IMG/VR virus record: IMGVR_UViG_3300048014_000015
Coordinates: 1 to 64,000 of that record
Source of the DNA: a virus
Length of the DNA: 64,000 nucleotides
Strand: one strand, 5' to 3'
The notes under the pieces are model-generated. The model saw only the letters and a list, made by a program, of their open reading frames with translations. It did no database searches and was not told the origin of the DNA. This document shows positions 1 to 64,000 of this stretch, piece by piece (within the stretch, counting starts at the first letter, position 1; the number at the start of each line of letters is the position of its first letter). The translations under genes were made by a program, and so were the position numbers.

Positions 1-200
1 TCAGCAATAGACTGAAATCTTGCTGATCGACCACCTAAATCATTAAATACTGGTATTTCGTACTGTTCTTGACGTTGTTTAGGTGCGGTAACGTGAGTAC
101 CAAGGAAATAACCTACACTACTATTTGATCCAACAATTGCTACAGGAAACGTTACATAGTGTAGTATCGGACCCGGCGTGAACAGAGCATTAACCGCCAT
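1..200 (-). CDS. hypothetical protein, N-terminal part only (runs off window start)
   Basis: ATG at 200..198 (MAVNALFTPGPILHYVTFPVAIVG...) stays open to position 1. Absent from the ORF track because it is truncated. Same strand as the head genes. Confidence 0.5.
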   Translation of the reverse strand, partial: MAVNALFTPGPILHYVTFPVAIVGSNSSVGYFLGTHVTAPKQRQEQYEIPVFNDLGGRSARFQSIA

Positions 201-340
201 ATATTATCCCCTATATTATTATAGCAGTATTACTTAACCAGGATAACAAGGTGGTAATGGGAATCCATTGGGTGCTGTTTTTCTATGGAAAGAAAATTAC
301 AACTATATAAAGATTATTATTGTCCACCACCATTTTGTTA

Positions 341-943
341 TTAAGAAGGTGGTCCTGGAGGGTAATAATACGGATTAATACCATATCCGCCTAATCCCGG
401 TAGGATATTATTACCGAAATATCTTTGTGTTACTTGTGTTACATCTGGTCCACCAAATGGTACGAATGGGGTCATGTACGCTAATCCAGGTAAACCAGCT
501 TGAGGGACATTAGGAACCATTGCAAAAATTCTATCACCCCTACGTAATTGCTCTATATACTGCATTGCTTCAGTATAGGCATCACTAATCATTTTATTAG
601 CTGTTACCGGTCTACTTCTCCTCTTTAGGATCGGTCCCATTGATAATCCAGCGGTAATATTAATAAGTAAATTACCACCATAAGTTTGTAAATCTGTAAC
701 AGCATATCGAGCACCAACAGCAGCAGCAGACATTAAAAATTCAGAGGCATCACCTATAAGGTTTTGTAAGAGGAGTGCAGGACCAGTATAAGGCAGTGGA
801 AATACTGGATCAGTAAGCTGGGCAATTGTAGCTGATTGCCCGTTATCCAGGATGTTCATCCCGATCCATCTACCATCAAATCTATTTAATACGTCCTGAT
901 TTAAGCAAAATAGTAGTTGATTTTGTGCCATAGGAATAACCAT
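341..943 (-). CDS. hypothetical protein (head/neck region)
   Basis: 200-aa ORF directly downstream of the putative capsid gene on the same strand. No recognisable motif. Confidence 0.6.
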   Translation of the reverse strand: MVIPMAQNQLLFCLNQDVLNRFDGRWIGMNILDNGQSATIAQLTDPVFPLPYTGPALLLQNLIGDASEFLMSAAAVGARYAVTDLQTYGGNLLINITAGLSMGPILKRRSRPVTANKMISDAYTEAMQYIEQLRRGDRIFAMVPNVPQAGLPGLAYMTPFVPFGGPDVTQVTQRYFGNNILPGLGGYGINPYYYPPGPPS

Positions 944-967
944 CCGGCAAAACAGTAATACGATTTT

Positions 968-2062
968 TCAAAAGTAGAGGCTCGTGATTAATCCGCAAGT
1001 TTCGGGTGCCACTATCGACATTCCGTAAGTTTCGTATATACCTAATTTAGTAAATTGATCCCATTTTAGGTATTCAGATTTTGTAACCATTTCTTGACCA
1101 CGATATACAAACATGTGACAGCTACTAAATCCGCTATTCACCTGTCCAACATTACTACCCAATGCACCCGGTAAAGCTAGGATGAGTGCAGTGTTATAGT
1201 TCATAATATCACTATAACTACCGGGTACGACCATACGACTGGTAAGAGTCTGTAAGGTGGGGTCGATAATCAATTCTAATCCATATAACTTATTCGGCAT
1301 TGACCATTCACCATTCTGAGATTCCTTATCACCCCTAATTTGGGCTTCAGCGAACACGCTACGAGCTAAGTACGAATGCATTTCAGCACTAGCACCAGCA
1401 ATAATAGCTGCATCAGGGTCAATAATTATCGCTAAATCTTTGTAACTAACAGTAGCTAGCGAATCTTTTCTAATTTGGTTAGATAAGTTAAGAACACTAC
1501 GTTTAATTATAGGATTAGTTTCCGAACCTTGTGCCCATCCACCACCGGATTGACCGTTAAGACTGCTCCACTGGGTAGAGGTCATAACGTGGGTAGAAAG
1601 GTGATTAACGGGATTGAGCATTAAGCTATAAAATACAGATGCTCTAAGAGTCATCATCATATGACCTAATGCATCTATTTTAGTATCTTCAATCGGCCAT
1701 ACAGCCTGTTCTTTTACCTGTTCTCCCAGATAATCAGGCATTGCAATTCTATAACACTGAAAAGCTACCGACCTAAAATCTTGTGCATTATGGTTACCGG
1801 TCGGAAATGGCTGTCCATCAACCCAAATATAGTTATTAGGTTGTTGGAAAATACGAGCTAATGATTCAGGACGTAATACTAACCAAAACCCTGATAGGTT
1901 TTGTGTAGGTGTTCTAGTTACTACCCTATTTACTGCAAATTTTTTATAATCCCTAGCATAACTAACAATAAGGCGAGCCATCGCCTTACCATCGTTAAGA
2001 TTGGGAATATATACATCATATGGACCCGGTAAACCAGTTGTATTCGGAAAAAAGGTTGCCAT
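968..2062 (-). CDS. putative major capsid protein (positional call)
   Basis: 364-aa ORF after the scaffold-like gene and a small head gene. Size is typical of HK97-fold coat proteins. No family motif recognised by eye. Confidence 0.45.
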   Translation of the reverse strand: MATFFPNTTGLPGPYDVYIPNLNDGKAMARLIVSYARDYKKFAVNRVVTRTPTQNLSGFWLVLRPESLARIFQQPNNYIWVDGQPFPTGNHNAQDFRSVAFQCYRIAMPDYLGEQVKEQAVWPIEDTKIDALGHMMMTLRASVFYSLMLNPVNHLSTHVMTSTQWSSLNGQSGGGWAQGSETNPIIKRSVLNLSNQIRKDSLATVSYKDLAIIIDPDAAIIAGASAEMHSYLARSVFAEAQIRGDKESQNGEWSMPNKLYGLELIIDPTLQTLTSRMVVPGSYSDIMNYNTALILALPGALGSNVGQVNSGFSSCHMFVYRGQEMVTKSEYLKWDQFTKLGIYETYGMSIVAPETCGLITSLYF

Positions 2063-2112
2063 TGTACTACTTCCTTATAGGTTAGATAAAGATCAATATA
2101 TTTATTTAGAAA

Positions 2113-2550
2113 TTAGAAGTTATATTCACCAAATAGTACCTGACAACGAATTAATGTGCCCGCTACTCCACCTTCTAATGCCCTAGCCCCTACCCATTGC
2201 TGACCACCACCAATAACAACTGGTTTAGCATATCCCGAAGCATCACTAGATAACATTTGATTCGGCAGACAGGTTTGACCACTACCAACAACCACCATTG
2301 CGTTCATATCGAACTGTTCGTATACCCTGATAGGATTACCCGACGCAGCAGCGGGATATCCTTGAGGGGTAAAAGCTGTTTGCCAGCTAGTACCCATCAT
2401 ATTATTTGTCCATTCGGCAGCTACACCGATAATCGGTACGCCACCCCCCGTACATTGGAGTGCTCCAAATGGTACGTTTGGTGCATCCTGAATGAATGTG
2501 AATGGGTTGATAGTCCCCATTGCAATTCTTGAACTACTATTACCTTCCAT
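2113..2550 (-). CDS. hypothetical small head protein (possible decoration/auxiliary)
   Basis: 145-aa Gly-rich ORF between the scaffold-like and capsid-like genes. TTTAACCTATAG motif lies 8 nt upstream of the ATG. Confidence 0.5.
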   Translation of the reverse strand: MEGNSSSRIAMGTINPFTFIQDAPNVPFGALQCTGGGVPIIGVAAEWTNNMMGTSWQTAFTPQGYPAAASGNPIRVYEQFDMNAMVVVGSGQTCLPNQMLSSDASGYAKPVVIGGGQQWVGARALEGGVAGTLIRCQVLFGEYNF

Positions 2551-2597
2551 TTAATTACCTATAGGTTAAATTGCAAAGGGAAACCACAAATCAGTCA

Positions 2598-4721
2598 TTA
2601 TCGAATACCGTACTTCTTACGACAGTATTTAATAGCCTCTTGACGAGATTTACCACTTGCCTGAATATTGGCAAATTCATTAATAGCTTCAAATGATCCG
2701 TGACTACCTAACCTATCTTCAAAATCATCGTCTACTTCTTCTGATGGTTGCTGTCCTGCAATATCAGTTTGGGTTCTGGAGTAACGAGCTACAGAAGCTA
2801 CATTAGGGGCACTACGTTTAGTTAGGTCGGGACGACGACGAGCATAACACATACGCATTTCTTCAATTTTATCTTTTACGTAAGTATCTGGTTGTCCTTC
2901 ATCTCCCGAATCTTCATCATGTAAATAAGCTAACGTTAATTCTTCTAAACGCTGATATTTAATCTTGTCGGAAACTTCTGGAGTATTGCCGAACATTACC
3001 CCTTCCGATTCCAATTGATTAATATCTGCTTCAGCTTTCATTCGTGATAGCTGAATTCTTAAGTCTTGAATAATCCTATCGCGTTTATCTTCTTTTTTCT
3101 GCATACGTGTAGGCATTTTATTACCTCTAGACATTTGATGGGAAGGGTGATGATTTTTGTTGCCTTTAGGAAAATTAGGAATATATCCGCTAGATGGTCC
3201 AGGCATACCCGTAGAATGTGTCATACCAGCATCCATTTTTACTGGTTTTTCCCCATGCATTGAGCGTTGGTCTTCATCTGGTTCTTCTTCCTCTGGTTCA
3301 CCTTCTTCTTCTGGTTGTCCACCACCCAAATCTGTTGCTGGTGGTGGCATTTCTTCACCACCTTCGGGACCACCAGCACCACCCATTTCCTGTTCCTCCC
3401 CCATCAAATTTTGTAGCATTCCTTTAATTTGATCTATACCGGAAGACATTTCTTTCCATTGTTTGGATTGAAATACCTTAGCTAACACTGGGTCGTCATT
3501 AATATCTTCTCCACCCATTTCGTCGTGTTCGTCTTCATCCGGAATAGACTCTTCTCCACCGTCATAATCGTGTTCGTTTCCCGCACCATATCTACTGGGG
3601 TTTTCCTCATCCACCGTACCATCATCTTGTTCGTATTCACTATATTTGTGTGGAATACGTTCTTTAGGTATATATTCTCCACGACCATATTTACTGGACA
3701 TATTACTATTCCGTGAGTTGTGGAAAGGAGGGAGTTTACGCCTTTCTCTACGATCATCTACATATTTTTTATCTGACATTTCTTTAGCTTGCTTATCTGC
3801 TATCTCTTTAGCTCGTTTTTTCTCTGCTGAATTCATTCTTTCTAAATCTTCTGGTGAGTACTGATCTTCATCATCATTATCGTCGTCATCCTCACCTTCA
3901 GCATATTTAGATGGTTTACCTTTTTTGGACTCATCAATAGCAATCGCTATAGCTTGTTTATGGGAAGTAACTTTAGGACCGTGTTTAGACCCGGAATGTA
4001 GTTCGCCATTTTTAAATTCATGCATTACTTTATGTACTTTACCATTCTTAGAGTTACGTCTTTCTGCGTACTTATGTGTAGGTTTATTATCATCAATATA
4101 GTACGTCTCGATGGAGTAGTTCCTGTGACTAGAGAAACGGATCACCTGCCCTTCGTGGTTAGAGTTATCCGAGTCCGATCTAGTAGTCCGAATACCAGAA
4201 CTAGCCACATTCCCTACACCCATCGAGACGTGGTTCAACCTACTTTGCCGTAATACAACTCCTAAATCTCTTTCGGGAGAACTACCACCCAGCATTGCGA
4301 TAGGATCAATATCTTTTTTATTCCACCACAATTCTACCGACCGTCTTGGATATTCTTCTACTAAGTGTGCCTTATTGGGACGTAACTTATAGTCCCCACG
4401 AATTGCATATATAATCTGTCCATCTGCTCTACGTTTAAATGGTTTAACCCTATAATTAACTACGAATCCTTGAGCGGGTTTTTCAGGTGCCCTTGGATCG
4501 TCAGACGTGTGACCTAATATTAGTGTAGCTGGATCACCGGTCTCATATACTTTACGATTATTATTTTGTGCTATTTCTTCTAATACTTCCTTACCCACAT
4601 ATGCTACTGGTTCTCCCTCTTCATTCGTCATCTCGTGTTCATCGAGTAACGGTACGTCAGGAATTGTTACCCATTTTTGAGGGTTATCAAAATCGTATTT
4701 TGCTGCTGCTCCCCAATTCAT
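2598..4721 (-). CDS. putative head scaffolding/maturation protein with a long acidic, His/Lys-rich disordered region
   Basis: 707 aa. Globular N-terminal ~170 aa, then low-complexity stretches (EGEDDDDNDDEDQ, EEEGEPEEEEPDED). Position is upstream of the capsid gene. Functional call is positional only. Confidence 0.4.
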   Translation of the reverse strand: MNWGAAAKYDFDNPQKWVTIPDVPLLDEHEMTNEEGEPVAYVGKEVLEEIAQNNNRKVYETGDPATLILGHTSDDPRAPEKPAQGFVVNYRVKPFKRRADGQIIYAIRGDYKLRPNKAHLVEEYPRRSVELWWNKKDIDPIAMLGGSSPERDLGVVLRQSRLNHVSMGVGNVASSGIRTTRSDSDNSNHEGQVIRFSSHRNYSIETYYIDDNKPTHKYAERRNSKNGKVHKVMHEFKNGELHSGSKHGPKVTSHKQAIAIAIDESKKGKPSKYAEGEDDDDNDDEDQYSPEDLERMNSAEKKRAKEIADKQAKEMSDKKYVDDRRERRKLPPFHNSRNSNMSSKYGRGEYIPKERIPHKYSEYEQDDGTVDEENPSRYGAGNEHDYDGGEESIPDEDEHDEMGGEDINDDPVLAKVFQSKQWKEMSSGIDQIKGMLQNLMGEEQEMGGAGGPEGGEEMPPPATDLGGGQPEEEGEPEEEEPDEDQRSMHGEKPVKMDAGMTHSTGMPGPSSGYIPNFPKGNKNHHPSHQMSRGNKMPTRMQKKEDKRDRIIQDLRIQLSRMKAEADINQLESEGVMFGNTPEVSDKIKYQRLEELTLAYLHDEDSGDEGQPDTYVKDKIEEMRMCYARRRPDLTKRSAPNVASVARYSRTQTDIAGQQPSEEVDDDFEDRLGSHGSFEAINEFANIQASGKSRQEAIKYCRKKYGIR

Positions 4722-4753
4722 TTTATAATCTTCTAGATTTATTACCTATAAAG

Positions 4754-4862
4754 AATCTGAGTTAGGGCACAAACAAAAAAAGTACCCACGGTCACGGTCC
4801 GTGAGTACCTTAGTGTTTGGAATTCTAACGTTAGCTAGACGTAGAACGCCCTAACTCAGATT
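4754..4862. repeat. 15-bp perfect inverted repeat (4754-4768 / 4848-4862) enclosing the terminator
   Basis: aatctgagttagggc ... gccctaactcagatt with a 79-nt spacer. The spacer also contains the palindrome ctaacgttag. Confidence 0.8.
4775..4808 (-). terminator. rho-independent terminator (minus strand)
   Basis: Minus-sense GTACTCACGG-ACCGTGA-CCGTGGGTAC hairpin (10 bp, one mismatch) followed by T7 (A-run 4775-4781 on plus). Lies downstream of the 4928..5374 stop. Confidence 0.7.
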
Positions 4863-4927
4863 ACTTTAAGTATATTATTTATCTTATTTTTAGATTGTCA
4901 AGAGAATTTATTCTATAAATATAAAAT

Positions 4928-5374
4928 TTATTCTGGTTCACCTACAGGACTTTCAATTAGCCATTCATGCGAGTTTCCGGGATTTATTTCTCCACTCTGA
5001 TATAAACCATATTTCCACGGTAATCTAAATCTTGTTGGATCACGTTTCCATGTTTGAAGTTTACCAGATACACGAACTGGATGGGCTTCCCCCCTCCTAT
5101 TACGGGAAGTTCTATGGAAAAACGGCCCTAGTGATTTATTGTTTGCTAATCTCTCTTCTAATATCTTTTTTGTAACACTAGGTATAGCTAATACCCTTTG
5201 GGTAGGTGATAGACCTATATGTAAATCACCGTCGTAGTTTCTTAATCTATCTAATACTTTAGGATGTACTGTAGGATCATTATCCTCTAACCAATCTGCA
5301 AACACTTTTCTAGTAGTAATATCGTTAGGTTCTTTAATTAGTTTATCTATAAATGCTTGTCGATCTTCTCTCAT
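4928..5374 (-). CDS. TIGR02996-like (repeat-companion) domain protein
   Basis: N-terminus reads ...NDITTRKVFADWLEDNDP..., matching the D-x-x-x-R-L-V-[FY]-A-D-W-L-E-E-x-G-D-P signature. Confidence 0.7.
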   Translation of the reverse strand: MREDRQAFIDKLIKEPNDITTRKVFADWLEDNDPTVHPKVLDRLRNYDGDLHIGLSPTQRVLAIPSVTKKILEERLANNKSLGPFFHRTSRNRRGEAHPVRVSGKLQTWKRDPTRFRLPWKYGLYQSGEINPGNSHEWLIESPVGEPE

Positions 5375-7724
5375 GTTTTTTGACTTGACGAGCTAACTTA
5401 CGCCTAGGATTAATAAATTTACTATTTAAATTAGGGATTATTTCACCACCCTTATACTGACTACCCCTCACAATTATCCCACCCTTTGGTGCCCTATAAG
5501 CAGAGTTCTTTACCGGTTCTTCTGGTTCTTCCGGTTCCCCATCTGTAAGATTAAAATCCTCATCTGGGTTGTGCCATTCACCTATTTCTTCTGGATTCCG
5601 TCCCTTTGGATATGATTTATGACCTTGTTTTTTACCATTGTACCACTTCTTCTTGTCACCTTTATTTAATCCATCTGATGAAGCATATTTTTTGAGAGAA
5701 GGAATAGCCATAAGGTCTATGAGGTGGGTTCTGGATTTACGTTGTATAGGTGGCCACACCCTTTTAGTAGGTTTAGGGATATTAGGTGTAGGCTTATTAG
5801 TTCTACGTCTAAAATTTGTTATATGTATGTTGGCTTCTTCTGGTGAGATACCGTGTTTTTCTACTAAATAGTCCTTTAGGTTATTAGGTGCGGACCAACC
5901 TAATTCATTATGTTCGGCAATACTTTTATATATATCATTTCTATTAGGGTATGGTTTTCTTTTTACCCTAACCTCTGGAGGTATAATGTGAACAGGTTGA
6001 GGTAATTTAAATCCTAATTCATCAGGATTGGTTCCCGATTCTTCAGTTAATGGGAACTTTTCCGTACCCTTTAGTTCTTCATATGGAAATGCACCAGCTA
6101 ATTCTAGTGGGGTAGCGTGATGTTCTGGATTAGCTAAATCTACGTCTGTAGGATTACCAAATTGATATTGTTTATCATTAAAATGATATTGACCTAAATA
6201 ACGTACTAGACCAGCAACACCAGGAACTAGATATCTACCTAGTTGTGGATTTAGAAAGTGAGAGTGCCTACCTAATAGTCTTGCTGTTTCTATATATTTA
6301 CCTGTAATCGGATCACCAGGACCGTGAGTATTCAGGTAATTTCTAGCTACTTCCGCATATGCTGGTACATGATCCTTCATTACCCTATTCATGTAGTCCG
6401 GTTCTGATTCTCCACTACTTTTAGGAGGAACTAATCCCTCTTGTAACATTGCTCTATGAATAGCATCATTGAATACCTCATTTTCTACATGTGGTATATG
6501 TTTATTAGGTAAATATTTACCAATTATTGCATACCTTTTAATTAACCTACAACGTTTAAATTGTCCAGGTTGAATATTTGATAATACTGAATGTGTGTTT
6601 CTATTTCTAGCTCTTGGATTCCTCTCCCAAGCTGGAGTTTCATATTCTGGAACAGTATATTTTTCATTACCATGACGCCTAACAGTATTACCATCTTTAT
6701 CTACTTTCCAGTTTGTATTCTCCCTATGGTGTTCTGTTTCCGCATTACGTCTTAAAGAATCTTGAATATCTTTATAGGTATGATCTTTTAATGCTCCTGT
6801 ATGATATAGGTGCTTACGAATAGCTTCATACCATTGTTTACGTTGTTCTTCATTTACTCCACCTATACCGTGTTCAATACCATTATAAAATCTACGTTGT
6901 AATTGATGTTCTGGATGTATCCCCTTGGAAGCTTTACGAACGAACTGAGCTATAGCGGAATCTAGTGTTAATTTTTTACCAACATTATGCCAATTATATT
7001 GTGTAGCTAATTCATATGCTCGTCCTTTCTTGTTTCTATCATGTAACATTAATGCATTACGGAGTTCCACGAATTTATCTGGATAGAACGATCCACCCGC
7101 TTCTTGGGCTAATTGAGCTAAATGTTTATTAGACCCACCCAAAGATGGGTGATGTTCTATTTCATTTAGAACTATACCTAATCTGGAACCAGCTATTCCA
7201 GAAGAATAATTAGTAGTATCCCTGGCACGACTTACAGTTGTAGAAGCATATTTTTTAATTAACCTACGACGTTTAAATTGTCCAGGTTGATGGCCTAATA
7301 ACTCTGCTTGTCGTTCTAGGGGTAATTGATTAAATGCGTGTGCAGCAGCATCTTCGGCATGTTGTCTGGGACGATTAACAAATATTTTGGACTCTATACT
7401 ATTACTACCTGATAAGTGGTGTATGTAGTGTTGGTCGTGTCCTTGTACTAAATTAAGCCAATCTTTAGGGATTTCAAAATGACTTGAATCGGGTTCCAGT
7501 CCCAGTTCAAACCAAGTGTGATCTATATTAGTAGACTCTGGATCATCGATAAAATTGTATCTGTATCTATAGGGTTGCTTTTGTAATTTACCTAATGCTC
7601 GATACCCATTAGCTCTAGGATCACCACGTTCTTCTAACCAGTCAGCAAATACTAGTCTTGTATTGTGGTCATCAGGATTCTGGTCTAAGTGTCGTTGAAA
7701 GTCTTCTTCGCTAGTCATTACCAA
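5343..7724 (-). CDS. large TIGR02996-like domain protein (793 aa)
   Basis: N-terminus FQRHLDQNPDDHNTRLVFADWLEERGDPRANGYRAL. Internal repeat QPGQFKR[RC]RLIK[KR]YA occurs twice. Confidence 0.75.
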   Translation of the reverse strand: MVMTSEEDFQRHLDQNPDDHNTRLVFADWLEERGDPRANGYRALGKLQKQPYRYRYNFIDDPESTNIDHTWFELGLEPDSSHFEIPKDWLNLVQGHDQHYIHHLSGSNSIESKIFVNRPRQHAEDAAAHAFNQLPLERQAELLGHQPGQFKRRRLIKKYASTTVSRARDTTNYSSGIAGSRLGIVLNEIEHHPSLGGSNKHLAQLAQEAGGSFYPDKFVELRNALMLHDRNKKGRAYELATQYNWHNVGKKLTLDSAIAQFVRKASKGIHPEHQLQRRFYNGIEHGIGGVNEEQRKQWYEAIRKHLYHTGALKDHTYKDIQDSLRRNAETEHHRENTNWKVDKDGNTVRRHGNEKYTVPEYETPAWERNPRARNRNTHSVLSNIQPGQFKRCRLIKRYAIIGKYLPNKHIPHVENEVFNDAIHRAMLQEGLVPPKSSGESEPDYMNRVMKDHVPAYAEVARNYLNTHGPGDPITGKYIETARLLGRHSHFLNPQLGRYLVPGVAGLVRYLGQYHFNDKQYQFGNPTDVDLANPEHHATPLELAGAFPYEELKGTEKFPLTEESGTNPDELGFKLPQPVHIIPPEVRVKRKPYPNRNDIYKSIAEHNELGWSAPNNLKDYLVEKHGISPEEANIHITNFRRRTNKPTPNIPKPTKRVWPPIQRKSRTHLIDLMAIPSLKKYASSDGLNKGDKKKWYNGKKQGHKSYPKGRNPEEIGEWHNPDEDFNLTDGEPEEPEEPVKNSAYRAPKGGIIVRGSQYKGGEIIPNLNSKFINPRRKLARQVKKHERRSTSIYR

Positions 7725-8800
7725 TATCCTAATATAGTATCAAATACATTATACCACTGTTTACGACATTCTTCTTTATTCCAATTATATTGTTCTTCTA
7801 CCCTCATTCTACCATAGCTAGCAAGTTTAACCCTAAGTTCGTGATTAGTAACTAATTCTGTTAAAGAGTCATAAAAATCCAGATTATTATTACACTTTAG
7901 CCCATCAATACCATGCTGTATACAACTATATTCCCCCCAATCAGTAGCTAAGGGTACAGCACATAAAGCCCATGACTCCATAATCCGTAGATTAGACTTA
8001 CCCGCATTAAAGTTAATTGGCGATAGTGGAGCTAAATATATGTGAGGATTAATTGAACTTAGTATCTGATGGTAAGATACAAAAGGAACCATAGGCTGAT
8101 ATAATAGCCCTTTATGTAGGTATTTTCTTACAATACCTCCGTGTGGCATCATACCGGAAAATATTACTACAGCCCTATTTCCATTATTTAATCCACAATA
8201 TGTACTTAAAAACCTATCTAAAGGTTCTGTAATTTCGTCTACATCTCCCTTATGGGTTTCACTACCAACCCATACCACACGTACTGGGGTTTGTACTTTG
8301 ATGTTATATTGCTTTCCTCTACGTCCATCTAAATCTTCAAATTCTTCAGATTCTACATGAGGATACATACCTAAATCTAGTAAGTTTGGAGCTATCAGTA
8401 CTTTCTCTTTTACGTCTGAAAATGTAGTAGCTAAATACGGTGTTGATACTACAATCCAGTCAGATAGCTCTTTCATAATATCGTATACACATAATCCACC
8501 TTCATCTGGCCTAGCTGGATTCCAATTAGGAATAGTTAACCAATCATCATCAAGTGACCAAACAAATTTAGCCCCATTTCTACGAAGATGTTGAATCTCT
8601 AATAGGGTATTAGAAGCATTCTTTACATCTGGTAACCCACTAAAATAGTATACCCCTTTACCGAACGATGGTCCAGGACCAACCTCAAAATGCCAGTCTC
8701 TATCATACCTTTCGTGACAAAATCTAGCAGGTTGCAATACTCGATGGTAATTACATGCTCCATCGTTAGGGTAGAAAAAATACATAGTCTTTTTGGACAT
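7718..8800 (-). CDS. glycosyltransferase (GT-B fold, GT1/GT4-like)
   Basis: C-terminal half (GKSNLRIMESWALCAVPLAT...GIDG...LRVKLASYGRMRVEEQYNW) resembles the GT1/GT4 nucleotide-sugar binding domain. Confidence 0.6.
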   Translation of the reverse strand: MSKKTMYFFYPNDGACNYHRVLQPARFCHERYDRDWHFEVGPGPSFGKGVYYFSGLPDVKNASNTLLEIQHLRRNGAKFVWSLDDDWLTIPNWNPARPDEGGLCVYDIMKELSDWIVVSTPYLATTFSDVKEKVLIAPNLLDLGMYPHVESEEFEDLDGRRGKQYNIKVQTPVRVVWVGSETHKGDVDEITEPLDRFLSTYCGLNNGNRAVVIFSGMMPHGGIVRKYLHKGLLYQPMVPFVSYHQILSSINPHIYLAPLSPINFNAGKSNLRIMESWALCAVPLATDWGEYSCIQHGIDGLKCNNNLDFYDSLTELVTNHELRVKLASYGRMRVEEQYNWNKEECRKQWYNVFDTILGYW

Positions 8801-8836
8801 GGAAGAATCTTTCTTGAAAGAAATAACCTATATAAG

Positions 8837-10945
8837 TTAGCGATGACCAAACTCATCTATAATACGTTGATGTTCTTCAGGTGTTAAATATACTAAATGA
8901 GTAACTACGTTATTATATGGACCAGTAAGTAGACGGTAAGAATATACTGACGGTTCGTGGGTTTCTGGCGAATGACCACCCGCGTACAGCGGTGTATATG
9001 AGATTCTAAACGAATCCCCAGTATCTATATGATTGATCGATCCCTGACTTATAGGCCCTAGGTTATCATTATATGGTAGTAACCCGTTTATATGATTTGC
9101 TCTACCTTCATCCCACCCACCGGGATGGTTACTATACTGTAAATCCCTACGAACTATAATATGTCTCGGATCATCATAATCTTCAAATTTATCAGCTAAT
9201 ATACTATCAGCATGTCTATTACTACTAACTCCACCAACTTGACCAACGAATGGACGTATTTCATTCTCTGGTGCCCTACCGTATTTCTTAACCATAATAC
9301 GATTTAATCTTTTTTTATCTCTTGTATTCAATACCTTTTTATCTTGTGTTACCAGGTTAGGTTTAGATTGCAATGATCTATATCGAGTTATAATTCCTGA
9401 TGGTCCAGGTGGGCCGATTCCCTTTTCTTTAGAAATATGTATTAGGTTATTTTCTTGTGCATACCTTTCTGCTATATCTAGTGCTTTTCCTGTAAATTGT
9501 CCATTTTGTAACTGTCTTCTAGTAACATTCCCAAAACGATCAACATATGCTTTGAGTCTATGACCTAGTTCTTCTGGTGGTCGTAAATGTTGTGTACTCC
9601 TGAATATCTTGGTAGTTCTGACTCTGTTACGATTTCTTAGTTTTTCAATAAGTGGGGAATAGTGTGTTATTATACCGGTTGGTCCACCCTTTTTCTTAGA
9701 TATTTGTATTAGGTTATTTTCTTGTGCATATTTTTCTGCTATAGCCAATGCTTTTGGGGTGAATACACCAGTACGGTATAAATCGTTTTTCCCTAGTATT
9801 TTTCCTTTACGCTCTACAATAGTTTTTAATCTGTGTCCTAATTCTTCTGGTGGCCGTAAATGCTGTTTATCTTTATACCTGTTAACAGCCGCAATTCTTT
9901 GTCTTAATTGTGTAATACGTTTTTTAGCTTTATCACTCAAATTATCCATTATATCGTTACCCTTTTCAGAGTAACGTATCACTTTCCTACTTAATCTCTT
10001 TACACCTTTATGATCCCATAATTTACATCCCCAATTAGTCTTTACATTCATATGTACTTGATTGTTAAAGCAGTATAAATTACCACCACTTTTATCTGCT
10101 TTATGGTGTCTACCATACTTACACGACCCGCAAGATTTTCCAGATATAGACTTAGGTAGTACTACTAACTCTACTTTCTTAGCTCTATCTTTTTGTGCAG
10201 GAGTAAGGTTAGGTCTTCTATAGGTTATTACTTGTATACGTTTACGAGATAGTTTCTTAGGTTTCAATAATCTATTCTTAGTTTGTTTTGGTAAACTACT
10301 AAAGGCTAAAGCAGCAGCATCTTCTGAATTACGTCTACTAGTGTGATATCTCCAATTATTATTAGGGTCACTATATTGGTCGTGGTCGTAACGAGGGTGG
10401 TTATTAATAATTCTTCTTAACCAACTCTCTGGTAATGCTCCATTTATACCATACCAGGTGTAATTGTGTGAACTATTTTCATTTCTACCCCATACCCAAG
10501 TATCGTCAGGACTATATCTAGATTGATTAGGTCTTTTTTTTAATTGTACTAATGCTCTATACCCTTCTGCTCTAGGATCATTACGTTCTTGTAGCCAATC
10601 AGCAAATACAAGTCTTGTATGGTGGTCATCTGGGTTAGCGTCCAATAACTTATGAAAGTCTTCTTCAGTAACTTCGGTAGAATATCGCTTAGGCTTAATA
10701 CGAGATAGTTGTTTAGGTTTATTAGGAACCCACGGCATTATTACGGCACTTAACTGATGGGCAGGTCTACCAAACTCATCATTCTCCCCACCAAATGATA
10801 TAGGCTGATGTTGGGTGGGTCTACGTTGTTGTACCTGTTGAACTGCTGGTGGAGCAGAACCTTGAGATTTAGGTTTAGTCTGTACTGGTGTAGGAACAGG
10901 TACAGTTATTTGCTCAGTAGGTGTATTTCTGCTTATAACTGGCAT
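8837..10945 (-). CDS. large TIGR02996-like domain protein (702 aa) with an internal ~70-aa duplication
   Basis: aa ~94-135 read EEDFHKLLDANPDDHHTRLVFADWLQERNDPRAEGYRAL. Two repeats begin with QHLRPPEELGHRLK. Confidence 0.75.
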   Translation of the reverse strand: MPVISRNTPTEQITVPVPTPVQTKPKSQGSAPPAVQQVQQRRPTQHQPISFGGENDEFGRPAHQLSAVIMPWVPNKPKQLSRIKPKRYSTEVTEEDFHKLLDANPDDHHTRLVFADWLQERNDPRAEGYRALVQLKKRPNQSRYSPDDTWVWGRNENSSHNYTWYGINGALPESWLRRIINNHPRYDHDQYSDPNNNWRYHTSRRNSEDAAALAFSSLPKQTKNRLLKPKKLSRKRIQVITYRRPNLTPAQKDRAKKVELVVLPKSISGKSCGSCKYGRHHKADKSGGNLYCFNNQVHMNVKTNWGCKLWDHKGVKRLSRKVIRYSEKGNDIMDNLSDKAKKRITQLRQRIAAVNRYKDKQHLRPPEELGHRLKTIVERKGKILGKNDLYRTGVFTPKALAIAEKYAQENNLIQISKKKGGPTGIITHYSPLIEKLRNRNRVRTTKIFRSTQHLRPPEELGHRLKAYVDRFGNVTRRQLQNGQFTGKALDIAERYAQENNLIHISKEKGIGPPGPSGIITRYRSLQSKPNLVTQDKKVLNTRDKKRLNRIMVKKYGRAPENEIRPFVGQVGGVSSNRHADSILADKFEDYDDPRHIIVRRDLQYSNHPGGWDEGRANHINGLLPYNDNLGPISQGSINHIDTGDSFRISYTPLYAGGHSPETHEPSVYSYRLLTGPYNNVVTHLVYLTPEEHQRIIDEFGHR

Positions 10946-10974
10946 TGTACTTCTCTTAATTAACTTTTATAAGT

Positions 10975-11427
10975 TTATTGATTAGCTTCTCTAACTTCTC
11001 TATCAATATCATCTTGTTCAGCCTCTTTACTTTTACGTTCTTCATCTATACCGAGTTGCGTTATTTTTGGTTTTTTATGAATAGATAAAAACCCCTTATC
11101 TTGTAGTTCTTTTATCTCAGCAGGAGCTAAGTAAATGTGACGTTTTTTATCTAACATATCCCTATAAGCAGTTATTTGTTGACCATAGATTGAACCAAAT
11201 CCTTGCCATTTTTCTAAACGCTCTTTAGGAGAGCTATGACCATTTAAATCTCTCTTAAATGAGTGTTCATTAGTATACCCCTCATTATTACTCATATTAT
11301 CGGTAAACCTCTTTAAATCCTCACCGTTCCTAGAAAACGATAATATAAAGTCTCTACGTCTACTATACTTATTAACTACATTAAAGTACCTACTAATATC
11401 TCTTTGTCTCTTTATCAAATCCATCAT
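10975..11427 (-). CDS. hypothetical protein
   Basis: The ORF track starts it at TTG 11439. The first ATGs are at 11427/11424, preceded by GGTGGAG. Confidence 0.5.
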   Translation of the reverse strand: MMDLIKRQRDISRYFNVVNKYSRRRDFILSFSRNGEDLKRFTDNMSNNEGYTNEHSFKRDLNGHSSPKERLEKWQGFGSIYGQQITAYRDMLDKKRHIYLAPAEIKELQDKGFLSIHKKPKITQLGIDEERKSKEAEQDDIDREVREANQ

Positions 11428-11566
11428 TTTCTCCACCAAATAATATGGGTGAATGAACTTGAGGACGAACCTGTTTAGGTGCTTCTGACTGTGTTTTAGA
11501 CTGTACAGGCGTAGGTAAAGGAACCTGTATATTAGTTACAGGTTGGTTAGGATTAATAACAGGCAT
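11393..11566 (-). CDS. small hypothetical protein (57 aa), paralogue of the N-terminus of the 8837..10945 product
   Basis: MPVINPNQPVTNIQVPLPTPVQSK...PILFGGENDGF versus MPVISRNTPTEQITVPVPTPVQTK...PISFGGENDEF. TAATG stop/start overlap with the upstream gene. Below the ORF-track size cut-off. Confidence 0.45.
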   Translation of the reverse strand: MPVINPNQPVTNIQVPLPTPVQSKTQSEAPKQVRPQVHSPILFGGENDGFDKETKRY

Positions 11567-14304
11567 TACTTATAGCCCCTAAATGTTCTACGACGACGAC
11601 TATATAAATTTCTACCTGGACTATGTTTACCAATATTAATTTTAAGTTTCTTACCTGGATGCCCGCTAATATCCCAACTCCAATTATTGTTACCTTGTTT
11701 GGCTTTCATAGCTGCATTTATAATCGCATGCTTTAATAGGTTGTGTACTACAGGTATATGTTTTTTACCTAAACCTAAAAATTTAGCTAATGCTCTAGCA
11801 TGTGTGGTAGCGTGATTGTGTGCCCAACTATCAAGAGTATTATGTAATTGGTCATTAGGTGGTTGACTGTTATTAGGTGGTGTCGGTTGTGCAGCAGTCT
11901 TATGTGATTCTGGTAAATAAGGTAATTGATGTAATCCGTGTTCATCACCTCCCCTTACTTTACCTAATAAAGTAAGGGGAGATGGTTGTACGGTAGTCTT
12001 TTGTGGCTCTGGTAAGTAGGGTAGAGAATGATAACCAGCAGGGTCTTCCTCTTGATTTACCCTAGGTGGTGGGGAGTAGTTAGCTGGTCCATACATTGCT
12101 TCCATACCCATATCTAGGGCTGGATCATGCCATTTACTAGTTTTTGGTGAATCTATAACTTTAGGAAATTTAGGTACAGGTGGTTTACCTAAAGCATACC
12201 TTTTTAATAACCTATTACGTCTTTGTTGAATTGGGTCGTTTTCATGTTTCATAATTTTATTCCTAAAGGTGTCTCTAGCTTGTGCTTGATCTTGTGAACC
12301 TACTGTAAAAAAATGTCCTTGTGATGCTTCGATAGGTACTTTTTGTTGTTTAGCAAACTGATGTATAGTATTGGTATTTTGGTTACCCTTATCTGGTAAT
12401 AATATATCTAACCCCTTTTTATGTGGTACAAAGATTCTACTCATTATACCAAACCTATCAAGCTTTACTCGTGTCTCGTATCCAGAACCTTGCATCCGTA
12501 GACGATATAATGTATCTGGTCCACTAGGTCTAACATGAAATACACCATATCCAGGACTATTCGGTAATAATCCATTTACCCAACTACCTAGAGCATGTGC
12601 GGCATTGGGTTGTATTCTTCCATATACTGCCACCGCTACACCTGGAACGGATTGAGTAGGGGTATCGTGCAATGCAGGGAACTGTTTGGTCTTTTGTGCT
12701 CCAACTTTCTTAGCTAACTCCCGAGTACGTTGTACGAATATTTTATGTTCAGGACTACTCGCTTTTAATAGTGCACCAATAAAGTTAGACTTATTGGCTA
12801 ATGAGTACTTTCTAGGTAGCCTTTTACCATTGTCTCTTAGTGATCCATTACTAATTCTTACCCACCCATCATTCTGTTTAGGAAACACTTCTGCTTCATA
12901 AGTAACTTCACTAACGCCGGGTACTTCTTTAAACTTTTTTATAGGTAAATTATTATTTCCTTTACCCCAATTATCCCCATCACCGCCCACATACCACACA
13001 TGACTACCTTTAACAAATATCTGTCCATAACCCGGCATAGCACCATTTTTAGATAATAATTTACCTATAGAAGTTAATTTATTATAATCTAACTTTTTCT
13101 TCTTATACCGAGTAGCTATCTCATTTTGTTTATTAGTAGGATCATTATCGGACTTTTCATGCGGATTGTTTAACGCACTTTTAACACCCCTATATGGTGG
13201 ACTACCATGCCTATTACGTGCTGCTTCCTGAAGTCCCCTATACGCATGTCGTTGTATGGATTCTTCTATCTCTTTATCGCTTGATTCCGGTGATAGTTGT
13301 TTAATTCTGTTAAAAATTCCTATATATCTTGACCTATCGTATCGTGGGGTTCCAGGTTTAGTTCTTCTATCCGAGTCAGCTTCTACAGCGTAATACTCTG
13401 GTGAGTGGGAAAAAGGATTATTAATTGCCGTCACTGGCCTATTTTCTTCTGAAACCTTTCTGAGAACAGAGTAGGTATGTTGATCCAGGTGCAATTTATT
13501 AACTGCATTTAACCAATTATATTTAGCTTTTAATATTGGGTGTTTACTGTGATTTAGTTCATCGTGTAAACCCCATAAAGCCTCTGCATGTCCCCTAAGA
13601 ACTGCTACAGCTAAATTTCTAGCATCTGGTGTACTATGTTTACTATTAGCTATATGCCTTAAAGCATACTCAATAGGAAATCCACGTACTAATGGATGTG
13701 CTGGTTCTTTATATGGGAATCTAGCATATCTTTTAGGATTGTTACTTCTAGGATAAGCGGGTCTACCCTTTTTCTTTAAAAACTCAATAGGTTTAGTTCT
13801 ACGATGCATAGAATAGTAATCTTCTGGTATTGTCTCATCAGGTCGCCAATCTACTCCTTCTGCTTCTGGTGCTTTTCCTCCTAACCCATACATCCATAAA
13901 TGGTATTCAGATAATGGTTTACCGATGAGTTCCCTTGCTTCAGGTAACTTATCCCAATCACCATGTTCAGCTTCACTATGTGGTACTGCTTCTCCTGCAG
14001 ATTGCCATATATACTTGCCATTATGTTTTACAGGTTTATAACCCCTTACAACTTTCCAACCTCTTATAGATGATTGAGACTTACCGTATATCCCTGGTTT
14101 ATTAAGATCAGTATTTACTAATTCACTATACTTTATAGATTTAGTTCTACGATTCATATTAGTATATCCTAACCTATATAACAATCGTTGTAACAGCAGT
14201 AGTTTATTAGGTGGTAGTTCAAGATTAAGTCGCTTTAATTTCTTCTGTTCAAGAAGAAGTTCAGCAACTTTCTTTTCCATCTCCTTCCTGGTCATTATCC
14301 CCAC
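11566..14304 (-). CDS. large hypothetical protein (912 aa)
   Basis: Long uninterrupted ORF with basic K/R-Y-A/S motifs and an internal LPYLPE[PS].K repeat. No enzymatic motif recognised. Confidence 0.7.
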   Translation of the reverse strand: MGIMTRKEMEKKVAELLLEQKKLKRLNLELPPNKLLLLQRLLYRLGYTNMNRRTKSIKYSELVNTDLNKPGIYGKSQSSIRGWKVVRGYKPVKHNGKYIWQSAGEAVPHSEAEHGDWDKLPEARELIGKPLSEYHLWMYGLGGKAPEAEGVDWRPDETIPEDYYSMHRRTKPIEFLKKKGRPAYPRSNNPKRYARFPYKEPAHPLVRGFPIEYALRHIANSKHSTPDARNLAVAVLRGHAEALWGLHDELNHSKHPILKAKYNWLNAVNKLHLDQHTYSVLRKVSEENRPVTAINNPFSHSPEYYAVEADSDRRTKPGTPRYDRSRYIGIFNRIKQLSPESSDKEIEESIQRHAYRGLQEAARNRHGSPPYRGVKSALNNPHEKSDNDPTNKQNEIATRYKKKKLDYNKLTSIGKLLSKNGAMPGYGQIFVKGSHVWYVGGDGDNWGKGNNNLPIKKFKEVPGVSEVTYEAEVFPKQNDGWVRISNGSLRDNGKRLPRKYSLANKSNFIGALLKASSPEHKIFVQRTRELAKKVGAQKTKQFPALHDTPTQSVPGVAVAVYGRIQPNAAHALGSWVNGLLPNSPGYGVFHVRPSGPDTLYRLRMQGSGYETRVKLDRFGIMSRIFVPHKKGLDILLPDKGNQNTNTIHQFAKQQKVPIEASQGHFFTVGSQDQAQARDTFRNKIMKHENDPIQQRRNRLLKRYALGKPPVPKFPKVIDSPKTSKWHDPALDMGMEAMYGPANYSPPPRVNQEEDPAGYHSLPYLPEPQKTTVQPSPLTLLGKVRGGDEHGLHQLPYLPESHKTAAQPTPPNNSQPPNDQLHNTLDSWAHNHATTHARALAKFLGLGKKHIPVVHNLLKHAIINAAMKAKQGNNNWSWDISGHPGKKLKINIGKHSPGRNLYSRRRRTFRGYK

Positions 14305-15200
14305 CCTATTTCATTTATTGCTGGGTATATTAAATCACTGGGATTATCAAGATTGATTTTACTTAATTCTTCTTTCCATACAGATTCAATTCTTGGTGTA
14401 ACTACATCTGTAGGTAAATCGTGATTCTGGTGGACGACAATCGCTGACTCATTAGAACAGGTATAGTTCGCTATACCTAATACCCTACGTCTATGCATCC
14501 AACCAACATCACAACTACCCCACATTGATGTATTAATCATACCTCCGAGTCTCTTCCATGTTTCTCTACTATGTCCCCCAAATATCCAGGATTCCCAAGT
14601 TGGTATACGACTACCCGGCTGAGCTACGATATCAGTAGCTCTATGTGAAAAGTCAGGGTGTCCATTAGTATCATCTTCATAAAACCTATCAATATCTCTT
14701 ACCGCTAGTAGTCCCTTTTCTATCCATTGTACACTATCCAACAATACCTGTTCTTTGGGAGAAAGATAGTATGATCTACAACAGGCGTATAAACCTATAG
14801 GGGTTCGTTTATCAGTTGGTCCCTGATCTATTCTAACTTTTTCAAATTCATCTAATTTCTTTACACAATCCAAAACACTAGTCCTACCAACCATAATTTC
14901 AGGATGGGTAAGTATTATGTGTCTACCTTGTGAGACACGAATACCGTGATTAATGGTTGCAGCACAATCACGCCATTTTTCTTGCTTAGGGTGTGGTGTG
15001 AGTATGGTTGTTTTAATACCAGTACGATGTGACCAGCTATCAACCAGAGCATAGGTACAGTCGGTAGAACTATCGTCTACCACTACCAACTCAAATAGGT
15101 TTTTTGGAAATTCTTGTTTCTCATAACACATTAAGGAACGTTCTAGTAAATGACTACGGTTATATGTAGCCATAACAACTGAACAAATAATCTTATCCAT
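14295..15200 (-). CDS. glycosyltransferase family 2
   Basis: N-terminus CSVVMATYNRSHLLERSL...LVVVDDSSTDCT is the classic GT2 (GT-A, DxD) signature. Confidence 0.85.
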   Translation of the reverse strand: MDKIICSVVMATYNRSHLLERSLMCYEKQEFPKNLFELVVVDDSSTDCTYALVDSWSHRTGIKTTILTPHPKQEKWRDCAATINHGIRVSQGRHIILTHPEIMVGRTSVLDCVKKLDEFEKVRIDQGPTDKRTPIGLYACCRSYYLSPKEQVLLDSVQWIEKGLLAVRDIDRFYEDDTNGHPDFSHRATDIVAQPGSRIPTWESWIFGGHSRETWKRLGGMINTSMWGSCDVGWMHRRRVLGIANYTCSNESAIVVHQNHDLPTDVVTPRIESVWKEELSKINLDNPSDLIYPAINEIGWG

Positions 15201-15217
15201 ATATCTACTCTTTGAAA

Positions 15218-15493
15218 TTATTTTTTATTTGTAAGTTCTTCAATCTTTTCTTTTATAGCGTCATAATCCTCTGTCTTAATAGAGTCCATTTGTCCTATTA
15301 TTTCCCCCTTGATATCATAATAGGTTGTCCATAATGGACCAACCACCACCTTATAAACCTTGTTGTGTACCTTTTTAATATATACGGGTTTATCAGGTTG
15401 GTCTTTGACTGCTAAAAAACCTATACTATCCCAACCACTTTTATAAAGTAGGTTGATAACAATATCCCTACAATCAGTCATAATTGTAGACAT
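15218..15493 (-). CDS. hypothetical protein
   Basis: 91-aa ORF tightly packed between enzyme genes. Confidence 0.6.
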   Translation of the reverse strand: MSTIMTDCRDIVINLLYKSGWDSIGFLAVKDQPDKPVYIKKVHNKVYKVVVGPLWTTYYDIKGEIIGQMDSIKTEDYDAIKEKIEELTNKK

Positions 15494-15495
15494 TA

Positions 15496-16074
15496 CTATT
15501 TCCTTTTATGGTATAGCCAAACATCATGGGGAGAGTACCACCATCCAGGTAATAACTCGTCTACTGCTTTCTTAACACCAGGCCAAACCCTCTCATCGTC
15601 TTTTTCCGTTGATGTACCTACATCATCTCCCGCTATTATACCATTTATCTTAATTTTTGGGAGCCATGCTTTTATTTCTTGAGAGAGATGATTATAGGTG
15701 TGCTGTGTATCCAGGAATAGGAAGGATATACTGTTATTAGGGAATAAAGATGCTGCTCTTATAGAATCGTATACCAATATTGATACTATATCCTGTAACC
15801 CACAGTTATAAACATTAGATATCAATTCAATTGATATCAATCTATTATTATTTATGCTCTGGTTTAAACCTAAACAATTATCTATACCTATCACATTCCA
15901 GGGCTTACCAGATTCTTTAACTCTCTCACCCAGATAACATAATGACCTACCAAGTAGACAACCACATTCTATAAGTAGTCCACCCTCATCAGGACATGCC
16001 AGGTGTTCAATGATATTATCGTAGGTTTCTTTATAATCAAAGAATCCTGTAATATTGTGCCATCGGGTAATCAT
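15496..16074 (-). CDS. class I SAM-dependent methyltransferase (Methyltransf_24 / sugar O-MTase-like)
   Basis: LIECGCLLGRSLCYLG (motif I-like) and FLFLDTQHTYNHLSQEI...GIIAGDD. Confidence 0.7.
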   Translation of the reverse strand: MITRWHNITGFFDYKETYDNIIEHLACPDEGGLLIECGCLLGRSLCYLGERVKESGKPWNVIGIDNCLGLNQSINNNRLISIELISNVYNCGLQDIVSILVYDSIRAASLFPNNSISFLFLDTQHTYNHLSQEIKAWLPKIKINGIIAGDDVGTSTEKDDERVWPGVKKAVDELLPGWWYSPHDVWLYHKRK

Positions 16075-16084
16075 AGGTTCTCTG

Positions 16085-17563
16085 TTAGTTTAATATCCCT
16101 ATACCCATCCATTGTTCATCATCACTTCTAATAAACTCAATGGCTGGGCGAGTTTTCTTTAGTTCGCGGTAGAGTGTTGGTGTGCCGCCATTTTGGGCTT
16201 CTCTCTTTACACAGGCATCTTTGATATCGTGAAACATTACTAAAGGAGAATCTTTTAATCTTTCATAATCCGATTTAGCAGCATTGTAATTATGGTCAGC
16301 ATCTATAATCACTAAATTAAAATCCCTACCACTAAAGTCATTAGACGTTACACCATACTTATACTCAAGTCCCGGTAATTGTATTGGTGGTTCATACTTA
16401 TATAGGTCAATTGCTGTATATATTATATCATCAATAAATTTACCTATATAAGTATGAAGTATAGCACTTAAGTAACCGTGAAAACACCCCACCTCTAGTA
16501 TACGAAAACGACCATACCCAGTAATTTCTAGACTCAACCATATTAGAAAGTGTGCTAATTCTTCTGGATGCTGCCACAATCCAGGACGTTTTAATGGTGC
16601 TTTAGCAAATTCCCACTCACCATACATCGGTCTACCATCGTTATACAGTCCTACAGAGGCTAGTAAACTTGATAAATATTGTGGATTCCTTAACTGTTGG
16701 TATGTGCTAGAATTTAGCTTTTCTAGTGTAGTTTCTAGTCTATTGGATGGGTTGGGTGTGAGCATTTTATAAGCATCTAGTAAAGTACCATCTTCTAATC
16801 CTGCTCCACGTTGAGAATAGAAAGCATAATGTACGAATGGACCGCAACTACCAGCAATTACGTTAGGTCTACTTACTCTTTTGGGTTCTTGGTGGGCTAA
16901 CCAGGCCTCTTCATCATTAGACATGGTATTAGCCCACACCGCACAATCAGAACCCAACCAACTGATAACATTGATCGAATGTCTTAGGTAATCTGGTGGC
17001 CCTAAAACAATATCTGGTAGGTGCCAACTATCTGGATTAGGGTCGTTAATAAAATCTTGATGTAATAACCTAACAAACTCTGACGAACCCCAACCTACTT
17101 GATCCATACACCCTACACCAACTGTTCCACGAGATAACGGAATACGACCTAATTTCTGATGTTCTCTTGATGTAAGGGCAGTATTGATTACATTGCCATA
17201 AACTAAGAAAGGATGTTGATTTTCTATACGACAATTAGCAAGTGCTTTTATTGCTCCAGGATGGTAGTAAACAATATCGTCATCAAGTCTGATATATACG
17301 GTGTCTTTGTCGGTACTATGTGGAAAGAACTTATGTATCCGGTAGGCCACCGGATGATATATCGGTTCTGGTATTTGGACCAATTGACATTTTGGATGCT
17401 TGCATAATTCATGTATGTAGTCTATATCAGGTTGGTGGTCAGTGTTTAGCCATATATCCCACCTATCTACGTCAAGATCAGCAAGCAATCTAGGTGCAAG
17501 TACCCCCATATACTGGTTACGACCAGCGGGAGTACATACTACTACTTTATAACCTTTAATCAT
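16085..17563 (-). CDS. two-domain protein: N-terminal glycosyltransferase-like (DxD) domain fused to a C-terminal class I SAM methyltransferase
   Basis: N-terminal part has VVVCTPAGRN...YIRLDDDIVYY. C-terminal part has RILEVGCFHGYLS...LVIIDADHNYNAAKSDYERL...MFHD. Confidence 0.65.
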   Translation of the reverse strand: MIKGYKVVVCTPAGRNQYMGVLAPRLLADLDVDRWDIWLNTDHQPDIDYIHELCKHPKCQLVQIPEPIYHPVAYRIHKFFPHSTDKDTVYIRLDDDIVYYHPGAIKALANCRIENQHPFLVYGNVINTALTSREHQKLGRIPLSRGTVGVGCMDQVGWGSSEFVRLLHQDFINDPNPDSWHLPDIVLGPPDYLRHSINVISWLGSDCAVWANTMSNDEEAWLAHQEPKRVSRPNVIAGSCGPFVHYAFYSQRGAGLEDGTLLDAYKMLTPNPSNRLETTLEKLNSSTYQQLRNPQYLSSLLASVGLYNDGRPMYGEWEFAKAPLKRPGLWQHPEELAHFLIWLSLEITGYGRFRILEVGCFHGYLSAILHTYIGKFIDDIIYTAIDLYKYEPPIQLPGLEYKYGVTSNDFSGRDFNLVIIDADHNYNAAKSDYERLKDSPLVMFHDIKDACVKREAQNGGTPTLYRELKKTRPAIEFIRSDDEQWMGIGILN

Positions 17564-17891
17564 TTTTTACCCATTTGTTGTGGTGGTCACATGGGTACAA
17601 CTCATCCCACCTTTTACCTAATATATCTCGTGTTAGGTTTCTACCAGGACTATAAAAATAACTTCTAAAAGTATCTATAAATTCTCTTAAATTGTGCCAC
17701 TCTTCTACATGTCCTGGATGATCTTCTAAAAAGTCGGCAATAATACCAGATAATTGACCATCTACTCTACCATCAGTTCTTTGCCATTGAGCGTATAAAT
17801 TATAAAATTCTTCTGAACACTTAACATATTCTCCCACCATTAAAGAAGGATTATAAAAATAAAAGCCTTTTGAGAGAAATTCATTTCCCAT
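17556..17891 (-). CDS. hypothetical protein
   Basis: 111-aa ORF with an 8-nt overlap with the downstream gene. Confidence 0.6.
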   Translation of the reverse strand: MGNEFLSKGFYFYNPSLMVGEYVKCSEEFYNLYAQWQRTDGRVDGQLSGIIADFLEDHPGHVEEWHNLREFIDTFRSYFYSPGRNLTRDILGKRWDELYPCDHHNKWVKND

Positions 17892-17934
17892 ATCTATAAT
17901 CTCATAGGTTATATATTATGGGCTATTTATAAAG

Positions 17935-19011
17935 CTATTTAAGTAATCCTTTAATTAGTGTTCTAAATTTATCAGCATTATCATGCCATGATACACAGTA
18001 TTTATCGAATTGTCCGTAAGTCGGTTCATATCCACTACCGTTGATAATTTCGTTCCATATTCTGCCTAGTTTTTCCTGTTCAAAATTGTGTTGAGCATTG
18101 CTAGCTCTTGTATGCAGTATAGTTGAACCACCTGTATAACACGCCCAATTTAATTTATCAAAATCATATTTTAGTCTTCGCCCCATCCATATATCACCAA
18201 ACCTATTAAGAGTTGGAATCTTTCCAGTACCCTTACATTTAGAACAGGGTTCGGTTTTCAGGTTGTCATTACCATTACATAAAGGACATTGACCAGTAAT
18301 ACCTGTATCTGGTCCCATAGGTGCAAAATAAAGGTATGGTAGTGCCTCTACCTTTACCATTACGTTCATCCCACATAAGGGAAATAAAGTTCCCCCAGGT
18401 ATTGGACCAACATAGTACGGTAGTGTTCCGGGAATACCTTGACCGCTTTCCAGTTTTAATTGTGTCTCACCGTCAAAATCTGGAACACCAATCCATACAC
18501 CGTGAGATAGCATTACTGGAGATTCATTCCGTATGCTGTACGGAACACCCCTAAGATATAGGTCGGTATCATGTGCTGTATTCATCCACGATAAAGGTAC
18601 TCGTTTTTGAAGTACATCCAGGTGCTGTTGTATAGGATCATTAAATGGTTCTGGATTAGCCAGTATTCCATTAAATTTTTGGTTTAGTGGTACGGGAGCT
18701 ACATCATCATCTAATGTCAAAATGTGTGTAGGTTTTAATGTTCCTGCTAATATAAATCCTAAATTTCTAACTGAATCAGTTTTTCGATATATCAGACTTT
18801 TATACTTTTCATATAACGTCCCACCATCCTTCTTCAATTCAATTTTATCTTTATAATTGTAAACAGCTACTTCCGGTATATCTCCATCCCATACCGTAAT
18901 TAAAGTAACCTCATGTCTATTAAATAGAAAATCCCAAGCTTTTAGGAATGTTTTATACTGCTCTACTCGAATAGTTGGAATTACTACAACAATCTTGTTA
19001 GGTTTAGTCAT
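17935..19011 (-). CDS. GT75 / reversibly-glycosylated-polypeptide (UDP-arabinopyranose mutase)-like protein with an inserted CxxC zinc finger
   Basis: VVVIPTIR, WDGD, TLDDDV, RGVPYSIRNESPVMLSHGVWIGVPDFDGETQL, IPGGTLFPLCGMN, RFGDIWMG and HTRASN match the plant RGP signature blocks. Start moved to ATG 19011 because the track's N-terminal extension overlaps tRNA-Leu. Confidence 0.8.
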   Translation of the reverse strand: MTKPNKIVVVIPTIRVEQYKTFLKAWDFLFNRHEVTLITVWDGDIPEVAVYNYKDKIELKKDGGTLYEKYKSLIYRKTDSVRNLGFILAGTLKPTHILTLDDDVAPVPLNQKFNGILANPEPFNDPIQQHLDVLQKRVPLSWMNTAHDTDLYLRGVPYSIRNESPVMLSHGVWIGVPDFDGETQLKLESGQGIPGTLPYYVGPIPGGTLFPLCGMNVMVKVEALPYLYFAPMGPDTGITGQCPLCNGNDNLKTEPCSKCKGTGKIPTLNRFGDIWMGRRLKYDFDKLNWACYTGGSTILHTRASNAQHNFEQEKLGRIWNEIINGSGYEPTYGQFDKYCVSWHDNADKFRTLIKGLLK

Positions 19012-19035
19012 AATGTTTAACCCATGGGTTAGGTG

Positions 19036-19117
19036 TGGTAGTGGTGGGAATCGAACCCACAAGCTTTTCAGCGACCGATTTTAAATCGATTGTGTTTACC
19101 AGTTTCACCACACTACC
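19036..19117 (-). tRNA. tRNA-Leu (anticodon UAA), type II with long variable arm
   Basis: Manual cloverleaf: acceptor GGTAGTG/CACTACC, 3-bp D stem, anticodon loop TTTAAAA, variable arm GCT-GAAA-AGC, T arm GTGGG-TTCGATT-CCCAC. No encoded CCA. Confidence 0.85.
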
Positions 19118-19118
19118 G

Positions 19119-20675
19119 TTAAGAGAATACGATCTTTTTACGTTGGAGTCTTTTTCTTGGTTTATTTAACCTATATAACTCTGTTTTAGATTTTCTACCC
19201 ATTTGTTGTGGTGGTCCCTGTGGTCCCGCTTGTCCTATCTGTGGTACGCCTTGCGGTGGGGCTTGTTGTGGCATTTGTGCCTGCATATTTCCGACTTGAG
19301 ATACAATACCACTACCAATAGAGGGCTTCTTCCACTGTGATATCTCGTATACCTGATCTTCGTCTAGTGGTACACCCCATTCAAATAGCTTATCGGCATG
19401 TTCCATAAGTTGTGAGGCATTTGGATCATCAACATTAAAGGTAAATGTTCCTGGAGCAACACCGGGAGCATTGTAGGAATACAATACATTTACAAGATCG
19501 GATTGTATGGTTTCTTGTAGATCAACTGCGTGATATTTTACAATCTCGTCTAATGTCTCTCCATGTTGATCGGCAGTACCTGAACCTAATCCTGTCGCTT
19601 CTGCCTTACTAGACAAAGTTTGACCCTCAATAAACCTTTCCATTTTTGGATCAAAATAGTCGTTTACCAGTTTCCATAGTATATCCGAACTAGCTGCACT
19701 AACCTCTAATCTCTCCACCTTGTTTACATCTGGATTAGTGCTATTCCATCTAGGATAAAGTAATACAGTATTAGAAAATTGTGCTCTAGCTGCTGATTGT
19801 GCTTGCTGCATAGCCTGTGGATTGCCAGCATCATAGTAAAATATTGTTAATCCATTTGCAAACCTATGGATATAATTCATTAATTGGCCAAATACTTGTT
19901 GTTTTAGCCACCAGAACCAATACAACCTACCACGAACACCAACACCACCAATAGAACCAGCTAACTCAGGTTCAATAAAGTCGGCATCATCGGGTTCGTG
20001 CTGATGTATAATATACTGTATACGTTCATCAGGTGTTAAGAAGTGACACAATCCCCAATCGGTGGAAGTCTTTTCTCCTGGATAACCCGGATATACAAGA
20101 ACCCCCCATGTTTTAGCATCCCATTTAAGCCTTAATTTATCACCATTGATAGGTGTAAAATCTCTAACAAATATCTTTTGTTCACCCTTATAGTTACGCC
20201 ATTCATAATCTAGTTCAACAGCATACTTTCCATACCATATAGCTTGAAGTAACCACATCTTTAATCTTTGAAAATGTGGTATCTTCTTTATAATATAGGT
20301 ATTCATTTTCGCCGCTTCTACTTCGGCGGGATTCGTCTCATCGTCTGGTTTCAGTGACCAACCAACTTGAGCTACGGGACGCCAGATCCTTAACAACGCT
20401 CCCCACAAAGTAGGGTCACGTTTCATAGCTATAGCGTTTGTATAGCTATCTCTTAACGCCTCATCTGAAGTGTATAAAAATGCTCTGGATGCACTACGAA
20501 CTAGAGAGGAGAACGATAGGAAATTAGGTATACTATATCTGCCACCCCCTGGAGGTAGTCCACCCGGATCGCTAGGAGTGGGACCGGGATAACCTAACTC
20601 TTGTGCTGTAAATCCCCCAGATTCTACACTCCAGGGAGGATTTACAGAAGAGTTGGGATTGTTATTATCAGACAT
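19119..20675 (-). CDS. putative portal protein
   Basis: 518 aa, downstream of the large terminase. Gln/Pro-rich basic C-terminal tail. The call rests on size and position, with weak resemblance to Mu gp29/DUF935-type portals. Confidence 0.55.
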   Translation of the reverse strand: MSDNNNPNSSVNPPWSVESGGFTAQELGYPGPTPSDPGGLPPGGGRYSIPNFLSFSSLVRSASRAFLYTSDEALRDSYTNAIAMKRDPTLWGALLRIWRPVAQVGWSLKPDDETNPAEVEAAKMNTYIIKKIPHFQRLKMWLLQAIWYGKYAVELDYEWRNYKGEQKIFVRDFTPINGDKLRLKWDAKTWGVLVYPGYPGEKTSTDWGLCHFLTPDERIQYIIHQHEPDDADFIEPELAGSIGGVGVRGRLYWFWWLKQQVFGQLMNYIHRFANGLTIFYYDAGNPQAMQQAQSAARAQFSNTVLLYPRWNSTNPDVNKVERLEVSAASSDILWKLVNDYFDPKMERFIEGQTLSSKAEATGLGSGTADQHGETLDEIVKYHAVDLQETIQSDLVNVLYSYNAPGVAPGTFTFNVDDPNASQLMEHADKLFEWGVPLDEDQVYEISQWKKPSIGSGIVSQVGNMQAQMPQQAPPQGVPQIGQAGPQGPPQQMGRKSKTELYRLNKPRKRLQRKKIVFS

Positions 20676-20921
20676 TTAGTAATTACCTAATATTCTTTCT
20701 TCAATAATTGTAGGTTCTTCTATGGTCTCTTTTGTATCAACTTTCTCAACAGAATAACAAATGAATAATCGTAAATTTGGATTTACTATATCTTGTTTAA
20801 TTTTTTCCAAAAGCTTTTCAAAGTCCTCTTTTTGAGAGAGACTTACATACCTACTTATATACTTATAGTTATGTGTGATAGGTTTATTGTCCTGTGGTGG
20901 AACTGGTGGCTGTTGATCCAT
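20676..20921 (-). CDS. hypothetical protein
   Basis: 81-aa ORF abutting the portal start. Confidence 0.5.
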   Translation of the reverse strand: MDQQPPVPPQDNKPITHNYKYISRYVSLSQKEDFEKLLEKIKQDIVNPNLRLFICYSVEKVDTKETIEEPTIIEERILGNY

Positions 20922-21117
20922 TGTCTACTTTTCCATTAGGGTTTGGTTTTGTATATCCTATTGATTTAGCTACCGCTAGTATTTCCGAGTATGCCAGATA
21001 TCTTTTCTTTTCTTTCTTTTGGTATCTCTCTATAGCTTTAATAAACTCCATTTCTTCTTCAGTGTAGTCAAAATTATCTGAATACCATAGACTACGATTA
21101 GCTGGAGAGATACCCAT
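20884..21117 (-). CDS. hypothetical protein
   Basis: 77-aa ORF. TTAACCTATAAGGA motif lies upstream. Confidence 0.5.
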   Translation of the reverse strand: MGISPANRSLWYSDNFDYTEEEMEFIKAIERYQKKEKKRYLAYSEILAVAKSIGYTKPNPNGKVDNGSTATSSTTGQ

Positions 21118-21153
21118 ACTATATTCCTTATAGGTTAATACTATATCCTATAG

Positions 21154-21525
21154 TTATGGTGCCCCAATTATCGTATACCTAATTCTACCGGTAAGCGTAC
21201 CAGATGAATTGGTAATTGATAGTGAACATCCGGGATCACAATCATACTGACCGCCAAAACCCGGTCCATCATGGCTACCTAGAACCACATTACTGCTAGC
21301 AGTTAATTGGAGAATATCTAGTGCTCTTGTTGGGAATGGTCCCCCTACACTCTGAATAGTAACAGTTGTAGTTCCACTAGCTGATAGGTCTAATCCCAGT
21401 ACACGTATAAAAGCTAATGCATATGGTGGTGGTGGGTTGAGTAGGGTAGTTGTGGGACCGGGAGCAGGAATAATAGTTGCAGTTGTTGCACCCATATTGA
21501 CTAGAATACTATTCGGATCGGGCAT
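21154..21525 (-). CDS. hypothetical protein
   Basis: 123-aa Thr/Gly/Pro-rich ORF. TTTAACCTAAAC...AAGGA leader. Confidence 0.55.
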   Translation of the reverse strand: MPDPNSILVNMGATTATIIPAPGPTTTLLNPPPPYALAFIRVLGLDLSASGTTTVTIQSVGGPFPTRALDILQLTASSNVVLGSHDGPGFGGQYDCDPGCSLSITNSSGTLTGRIRYTIIGAP

Positions 21526-21568
21526 ATCTCAATCCTTTTAGTTTAGGTTAAATACTATACCCGGTATT

Positions 21569-21949
21569 TTAGATTATATCTTCTTGATCCCACTTAGATG
21601 GAGGATTGTTCGTTTGTGGTGGGTAGTCATCTTTATTGGTATCATCACCAAGATCGTTTATTTGATATTCGATATCTCTTTCTAGCACCTTATGTATCAT
21701 TAGTTCTTCCTTATGTATTTCTTTAAGAACGGTAAAGTCCACAACATACGCCGCTATAATCTCACTTAATAATATAAAATTTGGTGTATTAGATATATTA
21801 TTAACACTCACGTATTTGCGTGATGGTGTTGTTCTACCTAATTCACTCGTAATATTTGTAACGTTGTTCTCTGCTTGTGACCTATCTTTACAATATACTG
21901 TTAACTGTCCATTTTTAGTCCACACACAAGTTGCCCATTTGTATTTCAT
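21569..21949 (-). CDS. hypothetical protein
   Basis: Start moved to the internal ATG (MKYKWATCVW) at 21949, abutting the stop of the upstream gene (21951). Confidence 0.55.
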   Translation of the reverse strand: MKYKWATCVWTKNGQLTVYCKDRSQAENNVTNITSELGRTTPSRKYVSVNNISNTPNFILLSEIIAAYVVDFTVLKEIHKEELMIHKVLERDIEYQINDLGDDTNKDDYPPQTNNPPSKWDQEDII

Positions 21950-21950
21950 C

Positions 21951-22595
21951 TTAACTCCAATATAATGGATCACTAGAAAATCTATAACGACTAGCTTGTC
22001 TACGTTTAGAAAATCTACCTGGCTCGTCATTCTCTATTAAGTGGTCAATCAACATATGTCGGGGTGAGTCTTCATGTGGGTTCTCTAGAACTGCCTTTCC
22101 TAGCTGTTCTGACTCGGAAGTGTGAGGTAGGTTATAAGAATGAAGTCCTTGAGCTCCATTACCTATACCCCTGGTTGTATGTCTGCCATCGGGTGCCCTA
22201 TAATCTATTATTATGCGTTTACCATGTGGATGCTCTGGGTCATGTATTTGATTTAATAAAACGTGGTGACCATTTATATTTAAAAACATTCCACCTCTAA
22301 CCATATTTTCTAGTAAATCTCGGTATCTGCCATACATTATTAAATTTGTATTGTGTTGATCTTCGTTATCGTATTCGTCCCAAGGATAACCTACGTGTTC
22401 CTGGTGGTTTTTGGACAATACCCTATAACCTGTATTAGGAAAATCTTCATGACTATCAAACTTACCCCTGATAAAAAGGTAGTCGTGATATGCTCCTGGA
22501 ATATGTACCTGAGTCCTTGACTCATGACCTAAATCTTCAGTTTTAGTTATAGCATTTAATCTATTTAGATGTTCTCTTATCTGTGGTGGTATCAT
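21951..22595 (-). CDS. hypothetical protein with a degenerate C-terminal TIGR02996-like motif
   Basis: C-terminus reads LENPHEDSPRHMLIDHLIENDEP. Confidence 0.6.
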   Translation of the reverse strand: MIPPQIREHLNRLNAITKTEDLGHESRTQVHIPGAYHDYLFIRGKFDSHEDFPNTGYRVLSKNHQEHVGYPWDEYDNEDQHNTNLIMYGRYRDLLENMVRGGMFLNINGHHVLLNQIHDPEHPHGKRIIIDYRAPDGRHTTRGIGNGAQGLHSYNLPHTSESEQLGKAVLENPHEDSPRHMLIDHLIENDEPGRFSKRRQASRYRFSSDPLYWS

Positions 22596-22613
22596 AAAAC
22601 ACCCATCTTAATG

Positions 22614-24323
22614 TTAGGTTATATCCCCCCTATCCCACTTAGAAGGACTAGTACTACTTGAAGTACCACCTCCATTAATACCGAAGAAATTCCATCTATT
22701 GGGGGCACCAACTAAAGAGTTTGGCAGCAGCATTATATCACTGTTGTCAACGTGTCTGGTATCTCCTAATACTGGTCTAAGTTTATTAGGATTGGGTACA
22801 GATTCAGGACCAACAGATAGCGGAACACCTTCTGGAAATGCATGTAATAACCCCATGCCTATGGTTACACATCTATCATCGTGTCTTCCCGCCTCATGGT
22901 CGAATCTATAACCCCACATAGTAGGTTTGGTAATGAGCATTGATAATTCTTGTTCTAATGTCTGATCTTCTATAGGTATAATACGACCATTTTCTACATA
23001 ATGTTGTGGTAACCTACCAGCATCTGGCGACCATGATACCATTCTATTCTGAATAGAGGTCTTCAATATTTGTGCCATACGGTAGTTAGCTTTCCCCCCC
23101 CTATACTCGAATCTAATAACACGTATACCAATTCTTTCGTAGTATATCGCTAGTCCTTCCATTTGTGCAGGGTCGACTATCAATGCTGATAGGTTAAAAT
23201 TTTTCCTAACAACCTCTATCCATGCCTGTACGCTCCTGCCTTCCATATACCTAGGATCATTGTAGTTATCTTGTAATATAGGTATTCTTAATTCATGCGT
23301 ACCTTGCCAGCAATCGAGACGATCTACGATAGCTTTATTAGTTTCTGGTTCTAGGTGCATAACACCTAACGAACACCTATCACGAACACCCCCATAGTCA
23401 ACAACTGCGTAGTACTGGGTGTATCGTCCTCCATATGTACGCTCCCTAAGGTTGAAGTCCCTACATTTTAGACATTCTTCTTCAGTTAGGTATCCATGTT
23501 CTTCTCCTGGATCAACCCATCTATTTTTATATAGTCTATCACGTTCTCCGGGCATCATACCTTGAGATGCATCGGCTATCTTTGAATCATCCATCCACGA
23601 TGGTAGCGGCTTACCTACTGGTGCTTCAAAGAACGACCAGTATTTAGATTTTTCACACCTATTGCGTTCTTTCCATTGCCAGCTACCTTTCAATCCTGCA
23701 TTCGTGCTAACAACTAATACACAGTATGGACGTTTATTTATTGAACCTAATATAAATGACTCCCAAAATAATTTACTCTCTTCATGCTGCCAGTGTGTAA
23801 GTTCCTCAACTACAATCATATCTGGGAATGCTCCAGATTGTGTATATGCATTTTTTGTTAGAACAGATAACTCACCCCCACTACTACCAACAGCCTTTAA
23901 GTCGGATACCTGCATTCTTTCAGCTATCCAAGGATTATCAGAACATATACCTCTCATGGCTTTTGTAATGAGACTTGCTTGATCTTCTGTACCAGCACAC
24001 ACAACTATATTTAATCTCCTCCTACTCCAACCAAGTAACCAACACAATTGCCTTGCTGTCTCATGTGTCTTATCACTACCCTTGTGATAACCATTCCAGA
24101 ACCACCTAGGACCATTATAGGTATTATTAATCCCAGCTAAAGAATCTATAGCTGGTGCAACCCTCATACTGCGTTCCCATTGCCATCGTTCTGCAATGAG
24201 ACGGAATACTAGTTTCTTTGGTTGTGCGTCTACCACAACGTGAGATAGGAAATTCAAATAACCTAGCGAACTTTCGTAAGCAGCTAGGTTATAAATTTCT
24301 TCTAGTGTACTTTGTTCAGACAT
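22614..24323 (-). CDS. terL: terminase large subunit
   Basis: Deviant Walker A (HKGSDKT), Walker B (DMIVVEELTHW), and C-terminal RNase-H-like nuclease acidic residues (YAVVDYGG, LIVDP, RHDDRCV). Confidence 0.8.
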   Translation of the reverse strand: MSEQSTLEEIYNLAAYESSLGYLNFLSHVVVDAQPKKLVFRLIAERWQWERSMRVAPAIDSLAGINNTYNGPRWFWNGYHKGSDKTHETARQLCWLLGWSRRRLNIVVCAGTEDQASLITKAMRGICSDNPWIAERMQVSDLKAVGSSGGELSVLTKNAYTQSGAFPDMIVVEELTHWQHEESKLFWESFILGSINKRPYCVLVVSTNAGLKGSWQWKERNRCEKSKYWSFFEAPVGKPLPSWMDDSKIADASQGMMPGERDRLYKNRWVDPGEEHGYLTEEECLKCRDFNLRERTYGGRYTQYYAVVDYGGVRDRCSLGVMHLEPETNKAIVDRLDCWQGTHELRIPILQDNYNDPRYMEGRSVQAWIEVVRKNFNLSALIVDPAQMEGLAIYYERIGIRVIRFEYRGGKANYRMAQILKTSIQNRMVSWSPDAGRLPQHYVENGRIIPIEDQTLEQELSMLITKPTMWGYRFDHEAGRHDDRCVTIGMGLLHAFPEGVPLSVGPESVPNPNKLRPVLGDTRHVDNSDIMLLPNSLVGAPNRWNFFGINGGGTSSSTSPSKWDRGDIT

Positions 24324-24328
24324 ATTTA

Positions 24329-24340
24329 CTATAGGTTAAT
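24329..24340 (-). promoter_or_regulatory. TTAACCTATAG leader motif upstream of terL
   Basis: Gene-sense ATTAACCTATAG ends 5 nt before the ATG at 24323. One of more than 20 copies of this motif in the window. Confidence 0.5.
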
Positions 24341-24372
24341 AGGACAAGAACTTAATATCTATATTGCCATCT

Positions 24373-24975
24373 CTAAATAGACTCCCCAGTATCTATGAAC
24401 TTAATATCTATATTATATTTACTTTTTATCTTAATAATTGGCCTTATACTAATGTCATTAGCTCTCCTGTTCGTTCCGTTTCTCCTAACTATTATATACT
24501 TAATAGGGTGGGCAGTTATGGGACAAGGAATACCCATAGATGGATGCCAAACTATCTTGGGAATCACATTAAAAAATTTACTACAATCTACTTGTATTTT
24601 TTCTACAAATCCTCTACTAAAACTAACCCTACTTTGAGGAATGTAACCATATATATTGTTAGGTATATTAAGGGATTGTAACTTATGTAATATTTCATCT
24701 TGTTTTTCTAGTAATTCTACCGATATGTGATACCATTTCATAGTATCTAGTATCGACATACCATTATCAACTACTACCCCCACTAATTTATTATCTTTTC
24801 TAGGTTGTGTTAGTTTATTGTGATTAGACAACTCTATTGATACCTTGATAAATTCCCCATACATCTTATCTACTTCGCTATCGCTATCCAGTAGGTAGTC
24901 TGCATACATTAATCTGGGAACATCCTCATCCCTATTCATTATCACACTAGTTAATAGTTCTTGACGTTCTGTCAT
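24373..24975 (-). CDS. TIGR02996-like (repeat-companion) domain protein
   Basis: N-terminus EDVPRLMYADYLLDSDSEVDKMYGEFIKVSIELS. Confidence 0.7.
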   Translation of the reverse strand: MTERQELLTSVIMNRDEDVPRLMYADYLLDSDSEVDKMYGEFIKVSIELSNHNKLTQPRKDNKLVGVVVDNGMSILDTMKWYHISVELLEKQDEILHKLQSLNIPNNIYGYIPQSRVSFSRGFVEKIQVDCSKFFNVIPKIVWHPSMGIPCPITAHPIKYIIVRRNGTNRRANDISIRPIIKIKSKYNIDIKFIDTGESI

Positions 24976-24997
24976 AGTAATTCAGTAGGTTAGGTAT

Positions 24998-25093
24998 TTA
25001 TCCAATTATTCTAAATACAGTGATACAAATAATAATTACTGACACTACTACTACACACCCCCAATCATTAGAACTATTATTTTCATTATTCAT
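24998..25093 (-). CDS. possible 31-aa hydrophobic peptide
   Basis: MNNENNSSNDWGCVVVVSVIIICITVFRIIG. ATGA start/stop overlap with the upstream zinc-ribbon gene. Too short to be sure. Confidence 0.25.
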   Translation of the reverse strand: MNNENNSSNDWGCVVVVSVIIICITVFRIIG

Positions 25094-25317
25094 AATTCCC
25101 CTCTACCCTTTAAATCATTGAACAATACTATGAACAACTTATAACATTCATCACATAAACTAACTTTATCCTCTGGCATACTACCAAAATTTCTCTCTGC
25201 TTCCGCCACCTTTAGGTACTCAGGCATAGAATTAAGAAATACATCATTACATAAGCCACAGGTGAATTCATTCATTGGCGGCTTATTTAAGGAATCCATC
25301 ATCCCAAGATACCCCAT
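25090..25317 (-). CDS. small zinc-ribbon protein
   Basis: CGLC...x28...CDEC cysteine pairs in a 75-aa ORF. Confidence 0.6.
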   Translation of the reverse strand: MGYLGMMDSLNKPPMNEFTCGLCNDVFLNSMPEYLKVAEAERNFGSMPEDKVSLCDECYKLFIVLFNDLKGRGEL

Positions 25318-25369
25318 ATTCCTCAGTTTTCTTGGCTAGATTGTAAATTCACATAAACATATAGAACAG

Positions 25370-25492
25370 TGCCTCTGGTGGGTCTCGCAGCCCACAAGTA
25401 CAATACACTTCTAGATTTTCACTAGTTAAGTTATATAGTATTGTACCAAACGGGTCTTAACCGCTCCGCTTTACTAATTTGCGTACAGAGGC
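25370..25492 (-). ncRNA. 123-nt tRNA-like element (non-canonical; possible pseudo-tRNA or tRNA with a ~50-nt inserted arm)
   Basis: Perfect 7-bp acceptor GCCTCTG/CAGAGGC plus A. 3-bp D stem. Anticodon-like arm AGCGG-TTAAGAC-CCGTT. 10-bp extra arm GGTACAATAC/GTATTGTACT. T-like arm GTGGG-CTGCGAGA-CCCAC with an 8-nt loop and no TTC. Confidence 0.45.
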
Positions 25493-25496
25493 ATAG

Positions 25497-25569
25497 TCTT
25501 CCCGGTGCGACTTGAACGCACAACATACGTCTTAGAAGGACGTTACTCTATCCATTGAGTTACGGTAGG
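25497..25569 (-). tRNA. tRNA-Arg (anticodon UCU), weak acceptor stem
   Basis: D arm ACTC-AATGGATA-GAGT, anticodon arm ACGTC-CTTCTAA-GACGT, T arm GTGCG-TTCAAGT-CGCAC. Acceptor CCTACCG/CGGGAAG pairs only 5 of 7. Confidence 0.6.
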
Positions 25570-25659
25570 GGGAGGAATTGCACCTTCCGACCGCTTAGCT
25601 TCTATCTATACATAGTATACATAGTACAGATTTAGGTTCGCGGTCTCTATGGCCTACCG
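25563..25659 (-). ncRNA. 97-nt tRNA-like element lacking a D arm
   Basis: Perfect 7-bp acceptor CGGTAGG/CCTACCG. 6-bp helix GACCGC/GCGGTC enclosing an 8-bp hairpin ATCTGTAC/GTATAGAT. T-like arm GGAAGG-TGCAATT-CCTCCC. Its 3' strand is the same 7 nt used as the 5' acceptor strand of tRNA-Arg. Confidence 0.4.
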
Positions 25660-25662
25660 ATA

Positions 25663-25733
25663 TCCGCCCTGATGGAATTGAACCATCATTCGCAGCTTAT
25701 AAGACTGCCGTTCTGCCATTGAACTAAGGGCGG
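25663..25733 (-). tRNA. tRNA-Ile (anticodon UAU)
   Basis: Manual cloverleaf: acceptor CCGCCCT/AGGGCGG, D arm GTTC-AATGGCA-GAAC, anticodon arm GCAGT-CTTATAA-GCTGC, T arm GATGG-TTCAATT-CCATC. 71 nt. Confidence 0.85.
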
Positions 25734-25747
25734 TGAATTACTCCCAC

Positions 25748-26038
25748 CTATTCACTGTTTTCGTACTCTTCTAGTTTTTTGAAGAAATCTTTTACTCGTA
25801 TAGACCATGTAGACGAATTTAACTTAGCTTCTCGCAATAGGTTGATAGCTTCCATAGCAAAAGGTCTCTCTTTTTCGATAACATCAGCTATCTCACGTAG
25901 ATCAGTTATCCCGCGTCTCTCTTTTTCGATAACATCGGCTATCTCACGTAGAATAGTAACAGGATCGTCAGTCATTGAAATTCGTTCGCGTCCCCTCAAT
26001 TTCCTTATTGTTCTGAACATTTCGTGAATACTACCCAT
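25748..26038 (-). CDS. hypothetical protein with an in-frame 17-aa tandem duplication; paralogue of 26379..26573
   Basis: LREIADVIEKER occurs twice. The C-terminus ...AINLLREAKLNSSTWSIRVKD matches ...AIILLEKAKLSSSTWSIRVNE. Confidence 0.6.
   Translation of the reverse strand: MGSIHEMFRTIRKLRGRERISMTDDPVTILREIADVIEKERRGITDLREIADVIEKERPFAMEAINLLREAKLNSSTWSIRVKDFFKKLEEYENSE
25864..25952. repeat. 38-bp direct repeat, period 51 bp (one mismatch)
   Basis: gtctctctttttcgataacatc[a/g]gctatctcacgtaga at 25864-25901 and 25915-25952. Confidence 0.85.
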
Positions 26039-26049
26039 AATTAACCCCC

Positions 26050-26295
26050 TTATAGATTGTTTGTCAGTAGCTTATTTACACATCCTCGTACCATTTCCGG
26101 TTCGTACTTATCAGCCATGCGGCTTCCATCGTCTTCAGATATGTACGGAAACATTAATAGGTAGCATTCGATGAATCCCTGATAAAATGCTTTTCTCATG
26201 TCCTTGAATTCAGAGGTTCCTACAAGGATTGGTCGATCATCAGAGTTATTACGTAGGAACTCCATGTACATTTCATGAATGCTTTTCATTACCAA
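26050..26295 (-). CDS. hypothetical protein
   Basis: 81-aa ORF. Its N-terminal SIHEM is shared with 25748..26038. Confidence 0.6.
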   Translation of the reverse strand: MVMKSIHEMYMEFLRNNSDDRPILVGTSEFKDMRKAFYQGFIECYLLMFPYISEDDGSRMADKYEPEMVRGCVNKLLTNNL

Positions 26296-26354
26296 TCCCT
26301 ATAGGTTTATTCTATGGGCGATAGGTGTATTATATCAGATACGTCAATAGGTTA

Positions 26355-26375
26355 TTGACAGTATCACACTGTCAA
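26355..26375. promoter_or_regulatory. symmetric TTGACAG-N7-CTGTCAA element (TTGACA on both strands)
   Basis: ttgacagtatcacactgtcaa, embedded in a larger imperfect palindrome (caataggtta...taacctattg) at 26346-26389. Confidence 0.5.
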
Positions 26376-26378
26376 TGA

Positions 26379-26573
26379 CTAACCTATTGTATTTTGAGAG
26401 AAGTGAGCCATCAACTCTACTAGCTGTTTCCGTAGTGTTTCATTAACTCTGATTGACCATGTAGAGGAACTTAGTTTAGCTTTTTCTAATAGAATTATGG
26501 CCTCTTTTAATAGTGGACGTTCCTTATCAATAGCATCTGTTAACTCATTTAAGATAGTAGTACCACTCATCAC
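26379..26573 (-). CDS. hypothetical protein (paralogue of the 25748..26038 C-terminus)
   Basis: DAIDKERPLLKEAIILLEKAKLSSSTWSIRV. Confidence 0.6.
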   Translation of the reverse strand: MMSGTTILNELTDAIDKERPLLKEAIILLEKAKLSSSTWSIRVNETLRKQLVELMAHFSQNTIG

Positions 26574-26582
26574 TATTCCCCA

Positions 26583-26837
26583 CTATTCACCATGATTCGG
26601 GTTAATCTCTTTCTCAGTTATAACACCGAATGATTTAATTTCAGATTCCCATTTCTGAATAGCTTCCTCAAACTGCCCCTCATCACCCAGTATAAACCCT
26701 AGTGTAATCACGATAGCGGAATATACAGCTTTCTTAGTCCTACCAATCTCCGTAGTCTCACTACACCTACGTTGAGCAGCAAGAAATAGATTAAAAAGTT
26801 CCATACATCTATATCTTTCACCACCTGATAAATTCAT
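26583..26837 (-). CDS. hypothetical protein
   Basis: 84-aa ORF. Weak resemblance to 26050..26295 (KKAVYSAIVITLGFILGDEG versus RKAFYQGFIECYLLMF..EDDG). Confidence 0.55.
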   Translation of the reverse strand: MNLSGGERYRCMELFNLFLAAQRRCSETTEIGRTKKAVYSAIVITLGFILGDEGQFEEAIQKWESEIKSFGVITEKEINPNHGE

Positions 26838-26877
26838 ATCAATTACCTTTACTAAGTTTATCTTTGAGTTAACTATT

Positions 26878-26916
26878 ATAGGTTAATTGTATAATATGTA
26901 TACAATTAACCTATAA
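26878..26916. repeat. 39-bp palindrome carrying the TTAACCTATA motif on both arms
   Basis: tataggttaattgtata-atatg-tatacaattaacctata, with 17-bp perfect arms. Lies between terS and the small-gene cassette. Confidence 0.85.
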
Positions 26917-26938
26917 CGAATTAACATAAAATATCATA

Positions 26939-27511
26939 CTAAGAGTTTGATACTCTAACTGCCTCAGCATCTGACTCAGGTACTACCCTCACCACCTCAG
27001 CATCTTGAACATCAATAGTATCGGAAAGTTCTTTAGGTTTGTTCACATCATTAAATGAAACACCATTAGCCTCTAACTTCAGTCTAATGGCCGCAATATC
27101 ATCAGGACTATATTTCTTCTGTTGGTTATGTTTGGAATACATACCATAGTGTTTCATTAATAGGTCTAGTGCCCCTTTAGCTGAGTGATAATCTCTATCT
27201 CGCATGGCATAGAGATAAATTCTCTTCATTTTTTCGATTACTTCTTCTTTCTCACCTTGTTTTTTAGCAATATACTTACACTCTTCTTCATCAATAATCT
27301 TTTGCACAATCAAACTTTTGAACAATTTAGCCGCACATGACTTAGCTACTTCATCCTTCATATCACCATTTTCATCAAAAACAGCCCTATAAGCCCTACC
27401 TGTATCATAGTCAATTAGGTATTCTCGAGCAAACCGCTCATGTCTACGCTCAATTACAGTTTTATTATTATTTTTCTGTAACATCTTAACAACGAGATTA
27501 TCCATAGCCAT
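26939..27511 (-). CDS. terS: terminase small subunit (Terminase_2-like)
   Basis: RHERFAREYLIDYDTGRAYRAVF...AAKLFKSLIVQKIIDEE resembles the conserved N-terminal HTH region of Terminase_2 small subunits. Confidence 0.7.
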   Translation of the reverse strand: MAMDNLVVKMLQKNNNKTVIERRHERFAREYLIDYDTGRAYRAVFDENGDMKDEVAKSCAAKLFKSLIVQKIIDEEECKYIAKKQGEKEEVIEKMKRIYLYAMRDRDYHSAKGALDLLMKHYGMYSKHNQQKKYSPDDIAAIRLKLEANGVSFNDVNKPKELSDTIDVQDAEVVRVVPESDAEAVRVSNS

Positions 27512-27527
27512 AATCCTCTTAAAAGTA

Positions 27528-27540
27528 CTATAGGTTAAAT
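27528..27540 (-). promoter_or_regulatory. TTAACCTATAG leader motif upstream of terS
   Basis: Gene-sense ATTTAACCTATAG lies 16 nt upstream of the ATG at 27511, followed by AAGAGGA. Confidence 0.5.
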
Positions 27541-27560
27541 AATACTACCTTAATTATAAC

Positions 27561-28211
27561 CTATTCCTCAATCTCAGCTTTAAGCCTAACAATCGTACTC
27601 TGTACATCCTGTAATCGTGGACACCCCGGAAGAAACCACCTACCATCTATCAAACTCTTCAATAAATTATACGTGTCAATAAGAACTGGAGAACAACCCT
27701 CTTTAGGATTAAGTTTACTTGTTGGTGGTGCGTACGATATAACAGCATTAGGATTAGAATTAGCATTAGTAACGCTTGATTCCATATCCGAGAGTTTCGT
27801 AGTTGGCCGGAAACTCTCCATAGGATTCCACATACGTAGGTTACTCTCTGGAACGATAACATCCCTTCTAACAGGTGGTACAGCCATTGCGGTAAACTCT
27901 GTACTACCCTGATTAGCTGGCACCAAACCTTGACCATTCATGATAGCTTTAAAAGCACTCTGTAATTGTACAGCTTGATCCGCTGATATACCTTTAGGTA
28001 ATTCCAGCATCTGTGGGGAGTTAACAGAATCAGAATTCATAGGTTTAACTCCGCTATCTCCTTCAGCAGTTCCGATAATAACTTTATCCATATTATTTAT
28101 TGCAAACTTATCAAAATCTGATAGTTCTCGCTTGGGCGGACCACTAGAACCACCATTAGGTACAGTACCACCCTTTAATGGTGCAGGCTTCTCAACAGGC
28201 ATGACAACCAC
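27561..28211 (-). CDS. hypothetical protein
   Basis: 216-aa ORF. The internal overlapping ORFs on both strands look spurious. Confidence 0.6.
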   Translation of the reverse strand: MVVMPVEKPAPLKGGTVPNGGSSGPPKRELSDFDKFAINNMDKVIIGTAEGDSGVKPMNSDSVNSPQMLELPKGISADQAVQLQSAFKAIMNGQGLVPANQGSTEFTAMAVPPVRRDVIVPESNLRMWNPMESFRPTTKLSDMESSVTNANSNPNAVISYAPPTSKLNPKEGCSPVLIDTYNLLKSLIDGRWFLPGCPRLQDVQSTIVRLKAEIEE

Positions 28212-28257
28212 CCCTTATAATATGTTAGAGTTAGAAACAACTAGACAACAACCTAAA

Positions 28258-30678
28258 CTATACAATGTTGTTTAGGTTATATTCCTGACCTATTGACCTA
28301 ACTTGATTGTATAACGTCTTAAATGCACTTGTCAAGCGGAATCTAGCAGTTCTTACAGGAAATGGCAGATGGGTCGGAACATATTGTTCCATAACACCGA
28401 TCCTAGGTAAGTACATTAACAAAGATTCCATATCCCTTAAATTTTTACCACACCTACTAGCTAAAGTCTTAGGCTCTAACCCCTCATCTCCATCACTACT
28501 AGCATCTAACAACACCCTCACTAAATCCATAGCCCAACCATCGCTGGTATCTAGTGCAACCTTATAGGTTATTGCAACTACCTGCCTATCTATAGGTCGT
28601 TGCATTACCAAAGCTAAAAACCTAATGAGTTTTACTAGTTGCTTTGATACACGAGCAGGGAGAGACTTTTCAGCAAAGCTTTCTAGACTGGAATTCCTGG
28701 ATGGTCTGCCTCTCATACGCTCAATAAACTTAGCTAATGTACCTAGCTTTACTAACACATCATATGGAACCCCAGGTAAGGTAAGACTATTAGTATCTAC
28801 ACCTAACCTAAGATAGTTTATATATCCGCCAGTTAGTTGTCTAGCTCTGAGATAGTCAGGGTTATCTACACTCTCAGCAGAACCAGTTACTACACCTGAC
28901 CCAGCTTGTTCTTGCATAGCTTTCATAACAATGTCGTCTTCTAACCTATCACTAATTCCCTTTACAATTATATAGTCAATAAATCTTGGACCTAGTTCGG
29001 TATCGTCAAAGTATTTAATCCGTGGAGTACCAGCTAATAACCACGTTCCCCGCCAACCTGAGTACGACCGTTTAATTGAGTTATTGTACACTTTTTCAAT
29101 CTCTCCATCATATATAGCCCTAGCTTGTCCTATTATCTCCTCTGCTCTAGGATGAGTAACAAGTGTTGCGCCTTCCTTGGTAATCAAACATTTGTCGAAC
29201 CATCGAGCTACTAAAGAATGATCCTTACCATCTCCCAAATCCATACCTGAAAAGAAACCATTCATACCATCGTTAAGTATTGTATAACGATCATTTGTTC
29301 CTAGTGCTTTACACAATTGAGATTTATAGGTTGATGGCGGAGATACTAACCTAACCCAAAGAGGCTCACCAACTCCTCTGACAGAGCTAACACAAGCGAG
29401 CGAAACAGCCAGGGCACCATGTAACTCGGGTGTCCACTTAGCCGCTAACTTGAATGAGTCTGTTAGCTCATTCCACGAATTACACTCAATAGGTCTAATT
29501 CGACCAACACCAACATTAGAACCACTACTAGAATTATTTGAACTACTAGAACTTGAACCTACAGGAGTATTAGAACTAAGCAACCATTCACCAGGAACAG
29601 GACGAACATAAGACAGCAATTTACCTATATCCTTTCCATCTTTAATCCAATCCCTCACATCGTATTTATCAGGTATATCTGGATCATATCCCTTACCGTC
29701 TAAATTCCAATCCAACCACGACACGGACAAGGGATGACTTGAACTATCATTCTGACTAGCCATTATTCCTACAGCACGTTTAGTACCTGATAGTGATGGT
29801 TGATAGGTAGTCTTAGTCTTCTCGTTAACCTTTGGATGGTCGTTATCGTATAGAAAAACAACATGCTTATTAGCAATATACCTAACCCAACCCTTATTGA
29901 ATATCCCACACCCTGGAACACCTATCACCACATAATTACCGTTAGGTTTATTCCTCTCAAAAGAACTACCTGTATTTGAACCTAACACACTATCTAAAGC
30001 TACAGCATCCCAAACACCCTCACAGATATATATGGTTTCAGCTTCTTGTAGTTCCGTAGTGATGGCAGAACTACCGTTAACTATTCTAGGCAGATGGATA
30101 CCGTGAGATTCACCCTCAGTGAATCCGGGAGTAATCCACAGTTCGTACCGTGGGGTTCCATCAGGTTTATTCTTCTGACGAGTACGGCGATATAATTGAA
30201 CTATGTTCGGTGGGTGCTTTACCCCATATCCAGGTACTAGCCAATCACCAGTAATAACGCTCTTACATATACCCCATCGTCTGAGAGACTCAACAGATAG
30301 CCTTCTATCCGTGGATAGCTCTTGATAGTCTATAGGTTTGGTATTGGTGTAGGAAATTCTCCACAAATATTTGATAAAACCGTAGTGATTACCTGTGATC
30401 GGGTCGTTCTTATCATCTTTGTACTGATCCTGCCAGTTGCAAACCTTACAATCACTCCGAGAGGTGTTTGTATCGATGTAAAATTTAGGCTTATCACAGA
30501 ACGGACAAATAGCCAACCACTCTCGGGTATCTCTGCGAACAAACTCGACACCATGGAACCGATAGGGGAAGATAGCCCTAGGCTCTGTGGTGGGGTTCCC
30601 ACTACTACTACTAGCTGACTGGCTCTGTGATAGGTTTGCAGCAGGGATACTAGGGGTAGGGGTATCTTTCTGTGGCAC
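28258..30678 (-). CDS. DNA primase (zinc finger + TOPRIM) with a large C-terminal helicase-like/unknown domain
   Basis: CPFC...x17...CKVC zinc motif. TOPRIM residues IYICEGVWDAVAL and FLYDNDHP. The C-terminal 400 aa have only a degenerate P-loop-like SPPSTYKS. Confidence 0.8.
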   Translation of the reverse strand: MPQKDTPTPSIPAANLSQSQSASSSSGNPTTEPRAIFPYRFHGVEFVRRDTREWLAICPFCDKPKFYIDTNTSRSDCKVCNWQDQYKDDKNDPITGNHYGFIKYLWRISYTNTKPIDYQELSTDRRLSVESLRRWGICKSVITGDWLVPGYGVKHPPNIVQLYRRTRQKNKPDGTPRYELWITPGFTEGESHGIHLPRIVNGSSAITTELQEAETIYICEGVWDAVALDSVLGSNTGSSFERNKPNGNYVVIGVPGCGIFNKGWVRYIANKHVVFLYDNDHPKVNEKTKTTYQPSLSGTKRAVGIMASQNDSSSHPLSVSWLDWNLDGKGYDPDIPDKYDVRDWIKDGKDIGKLLSYVRPVPGEWLLSSNTPVGSSSSSSNNSSSGSNVGVGRIRPIECNSWNELTDSFKLAAKWTPELHGALAVSLACVSSVRGVGEPLWVRLVSPPSTYKSQLCKALGTNDRYTILNDGMNGFFSGMDLGDGKDHSLVARWFDKCLITKEGATLVTHPRAEEIIGQARAIYDGEIEKVYNNSIKRSYSGWRGTWLLAGTPRIKYFDDTELGPRFIDYIIVKGISDRLEDDIVMKAMQEQAGSGVVTGSAESVDNPDYLRARQLTGGYINYLRLGVDTNSLTLPGVPYDVLVKLGTLAKFIERMRGRPSRNSSLESFAEKSLPARVSKQLVKLIRFLALVMQRPIDRQVVAITYKVALDTSDGWAMDLVRVLLDASSDGDEGLEPKTLASRCGKNLRDMESLLMYLPRIGVMEQYVPTHLPFPVRTARFRLTSAFKTLYNQVRSIGQEYNLNNIV

Positions 30679-30826
30679 TTTGGTACTACCTCTCTCGTAA
30701 AAACTGGGGTCGGTAAACAGTCGTGGAGAATTTTTCGGAAACTTTTTTCCTGCTCAAAAACACTGGAATTTCTGGCGTATTCGCAGATTCCGAAAGAGCA
30801 TTAGGTGAAAAAACAAACTCCTGATA

Positions 30827-30855
30827 TTGACAGTTAGCAGCTGTCGGCTTAAAAA
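30827..30855 (+). promoter_or_regulatory. sigma70-like promoter with dyad (TTGACAG-N7-CTGTC), -10 TAAAAA
   Basis: TTGACA 30827-30832, 17-nt spacer, TAAAAA 30850-30855. Faces the GC-rich island. Confidence 0.55.
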
Positions 30856-30884
30856 GATCTTACCACAGTGGTCAAGGTGATCCA

Positions 30885-30928
30885 CTGGGGGAATTAACCT
30901 ATCACAGTTTTGAGGGGAAGTCATGGCA
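30885..30928 (+). repeat. partial copy of the island cassette-boundary repeat
   Basis: ctggggaattaacctatcacagttttgaggggaagtcatggca is identical to 31222-31265, including RBS, ATG and the first codons (MAR). Confidence 0.85.
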
Positions 30929-31159
30929 AGGGCACTGGTCAACGCGAACGAGTTCATCGGTCGCAACGCGAAGATGGACGCTCTGCTCCGATACGTCTTC
31001 GAGACCTGTGAAAGGCCGCACGGCCTCAATCCGGGCACGCTTCAGGTCTGGGAGGCGATGATGTTCCTTGGTGTCGTGAACTGCGGTGCAGACGGCCGAG
31101 CATGGCTTTCTGAGGGCGGCAAGGAACTGTTCAAGCTGGCGGATCGTGGGTCAAGGTGA
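30923..31159 (+). CDS. hypothetical protein (GC-rich island ORF A, 78 aa)
   Basis: GAGGGGA RBS 5 nt upstream of the ATG. GC-rich codon usage unlike the backbone. Confidence 0.6.
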   Translation: MARALVNANEFIGRNAKMDALLRYVFETCERPHGLNPGTLQVWEAMMFLGVVNCGADGRAWLSEGGKELFKLADRGSR

Positions 31160-31164
31160 GTAAA

Positions 31165-31245
31165 AACAGGTGTGACCAGCGGCAGGTAGGTGCAAGCCCT
31201 ATCCACACCTCTCCCCAATGTCTGGGGAATTAACCTATCACAGTT
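31165..31245 (+). repeat. 81-bp cassette-boundary repeat, copy 1
   Basis: aacaggtgtgaccagcggcaggtaggtgcaagccctatccacacctctccccaatgtctggggaattaacctatcacagtt. One mismatch to 32258-32338. Contains AGGTGTG/CACACCT and CCCCA/TGGGG stems. Confidence 0.9.
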
Positions 31246-31258
31246 TTGAGGGGAAGTC

Positions 31259-32245
31259 ATGGCACGGGTCGAACAGTACTTGCCGGTTGGAACAGTGGTC
31301 ACCGCTCGCCCACAGGGAGGAAAGGCGATTGAATGGACCACAAAAAGGGAGGTGACAATCGCGGATCATGTCCAACAGGATTGCCCGCTCGGGGGCAAGA
31401 CAAAAACCCTCACCGGAACTTTTCTTCGCGACCGTCAATGCACGGTCAGCGGTGTGGAAATTTGGTTCTCGGCCCGATCACTCCGTCAGAGAATCGCGGT
31501 GGACAAGTGGGAGGTCTGTGATGATGCATACAACCACCAACTCACCAAAATCGACTACGATATCCCGACTTCTTTGGGGCAGGCGTACGCAGTGAGCGTA
31601 GCCGCTGAACTCCACAAAATTGGTGTCCGTTCATCAAATTCCTGTTGGTTTGTCCGCACCGGAGATACTCCCTACTATCTGTTAGGAGAGATGGAAGAGA
31701 TGGGCGTACGCAAAGTTAGTGCCGACAGGATTGACCCATCAGAGACAAAAAAGTTGATTGCTCGAATGATAGTCGAATTGTCCGAGCAAGTAGAAAAATA
31801 CGTTCGGGGGGCTAATGAGACTCTCGTGTCGGCAACGGCGAAGTTGCAAGAGTCACAAGAGAATGGAATAGATGAGGAGAAGGCGGTCAACGACTGCCTG
31901 ATAGCTGCTAAAGCTTTGGAAAAGAGGTTGGAAAAATACAAGGAACAAATGCTCGCTGGAGCGAACAAACTGGGGATTCGCTCTTCGGCATGGAATGCTG
32001 ACAGGCTATCACAGATTGCTCAGGTGACGGGCAGTGAGCTACGAAAACGGGCAGCAGCATACAAACGAGCGGCGGATATCCTAGTGCAGAGTACAGATAC
32101 TGATTTGCACGCGGCTGGCATAGTCGCACAAGTATCAGCCCTACCAGCGGGGGTCATGGCTGATATTCTTCGCGAAGCTGGACATGAATCGGCAGCGGAA
32201 GAATTGACCGCTGAATACTCACTCCTGGATACACTGGGTGATTAG
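31259..32245 (+). CDS. hypothetical protein (island ORF B, 328 aa, C-terminal coiled-coil-like half)
   Basis: Same leader and RBS as ORF A. Long ORF in the only sensible frame. No recognisable motif. Confidence 0.7.
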   Translation: MARVEQYLPVGTVVTARPQGGKAIEWTTKREVTIADHVQQDCPLGGKTKTLTGTFLRDRQCTVSGVEIWFSARSLRQRIAVDKWEVCDDAYNHQLTKIDYDIPTSLGQAYAVSVAAELHKIGVRSSNSCWFVRTGDTPYYLLGEMEEMGVRKVSADRIDPSETKKLIARMIVELSEQVEKYVRGANETLVSATAKLQESQENGIDEEKAVNDCLIAAKALEKRLEKYKEQMLAGANKLGIRSSAWNADRLSQIAQVTGSELRKRAAAYKRAADILVQSTDTDLHAAGIVAQVSALPAGVMADILREAGHESAAEELTAEYSLLDTLGD

Positions 32246-32257
32246 TACAGGAGTTAG

Positions 32258-32338
32258 AACAGGTGTGACCAGCGGCAGGTAGGTGCAAGCCCTACCCACA
32301 CCTCTCCCCAATGTCTGGGGAATTAACCTATCACAGTT
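32258..32338 (+). repeat. 81-bp cassette-boundary repeat, copy 2
   Basis: Identical to 31165-31245 except one base (t/c). Followed by a 7-bp duplication (cacagtt). Confidence 0.9.
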
Positions 32339-32374
32339 CACAGTTTTGAGCAACCCCTGACTGGAGACTGACCC

Positions 32375-32692
32375 GTGACGACCGACACCATGACCATGAC
32401 CCTGCAATCGTTCCTCGCCGAGCATGCGATCTGCCGCGTGTGGTACGCGAGCGTCGCGTCCCCCGGCGGGAGCGAGTTGGTTCTCAACACCGACGACGAC
32501 TACTGCGACTCGCAATCTCTGCTGGAGACACCGCCGGTCCCGGCAGCCCTCGACCTGGGGGGCACCGTGACCCGCGACGCGGACGGCGAGTACCGCTGGA
32601 AGGTCGATTCGCTCGCGGGCGTGGACTTGCGGGACTGCGCCAGGTCCACCGTCTACGACCTGACCGTCTGGGGCGATGTCATTCAGGGCTGA
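32375..32692 (+). CDS. hypothetical protein (island ORF C, ~105 aa, very GC-rich)
   Basis: GTG start 9 nt after GGAGA; alternative ATGs at 32390 and 32396. Strong GC3 bias in this frame only. Confidence 0.6.
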   Translation: MTTDTMTMTLQSFLAEHAICRVWYASVASPGGSELVLNTDDDYCDSQSLLETPPVPAALDLGGTVTRDADGEYRWKVDSLAGVDLRDCARSTVYDLTVWGDVIQG

Positions 32693-33031
32693 CGACGACC
32701 GTCGCGAACACTATACGGACGGAGACCCGATCTACTCCGTCTGCAACCGCGACACGAATATTACTATCCTACTATCCTATCGTACATCATGTATAGGGTG
32801 TGTATCTCTGTGGGTGTCCAATGAATGTCAGACTATTAGAGAAGCTGTCGATCAGTGGCTAACTCACGGAGGGAGTGAGTGAGAAGACGGCTTACCAGGA
32901 AGTGGGATGAGGGTGGGGTTGTTGCCCTGCCCCCTTTAATCGTTTACAGGATGCTTCAGGATCGACGATCTACGTGCTGTGTGTGAAATCACTCAGGGGG
33001 ATAGCTCGAATCGATCCTGGAGTGAGTAAAC

Positions 33032-33925
33032 CTAACAGTAGGTAGAGTGGGGAGCAGGGAGCACTATAGGACGACACCTAGAACGTCTGATTAGATTAGA
33101 ATTAGATAAACGATCATTAGACTTATTAGTTTTAGAATGATCTATCTTAGAGTGCCCTACTTTAGAATGATCTACTTTAGAATCATCATCACTATTTGGT
33201 ATACCCCCTAACTTACCTATAACTAATTTATGTACTAATTTACGTATACCATCTTGAGCATTGTGTCCCATACTCCTTAACTTACGAATCTCTATAGGTG
33301 ATAACCAGGTAGTAACTGGTTTCTTCTTTTTATTAGGACTAATTTTAGGTTTACTATACTGTTTTAAACCTAACACAGTATTAGATTTGGTACTGTGTGG
33401 TAAACCGCATCGCTTTTGAGCGGTGGTTAGTACGACCCTCCTGGATTTCATATACCGCATCGCTGTATCTGATCGTCCCATCTTCATTGCGGCATCTAAT
33501 AGTTTTTTCCTACGATGTTCTGGTAGATTACCAAACTCATGAGCCGCTTCATCATCTAAACTTCTTCTACTACTATGTACTCTAGAATTAGCTGCGAGTG
33601 GTGGACCAACATCTGGTCCATGATGCATCCTAGCAAACCAATCTCCAGGTAGTTCGTCAGGTTGTGGTATATCTGTGTCATCGTATAACCAGTATCTCCA
33701 TCTATGGGGTATAAATGGTCCCTCTGAATAAAGATTATGATGTTCTTCAGGTTCACCACGATCACTATAAGCAGTAGGTATTTTACGCATTAAACCTAAT
33801 GCACGATAACCTTTTGCTCTTGGATCACCAATCTCCTCTAAGTGGTCAGCTAGTACCATCCTGGTATGATGGTCATCTGGATGTTGGTCTAAGTGAGCCT
33901 GCATAGCTTCTTCTGTATCTGTCAT
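33032..33925 (-). CDS. TIGR02996-like domain protein
   Basis: N-terminus EEAMQAHLDQHPDDHHTRMVLADHLEEIGDPRAKGYRALG. Confidence 0.75.
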   Translation of the reverse strand: MTDTEEAMQAHLDQHPDDHHTRMVLADHLEEIGDPRAKGYRALGLMRKIPTAYSDRGEPEEHHNLYSEGPFIPHRWRYWLYDDTDIPQPDELPGDWFARMHHGPDVGPPLAANSRVHSSRRSLDDEAAHEFGNLPEHRRKKLLDAAMKMGRSDTAMRYMKSRRVVLTTAQKRCGLPHSTKSNTVLGLKQYSKPKISPNKKKKPVTTWLSPIEIRKLRSMGHNAQDGIRKLVHKLVIGKLGGIPNSDDDSKVDHSKVGHSKIDHSKTNKSNDRLSNSNLIRRSRCRPIVLPAPHSTYC

Positions 33926-33964
33926 ATCTGCACCAACACTTTCTTGAAAGAAATAATATATAGG

Positions 33965-36076
33965 TTATTTACCTATGGAAGTTACTGTTCTAGGTAACAC
34001 CCCCCCAGTAGCCCAATTCTCTGCATGTCTTTCTACTGAAACCCTTATAGGTATATTAATACCTTTACTAGCAGACTCCATAATACTACGAATTTCGTTA
34101 GCCCTGGAATCAGTAAATTTATAATCGTTACCCACTATTGGAAAGTCAAACACGAGTTCATCATGTACAGTTAGTATCATCCAGGCATCGAATCCATTAG
34201 ATCGCCATTCTGTTAGTTTTTGGTCACAGAGTACCATAGCTTTATTTAACACTTGTGCGGCAGTAGAACTAACATGATAACATAAAGGAGTAGTCGGTTC
34301 AACCTTACCATAATACCCACGTTTAGCCTGAATAGGAAACCCACGTTCAGGATCAATTGTCGTATCGGGAATAGTTGAAACATAATTTTGTTTCTCAGCC
34401 AATCTTAGCAAGTCTTTAGATAGCTTGTCGATCCTGGGGAATCGACTAGCAATCTTGTGGTAACCCCCTGATACTCGATATGTCTGATCTACCTTCTTTT
34501 CTTGTGCTCCATACTGCCTTGCAAAACTTCCATTTTTTGTCCATTGATACCAACTATCTTCAAATAAGGTCTTAACGTCTTTACCATGTTTCTTAAATAG
34601 CTCTGGATGTAGTGTATCGAATATTAGTAAGTGATAGCTACCATAATACGGTGGTTCTTCGGGATTGTCGAATACCTTTGCCATCTCTACTTCATTAGCC
34701 TCATATGCTGGTATCGCCAGTTCAATACCCGTATAGTCACAGCTATACCATATCCGCCCCTCTCGTGGACCGAAACACTTCCTAAGATTGGTTTTCTTAT
34801 GTTTACTAACGTTAGCTTGGTTAGGATTATTATGTGAAAACCTTAAACCTATAGTACCAGTTGGATTCAGGTTAGGGTATAATGTAGCATACCTGGCACC
34901 AATATGGTCCAGGATTGGTTGTTCTTTATCTCGTATACAAAATCTTTCATATGCTCTTAAATAACCTAAAGCAGTATCATACTCACTCTTCTCATTTAGA
35001 ATCTTAATAAATTTCTGTTCTAATGAATGTTCTGGTAATGTTAACTCATACTCCTCTTTAACTTCAGTATCAAATACTGGATTACCTAGTGGGTCTTTAC
35101 TCTTACTTTCACTACGACGTAGAACAGGTAATCCCATTACCTCAAATACGAACTTATCGAGATTTTTGTTACGTCCACGTTTAGGTAATTCAAGTTTGTA
35201 GTTATACTCTTCAGCTATACCTATACAAATTTGTTCCAGGTCATTGGATTTCTCTGTAAACTCTTTCACCATTTCTAAATGAGTTTTGAGTTTATAGGTA
35301 ATACCATGATGTTCCATCCTATGTACTACTGGAAGTATCTTCAAACGTTCCCGATATATCCTATCTAACCTTCGTCGTAACACCTCTTCCCACATTACAC
35401 TTATTAACGGTATTAAACAGGAACTATCCACATCAGCATAAGTAGTTGCAGCTGTAAGCCAATTTTCATATCCATAACCTGCAGTCCACTTCTCACCTTC
35501 AAATCTGGCTATACACTCCGGTAACCATGTATCAGCCATCCATGCTTTACCTTCCTTATCACTATTACCCCTGGTAGAGGGTAATAATTGGTATCCCTCT
35601 CCGTCGGTCAAACCATCTGAAGCTAATTTCCAATCCTTCATATAGACCCTACTCCTACACAACCTCCTAGCAGTTTGTACGATAGTTTCCATCTTAGTTT
35701 CAAATGGTTTAATATCCCTATCTAAGTATTTTTTAACTACAGAAGTTAGGTCGTGATTTTCTTGAGAAGAAAGCATATGAGCCATAAATAGGGTATCTTC
35801 TACCTTATGCCATAAGTTCTCCAGGTTTATTCCAATAGCTCCGAGCATTTTTAAATCGAACTTTGCATTGTGGAACACCAACTTGTCTGCACTATCTAAT
35901 AGGTTTTGTATTTTACCTACATCACTTTTATCGACTAAAACTTTTCTGGTTTTTGGATCGACTTGCCATTGCCATGTACGCTGTACGTCCCTATCATCAC
36001 AAGTAGTAACTAGATACGGACGACAGCCGTGAAAAGTATCTAGTCCAGTCGATTCTACGTCTACTCCGAGAATCAT
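33965..36076 (-). CDS. family A DNA polymerase with 3'-5' exonuclease domain
   Basis: Exo I GVDVESTGLD, Exo II HNAKFDLKML. Pol motif A CDYTGIELAI, motif C LTVHDELVFD. Confidence 0.9.
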   Translation of the reverse strand: MILGVDVESTGLDTFHGCRPYLVTTCDDRDVQRTWQWQVDPKTRKVLVDKSDVGKIQNLLDSADKLVFHNAKFDLKMLGAIGINLENLWHKVEDTLFMAHMLSSQENHDLTSVVKKYLDRDIKPFETKMETIVQTARRLCRSRVYMKDWKLASDGLTDGEGYQLLPSTRGNSDKEGKAWMADTWLPECIARFEGEKWTAGYGYENWLTAATTYADVDSSCLIPLISVMWEEVLRRRLDRIYRERLKILPVVHRMEHHGITYKLKTHLEMVKEFTEKSNDLEQICIGIAEEYNYKLELPKRGRNKNLDKFVFEVMGLPVLRRSESKSKDPLGNPVFDTEVKEEYELTLPEHSLEQKFIKILNEKSEYDTALGYLRAYERFCIRDKEQPILDHIGARYATLYPNLNPTGTIGLRFSHNNPNQANVSKHKKTNLRKCFGPREGRIWYSCDYTGIELAIPAYEANEVEMAKVFDNPEEPPYYGSYHLLIFDTLHPELFKKHGKDVKTLFEDSWYQWTKNGSFARQYGAQEKKVDQTYRVSGGYHKIASRFPRIDKLSKDLLRLAEKQNYVSTIPDTTIDPERGFPIQAKRGYYGKVEPTTPLCYHVSSTAAQVLNKAMVLCDQKLTEWRSNGFDAWMILTVHDELVFDFPIVGNDYKFTDSRANEIRSIMESASKGINIPIRVSVERHAENWATGGVLPRTVTSIGK

Positions 36077-36242
36077 AGGAGGTGTCCAATGGATGAAAGG
36101 AAAAAGGAAGAGAACGAAAAGGTTAAGAAGGAAGATAAGAGAATCAAGGAAGAATTACTCTTAAAGTACCTACTTGACCCTTTTACTACCTTCGACGAAG
36201 CTAAGCAAATGACAGAACTACTCGATAAAATTAAAGTTGATC

Positions 36243-36536
36243 CTAAATCCCTGTACCCTTTTCGTAGAATCCAGCGGGTAGTTCCTTCCAAATCGGTTCT
36301 TCAGGTGGGAGTTTAGGTAGCGACTGCTCTAGGTTAAATCTATCCAGAGCAGTCTTAATATACTTCCAATGTCTCTCTTGCTGGTCTGGTGTAAATGAAA
36401 CACCATACCCATCTACTAAAATTGCTTCGGGTTGTGTGGATTCTGGTACAGACTGTATAGGTTCTAGTGTAGGTTGTATAGGTTCTGGTACAGGGTCAGA
36501 TTGATTGTTCACATCTTTCTTAGAATCTTCTGACAT
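36243..36536 (-). CDS. hypothetical protein
   Basis: 97-aa ORF with a Pro/Glu-rich N-terminus. Confidence 0.55.
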   Translation of the reverse strand: MSEDSKKDVNNQSDPVPEPIQPTLEPIQSVPESTQPEAILVDGYGVSFTPDQQERHWKYIKTALDRFNLEQSLPKLPPEEPIWKELPAGFYEKGTGI

Positions 36537-36554
36537 ATAATTAACCTATAAGTT

Positions 36555-36591
36555 AAAAGAAAAATGGGTAGAGATATTTATATCTCTACCC
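36555..36591 (-). terminator. rho-independent terminator (minus strand)
   Basis: 11-bp perfect stem gggtagagata/tatctctaccc with a 4-nt loop, followed in minus sense by ATTTTTCTTTT. Confidence 0.75.
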
Positions 36592-36770
36592 ACTTGTTAG
36601 TGCAATTGTTGGGGATTCCTGAACAACCCACTAACTGCTATGGTTTTTGGAAGCGACGGATTCCGGGTACTCATAGCTAATCCCATAGCACTAGGTTACG
36701 AGCAGAATAACCTTATTGGTCCGCTACCGACCACCACCTACGCGGCCATAGATGGACACCTAAATATCGA

Positions 36771-37943
36771 TTACTTCAAAAACTCATCAGATGAATATAC
36801 AACAAATTCTTCAGTCTTTTTAGCTAGATTCTGGATAGTTATTTTTCCTGTTTCATTATCAATTGAGATTACTTTACATTCCCGTTCTTTCAGCCTCTTT
36901 GAACTATCCTTCTTATCTGGTGGTGAGTAGGTATAAACCTGATCTAGTTGAATAACCCTTGCAGGTTTTTCAACAATTGTTGTAGTTTGCTTTTTACCAC
37001 CAGTTCTAACCCAGTTACCAACCTCTTCCCAAGAAGAACTCTCGTTAACTTCCTCATCAGTATAACCTAAAGCTTTCGCATATTCTGTTAACTTATCATG
37101 AGCTTCACTATCCATCTTCGTTGCACGAACAATTAACGAACCAATATCATCAGAATCGCTATAGGTTATATCACTATTAGATGGTGGGAGTGAACCCATT
37201 CTTTCGGTCCAAGGAGCAGTATCAGGTGGGGGGTTAACCATAAGCCCATTATTATTGATATAGGGAAGAGTAGAAGAACCATTAGTAAGAGTAGAATCAG
37301 GGGGACGAGTAGAGGTAGGGGGAGTAGGGAAAGAAGCAGGAACAGGAGCACCAGTAGGATTGGTAGGAGCAGTGGTAGCGGCAGAACTACGGATAGCAGA
37401 CTTTTCCATATATCCTGGAATAGCTGCGTACCAGTTTTCCCAAGGCCATACGGTAGCTGGTTCTCCAGTTTCCGGATCGATTTTAGGTGGTCCCTGTGGT
37501 TTCTTAGGCGAAGTAGAAAATTTAAAGTAGATAGGTTTATTCTTTGTTGCTTGATTTAGAAAATCAACAACCTTGAAGAAATTCACATTCCTGCCATCAC
37601 CTAGAATACTCTTACCACCCAAGCCAACTAAAATAGCCTGAATACGAGCTACAGATTCCTCAATGTTATCAACAGAATAGGGAATCCACTGCCGAGTAAA
37701 AGAACCCTTGATATACTGACCATTCCACATATCTGGATATTCAATTTCAGCAACAGCACGAAACGACTCCCTGTTCTGTTCGTCCATATCAAAATATGCT
37801 TCAATGAATTTAGCTATCCCATTTTTGATATTATCTGGGAGTGGTCCACCGCCTGTGCGAATAGGATCATGGAGATGTTTTACAACAACCTCTTTAACCG
37901 CCGTTGATTCTAGAAATCGACTGGTTGTGATTCGTTCGGCCAT
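36771..37943 (-). CDS. hypothetical protein (replication-module, 390 aa, central Pro/Thr linker)
   Basis: Long ORF served by the dyad promoter at 38038-38066. No motif recognised. Confidence 0.65.
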   Translation of the reverse strand: MAERITTSRFLESTAVKEVVVKHLHDPIRTGGGPLPDNIKNGIAKFIEAYFDMDEQNRESFRAVAEIEYPDMWNGQYIKGSFTRQWIPYSVDNIEESVARIQAILVGLGGKSILGDGRNVNFFKVVDFLNQATKNKPIYFKFSTSPKKPQGPPKIDPETGEPATVWPWENWYAAIPGYMEKSAIRSSAATTAPTNPTGAPVPASFPTPPTSTRPPDSTLTNGSSTLPYINNNGLMVNPPPDTAPWTERMGSLPPSNSDITYSDSDDIGSLIVRATKMDSEAHDKLTEYAKALGYTDEEVNESSSWEEVGNWVRTGGKKQTTTIVEKPARVIQLDQVYTYSPPDKKDSSKRLKERECKVISIDNETGKITIQNLAKKTEEFVVYSSDEFLK

Positions 37944-37976
37944 TTGGACATTCCTTAAGGGTTATAGGTTAGAACA

Positions 37977-38004
37977 CTGACTACTGACTACTGACTACTG
38001 ACTA
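37977..38004. repeat. 4 x 7-bp perfect tandem repeat (ctgacta)
   Basis: Lies in the leader between the promoter at 38038-38066 and the ATG at 37943. Confidence 0.9.
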
Positions 38005-38037
38005 CCACTAGCTGCTAATACCATTCAACTAATTAAT

Positions 38038-38066
38038 AGTATACCACGACAGCTACTATCTGTCAA
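38038..38066 (-). promoter_or_regulatory. sigma70-like promoter with dyad (TTGACAG-N7-CTGTC), -10 TATACT
   Basis: Minus sense reads TTGACA-gatagtagctgtcgtgg-TATACT. Confidence 0.65.
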
Positions 38067-38076
38067 TACCGTCAAG

Positions 38077-38205
38077 TTATCGTCGTGATTTTAGATATGT
38101 CCCTCCTACAAAGGTATAGACTAAAGCAGTACTTACACCAGATAGAAATATGATTACCAACATAACTAACAAACTACCAGAACTAAAATCTACAGTATGT
38201 TCCAT
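38077..38205 (-). CDS. possible 42-aa membrane peptide
   Basis: MEHTVDFSSGSLLVMLVIIFLSGVSTALVYTFVGGTYLKSRR. Preceded by a duplicated AAAAGGAACCACA. Below the track cut-off. Confidence 0.3.
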   Translation of the reverse strand: MEHTVDFSSGSLLVMLVIIFLSGVSTALVYTFVGGTYLKSRR

Positions 38206-38251
38206 TTGTGGTTCCTTTTGTGGTTCCTTTTATAGTTCCCTTGGGATTACG

Positions 38252-38377
38252 TTAGGTTAATTTTTTAGGATATAGAAAGGCTGATTGTCCTTTATAAACA
38301 ATTCGTAGTACACCTATTCTAATAAGTAGGTCAGTTCTAAGATATCCATACTGTTCAATATATCGATTTAATCTCAT
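38252..38377 (-). CDS. possible 41-aa ORF
   Basis: ATG lies 1 nt after the stop of the ATPase gene. No other support. Confidence 0.2.
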   Translation of the reverse strand: MRLNRYIEQYGYLRTDLLIRIGVLRIVYKGQSAFLYPKKLT

Positions 38378-38378
38378 A

Positions 38379-39410
38379 TTACATCTCCCCCTTAATAACC
38401 TTTAAGATTTTCTCGTAGGTAGGATCTACGATGAAATCAGGTAGTGGTGTTGTGATGTTAATCGACCTACGAAACTTAGTTCGATAGATAGGATCGGGAC
38501 CAACTCTCAATACATATTCAGTACCTACTTTAACTTTGGTAGGTATAGATATATCTCCCATCATTTGTTGTTGTGTTTCTGTCTTATCTCGAATAACCGT
38601 TTGACCCATATAGGATACCTCAGCATTTAAAAAATCTGATACAGATTTACCTATAGCACTAGAAATATTGGGTTTCAGGAATTCACTCATAGCAGGGGAA
38701 GTACCCTCATCGTGGGTTAGATTCACCTCATGGGAGTTAATTACTATAGATAATTCATTAGACCTAGGAATATCTAAAATAGCTTGTAGCATCTTCATTA
38801 AATCATGAGAACATTGTATCCAAACATCCTTCCACTCTTTACTAGCATATAAGAACGGTTTACTAGCTGGAACCTCTTTTCCTTGTGCGGCAAATAGCTC
38901 TACAATACGGTTTTTACGAAGTTTCGTAGCTGTGTCCAATACTATTGTCCTATATCTTTCTCCAGTAAATGAGCCCATACCCAAGAACTTTAATTGTTCT
39001 TTGAAACTGTTACCCTTGTCTTGAGAATTAACCACTTTACTGAACCCCCACTGTGACCGACCACTAACAGCATGCTCCAAACACCTGTAATAGTCACTAG
39101 CAGTCTCAATATTAGCTACATCTATTCCCGGAACACCAACGATACTATCAGTTCCCACTTCAGTAGCAATTAACAAAAGTGGTTTAGGAAAGGTACAAGC
39201 GATTCTAGTCTTACCTGTTCCTGGATCACCGTACCAGCTACATTTTAACCTATTGTAGTTAGTAGACTCTACTGGTTTTATAAGTGAACCTATGTTATGG
39301 GTTCCGTTTGAGTTCGTCTGTATTTGTGGAAATGTTGGGTTTATCTGTGTGGTACGGGATGGCATCTGATGTTTCCTGTTCTGGGGTGTAAATAGGTTGG
39401 AAAGACTCAC
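38379..39410 (-). CDS. Sak4-like / AAA_24 RecA-fold ATPase
   Basis: Walker A WYGDPGTGKT and Walker B IVLDTATKL. Start is uncertain: GTG at 39410 or ATG at 39365. Confidence 0.8.
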   Translation of the reverse strand: MSLSNLFTPQNRKHQMPSRTTQINPTFPQIQTNSNGTHNIGSLIKPVESTNYNRLKCSWYGDPGTGKTRIACTFPKPLLLIATEVGTDSIVGVPGIDVANIETASDYYRCLEHAVSGRSQWGFSKVVNSQDKGNSFKEQLKFLGMGSFTGERYRTIVLDTATKLRKNRIVELFAAQGKEVPASKPFLYASKEWKDVWIQCSHDLMKMLQAILDIPRSNELSIVINSHEVNLTHDEGTSPAMSEFLKPNISSAIGKSVSDFLNAEVSYMGQTVIRDKTETQQQMMGDISIPTKVKVGTEYVLRVGPDPIYRTKFRRSINITTPLPDFIVDPTYEKILKVIKGEM

Positions 39411-39498
39411 ATTCTAAACAATAACGGTTAATTACGGTAGTTGACTGCTTACAATAGACACAATAACTAGCAACTACCTTGTTAGGTTTATTATTCAT
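39295..39498 (-). CDS. small zinc-ribbon protein
   Basis: CVYC...x10...CLEC. Its tail overlaps the ATPase ORF by 116 nt. Confidence 0.5.
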   Translation of the reverse strand: MNNKPNKVVASYCVYCKQSTTVINRYCLECESFQPIYTPEQETSDAIPYHTDKPNISTNTDELKRNP

Positions 39499-39529
39499 AT
39501 ATTAGTTATTTTCCTAATGTACTTTATCA

Positions 39530-40702
39530 TTACTTCCTTGTAACTAAATTACTGGTATTGGTTTTCAATTCTGTAAACATTTCTGTACATTCCTCTAAAT
39601 TTGCTGTACTCCCAGTAAGAATATAATCGTCATATTCTGATCCATAATCATTTGTTATAGATGGTATACCAAAGGGAGTAGTATACTGAATATTGTCCAG
39701 GAGAGTCGTAAGAATATTACTAGTCCATGACGCAGATGATCCAGGACTTCTAATTAGTTGCTCCTTATAATTGATAACAGTCTGGCAATCCCACCATATA
39801 CATAATCTCTCCAAAGTTGGGATTAGGGTTTCTTTTTCAAAAACTTCTATATCTTCTTCACTTTTCTCTGTTTCCCACCTAAAGAAATACGTCTCTGGTT
39901 CGTCCTGTATATATTTCGCTAACCTATTATAATACTGATCGATAGACTCATTTTTTGTCTGTCTGATACTCCCCTTACCACCAGATAATGGTCTTCTAAT
40001 TACGTTATAACGAATGCCTTTTACTTTATTACCATAAGTATGTCTCAGTGCAATCAGGTATATCATTGTCTGTAAGTCATACTTTAATTGTCTCTCAATT
40101 TTACTAACATCTACCTCGCCTTTAGTTTTTGTATCTCCTAGCCATATTTCGGAGTTGTCGTCATCTATCCAATCCATTTTTCCACGTAGATATACCGTCC
40201 TACCACTAGGTAGTTCATACGGAACACAAAATACATGTTCCTTAGCTATTGGCCTATTACCAAACTTCATGGAATGGTAGTTCTTTTCCCAATAGCTTAT
40301 ATAAACTGGAAACTGACATAGACATACACTATACCATTTATAAATCTCTTCTTGAGAGAAAGGATATAACCTACAGAGTTGTTCGGCATATTCCTTTAGT
40401 GCATAGGACCAACCTAAATTACTTCCAACCCCAATATTCGATGAGCTATATAACTCATCACATAGGTGAAACATATTTCCATATTCTAGTTTATGGTTAA
40501 ACGTACTCCTAGGTTTTAGCTTATCAATAATAAATACTTTGAACCGTTTTGGACATGCTAGGAATTTACCTAACAGACTTTGTGTTACTCCACCATTGGG
40601 AGAATTTACCTCTGGACCATCCCAGATAGGTTTAGTATTAACGTTCACGTTAGATAGTGGGTGAACGTATGGAACGGCATTATTCGGATTGGTATTATTC
40701 AT
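39530..40702 (-). CDS. PD-(D/E)XK nuclease (RecB/Cas4-like exonuclease)
   Basis: GKMDWIDD, LGDTKTK (D-x-K) and QLKYDLQTMIY (QxxxY) motifs in the canonical order. Confidence 0.75.
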   Translation of the reverse strand: MNNTNPNNAVPYVHPLSNVNVNTKPIWDGPEVNSPNGGVTQSLLGKFLACPKRFKVFIIDKLKPRSTFNHKLEYGNMFHLCDELYSSSNIGVGSNLGWSYALKEYAEQLCRLYPFSQEEIYKWYSVCLCQFPVYISYWEKNYHSMKFGNRPIAKEHVFCVPYELPSGRTVYLRGKMDWIDDDNSEIWLGDTKTKGEVDVSKIERQLKYDLQTMIYLIALRHTYGNKVKGIRYNVIRRPLSGGKGSIRQTKNESIDQYYNRLAKYIQDEPETYFFRWETEKSEEDIEVFEKETLIPTLERLCIWWDCQTVINYKEQLIRSPGSSASWTSNILTTLLDNIQYTTPFGIPSITNDYGSEYDDYILTGSTANLEECTEMFTELKTNTSNLVTRK

Positions 40703-40752
40703 GTTTTTGTATTAAGTTTAGGGGTTAGGGGGCTAAGTAGTTGGTCAAATCA

Positions 40753-40929
40753 TTACAATAATAAATTCGATACTGCTTGACTAGTGTAAGTTACTTTATA
40801 CTCAGGCCATAGCATTACCATATGATCGTAGTTTTTCTTAGCCTTCTTTTCATTATCTTTTAATTCTGGTGGGAATTCCTGTTCGTATATTAACTTATCC
40901 TCATCCCACACTCTAACGACGTAGTACAT
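40753..40929 (-). CDS. small hypothetical protein (58 aa)
   Basis: MYYVVRVWDEDKLIYEQEFPPELKDNEKKAKKNYDHMVMLWPEYKV... fills an otherwise empty 250-bp gap. Below the track cut-off. Confidence 0.4.
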   Translation of the reverse strand: MYYVVRVWDEDKLIYEQEFPPELKDNEKKAKKNYDHMVMLWPEYKVTYTSQAVSNLLL

Positions 40930-40953
40930 TAGTCTATATCTCCCCTGGAGGTT

Positions 40954-41235
40954 TTAGGTTGTATCTTTATTCTTTTTCCTATAACGATTATTGTGGACTT
41001 CGGGACACGGATCAGTTGTTCCATGTACCTTTATTACAATATAACCATCACATACGGTTACAGAAATCAGGTAACCATGTCTTTTAGCTGCCTTTCTACT
41101 ATACTGAGCGAAAGTATGGTCTAGACCGTTATAGTCTTTATTCCTAAATAACTTTACTTCCCTGTTTTTAAACCAACTGAACCAGTTGTATCTCCTACCC
41201 TTTTTTAGATTACAATTATTAACCACTTTACACAC
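40954..41235 (-). CDS. hypothetical protein
   Basis: 93-aa ORF with a GTG start directly after the MazG stop. Confidence 0.5.
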   Translation of the reverse strand: MCKVVNNCNLKKGRRYNWFSWFKNREVKLFRNKDYNGLDHTFAQYSRKAAKRHGYLISVTVCDGYIVIKVHGTTDPCPEVHNNRYRKKNKDTT

Positions 41236-41237
41236 CT

Positions 41238-41657
41238 CTAGTATTTTTTACCGTGCATGTACTCCCTACTCTTGTTGTACTCCATTTTAGCTAATGTAAT
41301 ACTGGCTAAATTAATGTCATACCCACCACAGAAATCTAGTAAGCGGATGAATAAGTCCGCACATTCTTCTTCCATCGAAGTAATCGGTCTGGGTGATTTG
41401 GTAGAAGTAGAATCAAAAATCCTTATTGGTAGTAACTCCTGTTTATTTGGTTCTCCTTGTAGAAATTTCTTTTCACAAGGTGGATTACCTTTCCTATGTG
41501 CTTCTAACAACTCAGATAATTCCGAATGCATCAGAGCAACCTTACATGGTACACTAGCTACTTCAAAGTTTTTCCAGAATCCGTTTTTTGCAGCTGTTTC
41601 GTGACATTCCTTAATTAGTTTTTCCATAATTTCTAAAAACATGGCAGATTCAAACAT
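41238..41657 (-). CDS. MazG-like nucleoside triphosphate pyrophosphohydrolase
   Basis: Paired acidic helices: MHSELSELLEA and EEECADLFIRLLDF. Confidence 0.8.
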   Translation of the reverse strand: MFESAMFLEIMEKLIKECHETAAKNGFWKNFEVASVPCKVALMHSELSELLEAHRKGNPPCEKKFLQGEPNKQELLPIRIFDSTSTKSPRPITSMEEECADLFIRLLDFCGGYDINLASITLAKMEYNKSREYMHGKKY

Positions 41658-41685
41658 CTGGTCTCTACCTTTTGTGTTAGGTTAA

Positions 41686-41713
41686 TTGACAACGACACGA
41701 CCATACCTATATC
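41686..41713 (+). promoter_or_regulatory. sigma70-like promoter for the plus-strand block
   Basis: TTGACA 41686-41691, 16-nt spacer, TATATC 41708-41713. Confidence 0.45.
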
Positions 41714-41734
41714 ATGACATGTAGCAACTGTCAA
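41706..41734 (-). promoter_or_regulatory. sigma70-like promoter for the minus-strand replication operon
   Basis: Minus sense reads TTGACA-gttgctacatgtcatga-TATAGG. Its -10 overlaps the -10 of the plus-strand promoter. Confidence 0.45.
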
Positions 41735-41761
41735 TAGTAACAAAGGAATAAGGACAAAACC

Positions 41762-42040
41762 ATGAGAATATACAAAACTTTAATAGATTATGGGGATAAA
41801 GCTAAGAAAACTAAATTTCATTTTATTATTTCTAACTTGTCTGGGGAATTGATGTATAGCTATGATATAGGGTCTTATTTTTACGATAAAGAGATATTTA
41901 CCTATTGGAAACCTATTGCAGACTTAATTTTTGATAGGTGGATGATAGAAAAAGTTACAGGTGTACCAGTACCTTACGGATATGATAGGTTAAAAGAATT
42001 GATATATGGTTCATCAGATACAGAAGATATAATTATTTAA
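41762..42040 (+). CDS. hypothetical protein
   Basis: 92-aa ORF with an AAGGA RBS. Confidence 0.55.
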   Translation: MRIYKTLIDYGDKAKKTKFHFIISNLSGELMYSYDIGSYFYDKEIFTYWKPIADLIFDRWMIEKVTGVPVPYGYDRLKELIYGSSDTEDIII

Positions 42041-42059
42041 TACTGCTATCTAATACCTG

Positions 42060-42189
42060 TATTGGTATTAAGTATTGGTATTAAGTATTGGTATTAAGTA
42101 TTGGTATTAAGTATTGGTATTAAGTATTGGTATTAAGTATTGGTATTAAGTATTGGTATTAAGTATTGGTATTAAGTATTGGTATTAAG
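42060..42189. repeat. 10 x 13-bp perfect tandem repeat (tattggtattaag)
   Basis: Counted directly: ten identical head-to-tail units with no spacers. Each unit is itself tatt-gg/tatt-aag. Confidence 0.95.
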
Positions 42190-42340
42190 GAGAATCTTTT
42201 CCCACCCAACCGCCCTATATTATATATATAGGTATAGAGGTATAGTAGATACTTAACATAAGACATATACTAAACTACCAGTCAATAGTAGTTTTCGGCC
42301 GACCATCCCCCATTGCGAAAAACACATACCACTACAGAAA

Positions 42341-42410
42341 ACACACCTATCCCCAGGAATACACACCTATCCCCAGGAATACATACCTATACCAGGAATA
42401 CATACCTATG
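42341..42410. repeat. ~3.5 copies of a 20-bp tandem repeat (acacacctatccccaggaat) running into the HNH start codon
   Basis: Two perfect copies (42341-42360, 42361-42380), one degenerate 19-nt copy, and a partial copy containing the ATG at 42408. Confidence 0.85.
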
Positions 42411-42812
42411 ATAGAATTCTATACCCAACTCAAAAAACTAGGACATAATACCTATTATGAATATCTCCAGTCCGATCACTGGAAGGAGTTCCGTAAAAAG
42501 TATTATAGGTCAAGAAAACGCAAATCATGTACACTATGTAAATCACGGAATGACATACACCTACACCATATAACCTACAATAGATTAGGGAGGGAACAGT
42601 TGAACGATGTTATACCTCTATGTGGGGAATGCCATGAACTAATACACGAACATTTGACTAATAAGTACCAAAGCAAGGTAGAACATACTAATTCCGTAAT
42701 CGCTCTCCTTAGAGCAGAACAACCCATTAGGGGTATACCGCTACATAGGTCCACCAATCGCCGTGGAAGAAGAGCTAGGGCCATAGGAATCGATCCTACT
42801 GAAGACCAATGA
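42408..42812 (+). CDS. HNH endonuclease
   Basis: CTLCKS...IHLHHITYNRLGREQLNDVIPLCGECHELIH (Cys4 + H-N-H). Confidence 0.8.
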   Translation: MIEFYTQLKKLGHNTYYEYLQSDHWKEFRKKYYRSRKRKSCTLCKSRNDIHLHHITYNRLGREQLNDVIPLCGECHELIHEHLTNKYQSKVEHTNSVIALLRAEQPIRGIPLHRSTNRRGRRARAIGIDPTEDQ

Positions 42813-42872
42813 ACCCCACATACCACCAGATAACCGGATATGTTATTTCTCTCAAAAAAGTTGCTTTGGGGC

Positions 42873-42901
42873 TGGACAGTGTGTAGCTGTCATGCTACTA
42901 T
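42873..42901 (+). promoter_or_regulatory. sigma70-like promoter with dyad (TGGACAG-N7-CTGTC), -10 TACTAT
   Basis: TGGACA 42873-42878, 17-nt spacer, TACTAT 42896-42901. Confidence 0.55.
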
Positions 42902-42979
42902 GTTACTGGTTAGGTAGGGAATTAACCTAACGAATACTTGATAGTTTGATTTAACCTATCACACTTTTGGAGTACTACG

Positions 42980-43762
42980 ATGGACGATCAACTGGACATG
43001 GGTATGGAAGCTATGTACAACCTTAATAAGAATGTTGAGTCTGAACAGATCGAATCTGAACAGACAAATGCGTCTATAGGGGACGTACTAGGGGAAGGTG
43101 GTGAGACTATTAGTACGATAGATGAACAGGAGAGTACATCAGAACAGGGCAGTACATCAAGTACAAATAATGATACGACAGATGTAGTCAGTAATTCACC
43201 TATCGTAAATGATACTGAAGATATTAAACCTATACGAAAAGGGAGAGGAAGACTACCATTAGGGCCAAACGTACTGAGGCAGACTCAATTGAGGGTGTTA
43301 GCGGCATTGTCTGATAAGGAAGCAACTAATGGAACCAGTTCGTTGAACATCGATCAGATATCGGCTATCACAAGGGTATCGGTTCCAATGCTAAAACAGG
43401 GATTAGGATCAAACAATCCAGAGAAGAGGGAAGCACACGATAGACAATATGGGTATAAGTCTTTGATCTCACACGGGTACGTCTGTGTGGTCTATGCTGG
43501 TGGTGTCTATCAGTACTATCTATCGCCCATTGGTCAGAGGAAGTGTGACGATCTAGAGGACGAACTTATAGCCATTAGGATGAAGGAACCAAGAGATGCT
43601 GGACTATCGATCCGGCAAGGACCGAAAAAACCTAAAGACTTTCGAAGGAGATATACCAAACGGCTACCGAAGAGGGTGGCCAAACACGAAATCGTCGAAG
43701 TTGATCTATCGCTTTGCGTTCAGAAAAAGCCCGAATTCCGGGCACCTGGGAGGAATCTGTAA
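42980..43762 (+). CDS. hypothetical DNA-binding protein (winged-helix-like core, acidic N-terminus, basic C-terminus)
   Basis: RQTQLRVLAALSDKE...LNIDQISAITRVSVPMLKQGL looks like a wHTH. GGAG RBS. The N-terminal LDMGMEAMY is shared with the 912-aa protein. Confidence 0.6.
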   Translation: MDDQLDMGMEAMYNLNKNVESEQIESEQTNASIGDVLGEGGETISTIDEQESTSEQGSTSSTNNDTTDVVSNSPIVNDTEDIKPIRKGRGRLPLGPNVLRQTQLRVLAALSDKEATNGTSSLNIDQISAITRVSVPMLKQGLGSNNPEKREAHDRQYGYKSLISHGYVCVVYAGGVYQYYLSPIGQRKCDDLEDELIAIRMKEPRDAGLSIRQGPKKPKDFRRRYTKRLPKRVAKHEIVEVDLSLCVQKKPEFRAPGRNL

Positions 43763-43778
43763 AAATTCCTCCCAGGTG
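43743..43778 (+). other. 14-bp perfect hairpin spanning the stop codon of 42980..43762
   Basis: cacctgggaggaat-ctgtaaaa-attcctcccaggtg. No T tract follows, so it is not a classical terminator. Confidence 0.8.
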
Positions 43779-43780
43779 GG

Positions 43781-43809
43781 TTGACAGCTACTAGCTGTCG
43801 GGATAGGAT
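43781..43809 (+). promoter_or_regulatory. sigma70-like promoter with perfect dyad GACAGCTA-C-TAGCTGTC, -10 TAGGAT
   Basis: TTGACA 43781-43786, 17-nt spacer, TAGGAT 43804-43809. Confidence 0.6.
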
Positions 43810-43871
43810 ACTCTCGCCTAGGTGGTTCCGCAGTGGTTTCACCAGGGCGAACACTCTAAAGGAGAAGAATC

Positions 43872-44105
43872 GTGTCTAGACGGAAGGCGAAAATCGAGAA
43901 GCAAGTCCCACGTCGTAGGCAGTGTGTAGTGTGTGGGTTCACATCGTTTAGGGGGGACGTAGTTCACGGTAGGTTTATGTGTACAGCATGTGAGAAGCAG
44001 ATGGTTGAAGATCAGTGTCGAGATTTTGAGGAACGAGAGTACGGGGAGTTCCTACGAATTTCAAACAATCTCGATAGGTTTGATAGAGATGGTAGATTTG
44101 CATAA
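43872..44105 (+). CDS. small zinc-ribbon protein
   Basis: GTG start 8 nt after AAGGAG. CVVC...x17...CTAC. Confidence 0.55.
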   Translation: MSRRKAKIEKQVPRRRQCVVCGFTSFRGDVVHGRFMCTACEKQMVEDQCRDFEEREYGEFLRISNNLDRFDRDGRFA

Positions 44106-44172
44106 TCATTAACCTAACTGATATTTTTAAACCTAACCAACACCACCAACCTAACCTGATTCAGGGGATATC

Positions 44173-44811
44173 ATGAAAACTCGTATAACACTCAACTTCG
44201 CTGAGCAAACCAAAATCCGAGAATATATTATCGCTAACCGTGAGAGACTGGAAACTACTAAGGGTATGACCAGACAGGATTTGGCGGACGAATGCACAAG
44301 ACTACTTAATCGACCAGTAACCATTGGTAATCTGCGGAGCATCGAACCATCAATAGAACCACCGCTAAATATCCGTACACAGGAATCTCGTGGTTATGCT
44401 CCCAGCAGAGAGCAGATAGAGAAGTTGCGAGAAGAGGTAGTTCAAGATATTTCAGAACTATCTAAATCAGTCACATTGATTGAGGAAAGATTGACAGTAC
44501 AGGAATCCTCACTGAAAGAAATCCAATTAGAATTCTCTGACCGTATGCGAAAATTCGATGAAGCTCTGTCTGTATTGTCGTCACTAGAATCTGAGTGGAA
44601 ACGTGCCGCGAGTCGAATCGCTGAAGTCTCACGAGCGGTACAGGATACACAGACTCAGGTATCCAGAATTATTACAACTATTGATAAGGCGAGAGTGGTT
44701 TCGGCTATCAATGATGTGATTGAGGAACAGACCAGGTTTAGTGATATAAAGGCTGTCAAAGGTGAGGAACTGGGAAAGGCTGTGATAGTGCCTACTAATG
44801 GGAAAAAATAA
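44173..44811 (+). CDS. hypothetical protein: HTH-like N-terminus plus coiled-coil
   Basis: GMTRQDLADECTRLLNRPVTIGNLRSIE, then heptad-like E/L/K-rich sequence. AGGGGA RBS. Confidence 0.6.
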   Translation: MKTRITLNFAEQTKIREYIIANRERLETTKGMTRQDLADECTRLLNRPVTIGNLRSIEPSIEPPLNIRTQESRGYAPSREQIEKLREEVVQDISELSKSVTLIEERLTVQESSLKEIQLEFSDRMRKFDEALSVLSSLESEWKRAASRIAEVSRAVQDTQTQVSRIITTIDKARVVSAINDVIEEQTRFSDIKAVKGEELGKAVIVPTNGKK

Positions 44812-44826
44812 TTTCCTCCCAGTCAG

Positions 44827-44855
44827 TTGACGGTTGAGAGCAATCCCTATATCAT
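44827..44855 (+). promoter_or_regulatory. sigma70-like promoter (TTGACG-N17-TATCAT)
   Basis: Upstream of the ParB-like gene. Preceded by TTCCTCCCAG, as at 43766. Confidence 0.55.
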
Positions 44856-44874
44856 ACCCTCTCTACTAGTCGAT

Positions 44875-44895
44875 ACTGACATCTGACACCTGACA
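44875..44895. repeat. 3 x 7-bp tandem repeat (ctgaca[t/c]) in the leader of the ParB-like gene
   Basis: ctgacat ctgacac ctgacac, followed by a 9-bp-stem hairpin gaagcccca/tggggtttc. Confidence 0.85.
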
Positions 44896-44989
44896 CCGAC
44901 TGAAGCCCCATTGCTGGTGGGTGGGGTTTCGGTCGCTGCCAGAATGATTCTGGAGCGAATTCCGTAACAAACTGTGAAAGGTTATTTTG

Positions 44990-46978
44990 ATGCCACCGCG
45001 TACACTCAACAACGAACCGATTACATCAACTACTAAAGGAAAAATTATGAATGCGTTGGAAGAAGGACAGGAAGAGGCTATCGGAAGTGGGGGCAATGAG
45101 GGCAATGAAGGGGGTAAAGCTAAGTCCCTGAAACCACCGATTGTAGAACCAGAACCAATTGAAGAACTCAATAAGGTTATCTACCCACAGGTATGCGTCA
45201 CTGTGTGTGGTGCGCCAGAAGAAACTGGAGTGACTGAAGAACTCGCACAAAAGGTATCAGCACTCTTTTTATCAATTGGTGTCGATAATCTGATTGCATA
45301 TGCTCCACCTCTCACAGCAGAGGATGCGATTGGGATTATCGGTGCCGAATGGGAGCCAAAAGACACGAACGTGAAGTTCAAGGATAACTATGACATTGTA
45401 GATATTTACGGTAGGAAAATTAGATTCCACCGAAATATCCGGAACCGTCCGATCTATAAGTCAAACATCGACGATCGCTGTCAGGATATTCTGAATAAAA
45501 GATGGGAACTCAACGGCGAACCCATCATCATTTCGGATACAGGTAATACTCTGGATGGACAGCATACCCTACCTGCCCTGATTCTGGCGCAACAAAGACT
45601 AGAAACTGAAAAGGATGTTACCGGTACTCTAAAGTGGGCTGAGAAGTGGCCTTCAGGAATCATATCTATTCCTAAGGTAATTGTTTACGGAATTAAGGGT
45701 ACTGATTCCGTAATCAATACCATGAACACCTGCAAACCTAGGAGTTTCGCGGATGTTCTTTATCGCTCCCCATATTTCAGTGATTTACCAACTCACTCGA
45801 AAGATGGGTTAGATAGAAAGACGGCAGCAAGGGTTACCGACCATGCCGTTAAGGAAATCTGGCAGCGTACTGGTCTGTATCAGGATGGATATTCTGCTCG
45901 CCGTACCAACTCCGAAGGAGCAGCATGGATTGAGTCTCACGGAGGAATGGTCGGTAAGTTCATGGAGTGCGTCAGGTTTATTCTCGAAGAAGATCAGTTC
46001 GGGCATATTAGTAGCTATGTTCCGTGTGGAACTGCTGTAGCTTTAATGTGGTTATCAGCGTGTGGTAGCTCTGATAGTGCGAAATATTACGTCCTTCGCA
46101 ATGAAGATCGTGATATTGAGGCTTATGAGAGCCTAAGCTGGAAGAACTGGAAAATTGCCAAACAATTCTGGTTGGAGTTTGGCAATCGAGAAGCCGACCG
46201 CATCGTTAATGCGGGAAAGGAAAATGAACGGCGGGAACCTGGAAAGGTGACGGGTGACCTAAAGGCACTTACTGAGGTTCTTGTTGAGATGGGTGCATCA
46301 GAAGAACCTATGATTCGCGAGAAGGATTTCGTTATCGCGAAGGCATGGAACCTATGGCTAGAAGATAAGCCAATTACAGTAGGTGCCTTAAGGATTAAAG
46401 AGAGTGATTACGGAAAGCCAGACGAAAAAACTGGTGTCCGTAAACTGGACAAAAAGAAGCATCTACAGTTTGGGAATATTGATATCGGGATCGATCGTAT
46501 CCCTACAGAGAGGAAAGTTAAGGAAGCCGACGCAGCTACTCAGGCCAAACTGAATGCTGAAATAGAAGAAATGAAACGCCGGACTAAGGAAGGTCTGGGC
46601 GATAAGAAAGAAGATGACGAATCAGTAACGAGTGATGTTTTAGGTAATATTAAACCTAAATCCCAACAGGATTGTGAAGCATTACATGCTGCTCATCCAG
46701 AGTTGCAAGTAATACTCGTAAAAACCTATAACGGAAATTGCGAAACTTGGGGACAAGGTTCGGTAGTATTGGCAGAGATACTAAAGGTTCCCCCAGTAAC
46801 GCACCCCAATAATTCTCTATACCTGAAACTCAGTGTAGATGATTGGGACGCAATTTCTAACAGGGTTACTGATCGTGGATTTGCCATAGGTCTGGCCGAA
46901 TCTGTTAATGGTAGGCCGGAAATTATTATGACCAGCAAGCCATCACCTAGGAATGGGAATGGGCAGAGGAAGCGTTAA
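44990..46978 (+). CDS. large protein with a ParB/Srx-fold (DGQHR/DGQQR-type) N-terminal domain
   Basis: PIIISDTGNTLDGQHTLPALILAQ resembles the ParB-like nuclease/DGQHR core. Start is uncertain: TTG 44987, ATG 44990, or ATG 45047 after AAGGA. Confidence 0.55.
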   Translation: MPPRTLNNEPITSTTKGKIMNALEEGQEEAIGSGGNEGNEGGKAKSLKPPIVEPEPIEELNKVIYPQVCVTVCGAPEETGVTEELAQKVSALFLSIGVDNLIAYAPPLTAEDAIGIIGAEWEPKDTNVKFKDNYDIVDIYGRKIRFHRNIRNRPIYKSNIDDRCQDILNKRWELNGEPIIISDTGNTLDGQHTLPALILAQQRLETEKDVTGTLKWAEKWPSGIISIPKVIVYGIKGTDSVINTMNTCKPRSFADVLYRSPYFSDLPTHSKDGLDRKTAARVTDHAVKEIWQRTGLYQDGYSARRTNSEGAAWIESHGGMVGKFMECVRFILEEDQFGHISSYVPCGTAVALMWLSACGSSDSAKYYVLRNEDRDIEAYESLSWKNWKIAKQFWLEFGNREADRIVNAGKENERREPGKVTGDLKALTEVLVEMGASEEPMIREKDFVIAKAWNLWLEDKPITVGALRIKESDYGKPDEKTGVRKLDKKKHLQFGNIDIGIDRIPTERKVKEADAATQAKLNAEIEEMKRRTKEGLGDKKEDDESVTSDVLGNIKPKSQQDCEALHAAHPELQVILVKTYNGNCETWGQGSVVLAEILKVPPVTHPNNSLYLKLSVDDWDAISNRVTDRGFAIGLAESVNGRPEIIMTSKPSPRNGNGQRKR

Positions 46979-46991
46979 AGTGTGTTAGGTT

Positions 46992-47032
46992 AAATCCTAC
47001 CTGAATAATGTACTATTCAGGTAGGATTTTTT
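46992..47032 (+). terminator. rho-independent terminator
   Basis: 16-bp perfect stem aaatcctacctgaata/tattcaggtaggattt with a 6-nt loop. The last three stem bases plus the following ttt form a 6-T run. Confidence 0.85.
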
Positions 47033-47051
47033 ACACCCTATTTGGTGGACT

Positions 47052-47522
47052 ATGGAAGACTTAATTATTAACCTAGAAAGAAAGTTTGGACCATTGATAG
47101 GAAATACAAAGCTAGTAGCTACTGACTATTGTAAAGAACAAAATGATATTGATTCCTCAATATTAGCAGCATGGTTAGAGAGTGGGGAAGATTTTTCCGT
47201 ACTTGAAAATATCGATAGGGATAGGGGTGCTCGTGTGGAAAGTTTTTGTTGTCGTTTCTCCTGGAGTTTCCTGCATGTCGGTCCCCCGGATACATTACTA
47301 GTAGTAATGAGTAGAAGAGACACCGCAATAGCGCATACCACAATAGCCTTCAGAATCATAACAACTAACCTCATAACCTTAATTCCTCAAAGTCCTTTAA
47401 GAGATGGGCGAGTGAGTAAGGTATACTATCTTACTACAACAATCAATATCAACCCTGGACGAGAGAGTACGCCGATTCCTTCATACTCTGGTGGTCCACC
47501 TTACCACCCTACCCCCTCATAG
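47052..47522 (+). CDS. questionable ORF (conflicts with 47126..47374 on the minus strand)
   Basis: GGTGGA RBS and a plausible first ~60 aa, but the C-terminal half looks like antisense of a membrane segment. Confidence 0.3.
   Translation: MEDLIINLERKFGPLIGNTKLVATDYCKEQNDIDSSILAAWLESGEDFSVLENIDRDRGARVESFCCRFSWSFLHVGPPDTLLVVMSRRDTAIAHTTIAFRIITTNLITLIPQSPLRDGRVSKVYYLTTTININPGRESTPIPSYSGGPPYHPTPS
47126..47374 (-). CDS. questionable small membrane protein (possible holin/spanin component)
   Basis: N-terminal TM segment LVVMILKAIVVCAIAVSLLLITT. GAGGAattAAGG upstream. Lies downstream of the peptidase gene. Confidence 0.3.
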   Translation of the reverse strand: MRLVVMILKAIVVCAIAVSLLLITTSNVSGGPTCRKLQEKRQQKLSTRAPLSLSIFSSTEKSSPLSNHAANIEESISFCSLQ

Positions 47523-47551
47523 CTCGTCCAGGGTAGTTCTATAATATCCTA

Positions 47552-48595
47552 TTAAAATCCGAATGCTGCTTCTAGGTCGGCTAGAATTTCGGACCAGCTT
47601 TTACCAGCTTTCAAGTCCGAAAGTATTATAGGTAAAGCTACTGACCCATACTGAATAACTAATTGTAGAACATTTAACCAATTAATAGAACCTAAAGCAT
47701 ATTTATTAGACGCGGAAGCAACATTAACAAGGCTACCATTAAGGTATGATAGACTACCAGTAAATCCAGTTGTTGGTACAGGGGGGGTCGGTGTGGGGGT
47801 AGGGGTAGGTGGAGCAGGAGGTACAGGAGTAGGAGTAGGAGGAAAAACCCCTACCGTAGTTGGATTACGTGACCAAGCCTCAAATGTAACAGCTAACATA
47901 GATTCCTTATCTATTACACCTACGGTACTCCATGTAAAGGCCAGAATACCGGGTTTAGTTGGATCAGGAACACTACTTAGTACAGGCATATTAAGAAATT
48001 TATAGCAGTCGGCAATAGTCCCATACCCTGTATAACAAATACAATGATCTTCATCCTGCGGACTAGCCTGAGTAAATCCAGTAGCAAACCACCCATTAGT
48101 AGTTCCGATTCCTGGAACATTTTGTAATTGTGCAGATGCTACACCTATTTTAATTGGTCCCTGAGTAATGGCCGCTTGTAAATTCGCATCGTTTGTCCAA
48201 TCTACAGCAGTATATGGGCCATCTTCGTAGGTCTTTCCAGAAGCATCTGGTAGACCATTGTACTTCATCTCATCCATTACATCGGTAAGAGCAGCACCAT
48301 TCAAGAAACCATATTTATCTGCCCATGCAATTACACTTTGTTCCGTGATAAATAATTCAGGTAAGCCACATAAAATAGAATATGCTGCTTTGGCATACGC
48401 CTCTTCTGCCGTTACACAATCACCATACTGATCGTTACCCCACATAGATAACTGCGTAGGCACAATTCCAAACTTATCCGGAACCCCCATCAATGATGGT
48501 AACGGTTTAAATGGAGTAGCAGCAGCTAATTTATGTCGTGGGGTTGACTTAGCACCTGTCTTAAACTTTTTCGGTGGCATAATTTCGTCTGGCAT
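47552..48595 (-). CDS. putative Cys-His peptidase (CHAP/papain-like; candidate endolysin) with a Pro/Thr linker and C-terminal domain
   Basis: GNDQYGDCVTAEEAY (Cys) and DEDHCICYTGY (His) in the expected order. PTPTPVPPAPPTPTPTPTPP linker. Confidence 0.45.
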   Translation of the reverse strand: MPDEIMPPKKFKTGAKSTPRHKLAAATPFKPLPSLMGVPDKFGIVPTQLSMWGNDQYGDCVTAEEAYAKAAYSILCGLPELFITEQSVIAWADKYGFLNGAALTDVMDEMKYNGLPDASGKTYEDGPYTAVDWTNDANLQAAITQGPIKIGVASAQLQNVPGIGTTNGWFATGFTQASPQDEDHCICYTGYGTIADCYKFLNMPVLSSVPDPTKPGILAFTWSTVGVIDKESMLAVTFEAWSRNPTTVGVFPPTPTPVPPAPPTPTPTPTPPVPTTGFTGSLSYLNGSLVNVASASNKYALGSINWLNVLQLVIQYGSVALPIILSDLKAGKSWSEILADLEAAFGF

Positions 48596-48723
48596 TTGTA
48601 GTTCCTTAAAAGGTGATACTAATTTAGTAGGTGGCTTGTTTGGATGGGTTTTAATCTAGGAAAGATTTACTTATCTAGATTCTGTTAGGTTTAGTTGAAT
48701 TCTGTTAAGTTCAATTAAATGGG

Positions 48724-49035
48724 TTAATTTTTTGAAGATTGCAGTTGTTTTTCTAAAACACCCAATCTTCCCCTCATTTCTGCCCTATCCTTTTGTGATT
48801 CTTCCATTTGTTCCATTAATTTTTTATGTCCTGTTTCGCACTCCTTTAAAGCTAGTAGTGTTTGTTGGTGTTGCTCCTTACAATAGTCATGTTCTACCTG
48901 TAGCTGGACTAATTTTGCATCCATAACCAGCTTATCCCTAGCTACCTGCCTTGCGGTCATAGCTGCCCATTCTCCACGAATCATACCAGCTATAGCTATT
49001 GTGGCAGCAATCCAACTAAGATGATCCGCAGCCAT
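48724..49035 (-). CDS. TM + coiled-coil protein (spanin/holin-like)
   Basis: N-terminal LSWIAATIAIAGMI, then a heptad-like region. Adjacent to the peptidase gene. Confidence 0.45.
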   Translation of the reverse strand: MAADHLSWIAATIAIAGMIRGEWAAMTARQVARDKLVMDAKLVQLQVEHDYCKEQHQQTLLALKECETGHKKLMEQMEESQKDRAEMRGRLGVLEKQLQSSKN

Positions 49036-49150
49036 AATTAAATCCCTTTAATAGACTAAATTATATCAAGTTATAATATACATGTACAGTATTATTTTCA
49101 ATATTTGTTATGAATATTGTGTTAAATCTATTGACATACCCTCAGAAAGT

Positions 49151-49546
49151 TCAGGCTATACCTACTTCTCCTTCAGCTTCAATTGTCAAACTGCTAGAAG
49201 CTGATGCCAAACCTGTTAGGTAATCTCCAACATCTAACCTTACTCTACCGTACCAATCTAACCAATTAGTACCTGAAGTTTGGGCAGGAACAGGTGACGA
49301 AGAAAATGCAAATTCTGTTCCGGCACTACTCCCACCAGTACCACCAATAAACAGCGAAGCATTAACAGAGCCAGTAGTTTTATTAACGATGCGGATATGA
49401 GTTAATAGAACATAAGTATTAATATAGTTACCTGATGACCAGGCACCACCATTAAGTACACCACCGGTTAATGTACCTGGATTAAGGATATTTGTAGCTC
49501 CAGAAGCCATAGCTGCTGGACCCATACGAAATGGTTTATTCTGCAT
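49151..49546 (-). CDS. hypothetical tail-associated protein
   Basis: 131-aa Gly/Thr/Ser-rich ORF at the end of the tail module. Confidence 0.55.
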   Translation of the reverse strand: MQNKPFRMGPAAMASGATNILNPGTLTGGVLNGGAWSSGNYINTYVLLTHIRIVNKTTGSVNASLFIGGTGGSSAGTEFAFSSSPVPAQTSGTNWLDWYGRVRLDVGDYLTGLASASSSLTIEAEGEVGIA

Positions 49547-49575
49547 AACAAAACTCCTTTAGGTTAAAAATACAA

Positions 49576-51960
49576 TTAAGTTAAAGAAATATAAGAGTCA
49601 CTATTTGAGGTAAACAACCTAATTCCGTGAATTCCTGCTGATAATGTTATTGTATTGCTGTTACATACTACACCATCGATTAGTAGTGTATAACCTACAG
49701 GAGAATGAACACTTATTGTATATATTTTTTGAGAAGAAGATATTACTATCCAGCCCATCCAGGGGCCATGCCAGTTATATCCTACCTCTGCGTTCATTTC
49801 TGTTAGGTTAGACGGTAAAAATATACCATTAGTAGGGAATACTGTAGGTGTAGTAATTGTTCCATTAACTAAAGGGTAGTTATTTATACCGGTTATAAAT
49901 CCTTGTGTAGCTTGGGGATCACTCCAGGTAGGCCAAGTCTCATAAGTTCCTTGTGCGTTTTGTTGTATACCAGCTTGTTGAGCAATAATACCTAATTGTT
50001 GTTGTGAGGTTATAGCTCTGGAATCCGCATATCTAAATAAATTTTGTATACCTGTTCCCCCATCATCCCCACCTAAACCACAACCACCTTCATAACATGT
50101 GGGTATTAGTCCATAAAGAATTGCCCATAATGATTCACCCCTTAAAATTGTGGATATTGCTGAAGATGTGGTATTATTTGGGCAACCACTATTATAAATT
50201 TCATCTACAGAACCTAATATAAAATCCTTAAAGTATACTGTTCCTGAACCTGTACTTAAATCCGCTCCCTGAATAAATATTGATATTGTTTCTCCTGGAG
50301 TTGCTGTAAAAGGCTTACTAGCGTAATAATGGGATTTAGTCCAAGATACTAGTTGTGCTGACCAATCAGTACCATTTCCTTGCAGTGGTATATATGGTAT
50401 CGGTTGTGAATAAGTTGGTTGTCCTATATTAATAGCTGTAGTCGATGTTTGTACCTTAAATACTTTTATACTTAGATTACCACCTATTGAATTTAGGGCA
50501 GTAAATAACAAACAATAATTATTGGATACTTGAGTCTCTGGTGCAATAAACGTCAAGTTAATTGTAGAATTGTTGCTTATATAAGATACCACTTCTCCAT
50601 TATATGTGGTTTTACCTGCTAAATTTGTATAGGTTATTTGTGGTTGTATATCGGTACAACCATCAGGGTTATTAGCTGTGTAATAACTAGCTCCCCCAGC
50701 AGCATGTAAATAATCCGGAATTGGTCTAGGTGTAATACCTAGAGGTGGACTAATCGTAGCTGGACCAGGAATTTGAGAAAATGTACTTTCTGCCCATACT
50801 AGGGGACCAGAAGCCGTATTATTAATATTATCGTATTGGTAAAAGAACGCTATCTTGAGTCTAGTATTAATTTGGGTAGGAGCAATATTACGAATTATTT
50901 CCGACCATTGAATAAGTCTAGCTATAATCCATCTACCTTGATTAACTGAGCCAATTAATTTACCCAGGAGTGTTCCATTATTGTACTCATGAGTAGCCTG
51001 TGATAGTGTATTCCAATAATCTTGATAAAATGGGTAAGCAGTATTCCATAGCTCATTCCCCATTTCAAATAATACAGTTAATGATGGGTTTAGTGGTGCC
51101 CAGGTAGGATTAGATTGATGACTTGTATAAGGATTTATACCGTCTGATCCGTATAAAATTGTCTGAATAAGTTTAGTAAAGTAATCATCAGATGCTAGTG
51201 GTGGGACTGATAGATGTAGATTCTTGTTGGTTGCGTTAGCAAAAGCTATACAAATTTCCCATGATGGACCATTACTAGTAGAACTTACTACACCTGCACC
51301 ATTCCAGGAATAAATTACACGATTAGTTATGTCAGGGTATGCAGATGTATTAATTGCACGGTTAGTTGCGATAGGATATGGGGATGTAGTTTGTTTACCA
51401 CCCTTCTGATTAAAAAAAGACGGTAAAGTACGATCTAACCATTGTACTTCATTGTTACCTATACGTTGAAATCGGAGTGTATTGTATGGTCCGGAAGAAT
51501 AAGCATTAAGAACTATAGTATCAAATAGAGTACCAAGTGGGTAGTGTACAGCAGCACCCGGTTTAATTGGTTTCATTATCTGTAGGTTTTTAATACCACC
51601 CACAGAATTAGTAAAAATAAAATAACTAGCATTCCATTTGTTATCGAATACCTCTATATCACCTAATGTAGTATTAGTAGATTTATCGTATTCCCAATAA
51701 CCTAGCTTACAATTACCTCTTACTGACGGAGTAGCCTTTCCTATGAATGAAAATGCACATTGACCAACCATTATTGGGTCAACAGATAACCCTCCTAATA
51801 AACTTTCTTGAAATACGTATTGACCATCTGATAGTGGCCATCCATTACTATCTAAGGACGTTAGGTTAGATGTACCAGCTATAGTTAACCAGGAATTTCT
51901 AGCTCCCTTAACTAAGTCGGCGTATAGTGCTGGATCAGGGTTATTAATAGTGGTATTCAT
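49576..51960 (-). CDS. large tail fibre/spike-like protein (794 aa)
   Basis: Asn/Thr/Ser/Gly-rich beta-type composition in the tail module. No catalytic motif recognised. Confidence 0.6.
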   Translation of the reverse strand: MNTTINNPDPALYADLVKGARNSWLTIAGTSNLTSLDSNGWPLSDGQYVFQESLLGGLSVDPIMVGQCAFSFIGKATPSVRGNCKLGYWEYDKSTNTTLGDIEVFDNKWNASYFIFTNSVGGIKNLQIMKPIKPGAAVHYPLGTLFDTIVLNAYSSGPYNTLRFQRIGNNEVQWLDRTLPSFFNQKGGKQTTSPYPIATNRAINTSAYPDITNRVIYSWNGAGVVSSTSNGPSWEICIAFANATNKNLHLSVPPLASDDYFTKLIQTILYGSDGINPYTSHQSNPTWAPLNPSLTVLFEMGNELWNTAYPFYQDYWNTLSQATHEYNNGTLLGKLIGSVNQGRWIIARLIQWSEIIRNIAPTQINTRLKIAFFYQYDNINNTASGPLVWAESTFSQIPGPATISPPLGITPRPIPDYLHAAGGASYYTANNPDGCTDIQPQITYTNLAGKTTYNGEVVSYISNNSTINLTFIAPETQVSNNYCLLFTALNSIGGNLSIKVFKVQTSTTAINIGQPTYSQPIPYIPLQGNGTDWSAQLVSWTKSHYYASKPFTATPGETISIFIQGADLSTGSGTVYFKDFILGSVDEIYNSGCPNNTTSSAISTILRGESLWAILYGLIPTCYEGGCGLGGDDGGTGIQNLFRYADSRAITSQQQLGIIAQQAGIQQNAQGTYETWPTWSDPQATQGFITGINNYPLVNGTITTPTVFPTNGIFLPSNLTEMNAEVGYNWHGPWMGWIVISSSQKIYTISVHSPVGYTLLIDGVVCNSNTITLSAGIHGIRLFTSNSDSYISLT

Positions 51961-52036
51961 TATTTACTTTATACAGTAGATTGTGATAAACTTTGAGAAG
52001 CACGAAATAATAAACCCGCCTTACCGATGGACCAGC

Positions 52037-52615
52037 TCAGTTCACTACTACCGCGTCCAGGTCGCTGATCTGCGCCGCGCTCTCGATCTGGCCGCGAAGC
52101 GTGATGTGGTCCACCGTTCCGCCGCCCGACAGTGCCGCCACCGATCTTAGCCCAGCTCGATAGGCCGCGTATGCGCTCTTGAAATTCGCAGCGCTGAGCG
52201 TGTACTGGCCGCCCTGGAATGCGATCTTTATCGATGTTGCACCGCCGAGCACCTCCGCCGCCACGCCGACCAGGTAGTCTTGATAGACCTTCGCCGCTGG
52301 TATCTGGTAGGTTATAGACCCGATAGTAACCGGGACCGTAATCTGAAGTAAGCGAAGATCATGGCAAGTTCTTATAGCTAATTGGTAGTCGCTAACAACA
52401 GGGGATCCGATACCAGTATATTGAGTTAGCATCGGATAACGGTAATCTATTAATAATGCTGCTGGGGGATTGAGTACATTAACAATAGATCGACCTATCG
52501 CTGCATTATTTGAAACTCCCGCCGAAACAATGTTAGGATAATCGGTAAAGACTGTTGGCTTGTACCAAGTATAGATATCAGTTACTTGAGTACAAAATGA
52601 CATTATATACGGCAT
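52037..52615 (-). CDS. hypothetical tail protein with a compositionally foreign (GC-rich) C-terminal third
   Basis: The ORF is continuous across an AT-rich to GC-rich junction near 52300-52350. Confidence 0.65.
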   Translation of the reverse strand: MPYIMSFCTQVTDIYTWYKPTVFTDYPNIVSAGVSNNAAIGRSIVNVLNPPAALLIDYRYPMLTQYTGIGSPVVSDYQLAIRTCHDLRLLQITVPVTIGSITYQIPAAKVYQDYLVGVAAEVLGGATSIKIAFQGGQYTLSAANFKSAYAAYRAGLRSVAALSGGGTVDHITLRGQIESAAQISDLDAVVVN

Positions 52616-52620
52616 GATAG

Positions 52621-53919
52621 TTAGTACGAAGTTGTACCCCCATCTTGGTTGTATCCACCTGCTAAGTATCCTACCTGCGTTGCTGTAAGAGCATAATTGT
52701 AATAACGATATTCGTCAAGATTACCTTGAAAATACACATTTGAACTAGATCTAATAAGTGCTCCGACAGTCCACTGATTGATCCCGGATATTGAAGCGAG
52801 CCATTGTCCTGTATTGCTTCCTGTTTGAATACTTAGAGTTTGCAGATTTCCGTCTATGTAAACTTTCACAGTAGAACCGTCAGAAGTTACGGCAGCATGA
52901 TGCCATCCCGTATCAGTAACAGTATTGTTTGGAGTTATGGCATTTAAGCCACTACCACCGTTTAAAACATATATCTGAAACTCTTTATTATCATCTCCGC
53001 GATACTCTAATCCAATAAAAGTAGTGAGTGCTGTATTATTTGAAATACTCCAAATTAGATTGGCAATTGCAGCCCCGAGATTCTTGAACCATACCGTAAT
53101 ACTCCCTGCTGTATCACTGGTATTAAAAGGTGTGACTTGAACGTACTCATTAAACGATGTTGTGAAGAGTAAGGAATTCGTATCTGGAATCGATACAGTA
53201 GGGATAACTCCCGACCATGAAGGAGGACCAATCAAACTACCTGTATGTCCATTTCCGGTAGCATCAGATGCAGATGATCCTGTACCATCGTCAAATTTCC
53301 ACAGGAGTTTAGGAGCAGTTAAAAGCGGTGTTACGGCACCTGAAGCGGTAGCTGTTGATTGTTGTCCTGTAGACGAAACGGAAGTTAGCCAAAAATAGTA
53401 TGGCGTCCCATTAGTAAGTCCAGTAACAGTATAGTTCGAGCTTGCTGTATTGGTGTCAAGAGTAGCAGTATTAAAATTATTACTTGTATTTTGGTAAACG
53501 TTGGTACTGACTCCTGATCCATTTGACCATGCTAATTCTACCTGTGTTGTTCCTGGAGTCGCAACAAGATTGCTAGGTGCTGTAGGTATCGCACCAGATG
53601 GTAATGGATACCACCCTTTAGTTCCACTCGTAGTAGATGTTCCATAATAATGGGCCGCTCCTGGTAAAGCTGAATCACCAGATAATTGAATCCCACCATT
53701 TGCTTGTACGATGCTATTTTGTGTAGGTACTACCGTACCCCAACTTCCATTCCAACTCTGATAAAGAATACTGGTATCGGTTGCATAGTAATACATCCCT
53801 TGATTCTGGGGTGTTGCTGCGGGTCTAGCAGCAGCAAGACCTTGAAGGGCATAACTTCGAGCTACGGAAGTAGGTATCTTCCAATTTACTTCTCCAGCCA
53901 TTAGAATGTATCCCCCCAA
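52621..53919 (-). CDS. tail fibre / receptor-binding protein with FN3 and LamG (concanavalin-like) domains
   Basis: FN3-like PSNLVATPGTTQVELAWS...YTVTGLTNGTPYYFWLTSVS. LamG_3-like LLWKFDDGTGSSASDATGNGHTGSL...HHAAVTSDGSTVKVYIDGNL...LDEYRYYNYALT. Confidence 0.75.
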   Translation of the reverse strand: MGGYILMAGEVNWKIPTSVARSYALQGLAAARPAATPQNQGMYYYATDTSILYQSWNGSWGTVVPTQNSIVQANGGIQLSGDSALPGAAHYYGTSTTSGTKGWYPLPSGAIPTAPSNLVATPGTTQVELAWSNGSGVSTNVYQNTSNNFNTATLDTNTASSNYTVTGLTNGTPYYFWLTSVSSTGQQSTATASGAVTPLLTAPKLLWKFDDGTGSSASDATGNGHTGSLIGPPSWSGVIPTVSIPDTNSLLFTTSFNEYVQVTPFNTSDTAGSITVWFKNLGAAIANLIWSISNNTALTTFIGLEYRGDDNKEFQIYVLNGGSGLNAITPNNTVTDTGWHHAAVTSDGSTVKVYIDGNLQTLSIQTGSNTGQWLASISGINQWTVGALIRSSSNVYFQGNLDEYRYYNYALTATQVGYLAGGYNQDGGTTSY

Positions 53920-54332
53920 ACGAGTACATCTAATGCTTTTCCCGTACCTAAAGCTACTGCTAAACCCAGGTACAGCGACGTAGCACTATCGAGCCGAATA
54001 AATGGATTCCCAGCCGAATCACGATTCAGCGGAATCGCCATAGAACCAGCTATTAACGCTTGAAGAAGGTCAACAGGTGGTACTGAATTCGAGAACCCTG
54101 CTCCGGCAGGAATTGAAATCTGAGCTATTTGATATGTGCTACCAGCATTTTTTACCGATAGTTCAACATCATGGGCTGACGTATCCGAGTTAGCACAAAG
54201 AATACTACGAATCTGTATTCCGTTGGTTTGTGCTCCAAGAATCTGTGTGGCTGTTGTCCCAGTAGCATTGGTGAAACCGGTAGGAGTCGAAACAAAATTC
54301 TGCGGGTAAATCTGTGTCGATTGAAATGACAT
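53901..54332 (-). CDS. hypothetical tail-fibre-associated protein
   Basis: 143-aa ORF. Its ATG overlaps the stop of the fibre gene. Confidence 0.6.
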   Translation of the reverse strand: MSFQSTQIYPQNFVSTPTGFTNATGTTATQILGAQTNGIQIRSILCANSDTSAHDVELSVKNAGSTYQIAQISIPAGAGFSNSVPPVDLLQALIAGSMAIPLNRDSAGNPFIRLDSATSLYLGLAVALGTGKALDVLVWGDTF

Positions 54333-57292
54333 TACGGTGCTCCTCCATAGGTCGAATACATCACGTCGAATACCACAGGAACTACAATCGTTGTAGCTAC
54401 TACATATGGACTAGCATTTGTACCCGATCCAGTGACGATAATATTAGTTCCGGCTGTAATCAATCCGGAAATTGTCGCTACGGTCCCAGCTTGACCGGTT
54501 GTGTTCTGGTTCAGAGTCGGGAAAGTACAGTTCGCGAGATTGCCGCTTGCTGGTGTACCAAGTGTAGGACTCGTGAATGTCGGAGAGGTTAAGGTGAGTC
54601 CAGCAATTGAAGTAATAGTGTTGCCAAGCGACACTCCACTAGACCCAATCGTTATAGCTGAATTAACTAAATAAGAGTTAGCGATTGCTGCCCCATGCCA
54701 TGTTCCACTTGTAACAGTTCCGAGAGTCGTAATACTTGATTGACCCGTGTATCCCGACGCAATCGAAAACTGATTACCACTTAATGCTATGGTTGTTCCA
54801 TCAGCAGTATAGGTGCCGGCACCATAATTTTGAACGAAGGTAATTGGTGTCGTACCAACAGTGGGCGGTGATGTGTTACTACACACCCAACCTGTTGTTC
54901 CATTAGTTGTACCCTGTTCAATGAATACTTGTGCTCCTGGAAATTGACTTCCAGTGTTCATATCATTGGCACGAGTCCAAATCCCAGCAACTCCAACCGC
55001 TCCAGCAGTTGTTACCTGATATAGTCCATTATAAGGGGCATTTGTGCTAGTCTCGTTTTTTACAAGAACAAATGATCCTACCGTAGTTGCAACCCCATCG
55101 ATTGTTTCAACACCAGTTAAACTGAAGGTGATAACACCACTCGTATAGGTATATGTCGGCAATGCCCCAGTTGTAGCACAAGACGCAGCGTACTTAGCCG
55201 TAATCCCTTGTGTATAGGTTTGCAGTGTTTGAAGGTTAACAACGTCAGTAGAGTTGACTGGATTAGCCAGATTATCAATTACATAACCACCCATGTTGAG
55301 TGGTTGTGTTTGCACTCCAATTGCACCAAGATTAGCCAGTGTCGTAACCAGATTATTTACTAACACTCCACTTGTAGGTAGTGTTACATTCGTTGACCCT
55401 GTTGCTGTTAGGGTAATATTCCCGCCATTAGTTACAAGATTCCCACCTACTGTAATTGTGTTGTTCCCATTGTTAACCCCTGTTCCCCCGTATGTGGGTT
55501 GAACAACGCTACCATTCCATGTTCCCGTTGTGATTGTGTTAATAGTCTGCAACTGCGGAAGAGCAGAAACATCCGTATTCGGAATAGTTCCAGTCTGAGG
55601 AAGGATAACGTTAGTAGCTCCCTGTAATTGAAATTGAGCAGGGAAGCCAGTTGTATTTCCAGTTGGAACCGTAGATAGATTTCCTGTTAACTGAACTGCA
55701 GTATTCCCAGAGAGCGTGAATTGAAGTGGATAGTTAGTGCCGTTATTCCCTTGTATGGTCAGTGTCGAGATATTGTTATTTGCTATCCCTGTTCCACCTT
55801 GGAAGGGAACGATTGGATAGCTGATATTCCCCCCACCTGTTGTACCGGTAGGACCAATGGGACCAGGAATAGGAAAATAATCTTCTAAATCTGGATCATT
55901 AGGGGGAATAGTTAAACCGGCGGGACCAGTAGAACCGGTATTTCCTTTTGTACCGGTAGGACCGATAGGACCGGGAATAGGAAAATAATCATCAGGATCA
56001 TCATTAGGTGTTAATTGGTAATTTTGATATAGGTTATTTGTTGTACCACCACTAGAAGGTGTATAACCGGCATAATAGTTACCTACCTGAAAATCGATCC
56101 ACGGTCCACGATGTATTTGTGTTTTACTATATGGATCATCATATGGAGAATCTGGTAATGCCGGATTTTGTTCTACTAATTTCAATGTCCATCGTATCTC
56201 ATCTTCCCACCCAGTAGGAACCCACGGCTCTATACCTGGATATACTAAATCAATATCTACTAATCTCCACCCGTACCAATCACTAGCAGCCTGAGTAGCG
56301 TAGTTAGTGATTGCTGTTAAATTTGAACCATTATATTGAGTATCAGCATAAATAGTCTGTAGGTAATTTGGTAAACCGACAGCATTACTGTATTCAGGAA
56401 TATTTAGAGATTCTAACGTTACGTTAATAACATAAGGTGTACTAGCTGGTGGATTGGTAGACGCATTTAGAAATAGAGTTTGTACACTAGATGGAACTGA
56501 ATTAGCTATTGCAGATTCTTCTATCAATCCACCACTAATTACAGTTCCATTAATGTTGTTGATGTAATTTTGTGCGGCACTTCTAGCAGTAGTCCAATTT
56601 ACTGTAGTAACTTGTCCAGATAATGATACTACAATTCTTTGACCTATCTGATTAGCTACAGCATCTAAAATAGCTGGTGTAGAAACTTGATACGGTAATA
56701 CCCACTTACTACTTGGAACACCATAATTAGAAGAGATACTATCCGGAGTGATACTTACCCCTAAAATAGTACCTATTTGAGAATAAAGATTAGACCAACT
56801 ACTAGGTTGGGTAATACTACCTTTTGAATAGTACCAGTAAAATCTTTGATCTACTAAGGTTATTAACCATAGATCGTTATATATATTTCCTAACTGATTT
56901 AGTGGTCTTGCAGCACCACAGATATACATCGGTGCTGTTATGGTTTTTCCTGCTCTACCATCAAAAAACACTAAAGATTGAGGTGTATTGTAATTATCTG
57001 GAGCACAAATAGCCCGTATATTGTTCCATCTATTAGTTTCAACTATAGTGTGGAACCAAGCAACATTACTAGCACCGGTAGGCCAACTCAATACATCCAA
57101 TGAAAATTTTGGAGGTACTGGTAAACTAGGGGTAGGAAGTGTTTGTTGATTGGGTCTATCAAAATTCCAAAATGAACCCAAATCATTATCATACCTATCA
57201 TGTACAACCTTTAACCAAGTATCTTCTAAAAATGACGGAGATAAAGGGAGTGTTATTCCAGCATAACTTAAATGTTGTACGTTAGATGCCAT
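54332..57292 (-). CDS. tail fibre protein with collagen-like G-x-y tracts
   Basis: DYFPIPGPIGPTGT occurs twice, flanking GTKGNTGSTGPAG. Long Thr/Gly/Asn-rich C-terminal region. Confidence 0.8.
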   Translation of the reverse strand: MASNVQHLSYAGITLPLSPSFLEDTWLKVVHDRYDNDLGSFWNFDRPNQQTLPTPSLPVPPKFSLDVLSWPTGASNVAWFHTIVETNRWNNIRAICAPDNYNTPQSLVFFDGRAGKTITAPMYICGAARPLNQLGNIYNDLWLITLVDQRFYWYYSKGSITQPSSWSNLYSQIGTILGVSITPDSISSNYGVPSSKWVLPYQVSTPAILDAVANQIGQRIVVSLSGQVTTVNWTTARSAAQNYINNINGTVISGGLIEESAIANSVPSSVQTLFLNASTNPPASTPYVINVTLESLNIPEYSNAVGLPNYLQTIYADTQYNGSNLTAITNYATQAASDWYGWRLVDIDLVYPGIEPWVPTGWEDEIRWTLKLVEQNPALPDSPYDDPYSKTQIHRGPWIDFQVGNYYAGYTPSSGGTTNNLYQNYQLTPNDDPDDYFPIPGPIGPTGTKGNTGSTGPAGLTIPPNDPDLEDYFPIPGPIGPTGTTGGGNISYPIVPFQGGTGIANNNISTLTIQGNNGTNYPLQFTLSGNTAVQLTGNLSTVPTGNTTGFPAQFQLQGATNVILPQTGTIPNTDVSALPQLQTINTITTGTWNGSVVQPTYGGTGVNNGNNTITVGGNLVTNGGNITLTATGSTNVTLPTSGVLVNNLVTTLANLGAIGVQTQPLNMGGYVIDNLANPVNSTDVVNLQTLQTYTQGITAKYAASCATTGALPTYTYTSGVITFSLTGVETIDGVATTVGSFVLVKNETSTNAPYNGLYQVTTAGAVGVAGIWTRANDMNTGSQFPGAQVFIEQGTTNGTTGWVCSNTSPPTVGTTPITFVQNYGAGTYTADGTTIALSGNQFSIASGYTGQSSITTLGTVTSGTWHGAAIANSYLVNSAITIGSSGVSLGNTITSIAGLTLTSPTFTSPTLGTPASGNLANCTFPTLNQNTTGQAGTVATISGLITAGTNIIVTGSGTNASPYVVATTIVVPVVFDVMYSTYGGAP

Positions 57293-57340
57293 ATATCTTT
57301 TTTGAGAGGAATACTATGAATAGTGCTTTAGGTTAATTGA

Positions 57341-58012
57341 CTACATAGGATTATTAATCGGAGCAGGAATAGTAGTTGATGCGGGATTATTGTTATTAAT
57401 AGATAGTATGTAAACAGCTTCAAAATCCAGATGACTTCTGATTAAACCTACTTCATTTTCTGGTGGTCTAACTGCTGGACCGTCAGAACTATCGATCCAG
57501 TGTAGTGTACCTAATACAAGTGGAGTAGTGGCTAAGGTTAATGAGTTAACATATGTAGGACACCATTCGTCTAAAGCATTTAATACGAGTTCTTCTAATA
57601 TATCGTGACCCGGCCACGAAGGGGGAGTATTAATAGTTTGACTATTAGTTGTGCCACCTAATGATACCTCATCCCCACCTACAACGTCCATACCTACCCT
57701 GGAATAGAGGTATATTCTAATTCTCCTAGAAACATTCCTAGCTAATCTTCCCGCTCCTTGGTCTGATAAGTAACCACCTGTTTTAGCATTTATAGGTGAT
57801 GGTCCGTATACTCTGACATATGCAAACCAATTTTCAGTAGCCGTTATTTGATAGTCATCACTTGCTACGGGTCTTACCCAAGGAGGTGGTAAAGGATTCC
57901 CGTTTTGGTCAACCGGTATATAAGAACCTATAGCACTTGCTACACGATTTACTACTGCTGTACGTATTAACGCAAATGGTACTGATCCAGAAGATAGCGA
58001 AGGTGATGACAT
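57341..58012 (-). CDS. hypothetical baseplate/tail protein
   Basis: 223-aa ORF in the tail module. Confidence 0.6.
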   Translation of the reverse strand: MSSPSLSSGSVPFALIRTAVVNRVASAIGSYIPVDQNGNPLPPPWVRPVASDDYQITATENWFAYVRVYGPSPINAKTGGYLSDQGAGRLARNVSRRIRIYLYSRVGMDVVGGDEVSLGGTTNSQTINTPPSWPGHDILEELVLNALDEWCPTYVNSLTLATTPLVLGTLHWIDSSDGPAVRPPENEVGLIRSHLDFEAVYILSINNNNPASTTIPAPINNPM

Positions 58013-58079
58013 TATTTTTGAAAGAAAATCCCTATATTATGTATATAGGTTAATTATAGGGTATATTAACCTAACATAG

Positions 58080-58343
58080 TTAACTGAAGAAATGCCAACT
58101 CCAGAAGATAGTTAAAGCTATACAAGTTCCAATAAATATATAGGGTACGCACTTATAGTGTAATGATAGTACATACACCGCATGGCTACCGGTCCATTCG
58201 TGGCCACCTAAAATATAAAATGTACCATCTAATACTGAATAAGCTAAGAATCCACCTATTAACCACACTAGCATAAAAGCTAATGCTATTATGGATTGGA
58301 AAGTCAAATCTTCTATTCGTGTATCCATATGTGTTCTTCTCAA
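58080..58343 (-). CDS. small membrane protein (2-3 TM segments)
   Basis: IIALAFMLVWLIGGFLAYSVL and YIFIGTCIALTIFWSW. Confidence 0.55.
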   Translation of the reverse strand: MRRTHMDTRIEDLTFQSIIALAFMLVWLIGGFLAYSVLDGTFYILGGHEWTGSHAVYVLSLHYKCVPYIFIGTCIALTIFWSWHFFS

Positions 58344-58347
58344 AAAG

Positions 58348-59712
58348 TTATGGATTGGTGACCAAGCTGTCTGGTATAGTGGGAGAATTAGAACTAGGCC
58401 AATAGATCTTAATTCCGAGATTGGGGAAATTAAGTACCCTTTGACAACCCCTAACGAATGATTGTGTTCCTAATGAATTAGTATAAGTAGCGGTATATAC
58501 ATCGCCAATAATATCTGCTGTACTACTGCTAAATGCAGCAACATACGGCCCCTGATTATATAGCTGAGTTGCTGCTACTCCTGCTGCTAAATCGAGTGAG
58601 AGAATCTTGGTAGAACCAGGGGCGGTACTAAATCCATATTGAATATAGACTACAGAAGGTAGATATTTAGGGGTAGCAAAGAATACAGTAAAGGTTGTAT
58701 AAGAACTACCAACATTACTACTACTACCAGTAGCACTACTCATTGTAAATGTTTGTGATAGGTTATTACCTGCATCATTAGTGAGTATTGTACCACTACC
58801 ATTTGTCAAACATATACGAAATATACCAGCACCATCCGTACTACTCATCTTAGCTTGTACAGAAAATGCATATACAGTGTTAGGAGATAATGATACTGCT
58901 TGTGCTAATTGAGTAGCACTTGTCCCGTCACTAACAATAGAAGCACTATAGGAATAACCCGAACGTATAGGGGAAGTGCCCTGTAGTACCTGTGTACCAG
59001 CACTACCATTAAGTATTATCCAATTAGTAGGGGTATTATTACCTACACCACTCCAGTTATTAAATACCCCATCTGTGATAAGTGTAGTTGATGCAGGGTT
59101 TGTAACAGTAATACTCGTACTTGTACCACTACCTTGAGGCCAATTATATGCCGTAAATGGTACTGCTACTACCCCTACAGCTTGAAATGTTTCATTGTAT
59201 GGAACAGATGCAGACGTACAGGTTATTGTGACTGTTTCGGCATAGATCGTATCAGACTGTACACCGTAGGGATTAAGTGTATAGGTTGAGAATGTAGGAT
59301 TACCAATATTAAGGGTATTAGTGATACTAAGCCCAGTAGCGACAGTAGAAGTAATAGTGGGTTTATTAACGTATTGAGACGTACTAATCATCTGCTGGAT
59401 AACATTTTGTATTGATTGGGCATAAGTGTAGGGATTTAGTGGTACGTTATCGTTCACTTGTAATTGTGAGGATATTTGTGCTGCACCAGCTAGGTAACTC
59501 TGATATGAATTAGGAGAAGACTGGTAACTCGTTTGTGCAGCGGGTAGTCCTACTACCGCCGCTTGATCGCTGGTAGCATATTGCGACCAGATAGATTGAA
59601 ATCCGGTAACTGTTAATGCAGTACCGTATAACGCACTAACTCTATTGTACTCACCTATAAACGCACCAAGCCTGGTGAAATAACCGTTCGTTCCTAAAAG
59701 TTGGATTGACAT
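58348..59712 (-). CDS. hypothetical tail/baseplate protein
   Basis: 454-aa Ser/Thr-rich ORF. Confidence 0.65.
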   Translation of the reverse strand: MSIQLLGTNGYFTRLGAFIGEYNRVSALYGTALTVTGFQSIWSQYATSDQAAVVGLPAAQTSYQSSPNSYQSYLAGAAQISSQLQVNDNVPLNPYTYAQSIQNVIQQMISTSQYVNKPTITSTVATGLSITNTLNIGNPTFSTYTLNPYGVQSDTIYAETVTITCTSASVPYNETFQAVGVVAVPFTAYNWPQGSGTSTSITVTNPASTTLITDGVFNNWSGVGNNTPTNWIILNGSAGTQVLQGTSPIRSGYSYSASIVSDGTSATQLAQAVSLSPNTVYAFSVQAKMSSTDGAGIFRICLTNGSGTILTNDAGNNLSQTFTMSSATGSSSNVGSSYTTFTVFFATPKYLPSVVYIQYGFSTAPGSTKILSLDLAAGVAATQLYNQGPYVAAFSSSTADIIGDVYTATYTNSLGTQSFVRGCQRVLNFPNLGIKIYWPSSNSPTIPDSLVTNP

Positions 59713-59729
59713 AATTTACCTATAGTAGT

Positions 59730-60917
59730 TTAAGGTTTACCAGGAGTTCTTAATCTTTTTGCACCGGGACCACCGGGTGTAGCGTGGTGTATTGATTCTT
59801 TATTTTCTTTTAACCACTTTGTATTAAGCATTAGTCCTACGGTACGTTCATATGCCGATAAAGCTCCAGTTAAGATATCCTCCCCAGTAGATACCGCTTG
59901 TCTATGTAATACAGTAATAGAAGAAGCCCCAGTACCAGGTATATTAGGATTAGTGTATGGTCCTGCTACAAAGTTAGATTTTTGTTGGGTATCTGTATAC
60001 CCGTATCTGACTCCTGTTACATCTGGTAACCCCTCAACATAGTTAATTTCTCTAATAAATCCTTGAGGGATAGGCATAAATAGTTGTGCTCTCTCTGAAT
60101 CTGGAGATTGAAGGTTATTAAATGTCATGTCAGTACGGTATATTGCCGTACCTTCTGTCATTATTGTTGTCCATCCATCTGTATCTACTGAATGTCGTTG
60201 TGAGTATCTATTAGATAATAGTCCACTCATGGGACTAACTTCATTTATTGCAGCTTCATTAATATAGGTCTCACACGCCCAATCAGCTACAAAAGTATTA
60301 CTATCTCCTACCGCTGCATTAATACTAAAAATTTTAGGCATAGGACCAGATTTACAGTCACATATATTACCTAACCCAGGACTAGATAATATAATGGGTC
60401 CAACTGGTGGATTAGGTGTACTTACTGTGGGTACACCTGTTTCCATACCGGGACCAGAAAATACGTATAATTGACCCCTTGGGGACTGTAATCTATGTCG
60501 TACTACTGAATGTGTTAATGGGGGGGCATTTGGTATACGAATTATAGCCCTTGGTGTAGAATTTATTATACCTACCTTAATACCAGCAGCACCGGGTAAT
60601 GGTAAAAATGCGGGAGGTACTCCAGCATTAACAAGAGATACACCACTTAACAGAGCACCATCTATTGGTGATGCTATAGCAATAAGCCCACCAAGTATAC
60701 CGGCACCACTTATTGTAGTGCCAGCAAAAGCATAACTAATAAATGGGCCTGGAGCACTACCAAATACAACTGCTGAATCTCCATTAATTAATACTGTAGC
60801 ATGTATATATGCTCTGGTATATAGATAATCTACCCCTTCATCATCATATACAGCTTGTACAGAAAAATCATGTGTTTCTAAACACATTAAATCTAACCCA
60901 TTATATATAATTCTCAT
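59730..60917 (-). CDS. hypothetical baseplate protein
   Basis: Start moved to the internal ATG (MRIIYNGLDL) at 60917, abutting the upstream stop at 60919. Confidence 0.6.
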   Translation of the reverse strand: MRIIYNGLDLMCLETHDFSVQAVYDDEGVDYLYTRAYIHATVLINGDSAVVFGSAPGPFISYAFAGTTISGAGILGGLIAIASPIDGALLSGVSLVNAGVPPAFLPLPGAAGIKVGIINSTPRAIIRIPNAPPLTHSVVRHRLQSPRGQLYVFSGPGMETGVPTVSTPNPPVGPIILSSPGLGNICDCKSGPMPKIFSINAAVGDSNTFVADWACETYINEAAINEVSPMSGLLSNRYSQRHSVDTDGWTTIMTEGTAIYRTDMTFNNLQSPDSERAQLFMPIPQGFIREINYVEGLPDVTGVRYGYTDTQQKSNFVAGPYTNPNIPGTGASSITVLHRQAVSTGEDILTGALSAYERTVGLMLNTKWLKENKESIHHATPGGPGAKRLRTPGKP

Positions 60918-60918
60918 T

Positions 60919-61587
60919 TTATTGTAGTATATTGGTATTTTCGTTAATCGGTGGAACAATGGTAGAAGTACCACCATTAGCTAGGTCTGTATAGAATAAC
61001 TGTCCTGGATAAAATGAAGTAGTATTGTACCCCCATACCCCATTTAACGTTCCTTGTGACCCACCTACTACAATTTGTTGTCCTTGCCAATAACCAACCA
61101 ATACATCACTACCAGCATAAGCTACCGCACCAATAGTAGGTATTGTACCTTGATACTGTTCTGAATTAATTTGTGAGGTATTTTGTGAAAATGGTGGAGT
61201 ACCAAGTACTAACCCATCTTGTGCCCTAATAACGCAATTCTCTACATAAGTGTATTCTGTACCCACTTCCCAATCGAAATTAGAATATGTTGAATTAAGT
61301 GTATTACCTAAAGATATTACCCCATTTATAAATACAAATGCTCCGCTATCTCCAAATTGAGGCATAGGTGGTGGATTATTCACTTTATCAGAACGTGTAG
61401 TATATTTCCTTATTCGATATGGGGCATGTAACCTAGCAATAACAACAGGAGAGTAAGAAGAAAGTTTAGTAGTTGGTGGGTCTTCTGCTAACGGTAGTAT
61501 GCATACTCCCGGTAACACTACGTAATCATTTTGTGAACCGTAGTGGTTGTAATTTAGTATTTGTTGGGTATCGTCTGGATAAGGCAT
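60919..61587 (-). CDS. hypothetical tail protein
   Basis: 222-aa ORF. Confidence 0.6.
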   Translation of the reverse strand: MPYPDDTQQILNYNHYGSQNDYVVLPGVCILPLAEDPPTTKLSSYSPVVIARLHAPYRIRKYTTRSDKVNNPPPMPQFGDSGAFVFINGVISLGNTLNSTYSNFDWEVGTEYTYVENCVIRAQDGLVLGTPPFSQNTSQINSEQYQGTIPTIGAVAYAGSDVLVGYWQGQQIVVGGSQGTLNGVWGYNTTSFYPGQLFYTDLANGGTSTIVPPINENTNILQ

Positions 61588-61603
61588 AATAACCTATAGT
61601 AGT

Positions 61604-62443
61604 TTATCCTATATCCGGGGATGTTACGGGTGTAACAAATCTCATACTAGCATTAGTTGCAGGAGCGGACAACGCAGCAAATACCATTGGGATTAAAGCT
61701 AGTGTCTTTGCACAACATGCAATATTGCTATTGATACTGCTATTTATACCAGATGAAGGGGTACTACTACTAGTAGTAGTAGTAGTCGGTACTACCACTG
61801 CACCACGAGAGCGACTATCTCCAGGTGGTTTAGGATTAGGACTAGGAAATTGTACAGCATTATTTCTATTCTTAGTTTGTGTTGGTGCTGGTGCTTGTGT
61901 AATTGGGACTGGTGTAGGTAATACTGTTGTTGGACACGGTGTAAGGATAGTCTGATTAGCAAATGGCAAACCACCAGGAGAGTTAGGAGCATCAGGACTC
62001 CTAGAACCATCTGGTAAACCAGCAAGTATATTATCAACAAAATCAAAGTTTCCTCCTACCAGTTCACAAGACGGACCACGATATACCGCTAAATTATTAA
62101 ATATGTTACCACCAAGTATAGGTGCAGTTTGAAAAGCTGAGTTAGCTACTAACATAGAAGTCTTATAACGTATAGTACACCTTACCCAATTTGAAGCTTG
62201 ATCGAATTCTATCATTAGTAGTCCCCAAGCTGGGGCAACTATTGCTACAAGATTGGCAAATCTCCTAACTTCTCCATTCGCGGCGGCCAATGCTAAAAAA
62301 TATAGTTGTTGTTTTTCACATCCCGGTTGTCCCACAACTTCTACAACTACTTCATCTTCTAATTGAGGGACAACTTTTTTAAATGCCTGTACACCAGCAG
62401 CACCACCAGTAATAACAGCATTAGCAGTTTGTAAAGATGACAT
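61604..62443 (-). CDS. hypothetical tail protein
   Basis: 279-aa ORF. The internal ORFs in other frames look spurious. Confidence 0.6.
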   Translation of the reverse strand: MSSLQTANAVITGGAAGVQAFKKVVPQLEDEVVVEVVGQPGCEKQQLYFLALAAANGEVRRFANLVAIVAPAWGLLMIEFDQASNWVRCTIRYKTSMLVANSAFQTAPILGGNIFNNLAVYRGPSCELVGGNFDFVDNILAGLPDGSRSPDAPNSPGGLPFANQTILTPCPTTVLPTPVPITQAPAPTQTKNRNNAVQFPSPNPKPPGDSRSRGAVVVPTTTTTSSSTPSSGINSSINSNIACCAKTLALIPMVFAALSAPATNASMRFVTPVTSPDIG

Positions 62444-62453
62444 AAACTATACC

Positions 62454-63116
62454 TTATAAATCTGAAACCCGTAATGGTCTCGATATTTGGTTATTAAAGG
62501 TAATAGGACCACCACCGATTTTAGTGGAAACTTTACTACCATTAATAGAATCTACCTGTAATTTTTGTTTTCGAGTAGTTCCCAATATATTGGTAGTGTT
62601 TACCTTACTACGAGTTATACTACTACTGATATTACCTACTATAGGTTTACTACGATTAATATTACCACTAATACCAGGTACTTTTAATGTACTACGAATA
62701 TTAGTTTGACTTATGCTCTCTGAAGTAGGTATCTCCCTTTTATTTACCCTATCAATATCTTTTTTTGAGAGGAACGACCTATTACTATTCTGTGTGATTT
62801 CCTTAGTAGGTTTAGATCGGGAAGCTGTAGGTGATTCTATGTTAGGTTTATTACCAGTACGATTAGGCATACCAGACTCTATATTAGGTTTATTATTTAT
62901 TCTATTGTCTATAGTACTTTGTATACCTCTAATTGAACGCATTTTAATCTGTGAAGATGTACCCTCTATAACTCTTTTACCATTGCTATTTGGTTGGGCC
63001 TTATTATTATTGTTTGTGGTAGTAGTTGTACGACTTCTAGGTATATTACTAGTAGAAACTACATTAGGTTTATTCTTTTGTACTACATCAACTTTTGGGA
63101 TTCTTCGCTTCGCCAT
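62454..63116 (-). CDS. basic, low-complexity protein in the tape-measure position
   Basis: 220 aa rich in N/S/T/K/R with NKPNIES repeats. Immediately downstream of the chaperone pair. Confidence 0.5.
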   Translation of the reverse strand: MAKRRIPKVDVVQKNKPNVVSTSNIPRSRTTTTTNNNNKAQPNSNGKRVIEGTSSQIKMRSIRGIQSTIDNRINNKPNIESGMPNRTGNKPNIESPTASRSKPTKEITQNSNRSFLSKKDIDRVNKREIPTSESISQTNIRSTLKVPGISGNINRSKPIVGNISSSITRSKVNTTNILGTTRKQKLQVDSINGSKVSTKIGGGPITFNNQISRPLRVSDL

Positions 63117-63364
63117 AAGGCACGTTCGTACTCAGACTCAGTTAATAGATTTATAGACTCTTTAGGCATTTTAGCACCGCTACCGATCTTTACTCCTTCA
63201 CTATATTCGAATATCCTTTGTGCTACCGACCAATCGAACCACAAGTACATAGTTACATAGTCGGCATAGTCCCACAGAATAGTTTTGGTACTTGATCCAA
63301 ATCCGTTGCCGAAATAGAAGAGTCTGGCAGAGTAGTATCCTTCATCTCTTTTTTTTTGCACCAA
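63083..63364 (-). CDS. -1 frame extension of the tail assembly chaperone (T-like ORF, no ATG of its own)
   Basis: Opens at the A9 run in the -1 frame of 63253..63672. The only in-frame start is TTG. Confidence 0.5.
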   Translation of the reverse strand: MVQKKRDEGYYSARLFYFGNGFGSSTKTILWDYADYVTMYLWFDWSVAQRIFEYSEGVKIGSGAKMPKESINLLTESEYERALWRSEESQKLM

Positions 63365-63672
63365 TCAAGATACCCACATAACCACTCTAAAGCTTGACCA
63401 TCAGTACAATCAGGAAAATCAGGTAAATCAAATACTTTACGACATATTAAAGCTAATTGTTCTTCTGCTTCATCGCTCGCCAATGCTGTAGTTAACCTAC
63501 CTTGTTCGCTAATATCGCCTTCGTCTAAGTCTACTGCCTTCCATGTTTCAATTAATTTACCTAAACGATTGTTGCTCTCTCTCCGTAGTGCTCTATCTAA
63601 AGCTAATGGGTCAAATTTCTTATCAGAACCCTCAATAGAAAATATAAGTTTTTGTGAGTCAGTAAAAAACAT
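63253..63672 (-). CDS. tail assembly chaperone (G-like)
   Basis: 139-aa acidic ORF between the tube-like gene and the tape-measure-position gene. Contains the slippery run. Confidence 0.55.
   Translation of the reverse strand: MFFTDSQKLIFSIEGSDKKFDPLALDRALRRESNNRLGKLIETWKAVDLDEGDISEQGRLTTALASDEAEEQLALICRKVFDLPDFPDCTDGQALEWLCGYLDWCKKKEMKDTTLPDSSISATDLDQVPKLFCGTMPTM
63349..63357 (-). promoter_or_regulatory. candidate -1 programmed ribosomal frameshift site (A AAA AAA)
   Basis: Minus sense reads TGC AAA AAA AAA GAG in the zero frame. The -1 frame stays open for a further 88 codons. Confidence 0.55.
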
Positions 63673-63683
63673 AGATATATAGG

Positions 63684-64000
63684 TTAGGTAGTGGGATTTA
63701 ATGTAAGAACGCTGGGTATACCACCTTCAAAATAAATACCAAAACCTCTACTTGGTATACCTAATGTTGTACCACCGGTAGTAGGAGTTAGAGTAGGGTT
63801 AAATACCCCTCTTGTCTCTATAGCCATACTAACCTCAATAACTCGTGTAGTTTCAGTATCTTCTTCATAGGCACTAATACTACACGAAGTGAATCCGCGA
63901 ACATTATGTAAATCTAATACCGCTGCTGCCGATGGTAAACCAGCAGCAGGAGAACCAAAAAAAGTATTAACAAGTATTAAACAAAAATCCTGTTGTCCTG
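63684..64000 (-). CDS. hypothetical protein, C-terminal part only (possible tail tube)
   Basis: Frame open from 63998 to TAA at 63686..63684 (...GVFNPTLTPTTGGTTLGIPSRGFGIYFEGGIPSVLTLNPTT). The function call is positional. Confidence 0.45.
   Translation of the reverse strand, partial: GQQDFCLILVNTFFGSPAAGLPSAAAVLDLHNVRGFTSCSISAYEEDTETTRVIEVSMAIETRGVFNPTLTPTTGGTTLGIPSRGFGIYFEGGIPSVLTLNPTT

Follow-up and report, generated by a model that had tools for sequence, protein, structure and literature searches.

TIGR02996 hairpin domains in proteins of the head block and other regions of an uncultured tailed phage with a probable Gemmata-like planctomycete host

The window, that is the whole stretch of 64,000 nucleotides of IMG/VR record IMGVR_UViG_3300048014_000015 that was analysed, represents an essentially complete tailed phage of ~64.3 kb with a Mu-type portal. 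Among its gene products are the portal, the large terminase subunit, PolA, a Sak4-like protein and an exonuclease. The phage is a member of a coherent family of uncultured phages of 64–73 kb, recognised here, in which the GC content runs from 39% to 68%, and its host is probably a Gemmata-like planctomycete. To our knowledge the phages of such bacteria are almost unstudied. Gene order is common to the window and the related phages L115, L111, L001, L086 and L118; the capsid protein is 91% identical to that of L115 and 63% to that of L001, and the large terminase is 62% identical to that of L111. The putative major capsid protein has no family match. A Limnoglobus roseus prophage (L020) was also considered, and PHROG annotation gave nothing past two BLAST matches to tail-region genes of the window.

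Six open reading frames (A to F, Table 1), all of them on the minus strand and all where the initial annotation had placed them, specify an acidic helical hairpin of ~45 residues with the signature F..L..NPDD..tRLVFADWLEE.GDP. A seventh protein, X, is without this hairpin in the window and, judged by its sequence, is a member of the same modular family as A, B and C. These four are encoded between the portal gene and the genes for a scaffold-like protein (S) and the capsid, a portal-to-scaffold gene order also found in L115 and L118. The remaining three are located outside this head block: D immediately downstream of DNA polymerase A, E just upstream of the large terminase gene, and F between the large terminase and portal genes.

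Table 1. Genes and domains of the window considered in this work (aa, amino acid positions; DNA, window positions)
Feature	Coordinates	Strand	Description
Putative major capsid protein	968..2062	minus	assigned on position and conservation only
Scaffold-like protein S	2598..4721	minus	707 aa, net charge -33
A	4928..5374	minus	148 aa, type-3; hairpin aa 4-33, DNA 5276-5365
B	5343..7724	minus	793 aa (JGI: 791 aa); type-1 domain aa 1-160, DNA 7245-7724
C	8837..10945	minus	702 aa; type-1 domain aa 94-240, DNA 10226-10666
X	11566..14304	minus	912 aa; RY junctions ~aa 58, 191, 498, 701; tail RRRRTFRGYK
Portal protein (Mu-type)	19119..20675	minus	PHROG 113 portal, E 3e-26
F	21951..22595	minus	214 aa; degenerate C-terminal hairpin aa 162-194, DNA 22014-22112
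Large terminase subunit	22614..24323	minus	PHROG 9 and PHROG 2 terminase large subunit
E	24373..24975	minus	200 aa, type-2; canonical hairpin aa 3-49, DNA 24829-24969
D	33032..33925	minus	297 aa; type-1 domain aa 1-150, DNA 33476-33925

The copies were scored with the NCBIfam model TIGR02996.1 (short name rpt_mate_G_obs, which contains an abbreviated species name; curated cut-off 29.05 bits). B (43.1 bits, E=2.6e-11, aa 6-38), C (43.3 bits, E=2.2e-11, aa 94-134, DNA 10544-10666), E (36.7 bits, aa 3-49) and A (31.8 bits, aa 4-33) lie above the cut-off, so that the equation of the motif with TIGR02996 in the initial annotation stands: it had named scores under the cut-off for all copies as the finding that would overturn it, and four of the six pass. 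D, with 25.8 bits, is just under the cut-off, and is nevertheless a true member because it aligns along the whole domain with B (39% identity over ~150 aa, E=8e-21), C (E=3e-19) and database homologues such as P0127 (43% over 152 aa, E=3e-25). F is far under it (16.2 bits, E=0.0067, aa 162-194) and is a marginal, weakly supported candidate for the group, resembling E (39% over 31 aa, E=0.002) and the type-2 profile (E=1e-4). No seventh copy was found in the six-frame translation with a profile of the six copies, the next match having an E-value of 0.22; an open reading frame at 17556-17891 containing 'ADFLED' was not significant in that search and was rejected.

Three module types share the hairpin. 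Type 1 (B, C and D) is a compact domain of ~140 aa ending in RR.AEDAAA.AF..LP..RRAELL; type 2 (E) has the canonical AEFIRVQ continuation and a 'RGFV...HP.ERV' module; type 3 is A, in which the C-terminal half after the hairpin is distinct. The hairpin is the most conserved part, with ~70% identity to bacterial copies versus ~40% for the rest of the domain. Leucine-rich repeats or other repeat families were not detected in any of the six proteins (Pfam, E<=1), in keeping with the 'non-LRR bodies' described at first annotation, and these bodies gave no Pfam match. AF2 gave a model of the type-1 domain with a pLDDT of 86.3 and a pTM of 0.80, for which Foldseek returned no match with E<1 in PDB or BFVD, and a PDB sequence profile search with the domain recovered a FLAG-tag artefact alone. 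A DNA-mimic (Ocr/ArdA-like) reading is not favoured, the core being mildly acidic (mean net charge -4).

The points at which the modules break apart between related phages fall exactly at a stereotyped, basic junction of the form P-x-Q-hydrophobic-[ST]-R ... [KR][KR]-Y-[AS/M], referred to here as the RY junction. In B it is found at aa ~157-166 (RRRLIKKYAS), ~396-405 (RCRLIKRYA) and ~678-687 (SLKKYAS), the second module occupying ~aa 165-400 and the third ~aa 486-781, and the protein closes with the tail RRKLARQVKKHERRSTSIYR. In L115 the second and third modules are encoded singly, by genes for 455 aa and 393 aa; B itself is present in public databases as P0121, labelled 'TIGR02996 family'. 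C possesses a leader of 93 aa ending in KQLSRIKPKRYST, the type-1 domain and the junction LLKPKKLSRKRIQVITYRR, followed by a Cys-rich module (~aa 260-320), a ~75-aa tandem duplication and a C-terminal module. In the portal fusion P0128 the Cys-rich module likewise comes after a type-1 domain (37% identity over 279 aa). The C orthologue in L115, 47.5% identical over aa 3-333, keeps its position and the internal placement of the domain. The A open reading frame and the end of B share 32 nt, read in different frames, and over 147 aa protein A has 53% identity to the module at the C-terminus of the polyprotein P0130, where the A-like module sits in-frame after two type-1 domains. X shows 39-50% identity to a protein of 818 aa in L115.

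Outside the head block, the domain of D is followed by TAMRYM and then by a basic His-rich tail. The hairpin of E continues with GEFIKVSIEL and a 'RGFV..C....HP.k..' module. A homologue search with E as query recovered E itself only; the type-2 family was defined instead from IMG/VR loci, and 18 type-2 proteins of IMG/VR contigs gave a profile that matched E at profile positions 4-134 (E=5.7e-17). The hairpin of F is followed by KRRQASRYRFSS, and its slot in L111 is occupied by a complete type-1 protein of 152 aa (P0009).

In Gemmata-type planctomycetes TIGR02996 is a lineage-specific domain present in many copies, without an assigned function, and a literature search found no paper naming TIGR02996 or the 'repeat-companion domain'. 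The type-1 domain has 170 close homologues, mostly standalone proteins of 125-195 aa, and 444 cluster representatives at E<=1e-30 among 1.84 billion. Homologues of the window proteins are almost confined to Gemmataceae genomes and to uncultured phages syntenic with the window; most type-1 proteins are products of small standalone genes in variable, accessory-looking positions, among them the tandem arrays on bacterial chromosomes in L003. Among 298 confirmed loci in 185,579 species genomes, Planctomycetota/Gemmataceae account for nearly all of the best 80 and Myxococcota for a few, which bears out the planctomycete bias proposed earlier. Type-1 and type-2 queries were without match in 50,697 GenBank phage records (INPHARED), and the large terminase of the window has no match in INPHARED either. 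The possibility that the similarity is due to chance or low complexity, or marks a generic TPR-like capping helix pair without common function, finds weak hints in a TPR_20 match of D (E=0.064) and in non-significant Foldseek matches to TPR structures. It is effectively refuted, and we regard it as extremely improbable, given E-values down to 2e-11 against the curated model, full-domain homology at 1e-25 to 1e-30 and the tightly restricted taxonomic distribution.

The suggestion that the phage captured a host module and amplified it is not supported: B, C and D are mutually 34-39% identical, no closer than they are to copies elsewhere. A neighbour-joining tree of 52 type-1 domains, calculated without support values and one from which the direction of transfer is undecidable, is star-like, with phage and bacterial copies interleaved. 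The window copies have the low GC of the phage (0.36-0.42, versus 0.55-0.72 in bacteria). Because of the low mutual identity, the star-like tree and the phage-like GC, the copies are taken to be old resident paralogues of the whole phage family.

In related phages the domain is found in other combinations, with 2-10 type-1 domains per polypeptide. P0128 consists of Portal_Mu and four type-1 domains, P0137 of Portal_Mu, two type-1 domains and ADPrib_exo_Tox, P0127 of five type-1 domains and Zeta_toxin, and P0240 of a type-1 domain and PI3_PI4_kinase. The Portal_Mu fusions (JAWVHA010000523.1) occur in two independent cluster representatives and are not found in the window, whose portal shows 32% identity over 457 aa to the Portal_Mu part of P0128. 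In L118 the order is portal fusion, P0127 and S-like gene. P0130 joins the C-terminal piece of B, the C-terminal piece of C, two type-1 domains and A, and in P0129 modules of X are interleaved with type-1 domains; the modules of A, B, C and X are thus shuffled, fused or split among related phages. The domain is not one N-terminal tag: it is a repeated internal bead in relatives, and the hairpin is common to three module types. A HEFGH motif is present in P0128, which has no Pfam peptidase match, and a ParB-like module suspected by eye in P0127 was dropped, having no Pfam support.

The RY junction was also examined numerically. The pattern [KR]x?Y is found no more than 8 residues upstream of 36 of the 52 internal type-1 starts, versus a background of 9%. 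Observed and expected counts of [KR]Y[AGS] are 7 and 0.96 in S, 7 and 0.87 in C, 4 and 1.34 in X, and 3 and 0.98 in B; together these four proteins hold 21 of the 36 occurrences in the 54 window ORFs tested. A tail of the same kind (RRRLARKRYST) closes small type-1 proteins of related phages; among the standalone type-1 proteins an RY tail is seen in only 8 of 212. In S an acidic centre is flanked by a conserved N-terminal domain and a conserved C-terminal part with the end RKKYGIR, and the scaffold-like protein has an RKKYG end in three relatives. It is syntenic in L001, L115 and L118, and its sole family match is DUF6496. From its position S may be the head protease plus scaffold; searches with PHROGs, Pfam, NCBIfam and PDB profiles detected no head protease in S or elsewhere in the window. 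The AF2 model of the N-terminal domain of S (pLDDT 33) was unusable.

Compared with the TIGR02996 family as defined, the window copies have the same ~45-aa hairpin signature and homologues centred on Gemmataceae, with some in Myxococcota. They differ in being phage-encoded, in lacking leucine-rich or other recognised repeats after the hairpin, which instead heads three other module types, and in the placement of the hairpin, which is internal in C, C-terminal in F and repeated up to 10 times in relatives.

A close parallel is offered by the polyvalent proteins, surveyed in phages and conjugative elements by Iyer, Burroughs, Anand, de Souza and Aravind in 2017 (PMC5512222). In phages these are encoded beside virion genes, occur as fusions with portal or MuF domains, and enter the capsid to be injected. 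Here too there are large multi-module proteins beside the virion genes of a portal-terminase phage, and relatives show fusions with the portal, an ADP-ribosyltransferase, a zeta-toxin-like kinase and a protein/lipid-kinase-like domain, as well as solo modules. In contrast, B, C and X of the window are multi-module proteins in which no module has a recognised activity (Pfam); neither they nor A contain a detectable enzymatic, MuF, LPD or zincin-peptidase domain, and the repeated module is TIGR02996 type-1, with stereotyped RY junctions. A motif scan of A, B, C, X and S gave no HExxH, and a zincin peptidase in the modular proteins was rejected on this ground. In this phage A, B, C and X are 'polyvalent' by module homology only. 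A term search of PMC5512222 found no mention of Planctomycetes or Gemmata, and to that extent the present family extends the polyvalent theme to a phylum absent from the original survey, and places TIGR02996 as the repeated module of portal-linked, toxin-carrying polyvalent proteins.

The MuF-domain polymorphic toxins of temperate phages (Jamet et al. 2017, PMC5576092) are likewise head-associated carriers encoded beside the portal, with variable C-terminal toxin domains, and the portal of the window is of the Mu type. They differ in their carrier, which here is the portal itself or a modular chain and not MuF; no Phage_Mu_F domain was detected with Pfam in A, B, C, X or other head-block proteins. 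The internal proteins and Alt of phage T4, and the inner-body proteins of phiKZ, are cleaved at a short consensus sequence by the prohead protease and leave the head together with the DNA. The head block of the window resembles these systems in having a short recurrent motif common to scaffold-like and cargo-like proteins, and, as with Alt, the fusion partners in relatives include an ADP-ribosyltransferase. The putative motif is a different one, basic residues followed by Tyr, unlike LxE or S/A/G-x-E.

Since relatives fuse the domain to the portal and to toxin domains, at least some of the copies are probably cargo that is packed in the phage head and injected with the DNA. The proposal of virion-associated or injected proteins is indirectly supported in this respect, by the position of A, B and C between the portal and scaffold-like genes and by the in-frame fusions of relatives to Portal_Mu, toxin and kinase domains; it does not extend readily to D, E and F, the products of genes outside the head block. 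In its full form, to which we give about an even chance on sequence evidence, A, B, C and X would be capsid-packaged 'polyvalent' cargo that enters the prohead beside the portal, is probably cleaved or tethered at the RY junctions, and is set free in the cell together with the DNA. The type-1 domains would be non-catalytic, multi-copy protein-binding modules. As a conjecture, their target may be a Gemmataceae-specific partner of the host TIGR02996 proteins, bound or mimicked at the start of infection. D, E and F may represent the modules in free, accessory form. Such head cargo delivered at infection would be the first concrete biological context for TIGR02996. The missing protease, the lack of enzymatic domains, and the accessory-looking standalone copies with their rare RY tails count against it, and so do the glycosyl- and methyltransferase genes scattered through the head block, which is therefore not purely structural.

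Alternatively, the proteins would be cytoplasmic accessory proteins of the 'moron' or anti-defence kind that are not packaged and act, by homotypic interaction, as decoys for host TIGR02996 proteins, e.g. TIGR02996-LRR sensors, their location in the head block being incidental. Copy number and position vary, with a single copy in L111 in place of D, E and F of the window, and with copies on the opposite strand between portal and terminase in L086. On other phage contigs standalone copies are found near AcrVA2-like, Acb2/Tad1-like and sigma-factor genes (in L113 and L117 a type-1 gene lies next to AcrVA2-like or Acb2-like genes), and the high identity of the hairpin to bacterial copies would suit a decoy. 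The in-frame portal fusions in two independent cluster representatives, the C orthologue of L115 with its conserved position and internal domain, and the junction motif common to the scaffold-like protein speak against this explanation, which we consider possible but on the whole unlikely. It and the cargo reading are not mutually exclusive, since injected cargo can be anti-defence.

A structural or DNA-handling role, in which type-1 domains and basic tails bind or condense DNA or form an internal scaffold or 'inner body' and there is no host effector, might be suspected from the strongly basic nature of B, C and X (net charges +21, +52 and +65), from the Lys/Pro-rich, histone-H1-like tails of about one quarter of the standalone homologues, and from the up to 10 repeats of the domain in one polypeptide. 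The acidity of the domain core (mean net charge -4; hairpin -5), the absence of any basic tail from many bacterial copies, and fusion partners in relatives that are toxins and kinases, i.e. typical effectors, make it doubtful.

A more specific variant of the packaged-cargo reading, which we put forward as a long shot, is that the RY junction is an undescribed processing or encapsidation code and the type-1 bead a stoichiometric injected decoy. Such a code would allow a family of planctomycete phages to fill the head with interchangeable beads. The type-1 beads, carried in dozens of copies per virion (portal fusions being one way), would imitate the docking hairpin of host TIGR02996 proteins and switch off a Gemmataceae-specific defence or regulatory network at DNA entry. 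If true, this would be the first function for a domain family that has been without one since its definition.

TIGR02996 hairpins were found in six window proteins, A to F, for all of which NCBIfam model TIGR02996.1 ('rpt_mate_G_obs', trusted cut-off 29.05 bits) was the sole or best NCBIfam match; the Pfam scan gave no match in any of them. The ORFs and motif positions read as the initial annotation had described them, both within 4928-10945 and for the three ORFs outside it, all of which are on the minus strand; its identification of the domain also holds, with A, B, C and E above the trusted cut-off. D, despite its sub-cut-off score, is placed in the family by long-range sequence homology to B and C, and F is a marginal copy. 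The motif is thus genuine and well beyond what chance would give. When a profile built from all six was run on the six-frame translation of the whole window, it revealed no additional copy. The bare domain call is already known, because the JGI pipeline labels B and E 'TIGR02996 family'. The window copies are members by score, but are without the repeat partner that gave the family its name.

Coordinates of the window features discussed in the text
Feature	Position (nt)	Strand	Remarks
S	2598-4721		scaffold-like protein
A	4928-5374	minus	TIGR02996 31.8 bits, N-terminal
B	5343-7724	minus	TIGR02996 43.1 bits, N-terminal
C	8837-10945	minus	TIGR02996 43.3 bits, internal, aa 94-134
F	21951-22595	minus	TIGR02996 16.2 bits, C-terminal, far under cut-off
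E	24373-24975	minus	TIGR02996 36.7 bits, N-terminal
D	33032-33925	minus	TIGR02996 25.8 bits, under cut-off
Glycosyl-/methyltransferase cluster	7718-8800, 14295-15200, 15496-16074, 16085-17563, 17935-19062		in head block
tRNA genes	19035-19117, 25496-25569, 25663-25733
Portal	19119-20675
Large terminase	22614-24323
Small terminase	26939-27511
Family-A DNA polymerase	33965-36076

A new observation is that one common hairpin heads three types of module. B, C and D (type 1) are alike over about 140-150 aa, beyond the 45-aa hairpin, with pairwise identities of 38% (B-C), 39% (B-D) and 34% (C-D). Their layout consists of the hairpin, a variable W-rich stretch, 'LP.DW' and a conserved C-terminal '...RR.AEDAAA.AF..LP..RRAELL', the hairpin being by far the best-conserved part (69-76% identity to some bacterial copies). 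Residues 1-161 of B retrieved 170 homologues, mostly standalone proteins of 125-195 aa with ~90% query coverage and 40-48% identity; approximately one quarter of the standalone homologues possess Lys/Pro-rich, histone-H1-like tails. Against 1.84 billion cluster representatives, the type-1 profile gave 444 matches at E<=1e-30 and 5,323 at E<=1e-3. The AlphaFold2 model of the type-1 domain (55-sequence alignment) is compact and confident (pLDDT 86.3, pTM 0.80), with three N-terminal helices, a beta-hairpin and C-terminal helices; Foldseek found no fold match for it in PDB or BFVD, and the profile did not match any PDB sequence. In E (type 2) the hairpin has the canonical continuation ...GEFIKVSIEL (cf. 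AEFIRVQCEL), followed by an 'RGFV..C...W....HP.ERV' module. Many IMG/VR contigs encode members of this family, frequently as several paralogues on one contig and with inserted CxxCxGxG zinc fingers. A (type 3) joins the hairpin to a different C-terminal half, which recurs as a module in the database homologues P0130 and P0131.

The window, which also encodes a Sak4-like protein and an exonuclease, derives from a tailed phage. The public-database entry of B sits on a 64,312-bp contig, and a gene split over the two ends of the window is a single gene in relatives; the window thus represents, in essence, a whole genome in circularly permuted form. No similar phage was found among 50,697 deposited phage genomes. 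Its relatives form a syntenic metagenomic family of 64-73-kb contigs with the window's gene order, including L115 (GC 0.40; capsid 91% and portal 79% identical to the window), L111/L112 (GC 0.50; large terminase 62%) and L001/L002 (GC 0.57; capsid 63%), with L086, L088 and L118 (GC 0.54-0.68) as more distant relatives, and TIGR02996-type genes are present in every one of these contigs. GC in the syntenic family (L115, L111, L001, L086) ranges from 0.39 to 0.68, yet portal, terminase and capsid proteins share 35-91% identity; this spread is unusually wide for phages so related.

Scanning a single genome from each of 185,579 species yielded 298 confirmed loci. The best 80 of these are nearly all from Planctomycetota, chiefly Gemmataceae (Gemmata, Frigoriglobus, Limnoglobus roseus PX52, Fimbriiglobus and Zavarzinella), with a minority from a few Myxococcota and a few oddly labelled MAG contigs, and the restricted distribution bears out the earlier description of the module as host-lineage-specific. 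Planctomycetota MAG contig VGZJ01000088.1 carries at its end about eight small type-1 paralogues arranged in tandem, adjoining typical planctomycete genes (DUF1501, PSCyt/PSD). One Limnoglobus copy may lie within a prophage, since homologues of two window tail-region genes are only 3.5 kb away. In IMG/VR, 27 viral contigs contain relatives, often at 2-5 copies per 20 kb. The GC content of the bacterial loci is 0.55-0.72, versus 0.39 for the window and 0.32-0.42 for its copies. The phage has exactly three tRNA genes (Leu-TAA, Arg-TCT and Ile-TAT), which decode AT-rich codons making up 44% of its Leu, 36% of its Arg and 43% of its Ile codons, as expected for an AT-rich phage in a GC-rich host. 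Together with the GC-rich planctomycete distribution, these tRNAs make a Gemmataceae host likely. That the phage captured and amplified the module, as the initial annotation proposed, does not follow: the copies are old, divergent, phage-like in composition and common to the whole phage family, and a neighbour-joining tree of phage and bacterial copies is star-like, with the two interleaved.

Modules are bounded by a conserved RY junction, a basic-then-Tyr motif also not described before. Its stereotyped form, P-x-Q-hydrophobic-[ST]-R...[KR][KR]-Y-[AS/M], occurs at module boundaries in the region 2598-14304 (S, A, B, C and the 912-aa modular protein X), in L115 and L118, and in P0127-P0140. 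Examples from the window are 'QPGQFKRRRLIKKYAS', 'QPGQFKRCRLIKRYA' and 'KPKQLSRIKPKRYST/EVTEEDF', and from GC-rich relatives 'PTQSARYQATRY/MTTEDDF' and 'PAQMTRRSVKRYAGE/TTEEDF'. A [KR]x?Y motif lies <=8 residues upstream of 36 of 52 internal type-1 domain starts, against a background of 9%. Among the 54 window ORFs tested, S, C, X and B hold 21 of the 36 occurrences of [KR]Y[AGS] (observed versus expected: 7 vs 0.96, 7 vs 0.87, 4 vs 1.34 and 3 vs 0.98, respectively). X and B terminate in RY-type tails, D and F have an RY-type motif directly past the domain or hairpin, and the C-terminus of S has a partial form, 'RKKYG..', in three relatives. Small type-1 proteins of related phages end in '...RRRLARKRYST', an ending seen in only 8 of 212 small homologues overall. 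We infer that the junction serves either for processing or as an encapsidation/tether signal that cargo and scaffold share. The former reading is favoured because gene fusions and fissions between related phages fall exactly at RY junctions, where fused and split versions swap; the latter because solo proteins retain the motif at their extreme C-terminus.

The head block runs from the portal to S as an RGP-type glycosyltransferase, two methyltransferase-like genes, GT2, X, a 154-aa ORF, C, a GT4-like gene, B and A. Large size and a basic character (net charge +21, +52 and +65) unite B, C and X, whose bodies matched no family beyond TIGR02996. As judged against relatives, they are chains of exchangeable modules. 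B consists of a type-1 domain, a module equivalent to the C-terminal half of a 455-aa L115 protein and another equivalent to a separate 393-aa L115 gene, while the first 333 aa of C, with the type-1 domain internal, are conserved in L115. In P0130, C-terminal pieces of B and C are joined to a pair of type-1 domains and to an A-type module with 53% identity to A, and P0129 interleaves X modules with type-1 domains. A begins 32 nt ahead of the B stop codon in a different frame (overlap 5343-5374); because the A module is in-frame behind the type-1 domains in P0130, A and B may be the result of recent fission or be joined by frameshifting. C also contains an internal tandem duplication at aa ~365-530, with a unit of ~75 aa (HLRPPEELGHRLK...AE[KR]YAQENNLI.ISK).

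The glycosyl-/methyltransferase cluster comprises the RGP-type enzyme (PF03214, 83 bits), which has a DnaJ-type zinc finger at aa 253-285, together with GT2, two Methyltransf_24-like genes and the GT4-like gene. Parts of this cluster are also present in L111, L113 and L115; its products may act on virion proteins, by glycosylation or methylation, or may modify DNA. In S, DUF6496 (aa 226-267, 39.8 bits) is accompanied by a highly conserved N-terminal domain of ~175 aa in which H29, G70-H71-T72, S128 and E130 are invariant across four phages. This domain matched no known protease or other family and could be a head protease.

The top matches of the type-1 profile search were giant proteins with 2-10 type-1 domains each. 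By Pfam, Portal_Mu occupies aa 75-455 of P0128 (1,658 aa), where a Gly/Pro linker connects it to four type-1 domains and a Cys-rich module resembling that of C; P0137 (1,605 aa) contains Portal_Mu, type-1 domains and an ADP-ribosyltransferase toxin domain; P0127 (1,622 aa), five type-1 domains and a zeta-toxin domain; and P0240, a type-1 domain and a PI3/PI4-kinase-like domain. The tail of P0128 bears an HEFGH motif. In L118 (GCA_040384245.1, JAWVHA010000523.1, 106.9 kb) the gene order is P0128, immediately P0127 and next an S-like gene, which corresponds to the slot in the window. The window portal shares 32% identity with the portal portion of P0128. These fusions and the head-block synteny have the architecture of polyvalent proteins (Iyer et al., PMC5512222). 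In portal-terminase phages, such multi-domain proteins are encoded beside the virion genes, and many are fusions with a portal or MuF domain; they are known, or predicted, to be packaged, in many cases to undergo proteolytic processing, and to be injected together with the DNA, and their domains also exist as solo versions. A term search of that paper gave no mention of planctomycetes or Gemmata. What is new is that TIGR02996 recurs, in multiple copies, as a module of portal-linked polyvalent proteins in a family of uncultured phages that probably infect Gemmataceae, which provides this orphan, lineage-specific domain with its first functional context and with clear experiments. The chances that A, B, C and X would be capsid cargo appear about even; no effector domain is recognisable in the window's own proteins. 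The type-1 domain may, with low confidence, be a non-catalytic binding module with a target specific to the host lineage. D, E and F are encoded away from the head block and may be accessory versions in free form. For these three, the rival view of the family as cytoplasmic anti-defence decoys is viable, and it is compatible with injection.

Nucleotides 30700-33000 constitute a GC-rich island (0.48-0.63 versus 0.36-0.40 in the flanks) with plus-strand ORFs. Ahead of each island ORF lies a repeated element, of 88 nt at 31158-31245 and 32251-32338 (97% identical), the 45-nt core of which is additionally found at 30888-30932. It spans a Shine-Dalgarno-like sequence and the start codon, and resembles a promoter or 5' leader present in repeated copies.

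Follow-up and report, generated by a model that had tools for sequence, protein, structure and literature searches.

A predicted glycan-synthesis cassette interleaved with genes for large polyvalent-type proteins between the portal and scaffold genes of a 64-kb phage

Organisation of the portal-to-scaffold interval

The window analysed here comprises positions 1 to 64,000 of IMGVR_UViG_3300048014_000015, a 64-kb phage whose hosts are probably planctomycete bacteria; all features discussed below lie on its minus strand. The gene for the Mu-type portal protein (19119..20675; Pfam Portal_Mu 137 bits, PHROG 113; 268 homologues) is separated from a scaffold-like gene (2598..4721) by 15 minus-strand ORFs and one tRNA-Leu gene, and neighbouring genes in this block either overlap or are at most 43 nt apart, with intact, translationally coupled reading frames. 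This bears out the separated portal and scaffold genes, the common strand and the scarce intergenic space described in an earlier, sequence-only reading of this DNA, for which the coordinates and strand of all listed ORFs and the sizes of three giant proteins (912, 702 and 793 aa) could also be verified. Its premise that portal and scaffold genes normally adjoin holds inside the wider family, where, on contig L102, the scaffold N-terminal domain comes immediately after the portal gene. Here the interval forms a single compact transcription unit, with the portal gene first, a conserved leader/terminator last, and the scaffold and capsid genes beyond. What did not hold was the description of the block as wholly accessory, as the large proteins are also encoded by relatives without any sugar gene. 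Rather than being a single accessory insertion, the block combines a glycan cassette with older genes for polyvalent-type proteins, the two being interleaved: the older layer consists of large, basic, multi-domain proteins (912, 702, 793 and 148 aa), and the younger, soluble glycan cassette was added later in one clade.

The tRNA-Leu gene (anticodon UAA; 19035..19117; ARAGORN, Rfam tRNA 59.9 bits) lies between the portal and mutase genes, and in relative L001 the same tRNA is found on the opposite side of the mutase gene. As it occupies this stretch, a TTG at 19062 was rejected as mutase start in favour of the ATG at 19011. Two ORFs of unknown function, encoding 111 aa (17556..17891) and 91 aa (15218..15493), had no family match in Pfam or PHROG.

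At its far end the block is bounded by an element at 4750..4905, recognised by sequence match, fold energy and covariation, in which a near-consensus promoter-like site (TTGACA-16-AATAAT, 4901-4874; 11/12 promoter positions matched) is followed on its 3' side by a structured leader of about 115 nt (fold energy −55.6 kcal/mol, z −9.6). Within 1-20 kb, the minus strand has no strong terminator-like site other than the terminator noticed previously (4811..4779; 13-bp stem and T-run), but that terminator forms the inner hairpin and U-run of this larger conserved leader, the outer stem of which retains its pairing in three relatives, with compensatory changes in 7/13 pairs. As a promoter and a terminator-containing leader separate the two, the block may be expressed at a different time from the capsid genes.

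Predicted enzymes of the glycan cassette

The first enzyme gene (17935..19011) encodes a 358 aa GT75 (RGP-like) NDP-sugar pyranose/furanose mutase, which matches Pfam RGP PF03214 with 83.5 bits (cut-off 23.8), the UDP-arabinopyranose mutase structure 8cid (2e-9 with the single sequence, 3.9e-24 with a profile) and, as a profile, MtdL (PDB 7xpr, 4e-19), and thus belongs by Pfam and profile to the same family as plant UAM/RGP and bacterial MtdL/Hyg20. Homologues numbered 242, and in an alignment of 28 phage homologues residues D101-D103, R154, R161, D178/D180, R270, D273, H300 and R302 are invariant, while D79 and R82, the counterparts of MtdL D87 and R90, are at least 90% conserved. In the profile alignment the conserved residues match MtdL D109-D111, R159, D195, R257, D260, H287 and R289, so that going by the roles assigned to the MtdL residues (PMC9937993), this enzyme retains the DxD motif, the nucleophilic Arg, and both the His and the Arg that bind Mn/phosphate. 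Unlike the enzymes of 8cid and 7xpr, this one is phage-encoded, has a DnaJ-type CxxCxGxG zinc-ribbon insert (residues ~239-268, with matches to RtpA and DnaJ) and carries G-M in place of the sugar-contacting S228 and Q229 of MtdL, its activity being predicted from sequence. Substrates vary within GT75, with UDP-L-Ara used in plants and GDP-L-Gal and GDP-L-Fuc by the two characterised bacterial members (PMC9937993); given this and the G-M substitution, the arabinose proposed earlier for the glycan was not borne out, and the product is predicted only as 'a furanose'.

The ORF at 16085..17563 is a fusion of a GT-A-like domain (~1-270, with RLDDDIV as DxD motif; PHROG 4447 glycosyltransferase, 5e-5; 25% identity to Synechococcus phages B3/B23) and a SAM methyltransferase domain (~330-492, motifs GCFHG and IDADH; Methyltransf_24 18.9 bits, below the Pfam cut-off), and we take this fusion to be real because L005 has its halves as separate ORFs (277 and 235 aa). 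A second, 192 aa SAM-dependent methyltransferase (15496..16074) is of the Methyltransf_24/rhamnosyl-O-methyltransferase-like type (PF13578 55.6 bits, cut-off 26.3; RMNT_CmcI PF04989 near threshold at 22.2 bits); its orthologues adjoin the mutase gene in L001, L003, L011 and L012, and in other phages it constantly accompanies the mutase. The cassette further contains a soluble 301 aa GT2 glycosyltransferase with GT-A fold (14295..15200; Glycos_transf_2 PF00535 44.3 bits, cut-off 23.3), which has N-terminal matches of the EpsD/EpsE type, lacks hydrophobic segments and is 47-72% identical to its counterparts in L001, L003 and L005, and a 360 aa GT-B (GT4-like) glycosyltransferase (7718..8800). 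The latter was below threshold with Pfam alone and was identified by PHROG 7162 (glycosyltransferase, 2.3e-26) and by a four-orthologue profile matching the GT1/GT4 C-terminal domain (PDB 5i45, 6e-6); it is 39-69% identical in L001, L003 and L005, and its gene is invariably placed between the 912-like gene and the 793-like gene. The five enzyme assignments of the sequence-only reading were therefore upheld above Pfam cut-offs for the mutase, the 192-aa methyltransferase and GT2, and by PHROG and profile for GT-B, whereas both halves of the fusion stayed under Pfam thresholds.

Large basic proteins, scaffold and a shared motif

The proteins of the older layer are cysteine-poor, with host-like TIGR02996 domains and winged-helix-like repeats. 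The three giants had been described as TIGR02996 proteins, which applies to the 702-aa protein (8837..10945; 43.3 bits, cut-off 29.05) and the 793-aa protein (5343..7724; N-terminal, 43.1 bits), and also to the 148-aa protein encoded by the last gene of the unit (4928..5374; 31.8 bits), but not to the 912-aa protein (11566..14304). The last has a pI of 10.0, no Cys and conserved domains at ~186-375 and ~495-690, and its 277 homologues, mostly of 600-3700 aa, include relatives bearing ART-PolyVal, 2H/LigT, Acb1, Amidoligase, HTH and portal domains. An AF2 model of residues 486-711 (pLDDT 91.5) gave BFVD matches to 'Large polyvalent protein associated domain' proteins at TM 0.41-0.52. The 702-aa protein, 48% identical to its L001 counterpart, combines a Cys-rich segment with a tandem duplication of ~90 aa, and the 793-aa protein ends in a conserved Y-x-A-P-x-G-G...Y-x-G-G motif. 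Between the 702- and 912-aa genes lie ORFs for a 154-aa basic protein (10975..11439) and for a 57-aa product paralogous to the first 60 residues of the 702-aa protein (11393..11566; BLASTP 52% identity, 1e-12). In L006 and L007, which lack every sugar gene, this layer is present, with counterparts of the 912-aa protein and 938- and 882-aa counterparts of the 793-aa protein that share its ADWLEE and C-terminal motifs; the glycan would thus be dispensable for particle building.

Large polyvalent proteins of phages are a concept introduced by Iyer, Burroughs, Anand, de Souza and Aravind in 2017, describing head-packaged, injected proteins (PMC5512222). The proteins described here are likewise very large, multi-domain and encoded beside portal and virion genes, contain a domain that is found together with ART-PolyVal, 2H phosphoesterase, RelA/SpoT-named and HTH domains, and have packaging and injection as their predicted fate. 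They differ in that an MPTase peptidase domain was not detected, in their TIGR02996 domains, which are typical of Gemmatales genomes, and in domain borders marked by a short linear motif that the scaffold also carries; known enzymatic effector domains were not detected in the three giant proteins of this window.

This motif, [KR]-Y-[A/G/S], was found post hoc; the large proteins and the scaffold carry it 23 times against 4.2 expected, and it is placed at domain borders. It is enriched 5-fold in non-enzyme proteins, being absent from the mutase, GT2, the 192-aa methyltransferase and GT-B, with a single, chance-level copy in the fusion. Copies lie at residues 58, 192, 499 and 702 of the 912-aa protein, at 158, 397 and 679 ([KR]YA) of the 793-aa protein and, as the only one (KYS), at residue 24 of the 154-aa protein; the 702-aa protein has seven (0.9 expected), with RYS at residue 87 directly preceding TIGR02996 (94-134), and the scaffold has seven. 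The motif also falls in a low-confidence linker of the AF2 model, occurs at residues 12-18 of small proteins in relatives without glycosyltransferases, and was counted 409 times (132 expected) among the 150 listed family members, although instances in homologues are not independent.

We infer that the motif is a processing signal. The giant basic proteins would probably be loaded into the procapsid, cut at the motif in interdomain linkers and then injected with the DNA. The cutting enzyme would most likely be a His/Ser domain fused to the scaffold, an acidic 707-aa protein with DUF6496 as its only family match: residues ~17-156 form a conserved domain in which His71 and Ser128 are invariant (12 sequences aligned). 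This domain is possibly a prohead protease, an identity without family or fold support, as neither Pfam nor PDB gave a protease match. The following gene (968..2062) probably encodes the major capsid protein, judging from its position after the scaffold gene; orthologues with 61-70% identity occupy the same position, and there was no family match in Pfam or PHROG.

Conservation and possible targets of the cassette

The gene order of mutase and/or fusion, GT2, 912-like, GT-B and 793-like was kept in L001, L003/L094 and L005, and a comparison of synteny found the same cassette order in relatives from 77% to about 50% portal identity. Mutase and methyltransferase are found as a pair in four phage lineages or more, each time within virion gene modules: after the portal gene here, directly before the scaffold and major capsid genes in L009 and L011, and among tail-fibre-like genes in L012. 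Because of this setting, the lack of membrane segments in the enzymes and the lack of a base-hydroxylating enzyme among the ORFs scanned with Pfam, we favour virion proteins as targets, and cytoplasmic glycosylation of these with a methylated, furanose-containing glycan is the most likely function, a view held with moderate confidence. The mutase, of the Mn type, would convert a host NDP-pyranose to an NDP-furanose, the three transferase domains (DxD GT-A-like, GT2 and GT4-like GT-B) would assemble a short glycan, and the two SAM O-methyltransferase domains, of the metal-dependent type, would methylate it. The acceptor is probably at least one co-produced virion protein, drawn from the surface proteins of capsid or fibre or else from the giant proteins presumed to be packaged, and the particles would thereby acquire a glycan coat like those of mycobacteriophages and chloroviruses.

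Freeman and co-workers reportedly described virion glycosylation in mycobacteriophages Che8, Corndog and Myrna in 2023 (cited in PMC12619734). In these phages, phage-encoded soluble glycosyltransferases, sometimes with methyltransferases, are expressed with the structural genes. The present phage shares the soluble glycosyltransferases and methyltransferases encoded with structural genes, and the glycan proposed here is likewise on virion proteins, the likeness not being one of shown sequence relationship and the acceptor here being putative. It differs in host phylum, in the furanose-forming GT75 mutase and in the interleaving with genes for giant, presumably packaged proteins. On these grounds it is a promising candidate for a second, chemically distinct instance of glycosylated phage particles. 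The fusion also recalls A064R of chlorovirus PBCV-1, a GT-GT-methyltransferase protein responsible for a methylated capsid glycan: both are virus-encoded and join a DxD glycosyltransferase-like domain to a sugar methyltransferase, and the A064R glycan is assembled on a virion protein while still in the cytoplasm, as we propose here. The likeness is in architecture only, as a PDB search detected no sequence similarity, and the A064R host is eukaryotic.

The main rival, which we consider rather unlikely, is that the cassette transfers a furanose onto modified bases of the phage DNA and methylates the sugar, blocking host nucleases. Documented cases of phage DNA glycosylation employ UDP-arabinofuranose in RB69 and DLP3, and in RL38J1 galactofuranose made by the phage's own mutase, and they rely on GT-B enzymes (PMC13326640), so that furanose donor, GT-B and sugar mutase all have parallels there; distant relatives of our GT-B are found in large coliphages and one 595-kb metagenomic phage, and enzyme content differs among relatives, as defence pressure would predict. 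However, known DNA pathways all depend on a hydroxyl handle, which comes either from a thymidylate-synthase homologue or from a 5mC methylase together with a TET-type oxidase, and neither route was found with Pfam among the listed ORFs of at least 100 aa (a few overlapping ones excepted), nor were a dCTPase or a dNMP kinase. The RB69, DLP3 and RL38J1 clusters always include a thymidylate-synthase homologue, making 5-hydroxy- or 5-hydroxymethyl-cytosine, and nucleotide kinases (PMC13326640), and the RL38J1 mutase is an FAD-type UGM and not a GT75. Moreover, the four lineages have the cassette in virion modules and not beside replication or nucleotide genes.

Modification of a host protein during takeover, or synthesis of a methylated furanosyl metabolite, neither involving the virion, seems less probable still. 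The only characterised bacterial GT75s, MtdL and Hyg20, do belong to nucleoside-antibiotic pathways with glycosyltransferases and O-methyltransferases (PMC9937993), the distant phage locus L010 joins the mutase to two radical-SAM enzymes and two methyltransferases, and the adjoining giant proteins are of the conflict or takeover type. Against this, the cassette lacks scaffold-forming biosynthetic genes and sits consistently inside structural modules, and its enzymes lack the motif marking the presumed packaged proteins, which makes their early delivery improbable. GtrB-type GT2s of temperate enterobacterial phages modify the host envelope (cited in PMC12619734), but a role of this cassette in serotype conversion or superinfection exclusion is very unlikely: the six enzyme proteins all lack membrane-spanning segments (no 19-residue window above 1.35 Kyte-Doolittle), the same Pfam scans of the listed ORFs detected no flippase, polyprenol-linked component or integrase, the genes are part of the head-gene unit, and the mutase was found in none of 185,579 GTDB species genomes and therefore shows no sign of lysogeny. 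That the block is a recent, non-functional foreign insertion is hardly credible. Its GC content is slightly lower than that of the flanking head genes (0.36-0.38 vs 0.39-0.41), and the junction, where the tRNA gene lies, might be a site of recombination, but the comparative data contradict it, given the conserved gene order, the many mutase homologues with invariant catalytic residues and the intact frames. We predict instead that the cassette is functional in building and methylating a glycan and has been maintained, because family tests were passed, gene order is conserved, its GC3 is the same as elsewhere in the genome, and the L003 mutase contains an intein with a LAGLIDADG domain at the sugar-binding site, which points to a conserved, selected site.

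Gene order around the portal and in related phages

The interval 341-30678 lies, by ORF calls, entirely on the minus strand, and is transcribed in the order small terminase, two tRNAs, a TIGR02996 protein, large terminase, portal (19119-20675), tRNA-Leu, the block of ORFs at 4928-19011, the scaffold-like gene (2598-4721), a 145-aa gene and the probable capsid gene (968-2062), after which the tail genes carry on past the contig end. The portal is a Portal_Mu protein (Pfam, 137 bits), and as an identical portal protein is recorded from a 64,312-bp contig, the window comes close to a complete phage genome. Replication genes encode a family A polymerase, an AAA_24 protein and a PD-(D/E)XK nuclease, and no integrase was seen in the window. 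Single-protein scans of IMG/VR with the portal and capsid as queries gave no match, and INPHARED returned remote matches only. The block combines a sugar cassette, consisting of a mutase (17935-19011), a fusion of a glycosyltransferase (GT)-like and a methyltransferase domain (16085-17563), a methyltransferase (15496-16074), a GT2 (14295-15200) and a GT-B glycosyltransferase (7718-8800), with three giant proteins of 912 aa (11566-14304), 702 aa (8837-10945) and 793 aa (5343-7724), which are confirmed as part of the portal unit. All ORFs listed in the sequence-only reading are present on the minus strand at their coordinates, and its description of little intergenic space holds, with block genes either overlapping or at most 43 nt apart.

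We compared the DNA downstream of portal homologues of falling portal identity. The genes for the mutase, methyltransferase, GT2, 912-like, 702-like, GT-B and 793-like proteins lie between portal and scaffold in the relative L001 (portal identity 77%), and the same order is found in L003/L094 (62%), where it runs on into the leader, scaffold, capsid and tail genes. In L005 (50%) the sugar-gene order is retained without the mutase (split GT and methyltransferase, GT2, 912-like, GT-B, 793-like), and in L006 and L007/L099 (41-42%) there are zero sugar or methyl enzymes, yet the portal-scaffold gap is still approximately 9 kb. These 9 kb in L006 and L007 encode homologues of both core domains of the 912-aa protein, as well as 938- and 882-aa proteins with the ADWLEE and C-terminal Y-x-A-P-x-G-G motifs of the 793-aa protein. 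In a short contig from a distant relative (L102, 17-1144), the scaffold N-terminal domain directly follows the portal; the block is a departure from this compact layout. This series of relatives suggests that portal and scaffold were once adjacent, were then separated by the large-protein module, and that the sugar genes were subsequently slotted in at three places in one clade. The sequence-only reading had called the whole block accessory, which fits the sugar genes, absent from L006 and L007, but not the large-protein module, which is present there too. A recent foreign insertion was rejected, because synteny is conserved among the relatives and the sugar genes, with a GC3 of 0.24-0.30, resemble the remaining genome in this respect.

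The only terminator had been placed at 4775-4808, and the sole strong terminator-like hairpin in 1-20 kb of the minus strand is indeed located there (4811-4779), but it forms the inner hairpin of a larger leader. The element at 4750-4905 (minus strand) comprises a near-consensus promoter-like site (TTGACA-16-AATAAT, 4901-4874), followed by this leader of approximately 115 nt of structured sequence (−55.6 kcal/mol, z −9.6), ahead of the scaffold-capsid-tail genes. The TTGACA, the outer stem and a UUUUUYGUUU tract are retained upstream of the scaffold gene in three relatives (L094, L096 and L097), with compensatory changes in 7/13 pairs of the outer stem. The layout recalls PR'-tR' of phage lambda, where the late genes are controlled by antitermination.

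The GT75 mutase and its companion enzymes

The prediction of a GT75/RGP-like protein at 17935-19011 was borne out by a match to Pfam RGP (PF03214) of 83.5 bits, against a cut-off of 23.8, and the alignment profile matched the plant UDP-arabinopyranose mutase (PDB 8cid, 3.9e-24) and the bacterial MtdL (4e-19) in the PDB. The start of the gene is set at 19011 by the tRNA-Leu(UAA) at 19035-19117. There were 242 homologues, and the listed ones from long contigs are all on contigs of phage size. Invariant in 28 aligned homologues are D101-D103, R154, R161 (in RGVPYSIR), D178/D180, R270, D273, H300 and R302, while D79 and R82 are conserved in at least 90%. In the profile alignment these residues line up with D87, R90, D109-111, R159, D195, R257, D260, H287 and R289 of MtdL, which bind Mn or phosphate or act as nucleophile or base (PMC9937993). 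The DxD and RGVPYSIR motifs align to MDDD and RGFPF of MtdL, and the phage protein therefore has both the DxD metal motif and the nucleophilic/autoglycosylated Arg (OsUAM1 R158, MtdL R159) of GT75 enzymes. Characterised members of the family use UDP-L-Ara, GDP-L-Gal or GDP-L-Fuc (PMC9937993), and the sugar-contacting pair S228-Q229 of MtdL is replaced by G214-M215 in the phage family and by G-I in the plant enzyme. An arabinose substrate, as proposed in the sequence-only reading, can thus not be read from the RGP match and was dropped, and we limit the prediction to what is safe, namely a real GT75 enzyme with an NDP-furanose as predicted product.

In L003 (11820-13991, and the same gene in L004) the mutase gene contains an intein of approximately 355 aa that includes a LAGLIDADG endonuclease domain and is inserted in the segment matching the sugar-binding site, while residues ~239-268 of the window copy (~18208-18297) form a DnaJ/RtpA-type CxxCxGxG zinc-ribbon insert, which is absent from most homologues and from the consensus of the 28. 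Both insertions speak for selection on the mutase gene. The tRNA-Leu gene is upstream of the mutase gene in the window and downstream of it in L001 (13021-13102), and hence this junction has been rearranged.

Three of the other four enzyme predictions also stood up to profile searches. The methyltransferase at 15496-16074 matches Methyltransf_24 (55.6 bits), with a near-threshold match to rhamnosyl-O-methyltransferase, and the GT2 at 14295-15200 scores 44.3 bits in Pfam. The GT-B protein at 7718-8800 matches PHROG glycosyltransferase 7162 (2.3e-26), and a profile of four orthologues finds the GT1/GT4 C-terminal domain of 5i45 (6e-6). With regard to the fusion at 16085-17563, each half is below Pfam thresholds and a PDB search gave no match, but its two halves are separate ORFs in L005. 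It contains RLDDDIV (DxD), GCFHG and IDADH motifs, the latter two of which we take to be the SAM-binding loop and metal site of a class I metal-dependent O-methyltransferase.

The Methyltransf_24 and GT75 genes travel together, and in every lineage sampled (four) the pair is located in a virion module: after the portal in the window, immediately before the scaffold and capsid genes in L009, where two GT2-like genes accompany it, before the scaffold in L011, and between tail-fibre-like genes in L012. The phage encodes soluble GT2, GT-B and GT-A-like domains linked to structural genes, as is expected of a phage virion-glycosylation system, and we give roughly even odds to the cassette carrying out cytoplasmic glycosylation of virion proteins. 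This would be as in mycobacteriophages and chloroviruses. As relatives without the cassette exist, the glycan would be an optional coat rather than a requirement for assembly.

The same company of virion genes weighs against modification of the phage DNA or the host envelope, the alternatives named in the sequence-only reading. For DNA, which we consider an unlikely target, every known phage glycosylation (PMC13326640) needs a hydroxylated base, the product of either a methylase/TET pair or a homologue of thymidylate synthase, and neither a thymidylate-synthase homologue nor a 5mC methylase with a TET-type oxidase was found by Pfam in the listed ORFs of at least 100 aa (a few overlapping ORFs excepted). 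An envelope target is highly improbable: the enzymes all lack membrane segments and there is no flippase, with no family matches to a Gtr-type module (GtrA flippase, membrane-anchored GtrB, polytopic GtrC), and with a maximum 19-residue hydropathy of at most 1.35 and no membrane segments in all block proteins. The mutase profile also found no relative in 185,579 GTDB bacterial species genomes. That the enzymes act on other host or small-molecule targets seems to us quite doubtful, and somewhat more so than DNA modification. Apart from these lineages, a 39-kb viral contig (L010, 2694-10981) carries genes for two radical-SAM and two Methyltransf_24 enzymes alongside a remote GT75 gene (26% identity) in a single run, a different sugar-tailoring cassette around the GT75 and Methyltransf_24 pair.

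Polyvalent-type giant proteins and a candidate processing motif

The giant proteins are basic (pI 9.4-10.1), nearly devoid of cysteine and without membrane segments. They had been described as TIGR02996 proteins, which is correct for the 702- and 793-aa proteins (43.3 and 43.1 bits, NCBIfam cut-off 29.05 bits) but not for the 912-aa protein, which has no TIGR02996 match in NCBIfam. The last gene of the block (148 aa, 4928-5374) and a 200-aa protein (24373-24975) also score above the cut-off, with 31.8 and 36.7 bits, respectively, and the genome carries at least five TIGR02996-type paralogues. Those outside the block are encoded at 24373-24975, 33032-33925 and possibly by the C-terminus of 21951-22595, and in L008 three TIGR02996-type proteins are found in a row just upstream of the mutase.

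An exhaustive HMMER search gave 277 relatives of the 912-aa protein, mostly of 600-3700 aa, which have chiefly one domain in common (residues ~495-690). Pfam searches with 30 of these identified ART-PolyVal in two, 2H/LigT in four, Acb1 in one and a portal fusion in one, together with amidoligase and HTH domains. The AlphaFold model of residues 486-711 (26 sequences, pLDDT 91.5, pTM 0.81) matched, in BFVD, phage proteins of over 1000 aa annotated as 'Large polyvalent protein associated domain-containing protein' and 'RelA/SpoT' (probability 1.0, TM 0.41-0.52), and this viral library alone was informative, as the 495-690 domain had no PDB match by sequence or fold; the 793-aa protein likewise had no PDB match. 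The genes for phage polyvalent proteins are described as lying next to portal and virion genes, and the proteins as being packaged into the head for injection; DdrB of phage P1 is cleaved ahead of packaging (PMC5512222). By sequence and model, the giant proteins are of this polyvalent kind, and would probably be packaged and injected too. Family searches found no zincin-like MPTase peptidase domain in the 912-, 702- and 793-aa proteins.

A [KR]-Y-[A/G/S] tripeptide, noticed post hoc, is over-represented in particular proteins when compared with expectations from shuffles; it usually follows a stretch that is basic and contains proline. It occurs seven times in the scaffold and seven times in the 702-aa protein (0.9 expected in each), four times in the 912-aa protein (1.3 expected) and three times in the 793-aa protein (1.0 expected), and is absent from the mutase, GT2, methyltransferase and GT-B. 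Over the six non-enzyme proteins of the portal-to-scaffold stretch this amounts to 23 observed vs 4.2 expected, compared to 12 vs 11.0 in the other 46 ORFs of the window. The sites in the 912-aa protein (58, 192, 499 and 702) bracket its conserved domains, with site 499 in a low-confidence linker of the AlphaFold model, and in four proteins the motif is located 5-8 residues ahead of the TIGR02996 domain. Similarly, 150 listed members of the 912-aa family contain 409 motifs vs 132 expected, and the motif is near the N-terminal border of 43/120 domain copies in the family. Relatives show the enrichment too, including the GT-less ones, in which small proteins between portal and capsid carry the motif at residues 12-18 in a leader-like position. 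Use of the motif as a glycosylation sequon was rejected, as its enrichment is just as high in relatives that have no sugar genes, and is thus independent of these. On our reading, it may instead be a cleavage or targeting signal in head maturation.

The obvious candidate for an enzyme cutting at the motif would be the scaffold N-terminal domain, which takes the position of the protease after the portal in L102, and in which G-H71 and R-S128-x-E do not vary across 12 divergent sequences. As there was no Pfam or PDB match to an HK97/S78-type prohead protease (profiles of 6 and 12 sequences) and the AF2 model from five sequences was unusable (pLDDT 35), this assignment is one that we infer from the invariant His71 and Ser128 and from synteny.

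Two further features of the 702-aa protein were observed. Residues ~366-545 (~9311-9850) are a tandem duplication of an approximately 90-aa unit (QHLRPPEELGHRLK...AEKYAQENNLI...GIITHY), which looks like a winged-helix DNA-binding module, and akin segments are present in the giant proteins of L006 and L007. In addition, a 57-aa ORF right after the 912-aa gene (11393-11566) shares 52% identity with the first 60 residues of the 702-aa protein, which are rich in Pro, Thr and Gln. In the 702-aa protein this segment lies ahead of the RYS motif at residue 87, and would be lost should that motif be a cleavage site.

Probable host and wider context

GTDB genomes contain 432 matches to the TIGR02996-like domain of the phage proteins, and the best 80 of these are mostly from Planctomycetota, especially Gemmatales (including Limnoglobus, Gemmata, Fimbriiglobus and Zavarzinella), with some from Myxococcota. 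Samples of peat, soil and freshwater, as well as a Sphagnum assembly, yielded the close homologues of the portal. The probable hosts of this phage clade are Gemmatales (Planctomycetota). Such hosts are GC-rich, and the 37% GC of the phage is low in comparison. Its three tRNAs read UUA, AGA and AUA, which make up a large share of its Leu, Arg and Ile codons, and this would fit a GC-rich host. The tRNA genes at 19035-19117 (Leu-UAA), 25496-25569 and 25663-25733 (Arg-UCU, Ile-UAU) all read A-ending codons.

Phage-encoded glycosylation and packaged polyvalent proteins are both known kinds of system. What we consider new is the phage GT75 mutase and methyltransferase pair, which forms a mobile cassette located in virion modules; the way in which this cassette is interspersed with genes for polyvalent-type proteins; a candidate linear processing code replacing a built-in peptidase; and a phage making use of TIGR02996 domains. 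A search of the GT75/RGP literature found no paper tying the family to phages or viruses, and similarly no paper mentioning TIGR02996 was found. To our knowledge, glycosylation of phage particles has been shown experimentally in only a few actinobacteriophages, TIGR02996 is abundant in Gemmatales genomes with no known role, and phages of Planctomycetota are almost unstudied. A GT75-centred cassette in the virion modules of at least four lineages, being a small, clear gene set that is conserved and mobile, would extend phage glycosylation to new chemistry and to further hosts. The block would offer a compact system for the steps by which giant multi-domain phage proteins are loaded, cut and injected, and a first functional handle on TIGR02996. 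A single scheme joining all parts would be that, in a probable Gemmatales phage clade, a viral GT75 mutase puts a methylated furanose glycan on head-carried, injected giant proteins, and that these form a new polyvalent class cut at [KR]-Y-[A/G/S] by a scaffold-fused protease rather than by a peptidase domain of their own, and deliver host-mimicking TIGR02996 domains; as a whole we regard this as a long shot.

Two other features of the genome were observed outside the block. An island of 49-55% GC with plus-strand ORFs (30880-32800) interrupts the 37% GC genome and contains three copies of a direct repeat of 45-88 nt, ending just ahead of the start codons at 30923, 31259 and 32375 (the last copy being looser), which are probably repeated early promoter or leader elements. 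Finally, the large terminase (22614-24323) ends in SPSKWDRGDIT and a 153-aa protein encoded two genes downstream (21569-22030) ends in PPSKWDQEDII, a C-terminal tail motif common to both proteins.

Follow-up and report, generated by a model that had tools for sequence, protein, structure and literature searches.

A GT75-family protein with a predicted zinc-ribbon insertion, encoded in a putative glycan cassette beside a phage portal gene

The open reading frame at positions 17935–19011 (minus strand) of the window, by which we mean the whole analysed stretch of 64,000 nucleotides, is confirmed to encode a member of the GT75/RGP family. Members of GT75 are metal-dependent NDP-sugar pyranose-to-furanose mutases that work via a sugar adduct on an active-site arginine, and the phage protein is predicted to be a Mn-dependent enzyme of this type. 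In the reading that we prefer, with a probability of roughly 0.65, this mutase feeds phage glycosyltransferases, which results in an O-methylated furanose glycan, probably on virion proteins. What is new here is a coherent, largely phage-borne GT75 subfamily of several hundred sequence clusters with a complete catalytic apparatus, embedded in glycan cassettes within virion-gene modules.

The gene begins with an ATG at 19011 and ends with a stop codon at 17935–17937, giving a protein of 358 aa and bearing out the boundaries given in the preliminary description; its homologues start at the same point. A TTG-extended version of the gene, reaching to 19062 in the program-made list of reading frames, was rejected for its overlap with tRNA-Leu(taa). 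The ATG is taken as the real start because the extension is a translated piece of this tRNA gene, which occupies 19035–19117 (minus strand; ARAGORN; Rfam tRNA, 59.9 bits) in the interval separating the portal stop codon from the GT75 gene. Directly upstream and in the same direction lies a Mu-type portal protein gene (19119–20675, minus strand; PF06074, E = 1.3e-39). Scans for promoters and terminators around the GT75 gene returned fewer sites than in shuffled sequence. The phage itself has no close isolated relative in the searches performed: megablast of 14.0–24.5 kb against GenBank phages gave no match, TerL gave no tblastn match among isolated phages, and the best portal match there, to a Psychrobacter phage, reaches only 26% identity. 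Replication genes (PolA, a nuclease and AAA_24) are found at 34–41 kb, while the capsid and tail genes were not recognised and most window proteins have no family match.

Family membership is supported at the levels of profile, fold and motif. The Pfam search proposed in the preliminary description returned PF03214 (RGP) over residues 5–232 with E = 1.8e-23 and 83.7 bits, against a curated cut-off of 23.8 bits, and the C-terminal half of the protein aligns once a family profile is used. The AF2 model (pLDDT 92.3, pTM 0.91) shows a GT-A Rossmann-like N-domain, a GT75-specific core and C-terminal helical domains. In Foldseek, its top seven matches are exclusively OsUAM2 and MtdL, the two GT75 proteins with solved structures (E from 1e-16 to 2e-13), led by OsUAM2 (PDB 8cid) with E = 1e-16 and TM 0.68/0.71, with MtdL at about 1e-13, and beyond these are generic GT-A folds with E of 1e-4 or worse. 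All motif blocks first noticed by eye are present in the sequence, and all fall at invariant or near-invariant family columns. The initial identification of a GT75/RGP homologue in which DxD and both arginines are intact is thus upheld by the PF03214 match together with D101–D103, R154 and R161.

These residues belong to an apparently complete active site. The DxD motif D101-D102-D103 (18703–18711, minus strand) aligns with MtdL D109–D111 and with position 110 of OsUAM1 (HMMER alignment to MtdL; PMC9937993). R154 (18550–18552) is the equivalent of the autoglycosylated, nucleophilic arginine (OsUAM1 R158, MtdL R159), and R161 (18529–18531) that of OsUAM1 R165, the second essential arginine; both lie in LRGVPYSIR on the minus strand, and the catalytic roles of these arginines are taken from previous studies (PMC9937993, PMC6861824). 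R270-F-G-D273 (18193–18204, minus strand), aligned to MERFGD of MtdL, provides the β-phosphate- and sugar-binding arginine and the proposed general base (MtdL R257 and D260), and H300 (18112–18114, minus strand) corresponds by alignment to the Mn-binding H287 of MtdL (role from PMC9937993). Moreover, D79, D178 and R302 are the equivalents of MtdL D87, D195 and R289, respectively. Taken with D101–D103, R154, R161, R270 and D273, residues D79 and D178 account for all positions found to be essential by mutation in MtdL, AtRGP2 and OsUAM1. Among 254 relatives, D101–D103 are present in 249–254, R154 in 252, D178 in at least 251, R270 in 251, and D273 and H300 in 253 each, so that these residues are 98–100% conserved; R161 is found in 196 and D79 in 180 of the 254, and T or S at position 78 in 212.

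The protein is, on this conservation, an apparently active family member, with mutase activity as the predicted function. On the model of the homologous MtdL and plant UAM enzymes, D103 and H300 would coordinate a diphosphate-binding Mn2+, the β-phosphate and the sugar would be bound by R270, and R154 would be activated by D273. R154 might then attack C1, the ring would open and re-close as a furanose, and the nucleotide would be re-attached.

The preliminary description had called the protein plant-type, a label that found no support. With the comparison made among solved structures only, the family profile places rice UAM2 (OsUAM2, 8cid; E = 9e-25, 90 bits) and MtdL (E = 5e-20, 75 bits) at about equal distance (17–19% identity; about 18–19% for MtdL). 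In addition, the specificity residues are mixed, and the nearest relatives are from phages and bacteria. P12, D42-G-D44 and C213-G214-M-N are plant-like, whereas T78-D79 is MtdL-like, and the plant class-1 pattern (P, D, D-S and G at MtdL T13, N42, S86-D87 and S228) is not reproduced. With specificity residues that form a chimera of plant and MtdL types, several substrates are candidates, the sugar being L-Ara, D-Gal, L-Fuc, L-Gal or another.

MtdL of the A201A pathway and Hyg20 of the hygromycin A pathway, which share the family and fold of the phage protein, are bacterial GDP-L-Fuc/GDP-L-Gal pyranose–furanose mutases (PMC9937993; PDB 7xpr–7xpv, 7yua, 8hl8). The essential D87, D109–D111, R159, D195, R257 and D260 of MtdL and its Mn-binding H287 all have phage equivalents, and its S/T-D pair at 86–87 is kept as T78-D79. 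The guanine-recognition residues, in contrast, are replaced by plant-type ones (T13 by P12, N42 by D44), S228-Q229 becomes G214-M215, and the hairpin before the R257/D260 equivalents carries a zinc-ribbon insert. The genomic context differs as well, as MtdL and Hyg20 belong to antibiotic clusters and the phage gene to a glycan cassette. With the plant class-1 UAM/RGP proteins (OsUAM1, AtRGP1–3), the phage protein shares the RGP match, the DGD, DDD, D-aromatic-D and CGMN motifs, the equivalents of R158 and R165, and the P of the IPTIR motif. It differs from them in that the RGP match is limited to residues 5–232, in a zinc ribbon that plant UAMs lack, and in T-D at the place of the plant D-S (S91 of AtRGP2, whose S91D variant is inactive). 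Flavin-dependent Glf/UGM enzymes catalyze the same net type of reaction, from NDP-pyranose to NDP-furanose, but with an unrelated fold and cofactor (FAD versus Mn2+/Arg). A Glf copy in Rhizobium phage RL38J1, the product of which was proposed to serve DNA glycosylation, is a precedent for a phage-encoded mutase (PMC13326640).

The zinc-ribbon insertion occupies residues 240–267 (18211–18294, minus strand; alignment gap, HMMs and AF2), with the sequence GQCPLCNGNDNLKTEPCSKCKGTGKIPT. Its four cysteines form two CxxC pairs, C242-P-L-C245-N-G-N-D, in which the last glycine is replaced, and C256-S-K-C259-K-G-T-G. The insert columns are a gap in 80–90% of family members, and in 81 of 120 relatives a loop of 5 residues takes this position, in agreement with the first impression of a four-cysteine, DnaJ-like insertion replacing a short loop. 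With the DnaJ cysteine-rich domain and anti-TRAP, the insert shares the two CxxC pairs, the second as CxxCxGxG, but it differs in being a single predicted zinc centre of about 27 residues inside an enzyme loop. The profile matches are weak, at E = 2e-5 and 24.5 bits for anti-TRAP RtpA (cut-off 65) and E = 4e-3 to 8e-2 and 16 bits for DnaJ models (cut-offs 377–548), and no Pfam zinc-finger family matched the GT75 protein at E of 0.01 or better. The relation to these zinc ribbons is one of resemblance and not of membership.

In the AF2 model, the insert has a pLDDT of about 85 and lies between strands 239–241 and 264–266, and R270 begins three residues after its end. Placed by sequence order and secondary structure, the zinc ribbon would extend a β-hairpin just before R270 and D273. 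Inserts of this type occur at two different loops among the 120 relatives, in 27 and 23 proteins, of which 7 have both, with 77 having none, and their presence differs even between closely related phages. Among the 22 other inserts at the loop termed site C, 20 keep the cysteines while the rest varies; two site-C inserts (P0080 and P0087) have CC in place of the second CxxC pair. From this distribution, the insert appears to be an optional, fast-changing surface loop with predicted zinc binding, the module is repeatedly gained and lost at the two loops, and its patchy presence indicates that it is dispensable for the conserved catalytic core. It would be a lineage-variable surface decoration serving stabilisation or partner contact outside the catalytic machinery, and a role in docking is possible. 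Inteins were also observed at active-site motifs in three GT75 relatives. The inserts at two loops and the inteins together make a natural experiment on how far the scaffold tolerates modular insertions.

The GT75 family is almost absent from isolated phages and recurrent on metagenomic phage contigs. The view that it is not usual in phages therefore stands for isolates, with one tblastn match in 50,697 GenBank phage records, and fails for metagenomes, in which 242 relatives were found on several unrelated phage backbones. No PHROG family was found for the GT75 core, and BFVD holds one clear and one weaker match. The nearest relatives (42–60% identity) are on phage-like metagenomic contigs, and the nearest cellular ones (30–39%) are in bacterial MAGs. 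An exact-protein lookup of the window protein returned no record, and none of the NCBI clusters of nine homologues is named; the RGP/GT75 label has already been given to such genes by JGI, UniProt and a soil-virome paper. A structure paper of 2023 counted only two characterised prokaryotic GT75 mutases, MtdL and Hyg20, and in the literature searched, functional work on a viral member was not found.

Downstream of the GT75 gene, the window carries a set of genes potentially functioning in glycan synthesis, all on the minus strand. A 111-aa protein without family match (17556–17891) overlaps, by its last 8 nt, the start of the next gene, which encodes a 492-aa fusion (16085–17563; phrog_4447, AF2, Foldseek), a candidate (furanosyl)transferase and methyltransferase. 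The first 270 aa or so of the fusion adopt a GT-A-type fold in which a DDD motif (D94–D96) is invariant, and the remaining C-terminal portion resembles class I O-methyltransferases. The fusion matches the phrog_4447 glycosyltransferase at E = 5e-5, and its model (AF2 pLDDT 90.5) retrieves GT-A and nucleotidyltransferase folds in Foldseek, as well as Rv0187/COMT-like methyltransferases; the GT-A domain resembles nucleotidyltransferases at similar scores, and a family profile found no match among PDB sequences. It is followed by a 192-aa Methyltransf_24 (MT24)/CmcI-type methyltransferase (15496–16074; PF13578, E = 1.1e-14; PF04989, E = 1.3e-4) and a 301-aa GT2 glycosyltransferase (14295–15200; PF00535, E = 2.3e-11). 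A further glycosyltransferase-like gene of 360 aa (7718–8800; phrog_7162, E = 2.3e-26) lies among large downstream genes. A hydropathy scan detected no membrane segment in the cassette proteins, the GT2 enzyme included, and no recognisable NDP-sugar synthesis enzyme was found in the window.

The arrangement is kept in related phages. The portal–GT75 order is found in loci L001, L005 and L035, and the longer order portal–GT75–MT24–GT2 in L001 (portal 82% identical) and L035 (68%). L005 (portal 63%) retains GT2 with a methyltransferase of a different type, and adds a β-phosphoglucomutase-family HAD protein and a sugar-1-phosphate nucleotidylyltransferase. GT2 copies in the related phages are 53–71% identical, and the gene at 7718–8800 is 68.5% identical in L001. 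In unrelated phage contigs of 85–108 kb, GT75 adjoins an MT24-type gene or lies at most three genes from it. A P22/SU10-like head module has GT75 between the capsid and adaptor genes. In L010, which is a phage head module and no ordinary cellular locus, the reading frame beside GT75 matches the C-terminal methyltransferase domain of the fusion. Among the pooled GT75 neighbours at 25 further loci, MT24 was counted 13 times, GT2 10 times and epimerase/dehydratase 9 times, so that no family accompanies GT75 at independent loci more often than MT24. In a planctomycete, a homologue of the fusion GT-A domain adjoins GLF, an unrelated flavin mutase, and a GT2 gene.

Phage glycosyltransferases and O-methyltransferases are thus clustered with structural genes, and GT75 would catalyse one step within a cytoplasmic glycan pathway whose cassette directly follows the portal gene. 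It might supply NDP-furanose to the GT-A domain of the fusion, to GT2 and possibly to the glycosyltransferase at 7718–8800, after which the fused methyltransferase domain and the MT24 enzyme would O-methylate the sugar. The acceptor would most likely be a virion protein; this is the least certain step, suggested by where the genes lie and by the absence of membrane proteins, and auxiliary genes are often located near structural genes without acting on them. Mycobacteriophage cassettes (cluster O, F1 and others) likewise comprise tandem glycosyltransferases and an O-methyltransferase encoded by the phage, and they act on proteins of the capsid and the tail tube (Freeman et al. 2023, cited through PMC11600133); a GT75 or other pyranose–furanose mutase is not reported among their genes. 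They also differ in belonging to an unrelated host phylum and phage lineage, and for the phage described here glycosylation of the virion is a prediction. As a more speculative extension, which we hold to be rather doubtful, an uncultured group of tailed phages of soil or freshwater type might coat its virion proteins with an O-methylated furanose glycan whose donor is made by GT75 and not by a flavin UGM, with interchangeable zinc ribbons tuning the contacts with transferase or acceptor. If true, both a functional GT75 from a virus and a phage particle carrying a furanose glycan would be firsts. Should the preferred reading hold, phages would make their own furanosyl donors for their particles, with a bearing on antigenicity, adsorption and stability, and the small soluble GT75 enzymes might find use in the production of NDP-furanoses.

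An alternative is that the mutase and its cassette act on the host envelope (O-antigen, capsule, exopolysaccharide or wall glycan) instead of the virion, and could thereby alter the receptor and block superinfection. In bacteria, homologues of 30–39% identity are found in clusters for surface polysaccharides that also contain Wzy_C, ABC-2 exporters, GT1/GT2 and MT24, and the best NCBIfam matches of the window GT2 are of EpsD/EpsE type, all far below cut-off. However, the cassette has no flippase, polymerase, exporter, GtrA-like or any other membrane protein, the window showed no recognisable integrase or lysogeny gene, and at least four different phage backbones carry the cassette inside a head or tail module. 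Modification of the envelope is accordingly regarded as unlikely.

We consider it improbable that GT75 serves in vivo as a glycosyltransferase, either as a self-glycosylating primer or by transferring sugar to an arginine of a different protein, which the zinc ribbon would dock. Zinc ribbons commonly mediate protein contacts. GT75 proteins autoglycosylate arginine, AtRGP2 shows only transferase activity with UDP-Glc, and the active-site geometry has been compared with that of the arginine glycosyltransferases EarP and NleB (PMC9937993). On the other hand, transfer of sugar to a second protein is not known for any member of GT75, and the absence of the zinc ribbon from most relatives, close ones included, means that it is not a general target-recognition device. 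Moreover, the genes around it encode sugar-nucleotide enzymes and transferases, in line with what is expected of a step that supplies a donor.

The chance is still slimmer that the NDP-furanose goes into the glycosylation of phage DNA, where a hypermodified base would protect against restriction. Precedents are the arabinofuranose on 5-hydroxycytosine in RB69 and DLP3 DNA and the phage-encoded flavin UDP-Galp mutase of Pootjesviridae, which is predicted to provide UDP-Galf for DNA glycosylation (PMC13326640), and all cassette enzymes in the window are soluble. DNA hypermodification is nevertheless judged unlikely because the hallmark nucleotide-metabolism genes were not found: in the scanned window reading frames of at least 100 aa, Pfam detected no thymidylate-synthase-like hydroxylase/hydroxymethylase, dCTPase or dNMP kinase. 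In addition, the cassette lies in the morphogenesis module, far from the replication genes, and its partners are GT-A/GT2 enzymes and O-methyltransferases instead of GT-B DNA transferases (PMC13326640).

A catalytically dead structural or regulatory paralogue is very improbable. In its favour, the PDB entry closest in both sequence and structure is that of OsUAM2, a class-2 plant protein without catalytic activity. However, OsUAM2 lacks the catalytic DDD, Arg and His set, and class-2 proteins carry DDN instead of DDD and lack the equivalents of MtdL R257 and H287 (inactive AtRGP5 lacks both), whereas DDD, R270, D273 and H300 are all retained in the phage protein and conserved in at least 98% of the 254 relatives. 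An inactive class-2-like protein was rejected on this ground.

The phage GT75 protein is best read as an active NDP-pyranose/furanose mutase, a predicted role in which it would supply the phage glycosyltransferases, and these together with the O-methyltransferases would build a methylated furanose-containing glycan. Its gene lies on the minus strand, from an ATG at 19011 to a stop at 17935, and encodes 358 aa; the preliminary description had placed it correctly at 17935-19011, as homologues begin at the position matching the ATG form. A TTG start at 19062, taken from a mechanical ORF list, was rejected because its 17 extra codons are a translated tRNA-Leu(taa) gene (19035-19117, Rfam 59.9 bits), and the ATG start was therefore accepted. 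The proposed GT75/RGP homology was borne out, with RGP (PF03214) being the sole Pfam family matched by the protein (E 1.8e-23, 83.7 bits against a cut-off of 23.8, residues 5-232). A single-sequence search of PDB sequences retrieved 8cid ('UDP-arabinopyranose mutase', E 2e-9) and entries of the bacterial GT75 mutase MtdL, deposited as 'Transglycosylse' (E 4e-4), while a profile of 68 family members found them at E 9e-25 and E 5e-20, respectively, and also extended the alignment across the C-terminal half, which had been lost from the single-sequence alignment because of the insertion.

An AlphaFold2 model built on the 68-member family alignment had a pLDDT of 92.3 and a pTM of 0.91, with residues 112-118 as the sole poorly modelled segment and a pLDDT of about 85 in the insert region. 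Foldseek against the PDB placed the plant protein OsUAM2 (8cid) first (E 1e-16, TM 0.68/0.71) and MtdL entries in the next six places (about 1e-13), and generic GT-A enzymes appeared at E 1e-4 or worse. The residues critical to GT75 enzymes have been set out in an MtdL structure paper and a UAM review: the third Asp of the DDD motif and MtdL His287 bind Mn2+, MtdL Arg159 (OsUAM1 R158) is autoglycosylated and the proposed nucleophile, Arg257 serves the beta-phosphate and sugar, Asp260 is the proposed general base, and OsUAM1 R165 and MtdL Asp87, Asp195 and Arg289 also belong to the set (PMC9937993, PMC6861824). HMMER alignments place the phage equivalents at D79, D101-D103, R154, R161, D178, R270, D273, H300 and R302. 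Across an alignment of 254 family members, D101, D102 and D103 are kept in 249, 250 and 254, R154 in 252, R270 in 251, and D178, D273 and H300 in 253 each. The inactive plant protein AtRGP5 is without the equivalents of MtdL R257 and H287 (PMC9937993), and the class-2 plant proteins have DDN instead of DDD (PMC6861824), whereas the phage protein keeps both equivalents and the DDD motif. Judged by its sequence, this residue set marks the protein as an active enzyme rather than a class-2-like pseudoenzyme; the DxD and conserved Arg residues, on which the homology had been made to depend, are all present in a proper alignment (DDD, R154, R161 and R270).

Three nucleotide positions separate the GDP-using MtdL (T13/N42/S86) from the UDP-using plant enzymes (P/D/D), and two sugar-pocket positions distinguish MtdL (D87, S228) from AtRGP2 (S91, G216) (PMC9937993). 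The D87/S91 pair is not neutral, since AtRGP2 S91D and MtdL D87S are both inactive (PMC9937993). The phage protein is plant-like at P12, D44 and G214 and MtdL-like at T78-D79, and its substrate pocket is thus a plant/MtdL chimera, from which the nucleotide and sugar cannot be read off. The label 'plant-type' in the preliminary description is not supported, given this mixed pocket and closest relatives that are not plants. In a collection of 5.8 billion proteins, 242 relatives were found at E 1e-3 or better; the best 120 of them all carry PF03214 and are 42-60% identical, many lying on contigs of 64-70 kb or about 104 kb. Only 15 GT75 loci were found in 185,579 species genomes, all of them MAGs, at 30-39% identity.

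The CxxC/CxxCxGxG insertion is real, as most sequences (80-90%) in an alignment of the 120 relatives have a gap at residues 241-267, and 81 of the relatives have a 5-residue loop between the APMGxD and (L)xRF motifs. Searched alone against PDB sequences, the insert matched anti-TRAP (E 0.004) and DnaJ (E 0.078). The 120 relatives show Cys-rich inserts of the CxxC...CxxC(xGxG) type in two separate loops, namely site B, between PDxDGxTQL and LPYY (27 proteins), and site C, the loop holding the window insert (23 proteins), with 7 proteins having both and 77 having neither; inserts of similar length without Cys are likewise present at both sites. Parsimony on a neighbour-joining tree (308 well-aligned columns) required no fewer than 16 changes for site B and 21 for site C, which are rough figures from an unsupported tree. 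The insert is variable even inside the phage's own lineage: site C is a 32-residue four-Cys segment in the window, and among the GT75 loci of related phages it is a 28-residue four-Cys segment in L001 (portal 82% identical to that of the window), 18 residues without Cys in L005 (63%) and a 5-residue loop in L035 (68%). In the AlphaFold2 model, the insert is flanked by short strands (239-241 and 264-266) just ahead of R270 and of the helix starting at D273, and the region onto which it appears to map carries the oligomerisation interface. The insert is a fast-exchanged decoration, not needed by the conserved chemistry, on a hairpin that would adjoin the active site, and this predicted zinc ribbon may serve in hairpin stabilisation or contacts.

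Three GT75 relatives contain intein-like insertions with LAGLIDADG-type motifs; in P0243 (723 aa) and P0290 (635 aa) these fall precisely on the Cys of the conserved CGMN motif, and in P0242 (806 aa) between PDFDGE and TQL. Inteins are typically located at active-site motifs, and these sites accord with the importance of the CGMN and PDFDGE/TQL positions.

The family had been thought not usual in phages, which held for reference collections and failed for metagenomes. The GenBank phages (INPHARED, 50,697 records) gave a single tblastn match, with 29% identity, in an uncultured phage of 595 kb; no PHROGs family matched the GT75 core, the sole PHROG match being to the zinc finger; and BFVD held one clear relative, annotated 'Reversibly glycosylated polypeptide (Fragment), uncultured Caudovirales phage', besides one weaker match. 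IMG/VR contained 11 GT75 loci, a metagenome scan 88 relatives, and a library of 1.84 billion representatives 1,216 clusters at E 1e-3 or better, 346 of them at E 1e-30 or better. GT75 is almost absent from the reference collections and far commoner in metagenomes. Some relatives have been named 'reversibly glycosylated polypeptide/UDP-arabinopyranose mutase' by JGI, and GT75 has been listed as a viral auxiliary gene in a soil-virome paper (PMC11032446); literature searches found no work on the function of any phage GT75. GT75 itself is a known kind of enzyme, while the largely phage-borne subfamily found here is so far undescribed. It is marked by a specificity pocket of chimeric type, by insertions of Zn-ribbon modules (occasionally of inteins) and by its recurrent partnership with Methyltransf_24 (MT24). 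The finding has a sound basis and can be tested, and it adds to what is known of phage sugar biology more than it upsets it.

The window is a tailed-phage genome encoding TerL (22614-24323, minus strand), TerS (26939-27511), a Mu-type portal (19119-20675, minus strand), PolA (33965-36076), a PD-(D/E)XK nuclease, an AAA_24 protein and three tRNAs. The phage represents a lineage without isolated relatives: no close relative was found among GenBank phages, TerL had no tblastn match in the 50,697 records, the sole match of the portal was to a Psychrobacter phage (26%), and the majority of window proteins have no Pfam or PHROG match. A 432-aa fibre-like protein (52621-53919, minus strand), which has fn3 and Laminin_G_3/sialidase-N-like lectin domains and matches PHROGs of tail fibre and virion structural proteins, is likely a carbohydrate-binding fibre or decoration protein. 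Downstream of the portal, on the same strand, follow tRNA-Leu, GT75, a 111-aa ORF, a 492-aa fusion, Methyltransf_24, a 91-aa ORF and GT2, and beyond these lie large unannotated proteins and a further GT (7718-8800). The fusion (16085-17563, minus strand) gave a two-domain model (pLDDT 90.5), with a predicted GT-A or nucleotidyltransferase fold and invariant DDD in the N-terminal domain and a C-terminal domain resembling Rv0187/COMT methyltransferases. In addition, three otherwise different window proteins (5343-7724, 8837-10945 and 33032-33925, all minus strand) share a domain of some 130-150 aa, which recurs near GT75 or TerL in other phage loci (L024 3378-5357, L035 1693-2088 and L038 2678-3109; 33-60% identity) and could act as a general anchor or adaptor.

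The order portal, GT75, MT24, MT24, GT2 is found in L001 and L035. L005 keeps portal-GT75 and GT2 with a methyltransferase of another type (Methyltransf_11/23/25). It also encodes enzymes for NDP-sugar-making steps, namely a beta-phosphoglucomutase-family HAD protein and a sugar-1-phosphate nucleotidylyltransferase. On unrelated 85-108 kb phage contigs, GT75 adjoins an MT24-type gene or lies at most three genes from it, near giant fibre-like proteins. Locus L010 (1-12472, the end of the 527,782-bp contig JAKBEU010000001.1, binned as 'MAG: bacterium') proved to be the head module of a phage or prophage, in the order P22-like portal, SU10-like capsid protein, GT, MT24, GT75, SU10 adaptor, so at least one 'cellular' GT75 match is viral. 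In 25 further loci, the three ORFs flanking GT75 on either side (147 ORFs in all) most often matched the Pfam families Methyltransf_24 (13), GT2 (10), epimerase/dehydratase (9) and RmlD-type (7). Residues 1-270 of the fusion belong to a widespread stand-alone family of 270-340 aa with no Pfam model (for instance L039 8001-8984 and L040 8001-9035), in which DDD, T11-P12-x-G14-R15 and H245 are invariant. A homologue in Planctomycetes bacterium MalM25 adjoins the flavin mutase GLF, which is unrelated to GT75, together with GT2 and an epimerase; this locus is independent support for pairing the GT-A domain with furanose-donor supply, and the stand-alone family is a candidate undescribed furanosyltransferase family.

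Virion proteins would be the favoured acceptor, since the cassette is embedded in head or tail modules in four or more phage backbones and every cassette enzyme is soluble, no membrane segment being found in any cassette protein. Modification of the host envelope instead of the virion is unlikely, though it draws support from bacterial MAGs, where GT75 neighbourhoods are surface-polysaccharide clusters (GT1 8, GT2 8, MT24 8, Wzy_C 4, ABC-2 exporter 4 and UDP-Glc dehydrogenase 3 in 11 loci, 150 ORFs); the cassette, however, has no export or flippase genes. Little weight is given to a protein Arg-glycosyltransferase or self-primer, and marginally less to DNA hypermodification with furanoses, which has been reported in RB69 and DLP3 and proposed in RL38J1 (PMC13326640), as Pfam scans of window ORFs of 100 aa or more showed no thymidylate-synthase-like enzyme, dCTPase or dNMP kinase and the cassette does not lie in the module expected for such a role. 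A dead GT75 paralogue is highly improbable, given the DDD motif and R257 and H287 equivalents.

The heptamer TAACCTA has 80 copies genome-wide in the window versus 20.7 +/- 5.0 in shuffles (for example, 2562-2568, 17905-17911, 21131-21137 and 24332-24338 on the minus strand and 31231-31237 on the plus strand). Many of them are placed on the coding strand 10-25 nt before a start codon, often within short palindromes such as TAACCCATGGGTTA ahead of the GT75 ATG, and only 14 of 54 ORFs have a classical Shine-Dalgarno motif in front of them. The heptamer is a candidate for a promoter or regulatory motif of the phage; alternatively, it may hint at a host in which SD use is weak. Moreover, positions 30500-33000 form a GC-rich island (48-64% GC versus 36-40% elsewhere), which may have been acquired as a module or may be a region with early or regulatory functions, and which contains a plus-strand 328-aa ORF (31259-32245) amid minus-strand genes, an 88-nt direct repeat (31158-31245 and 32251-32338, 97% identical) and a 45-nt repeat, present three times, that carries TTAACCTATCACAGTT just ahead of plus-strand ATGs.
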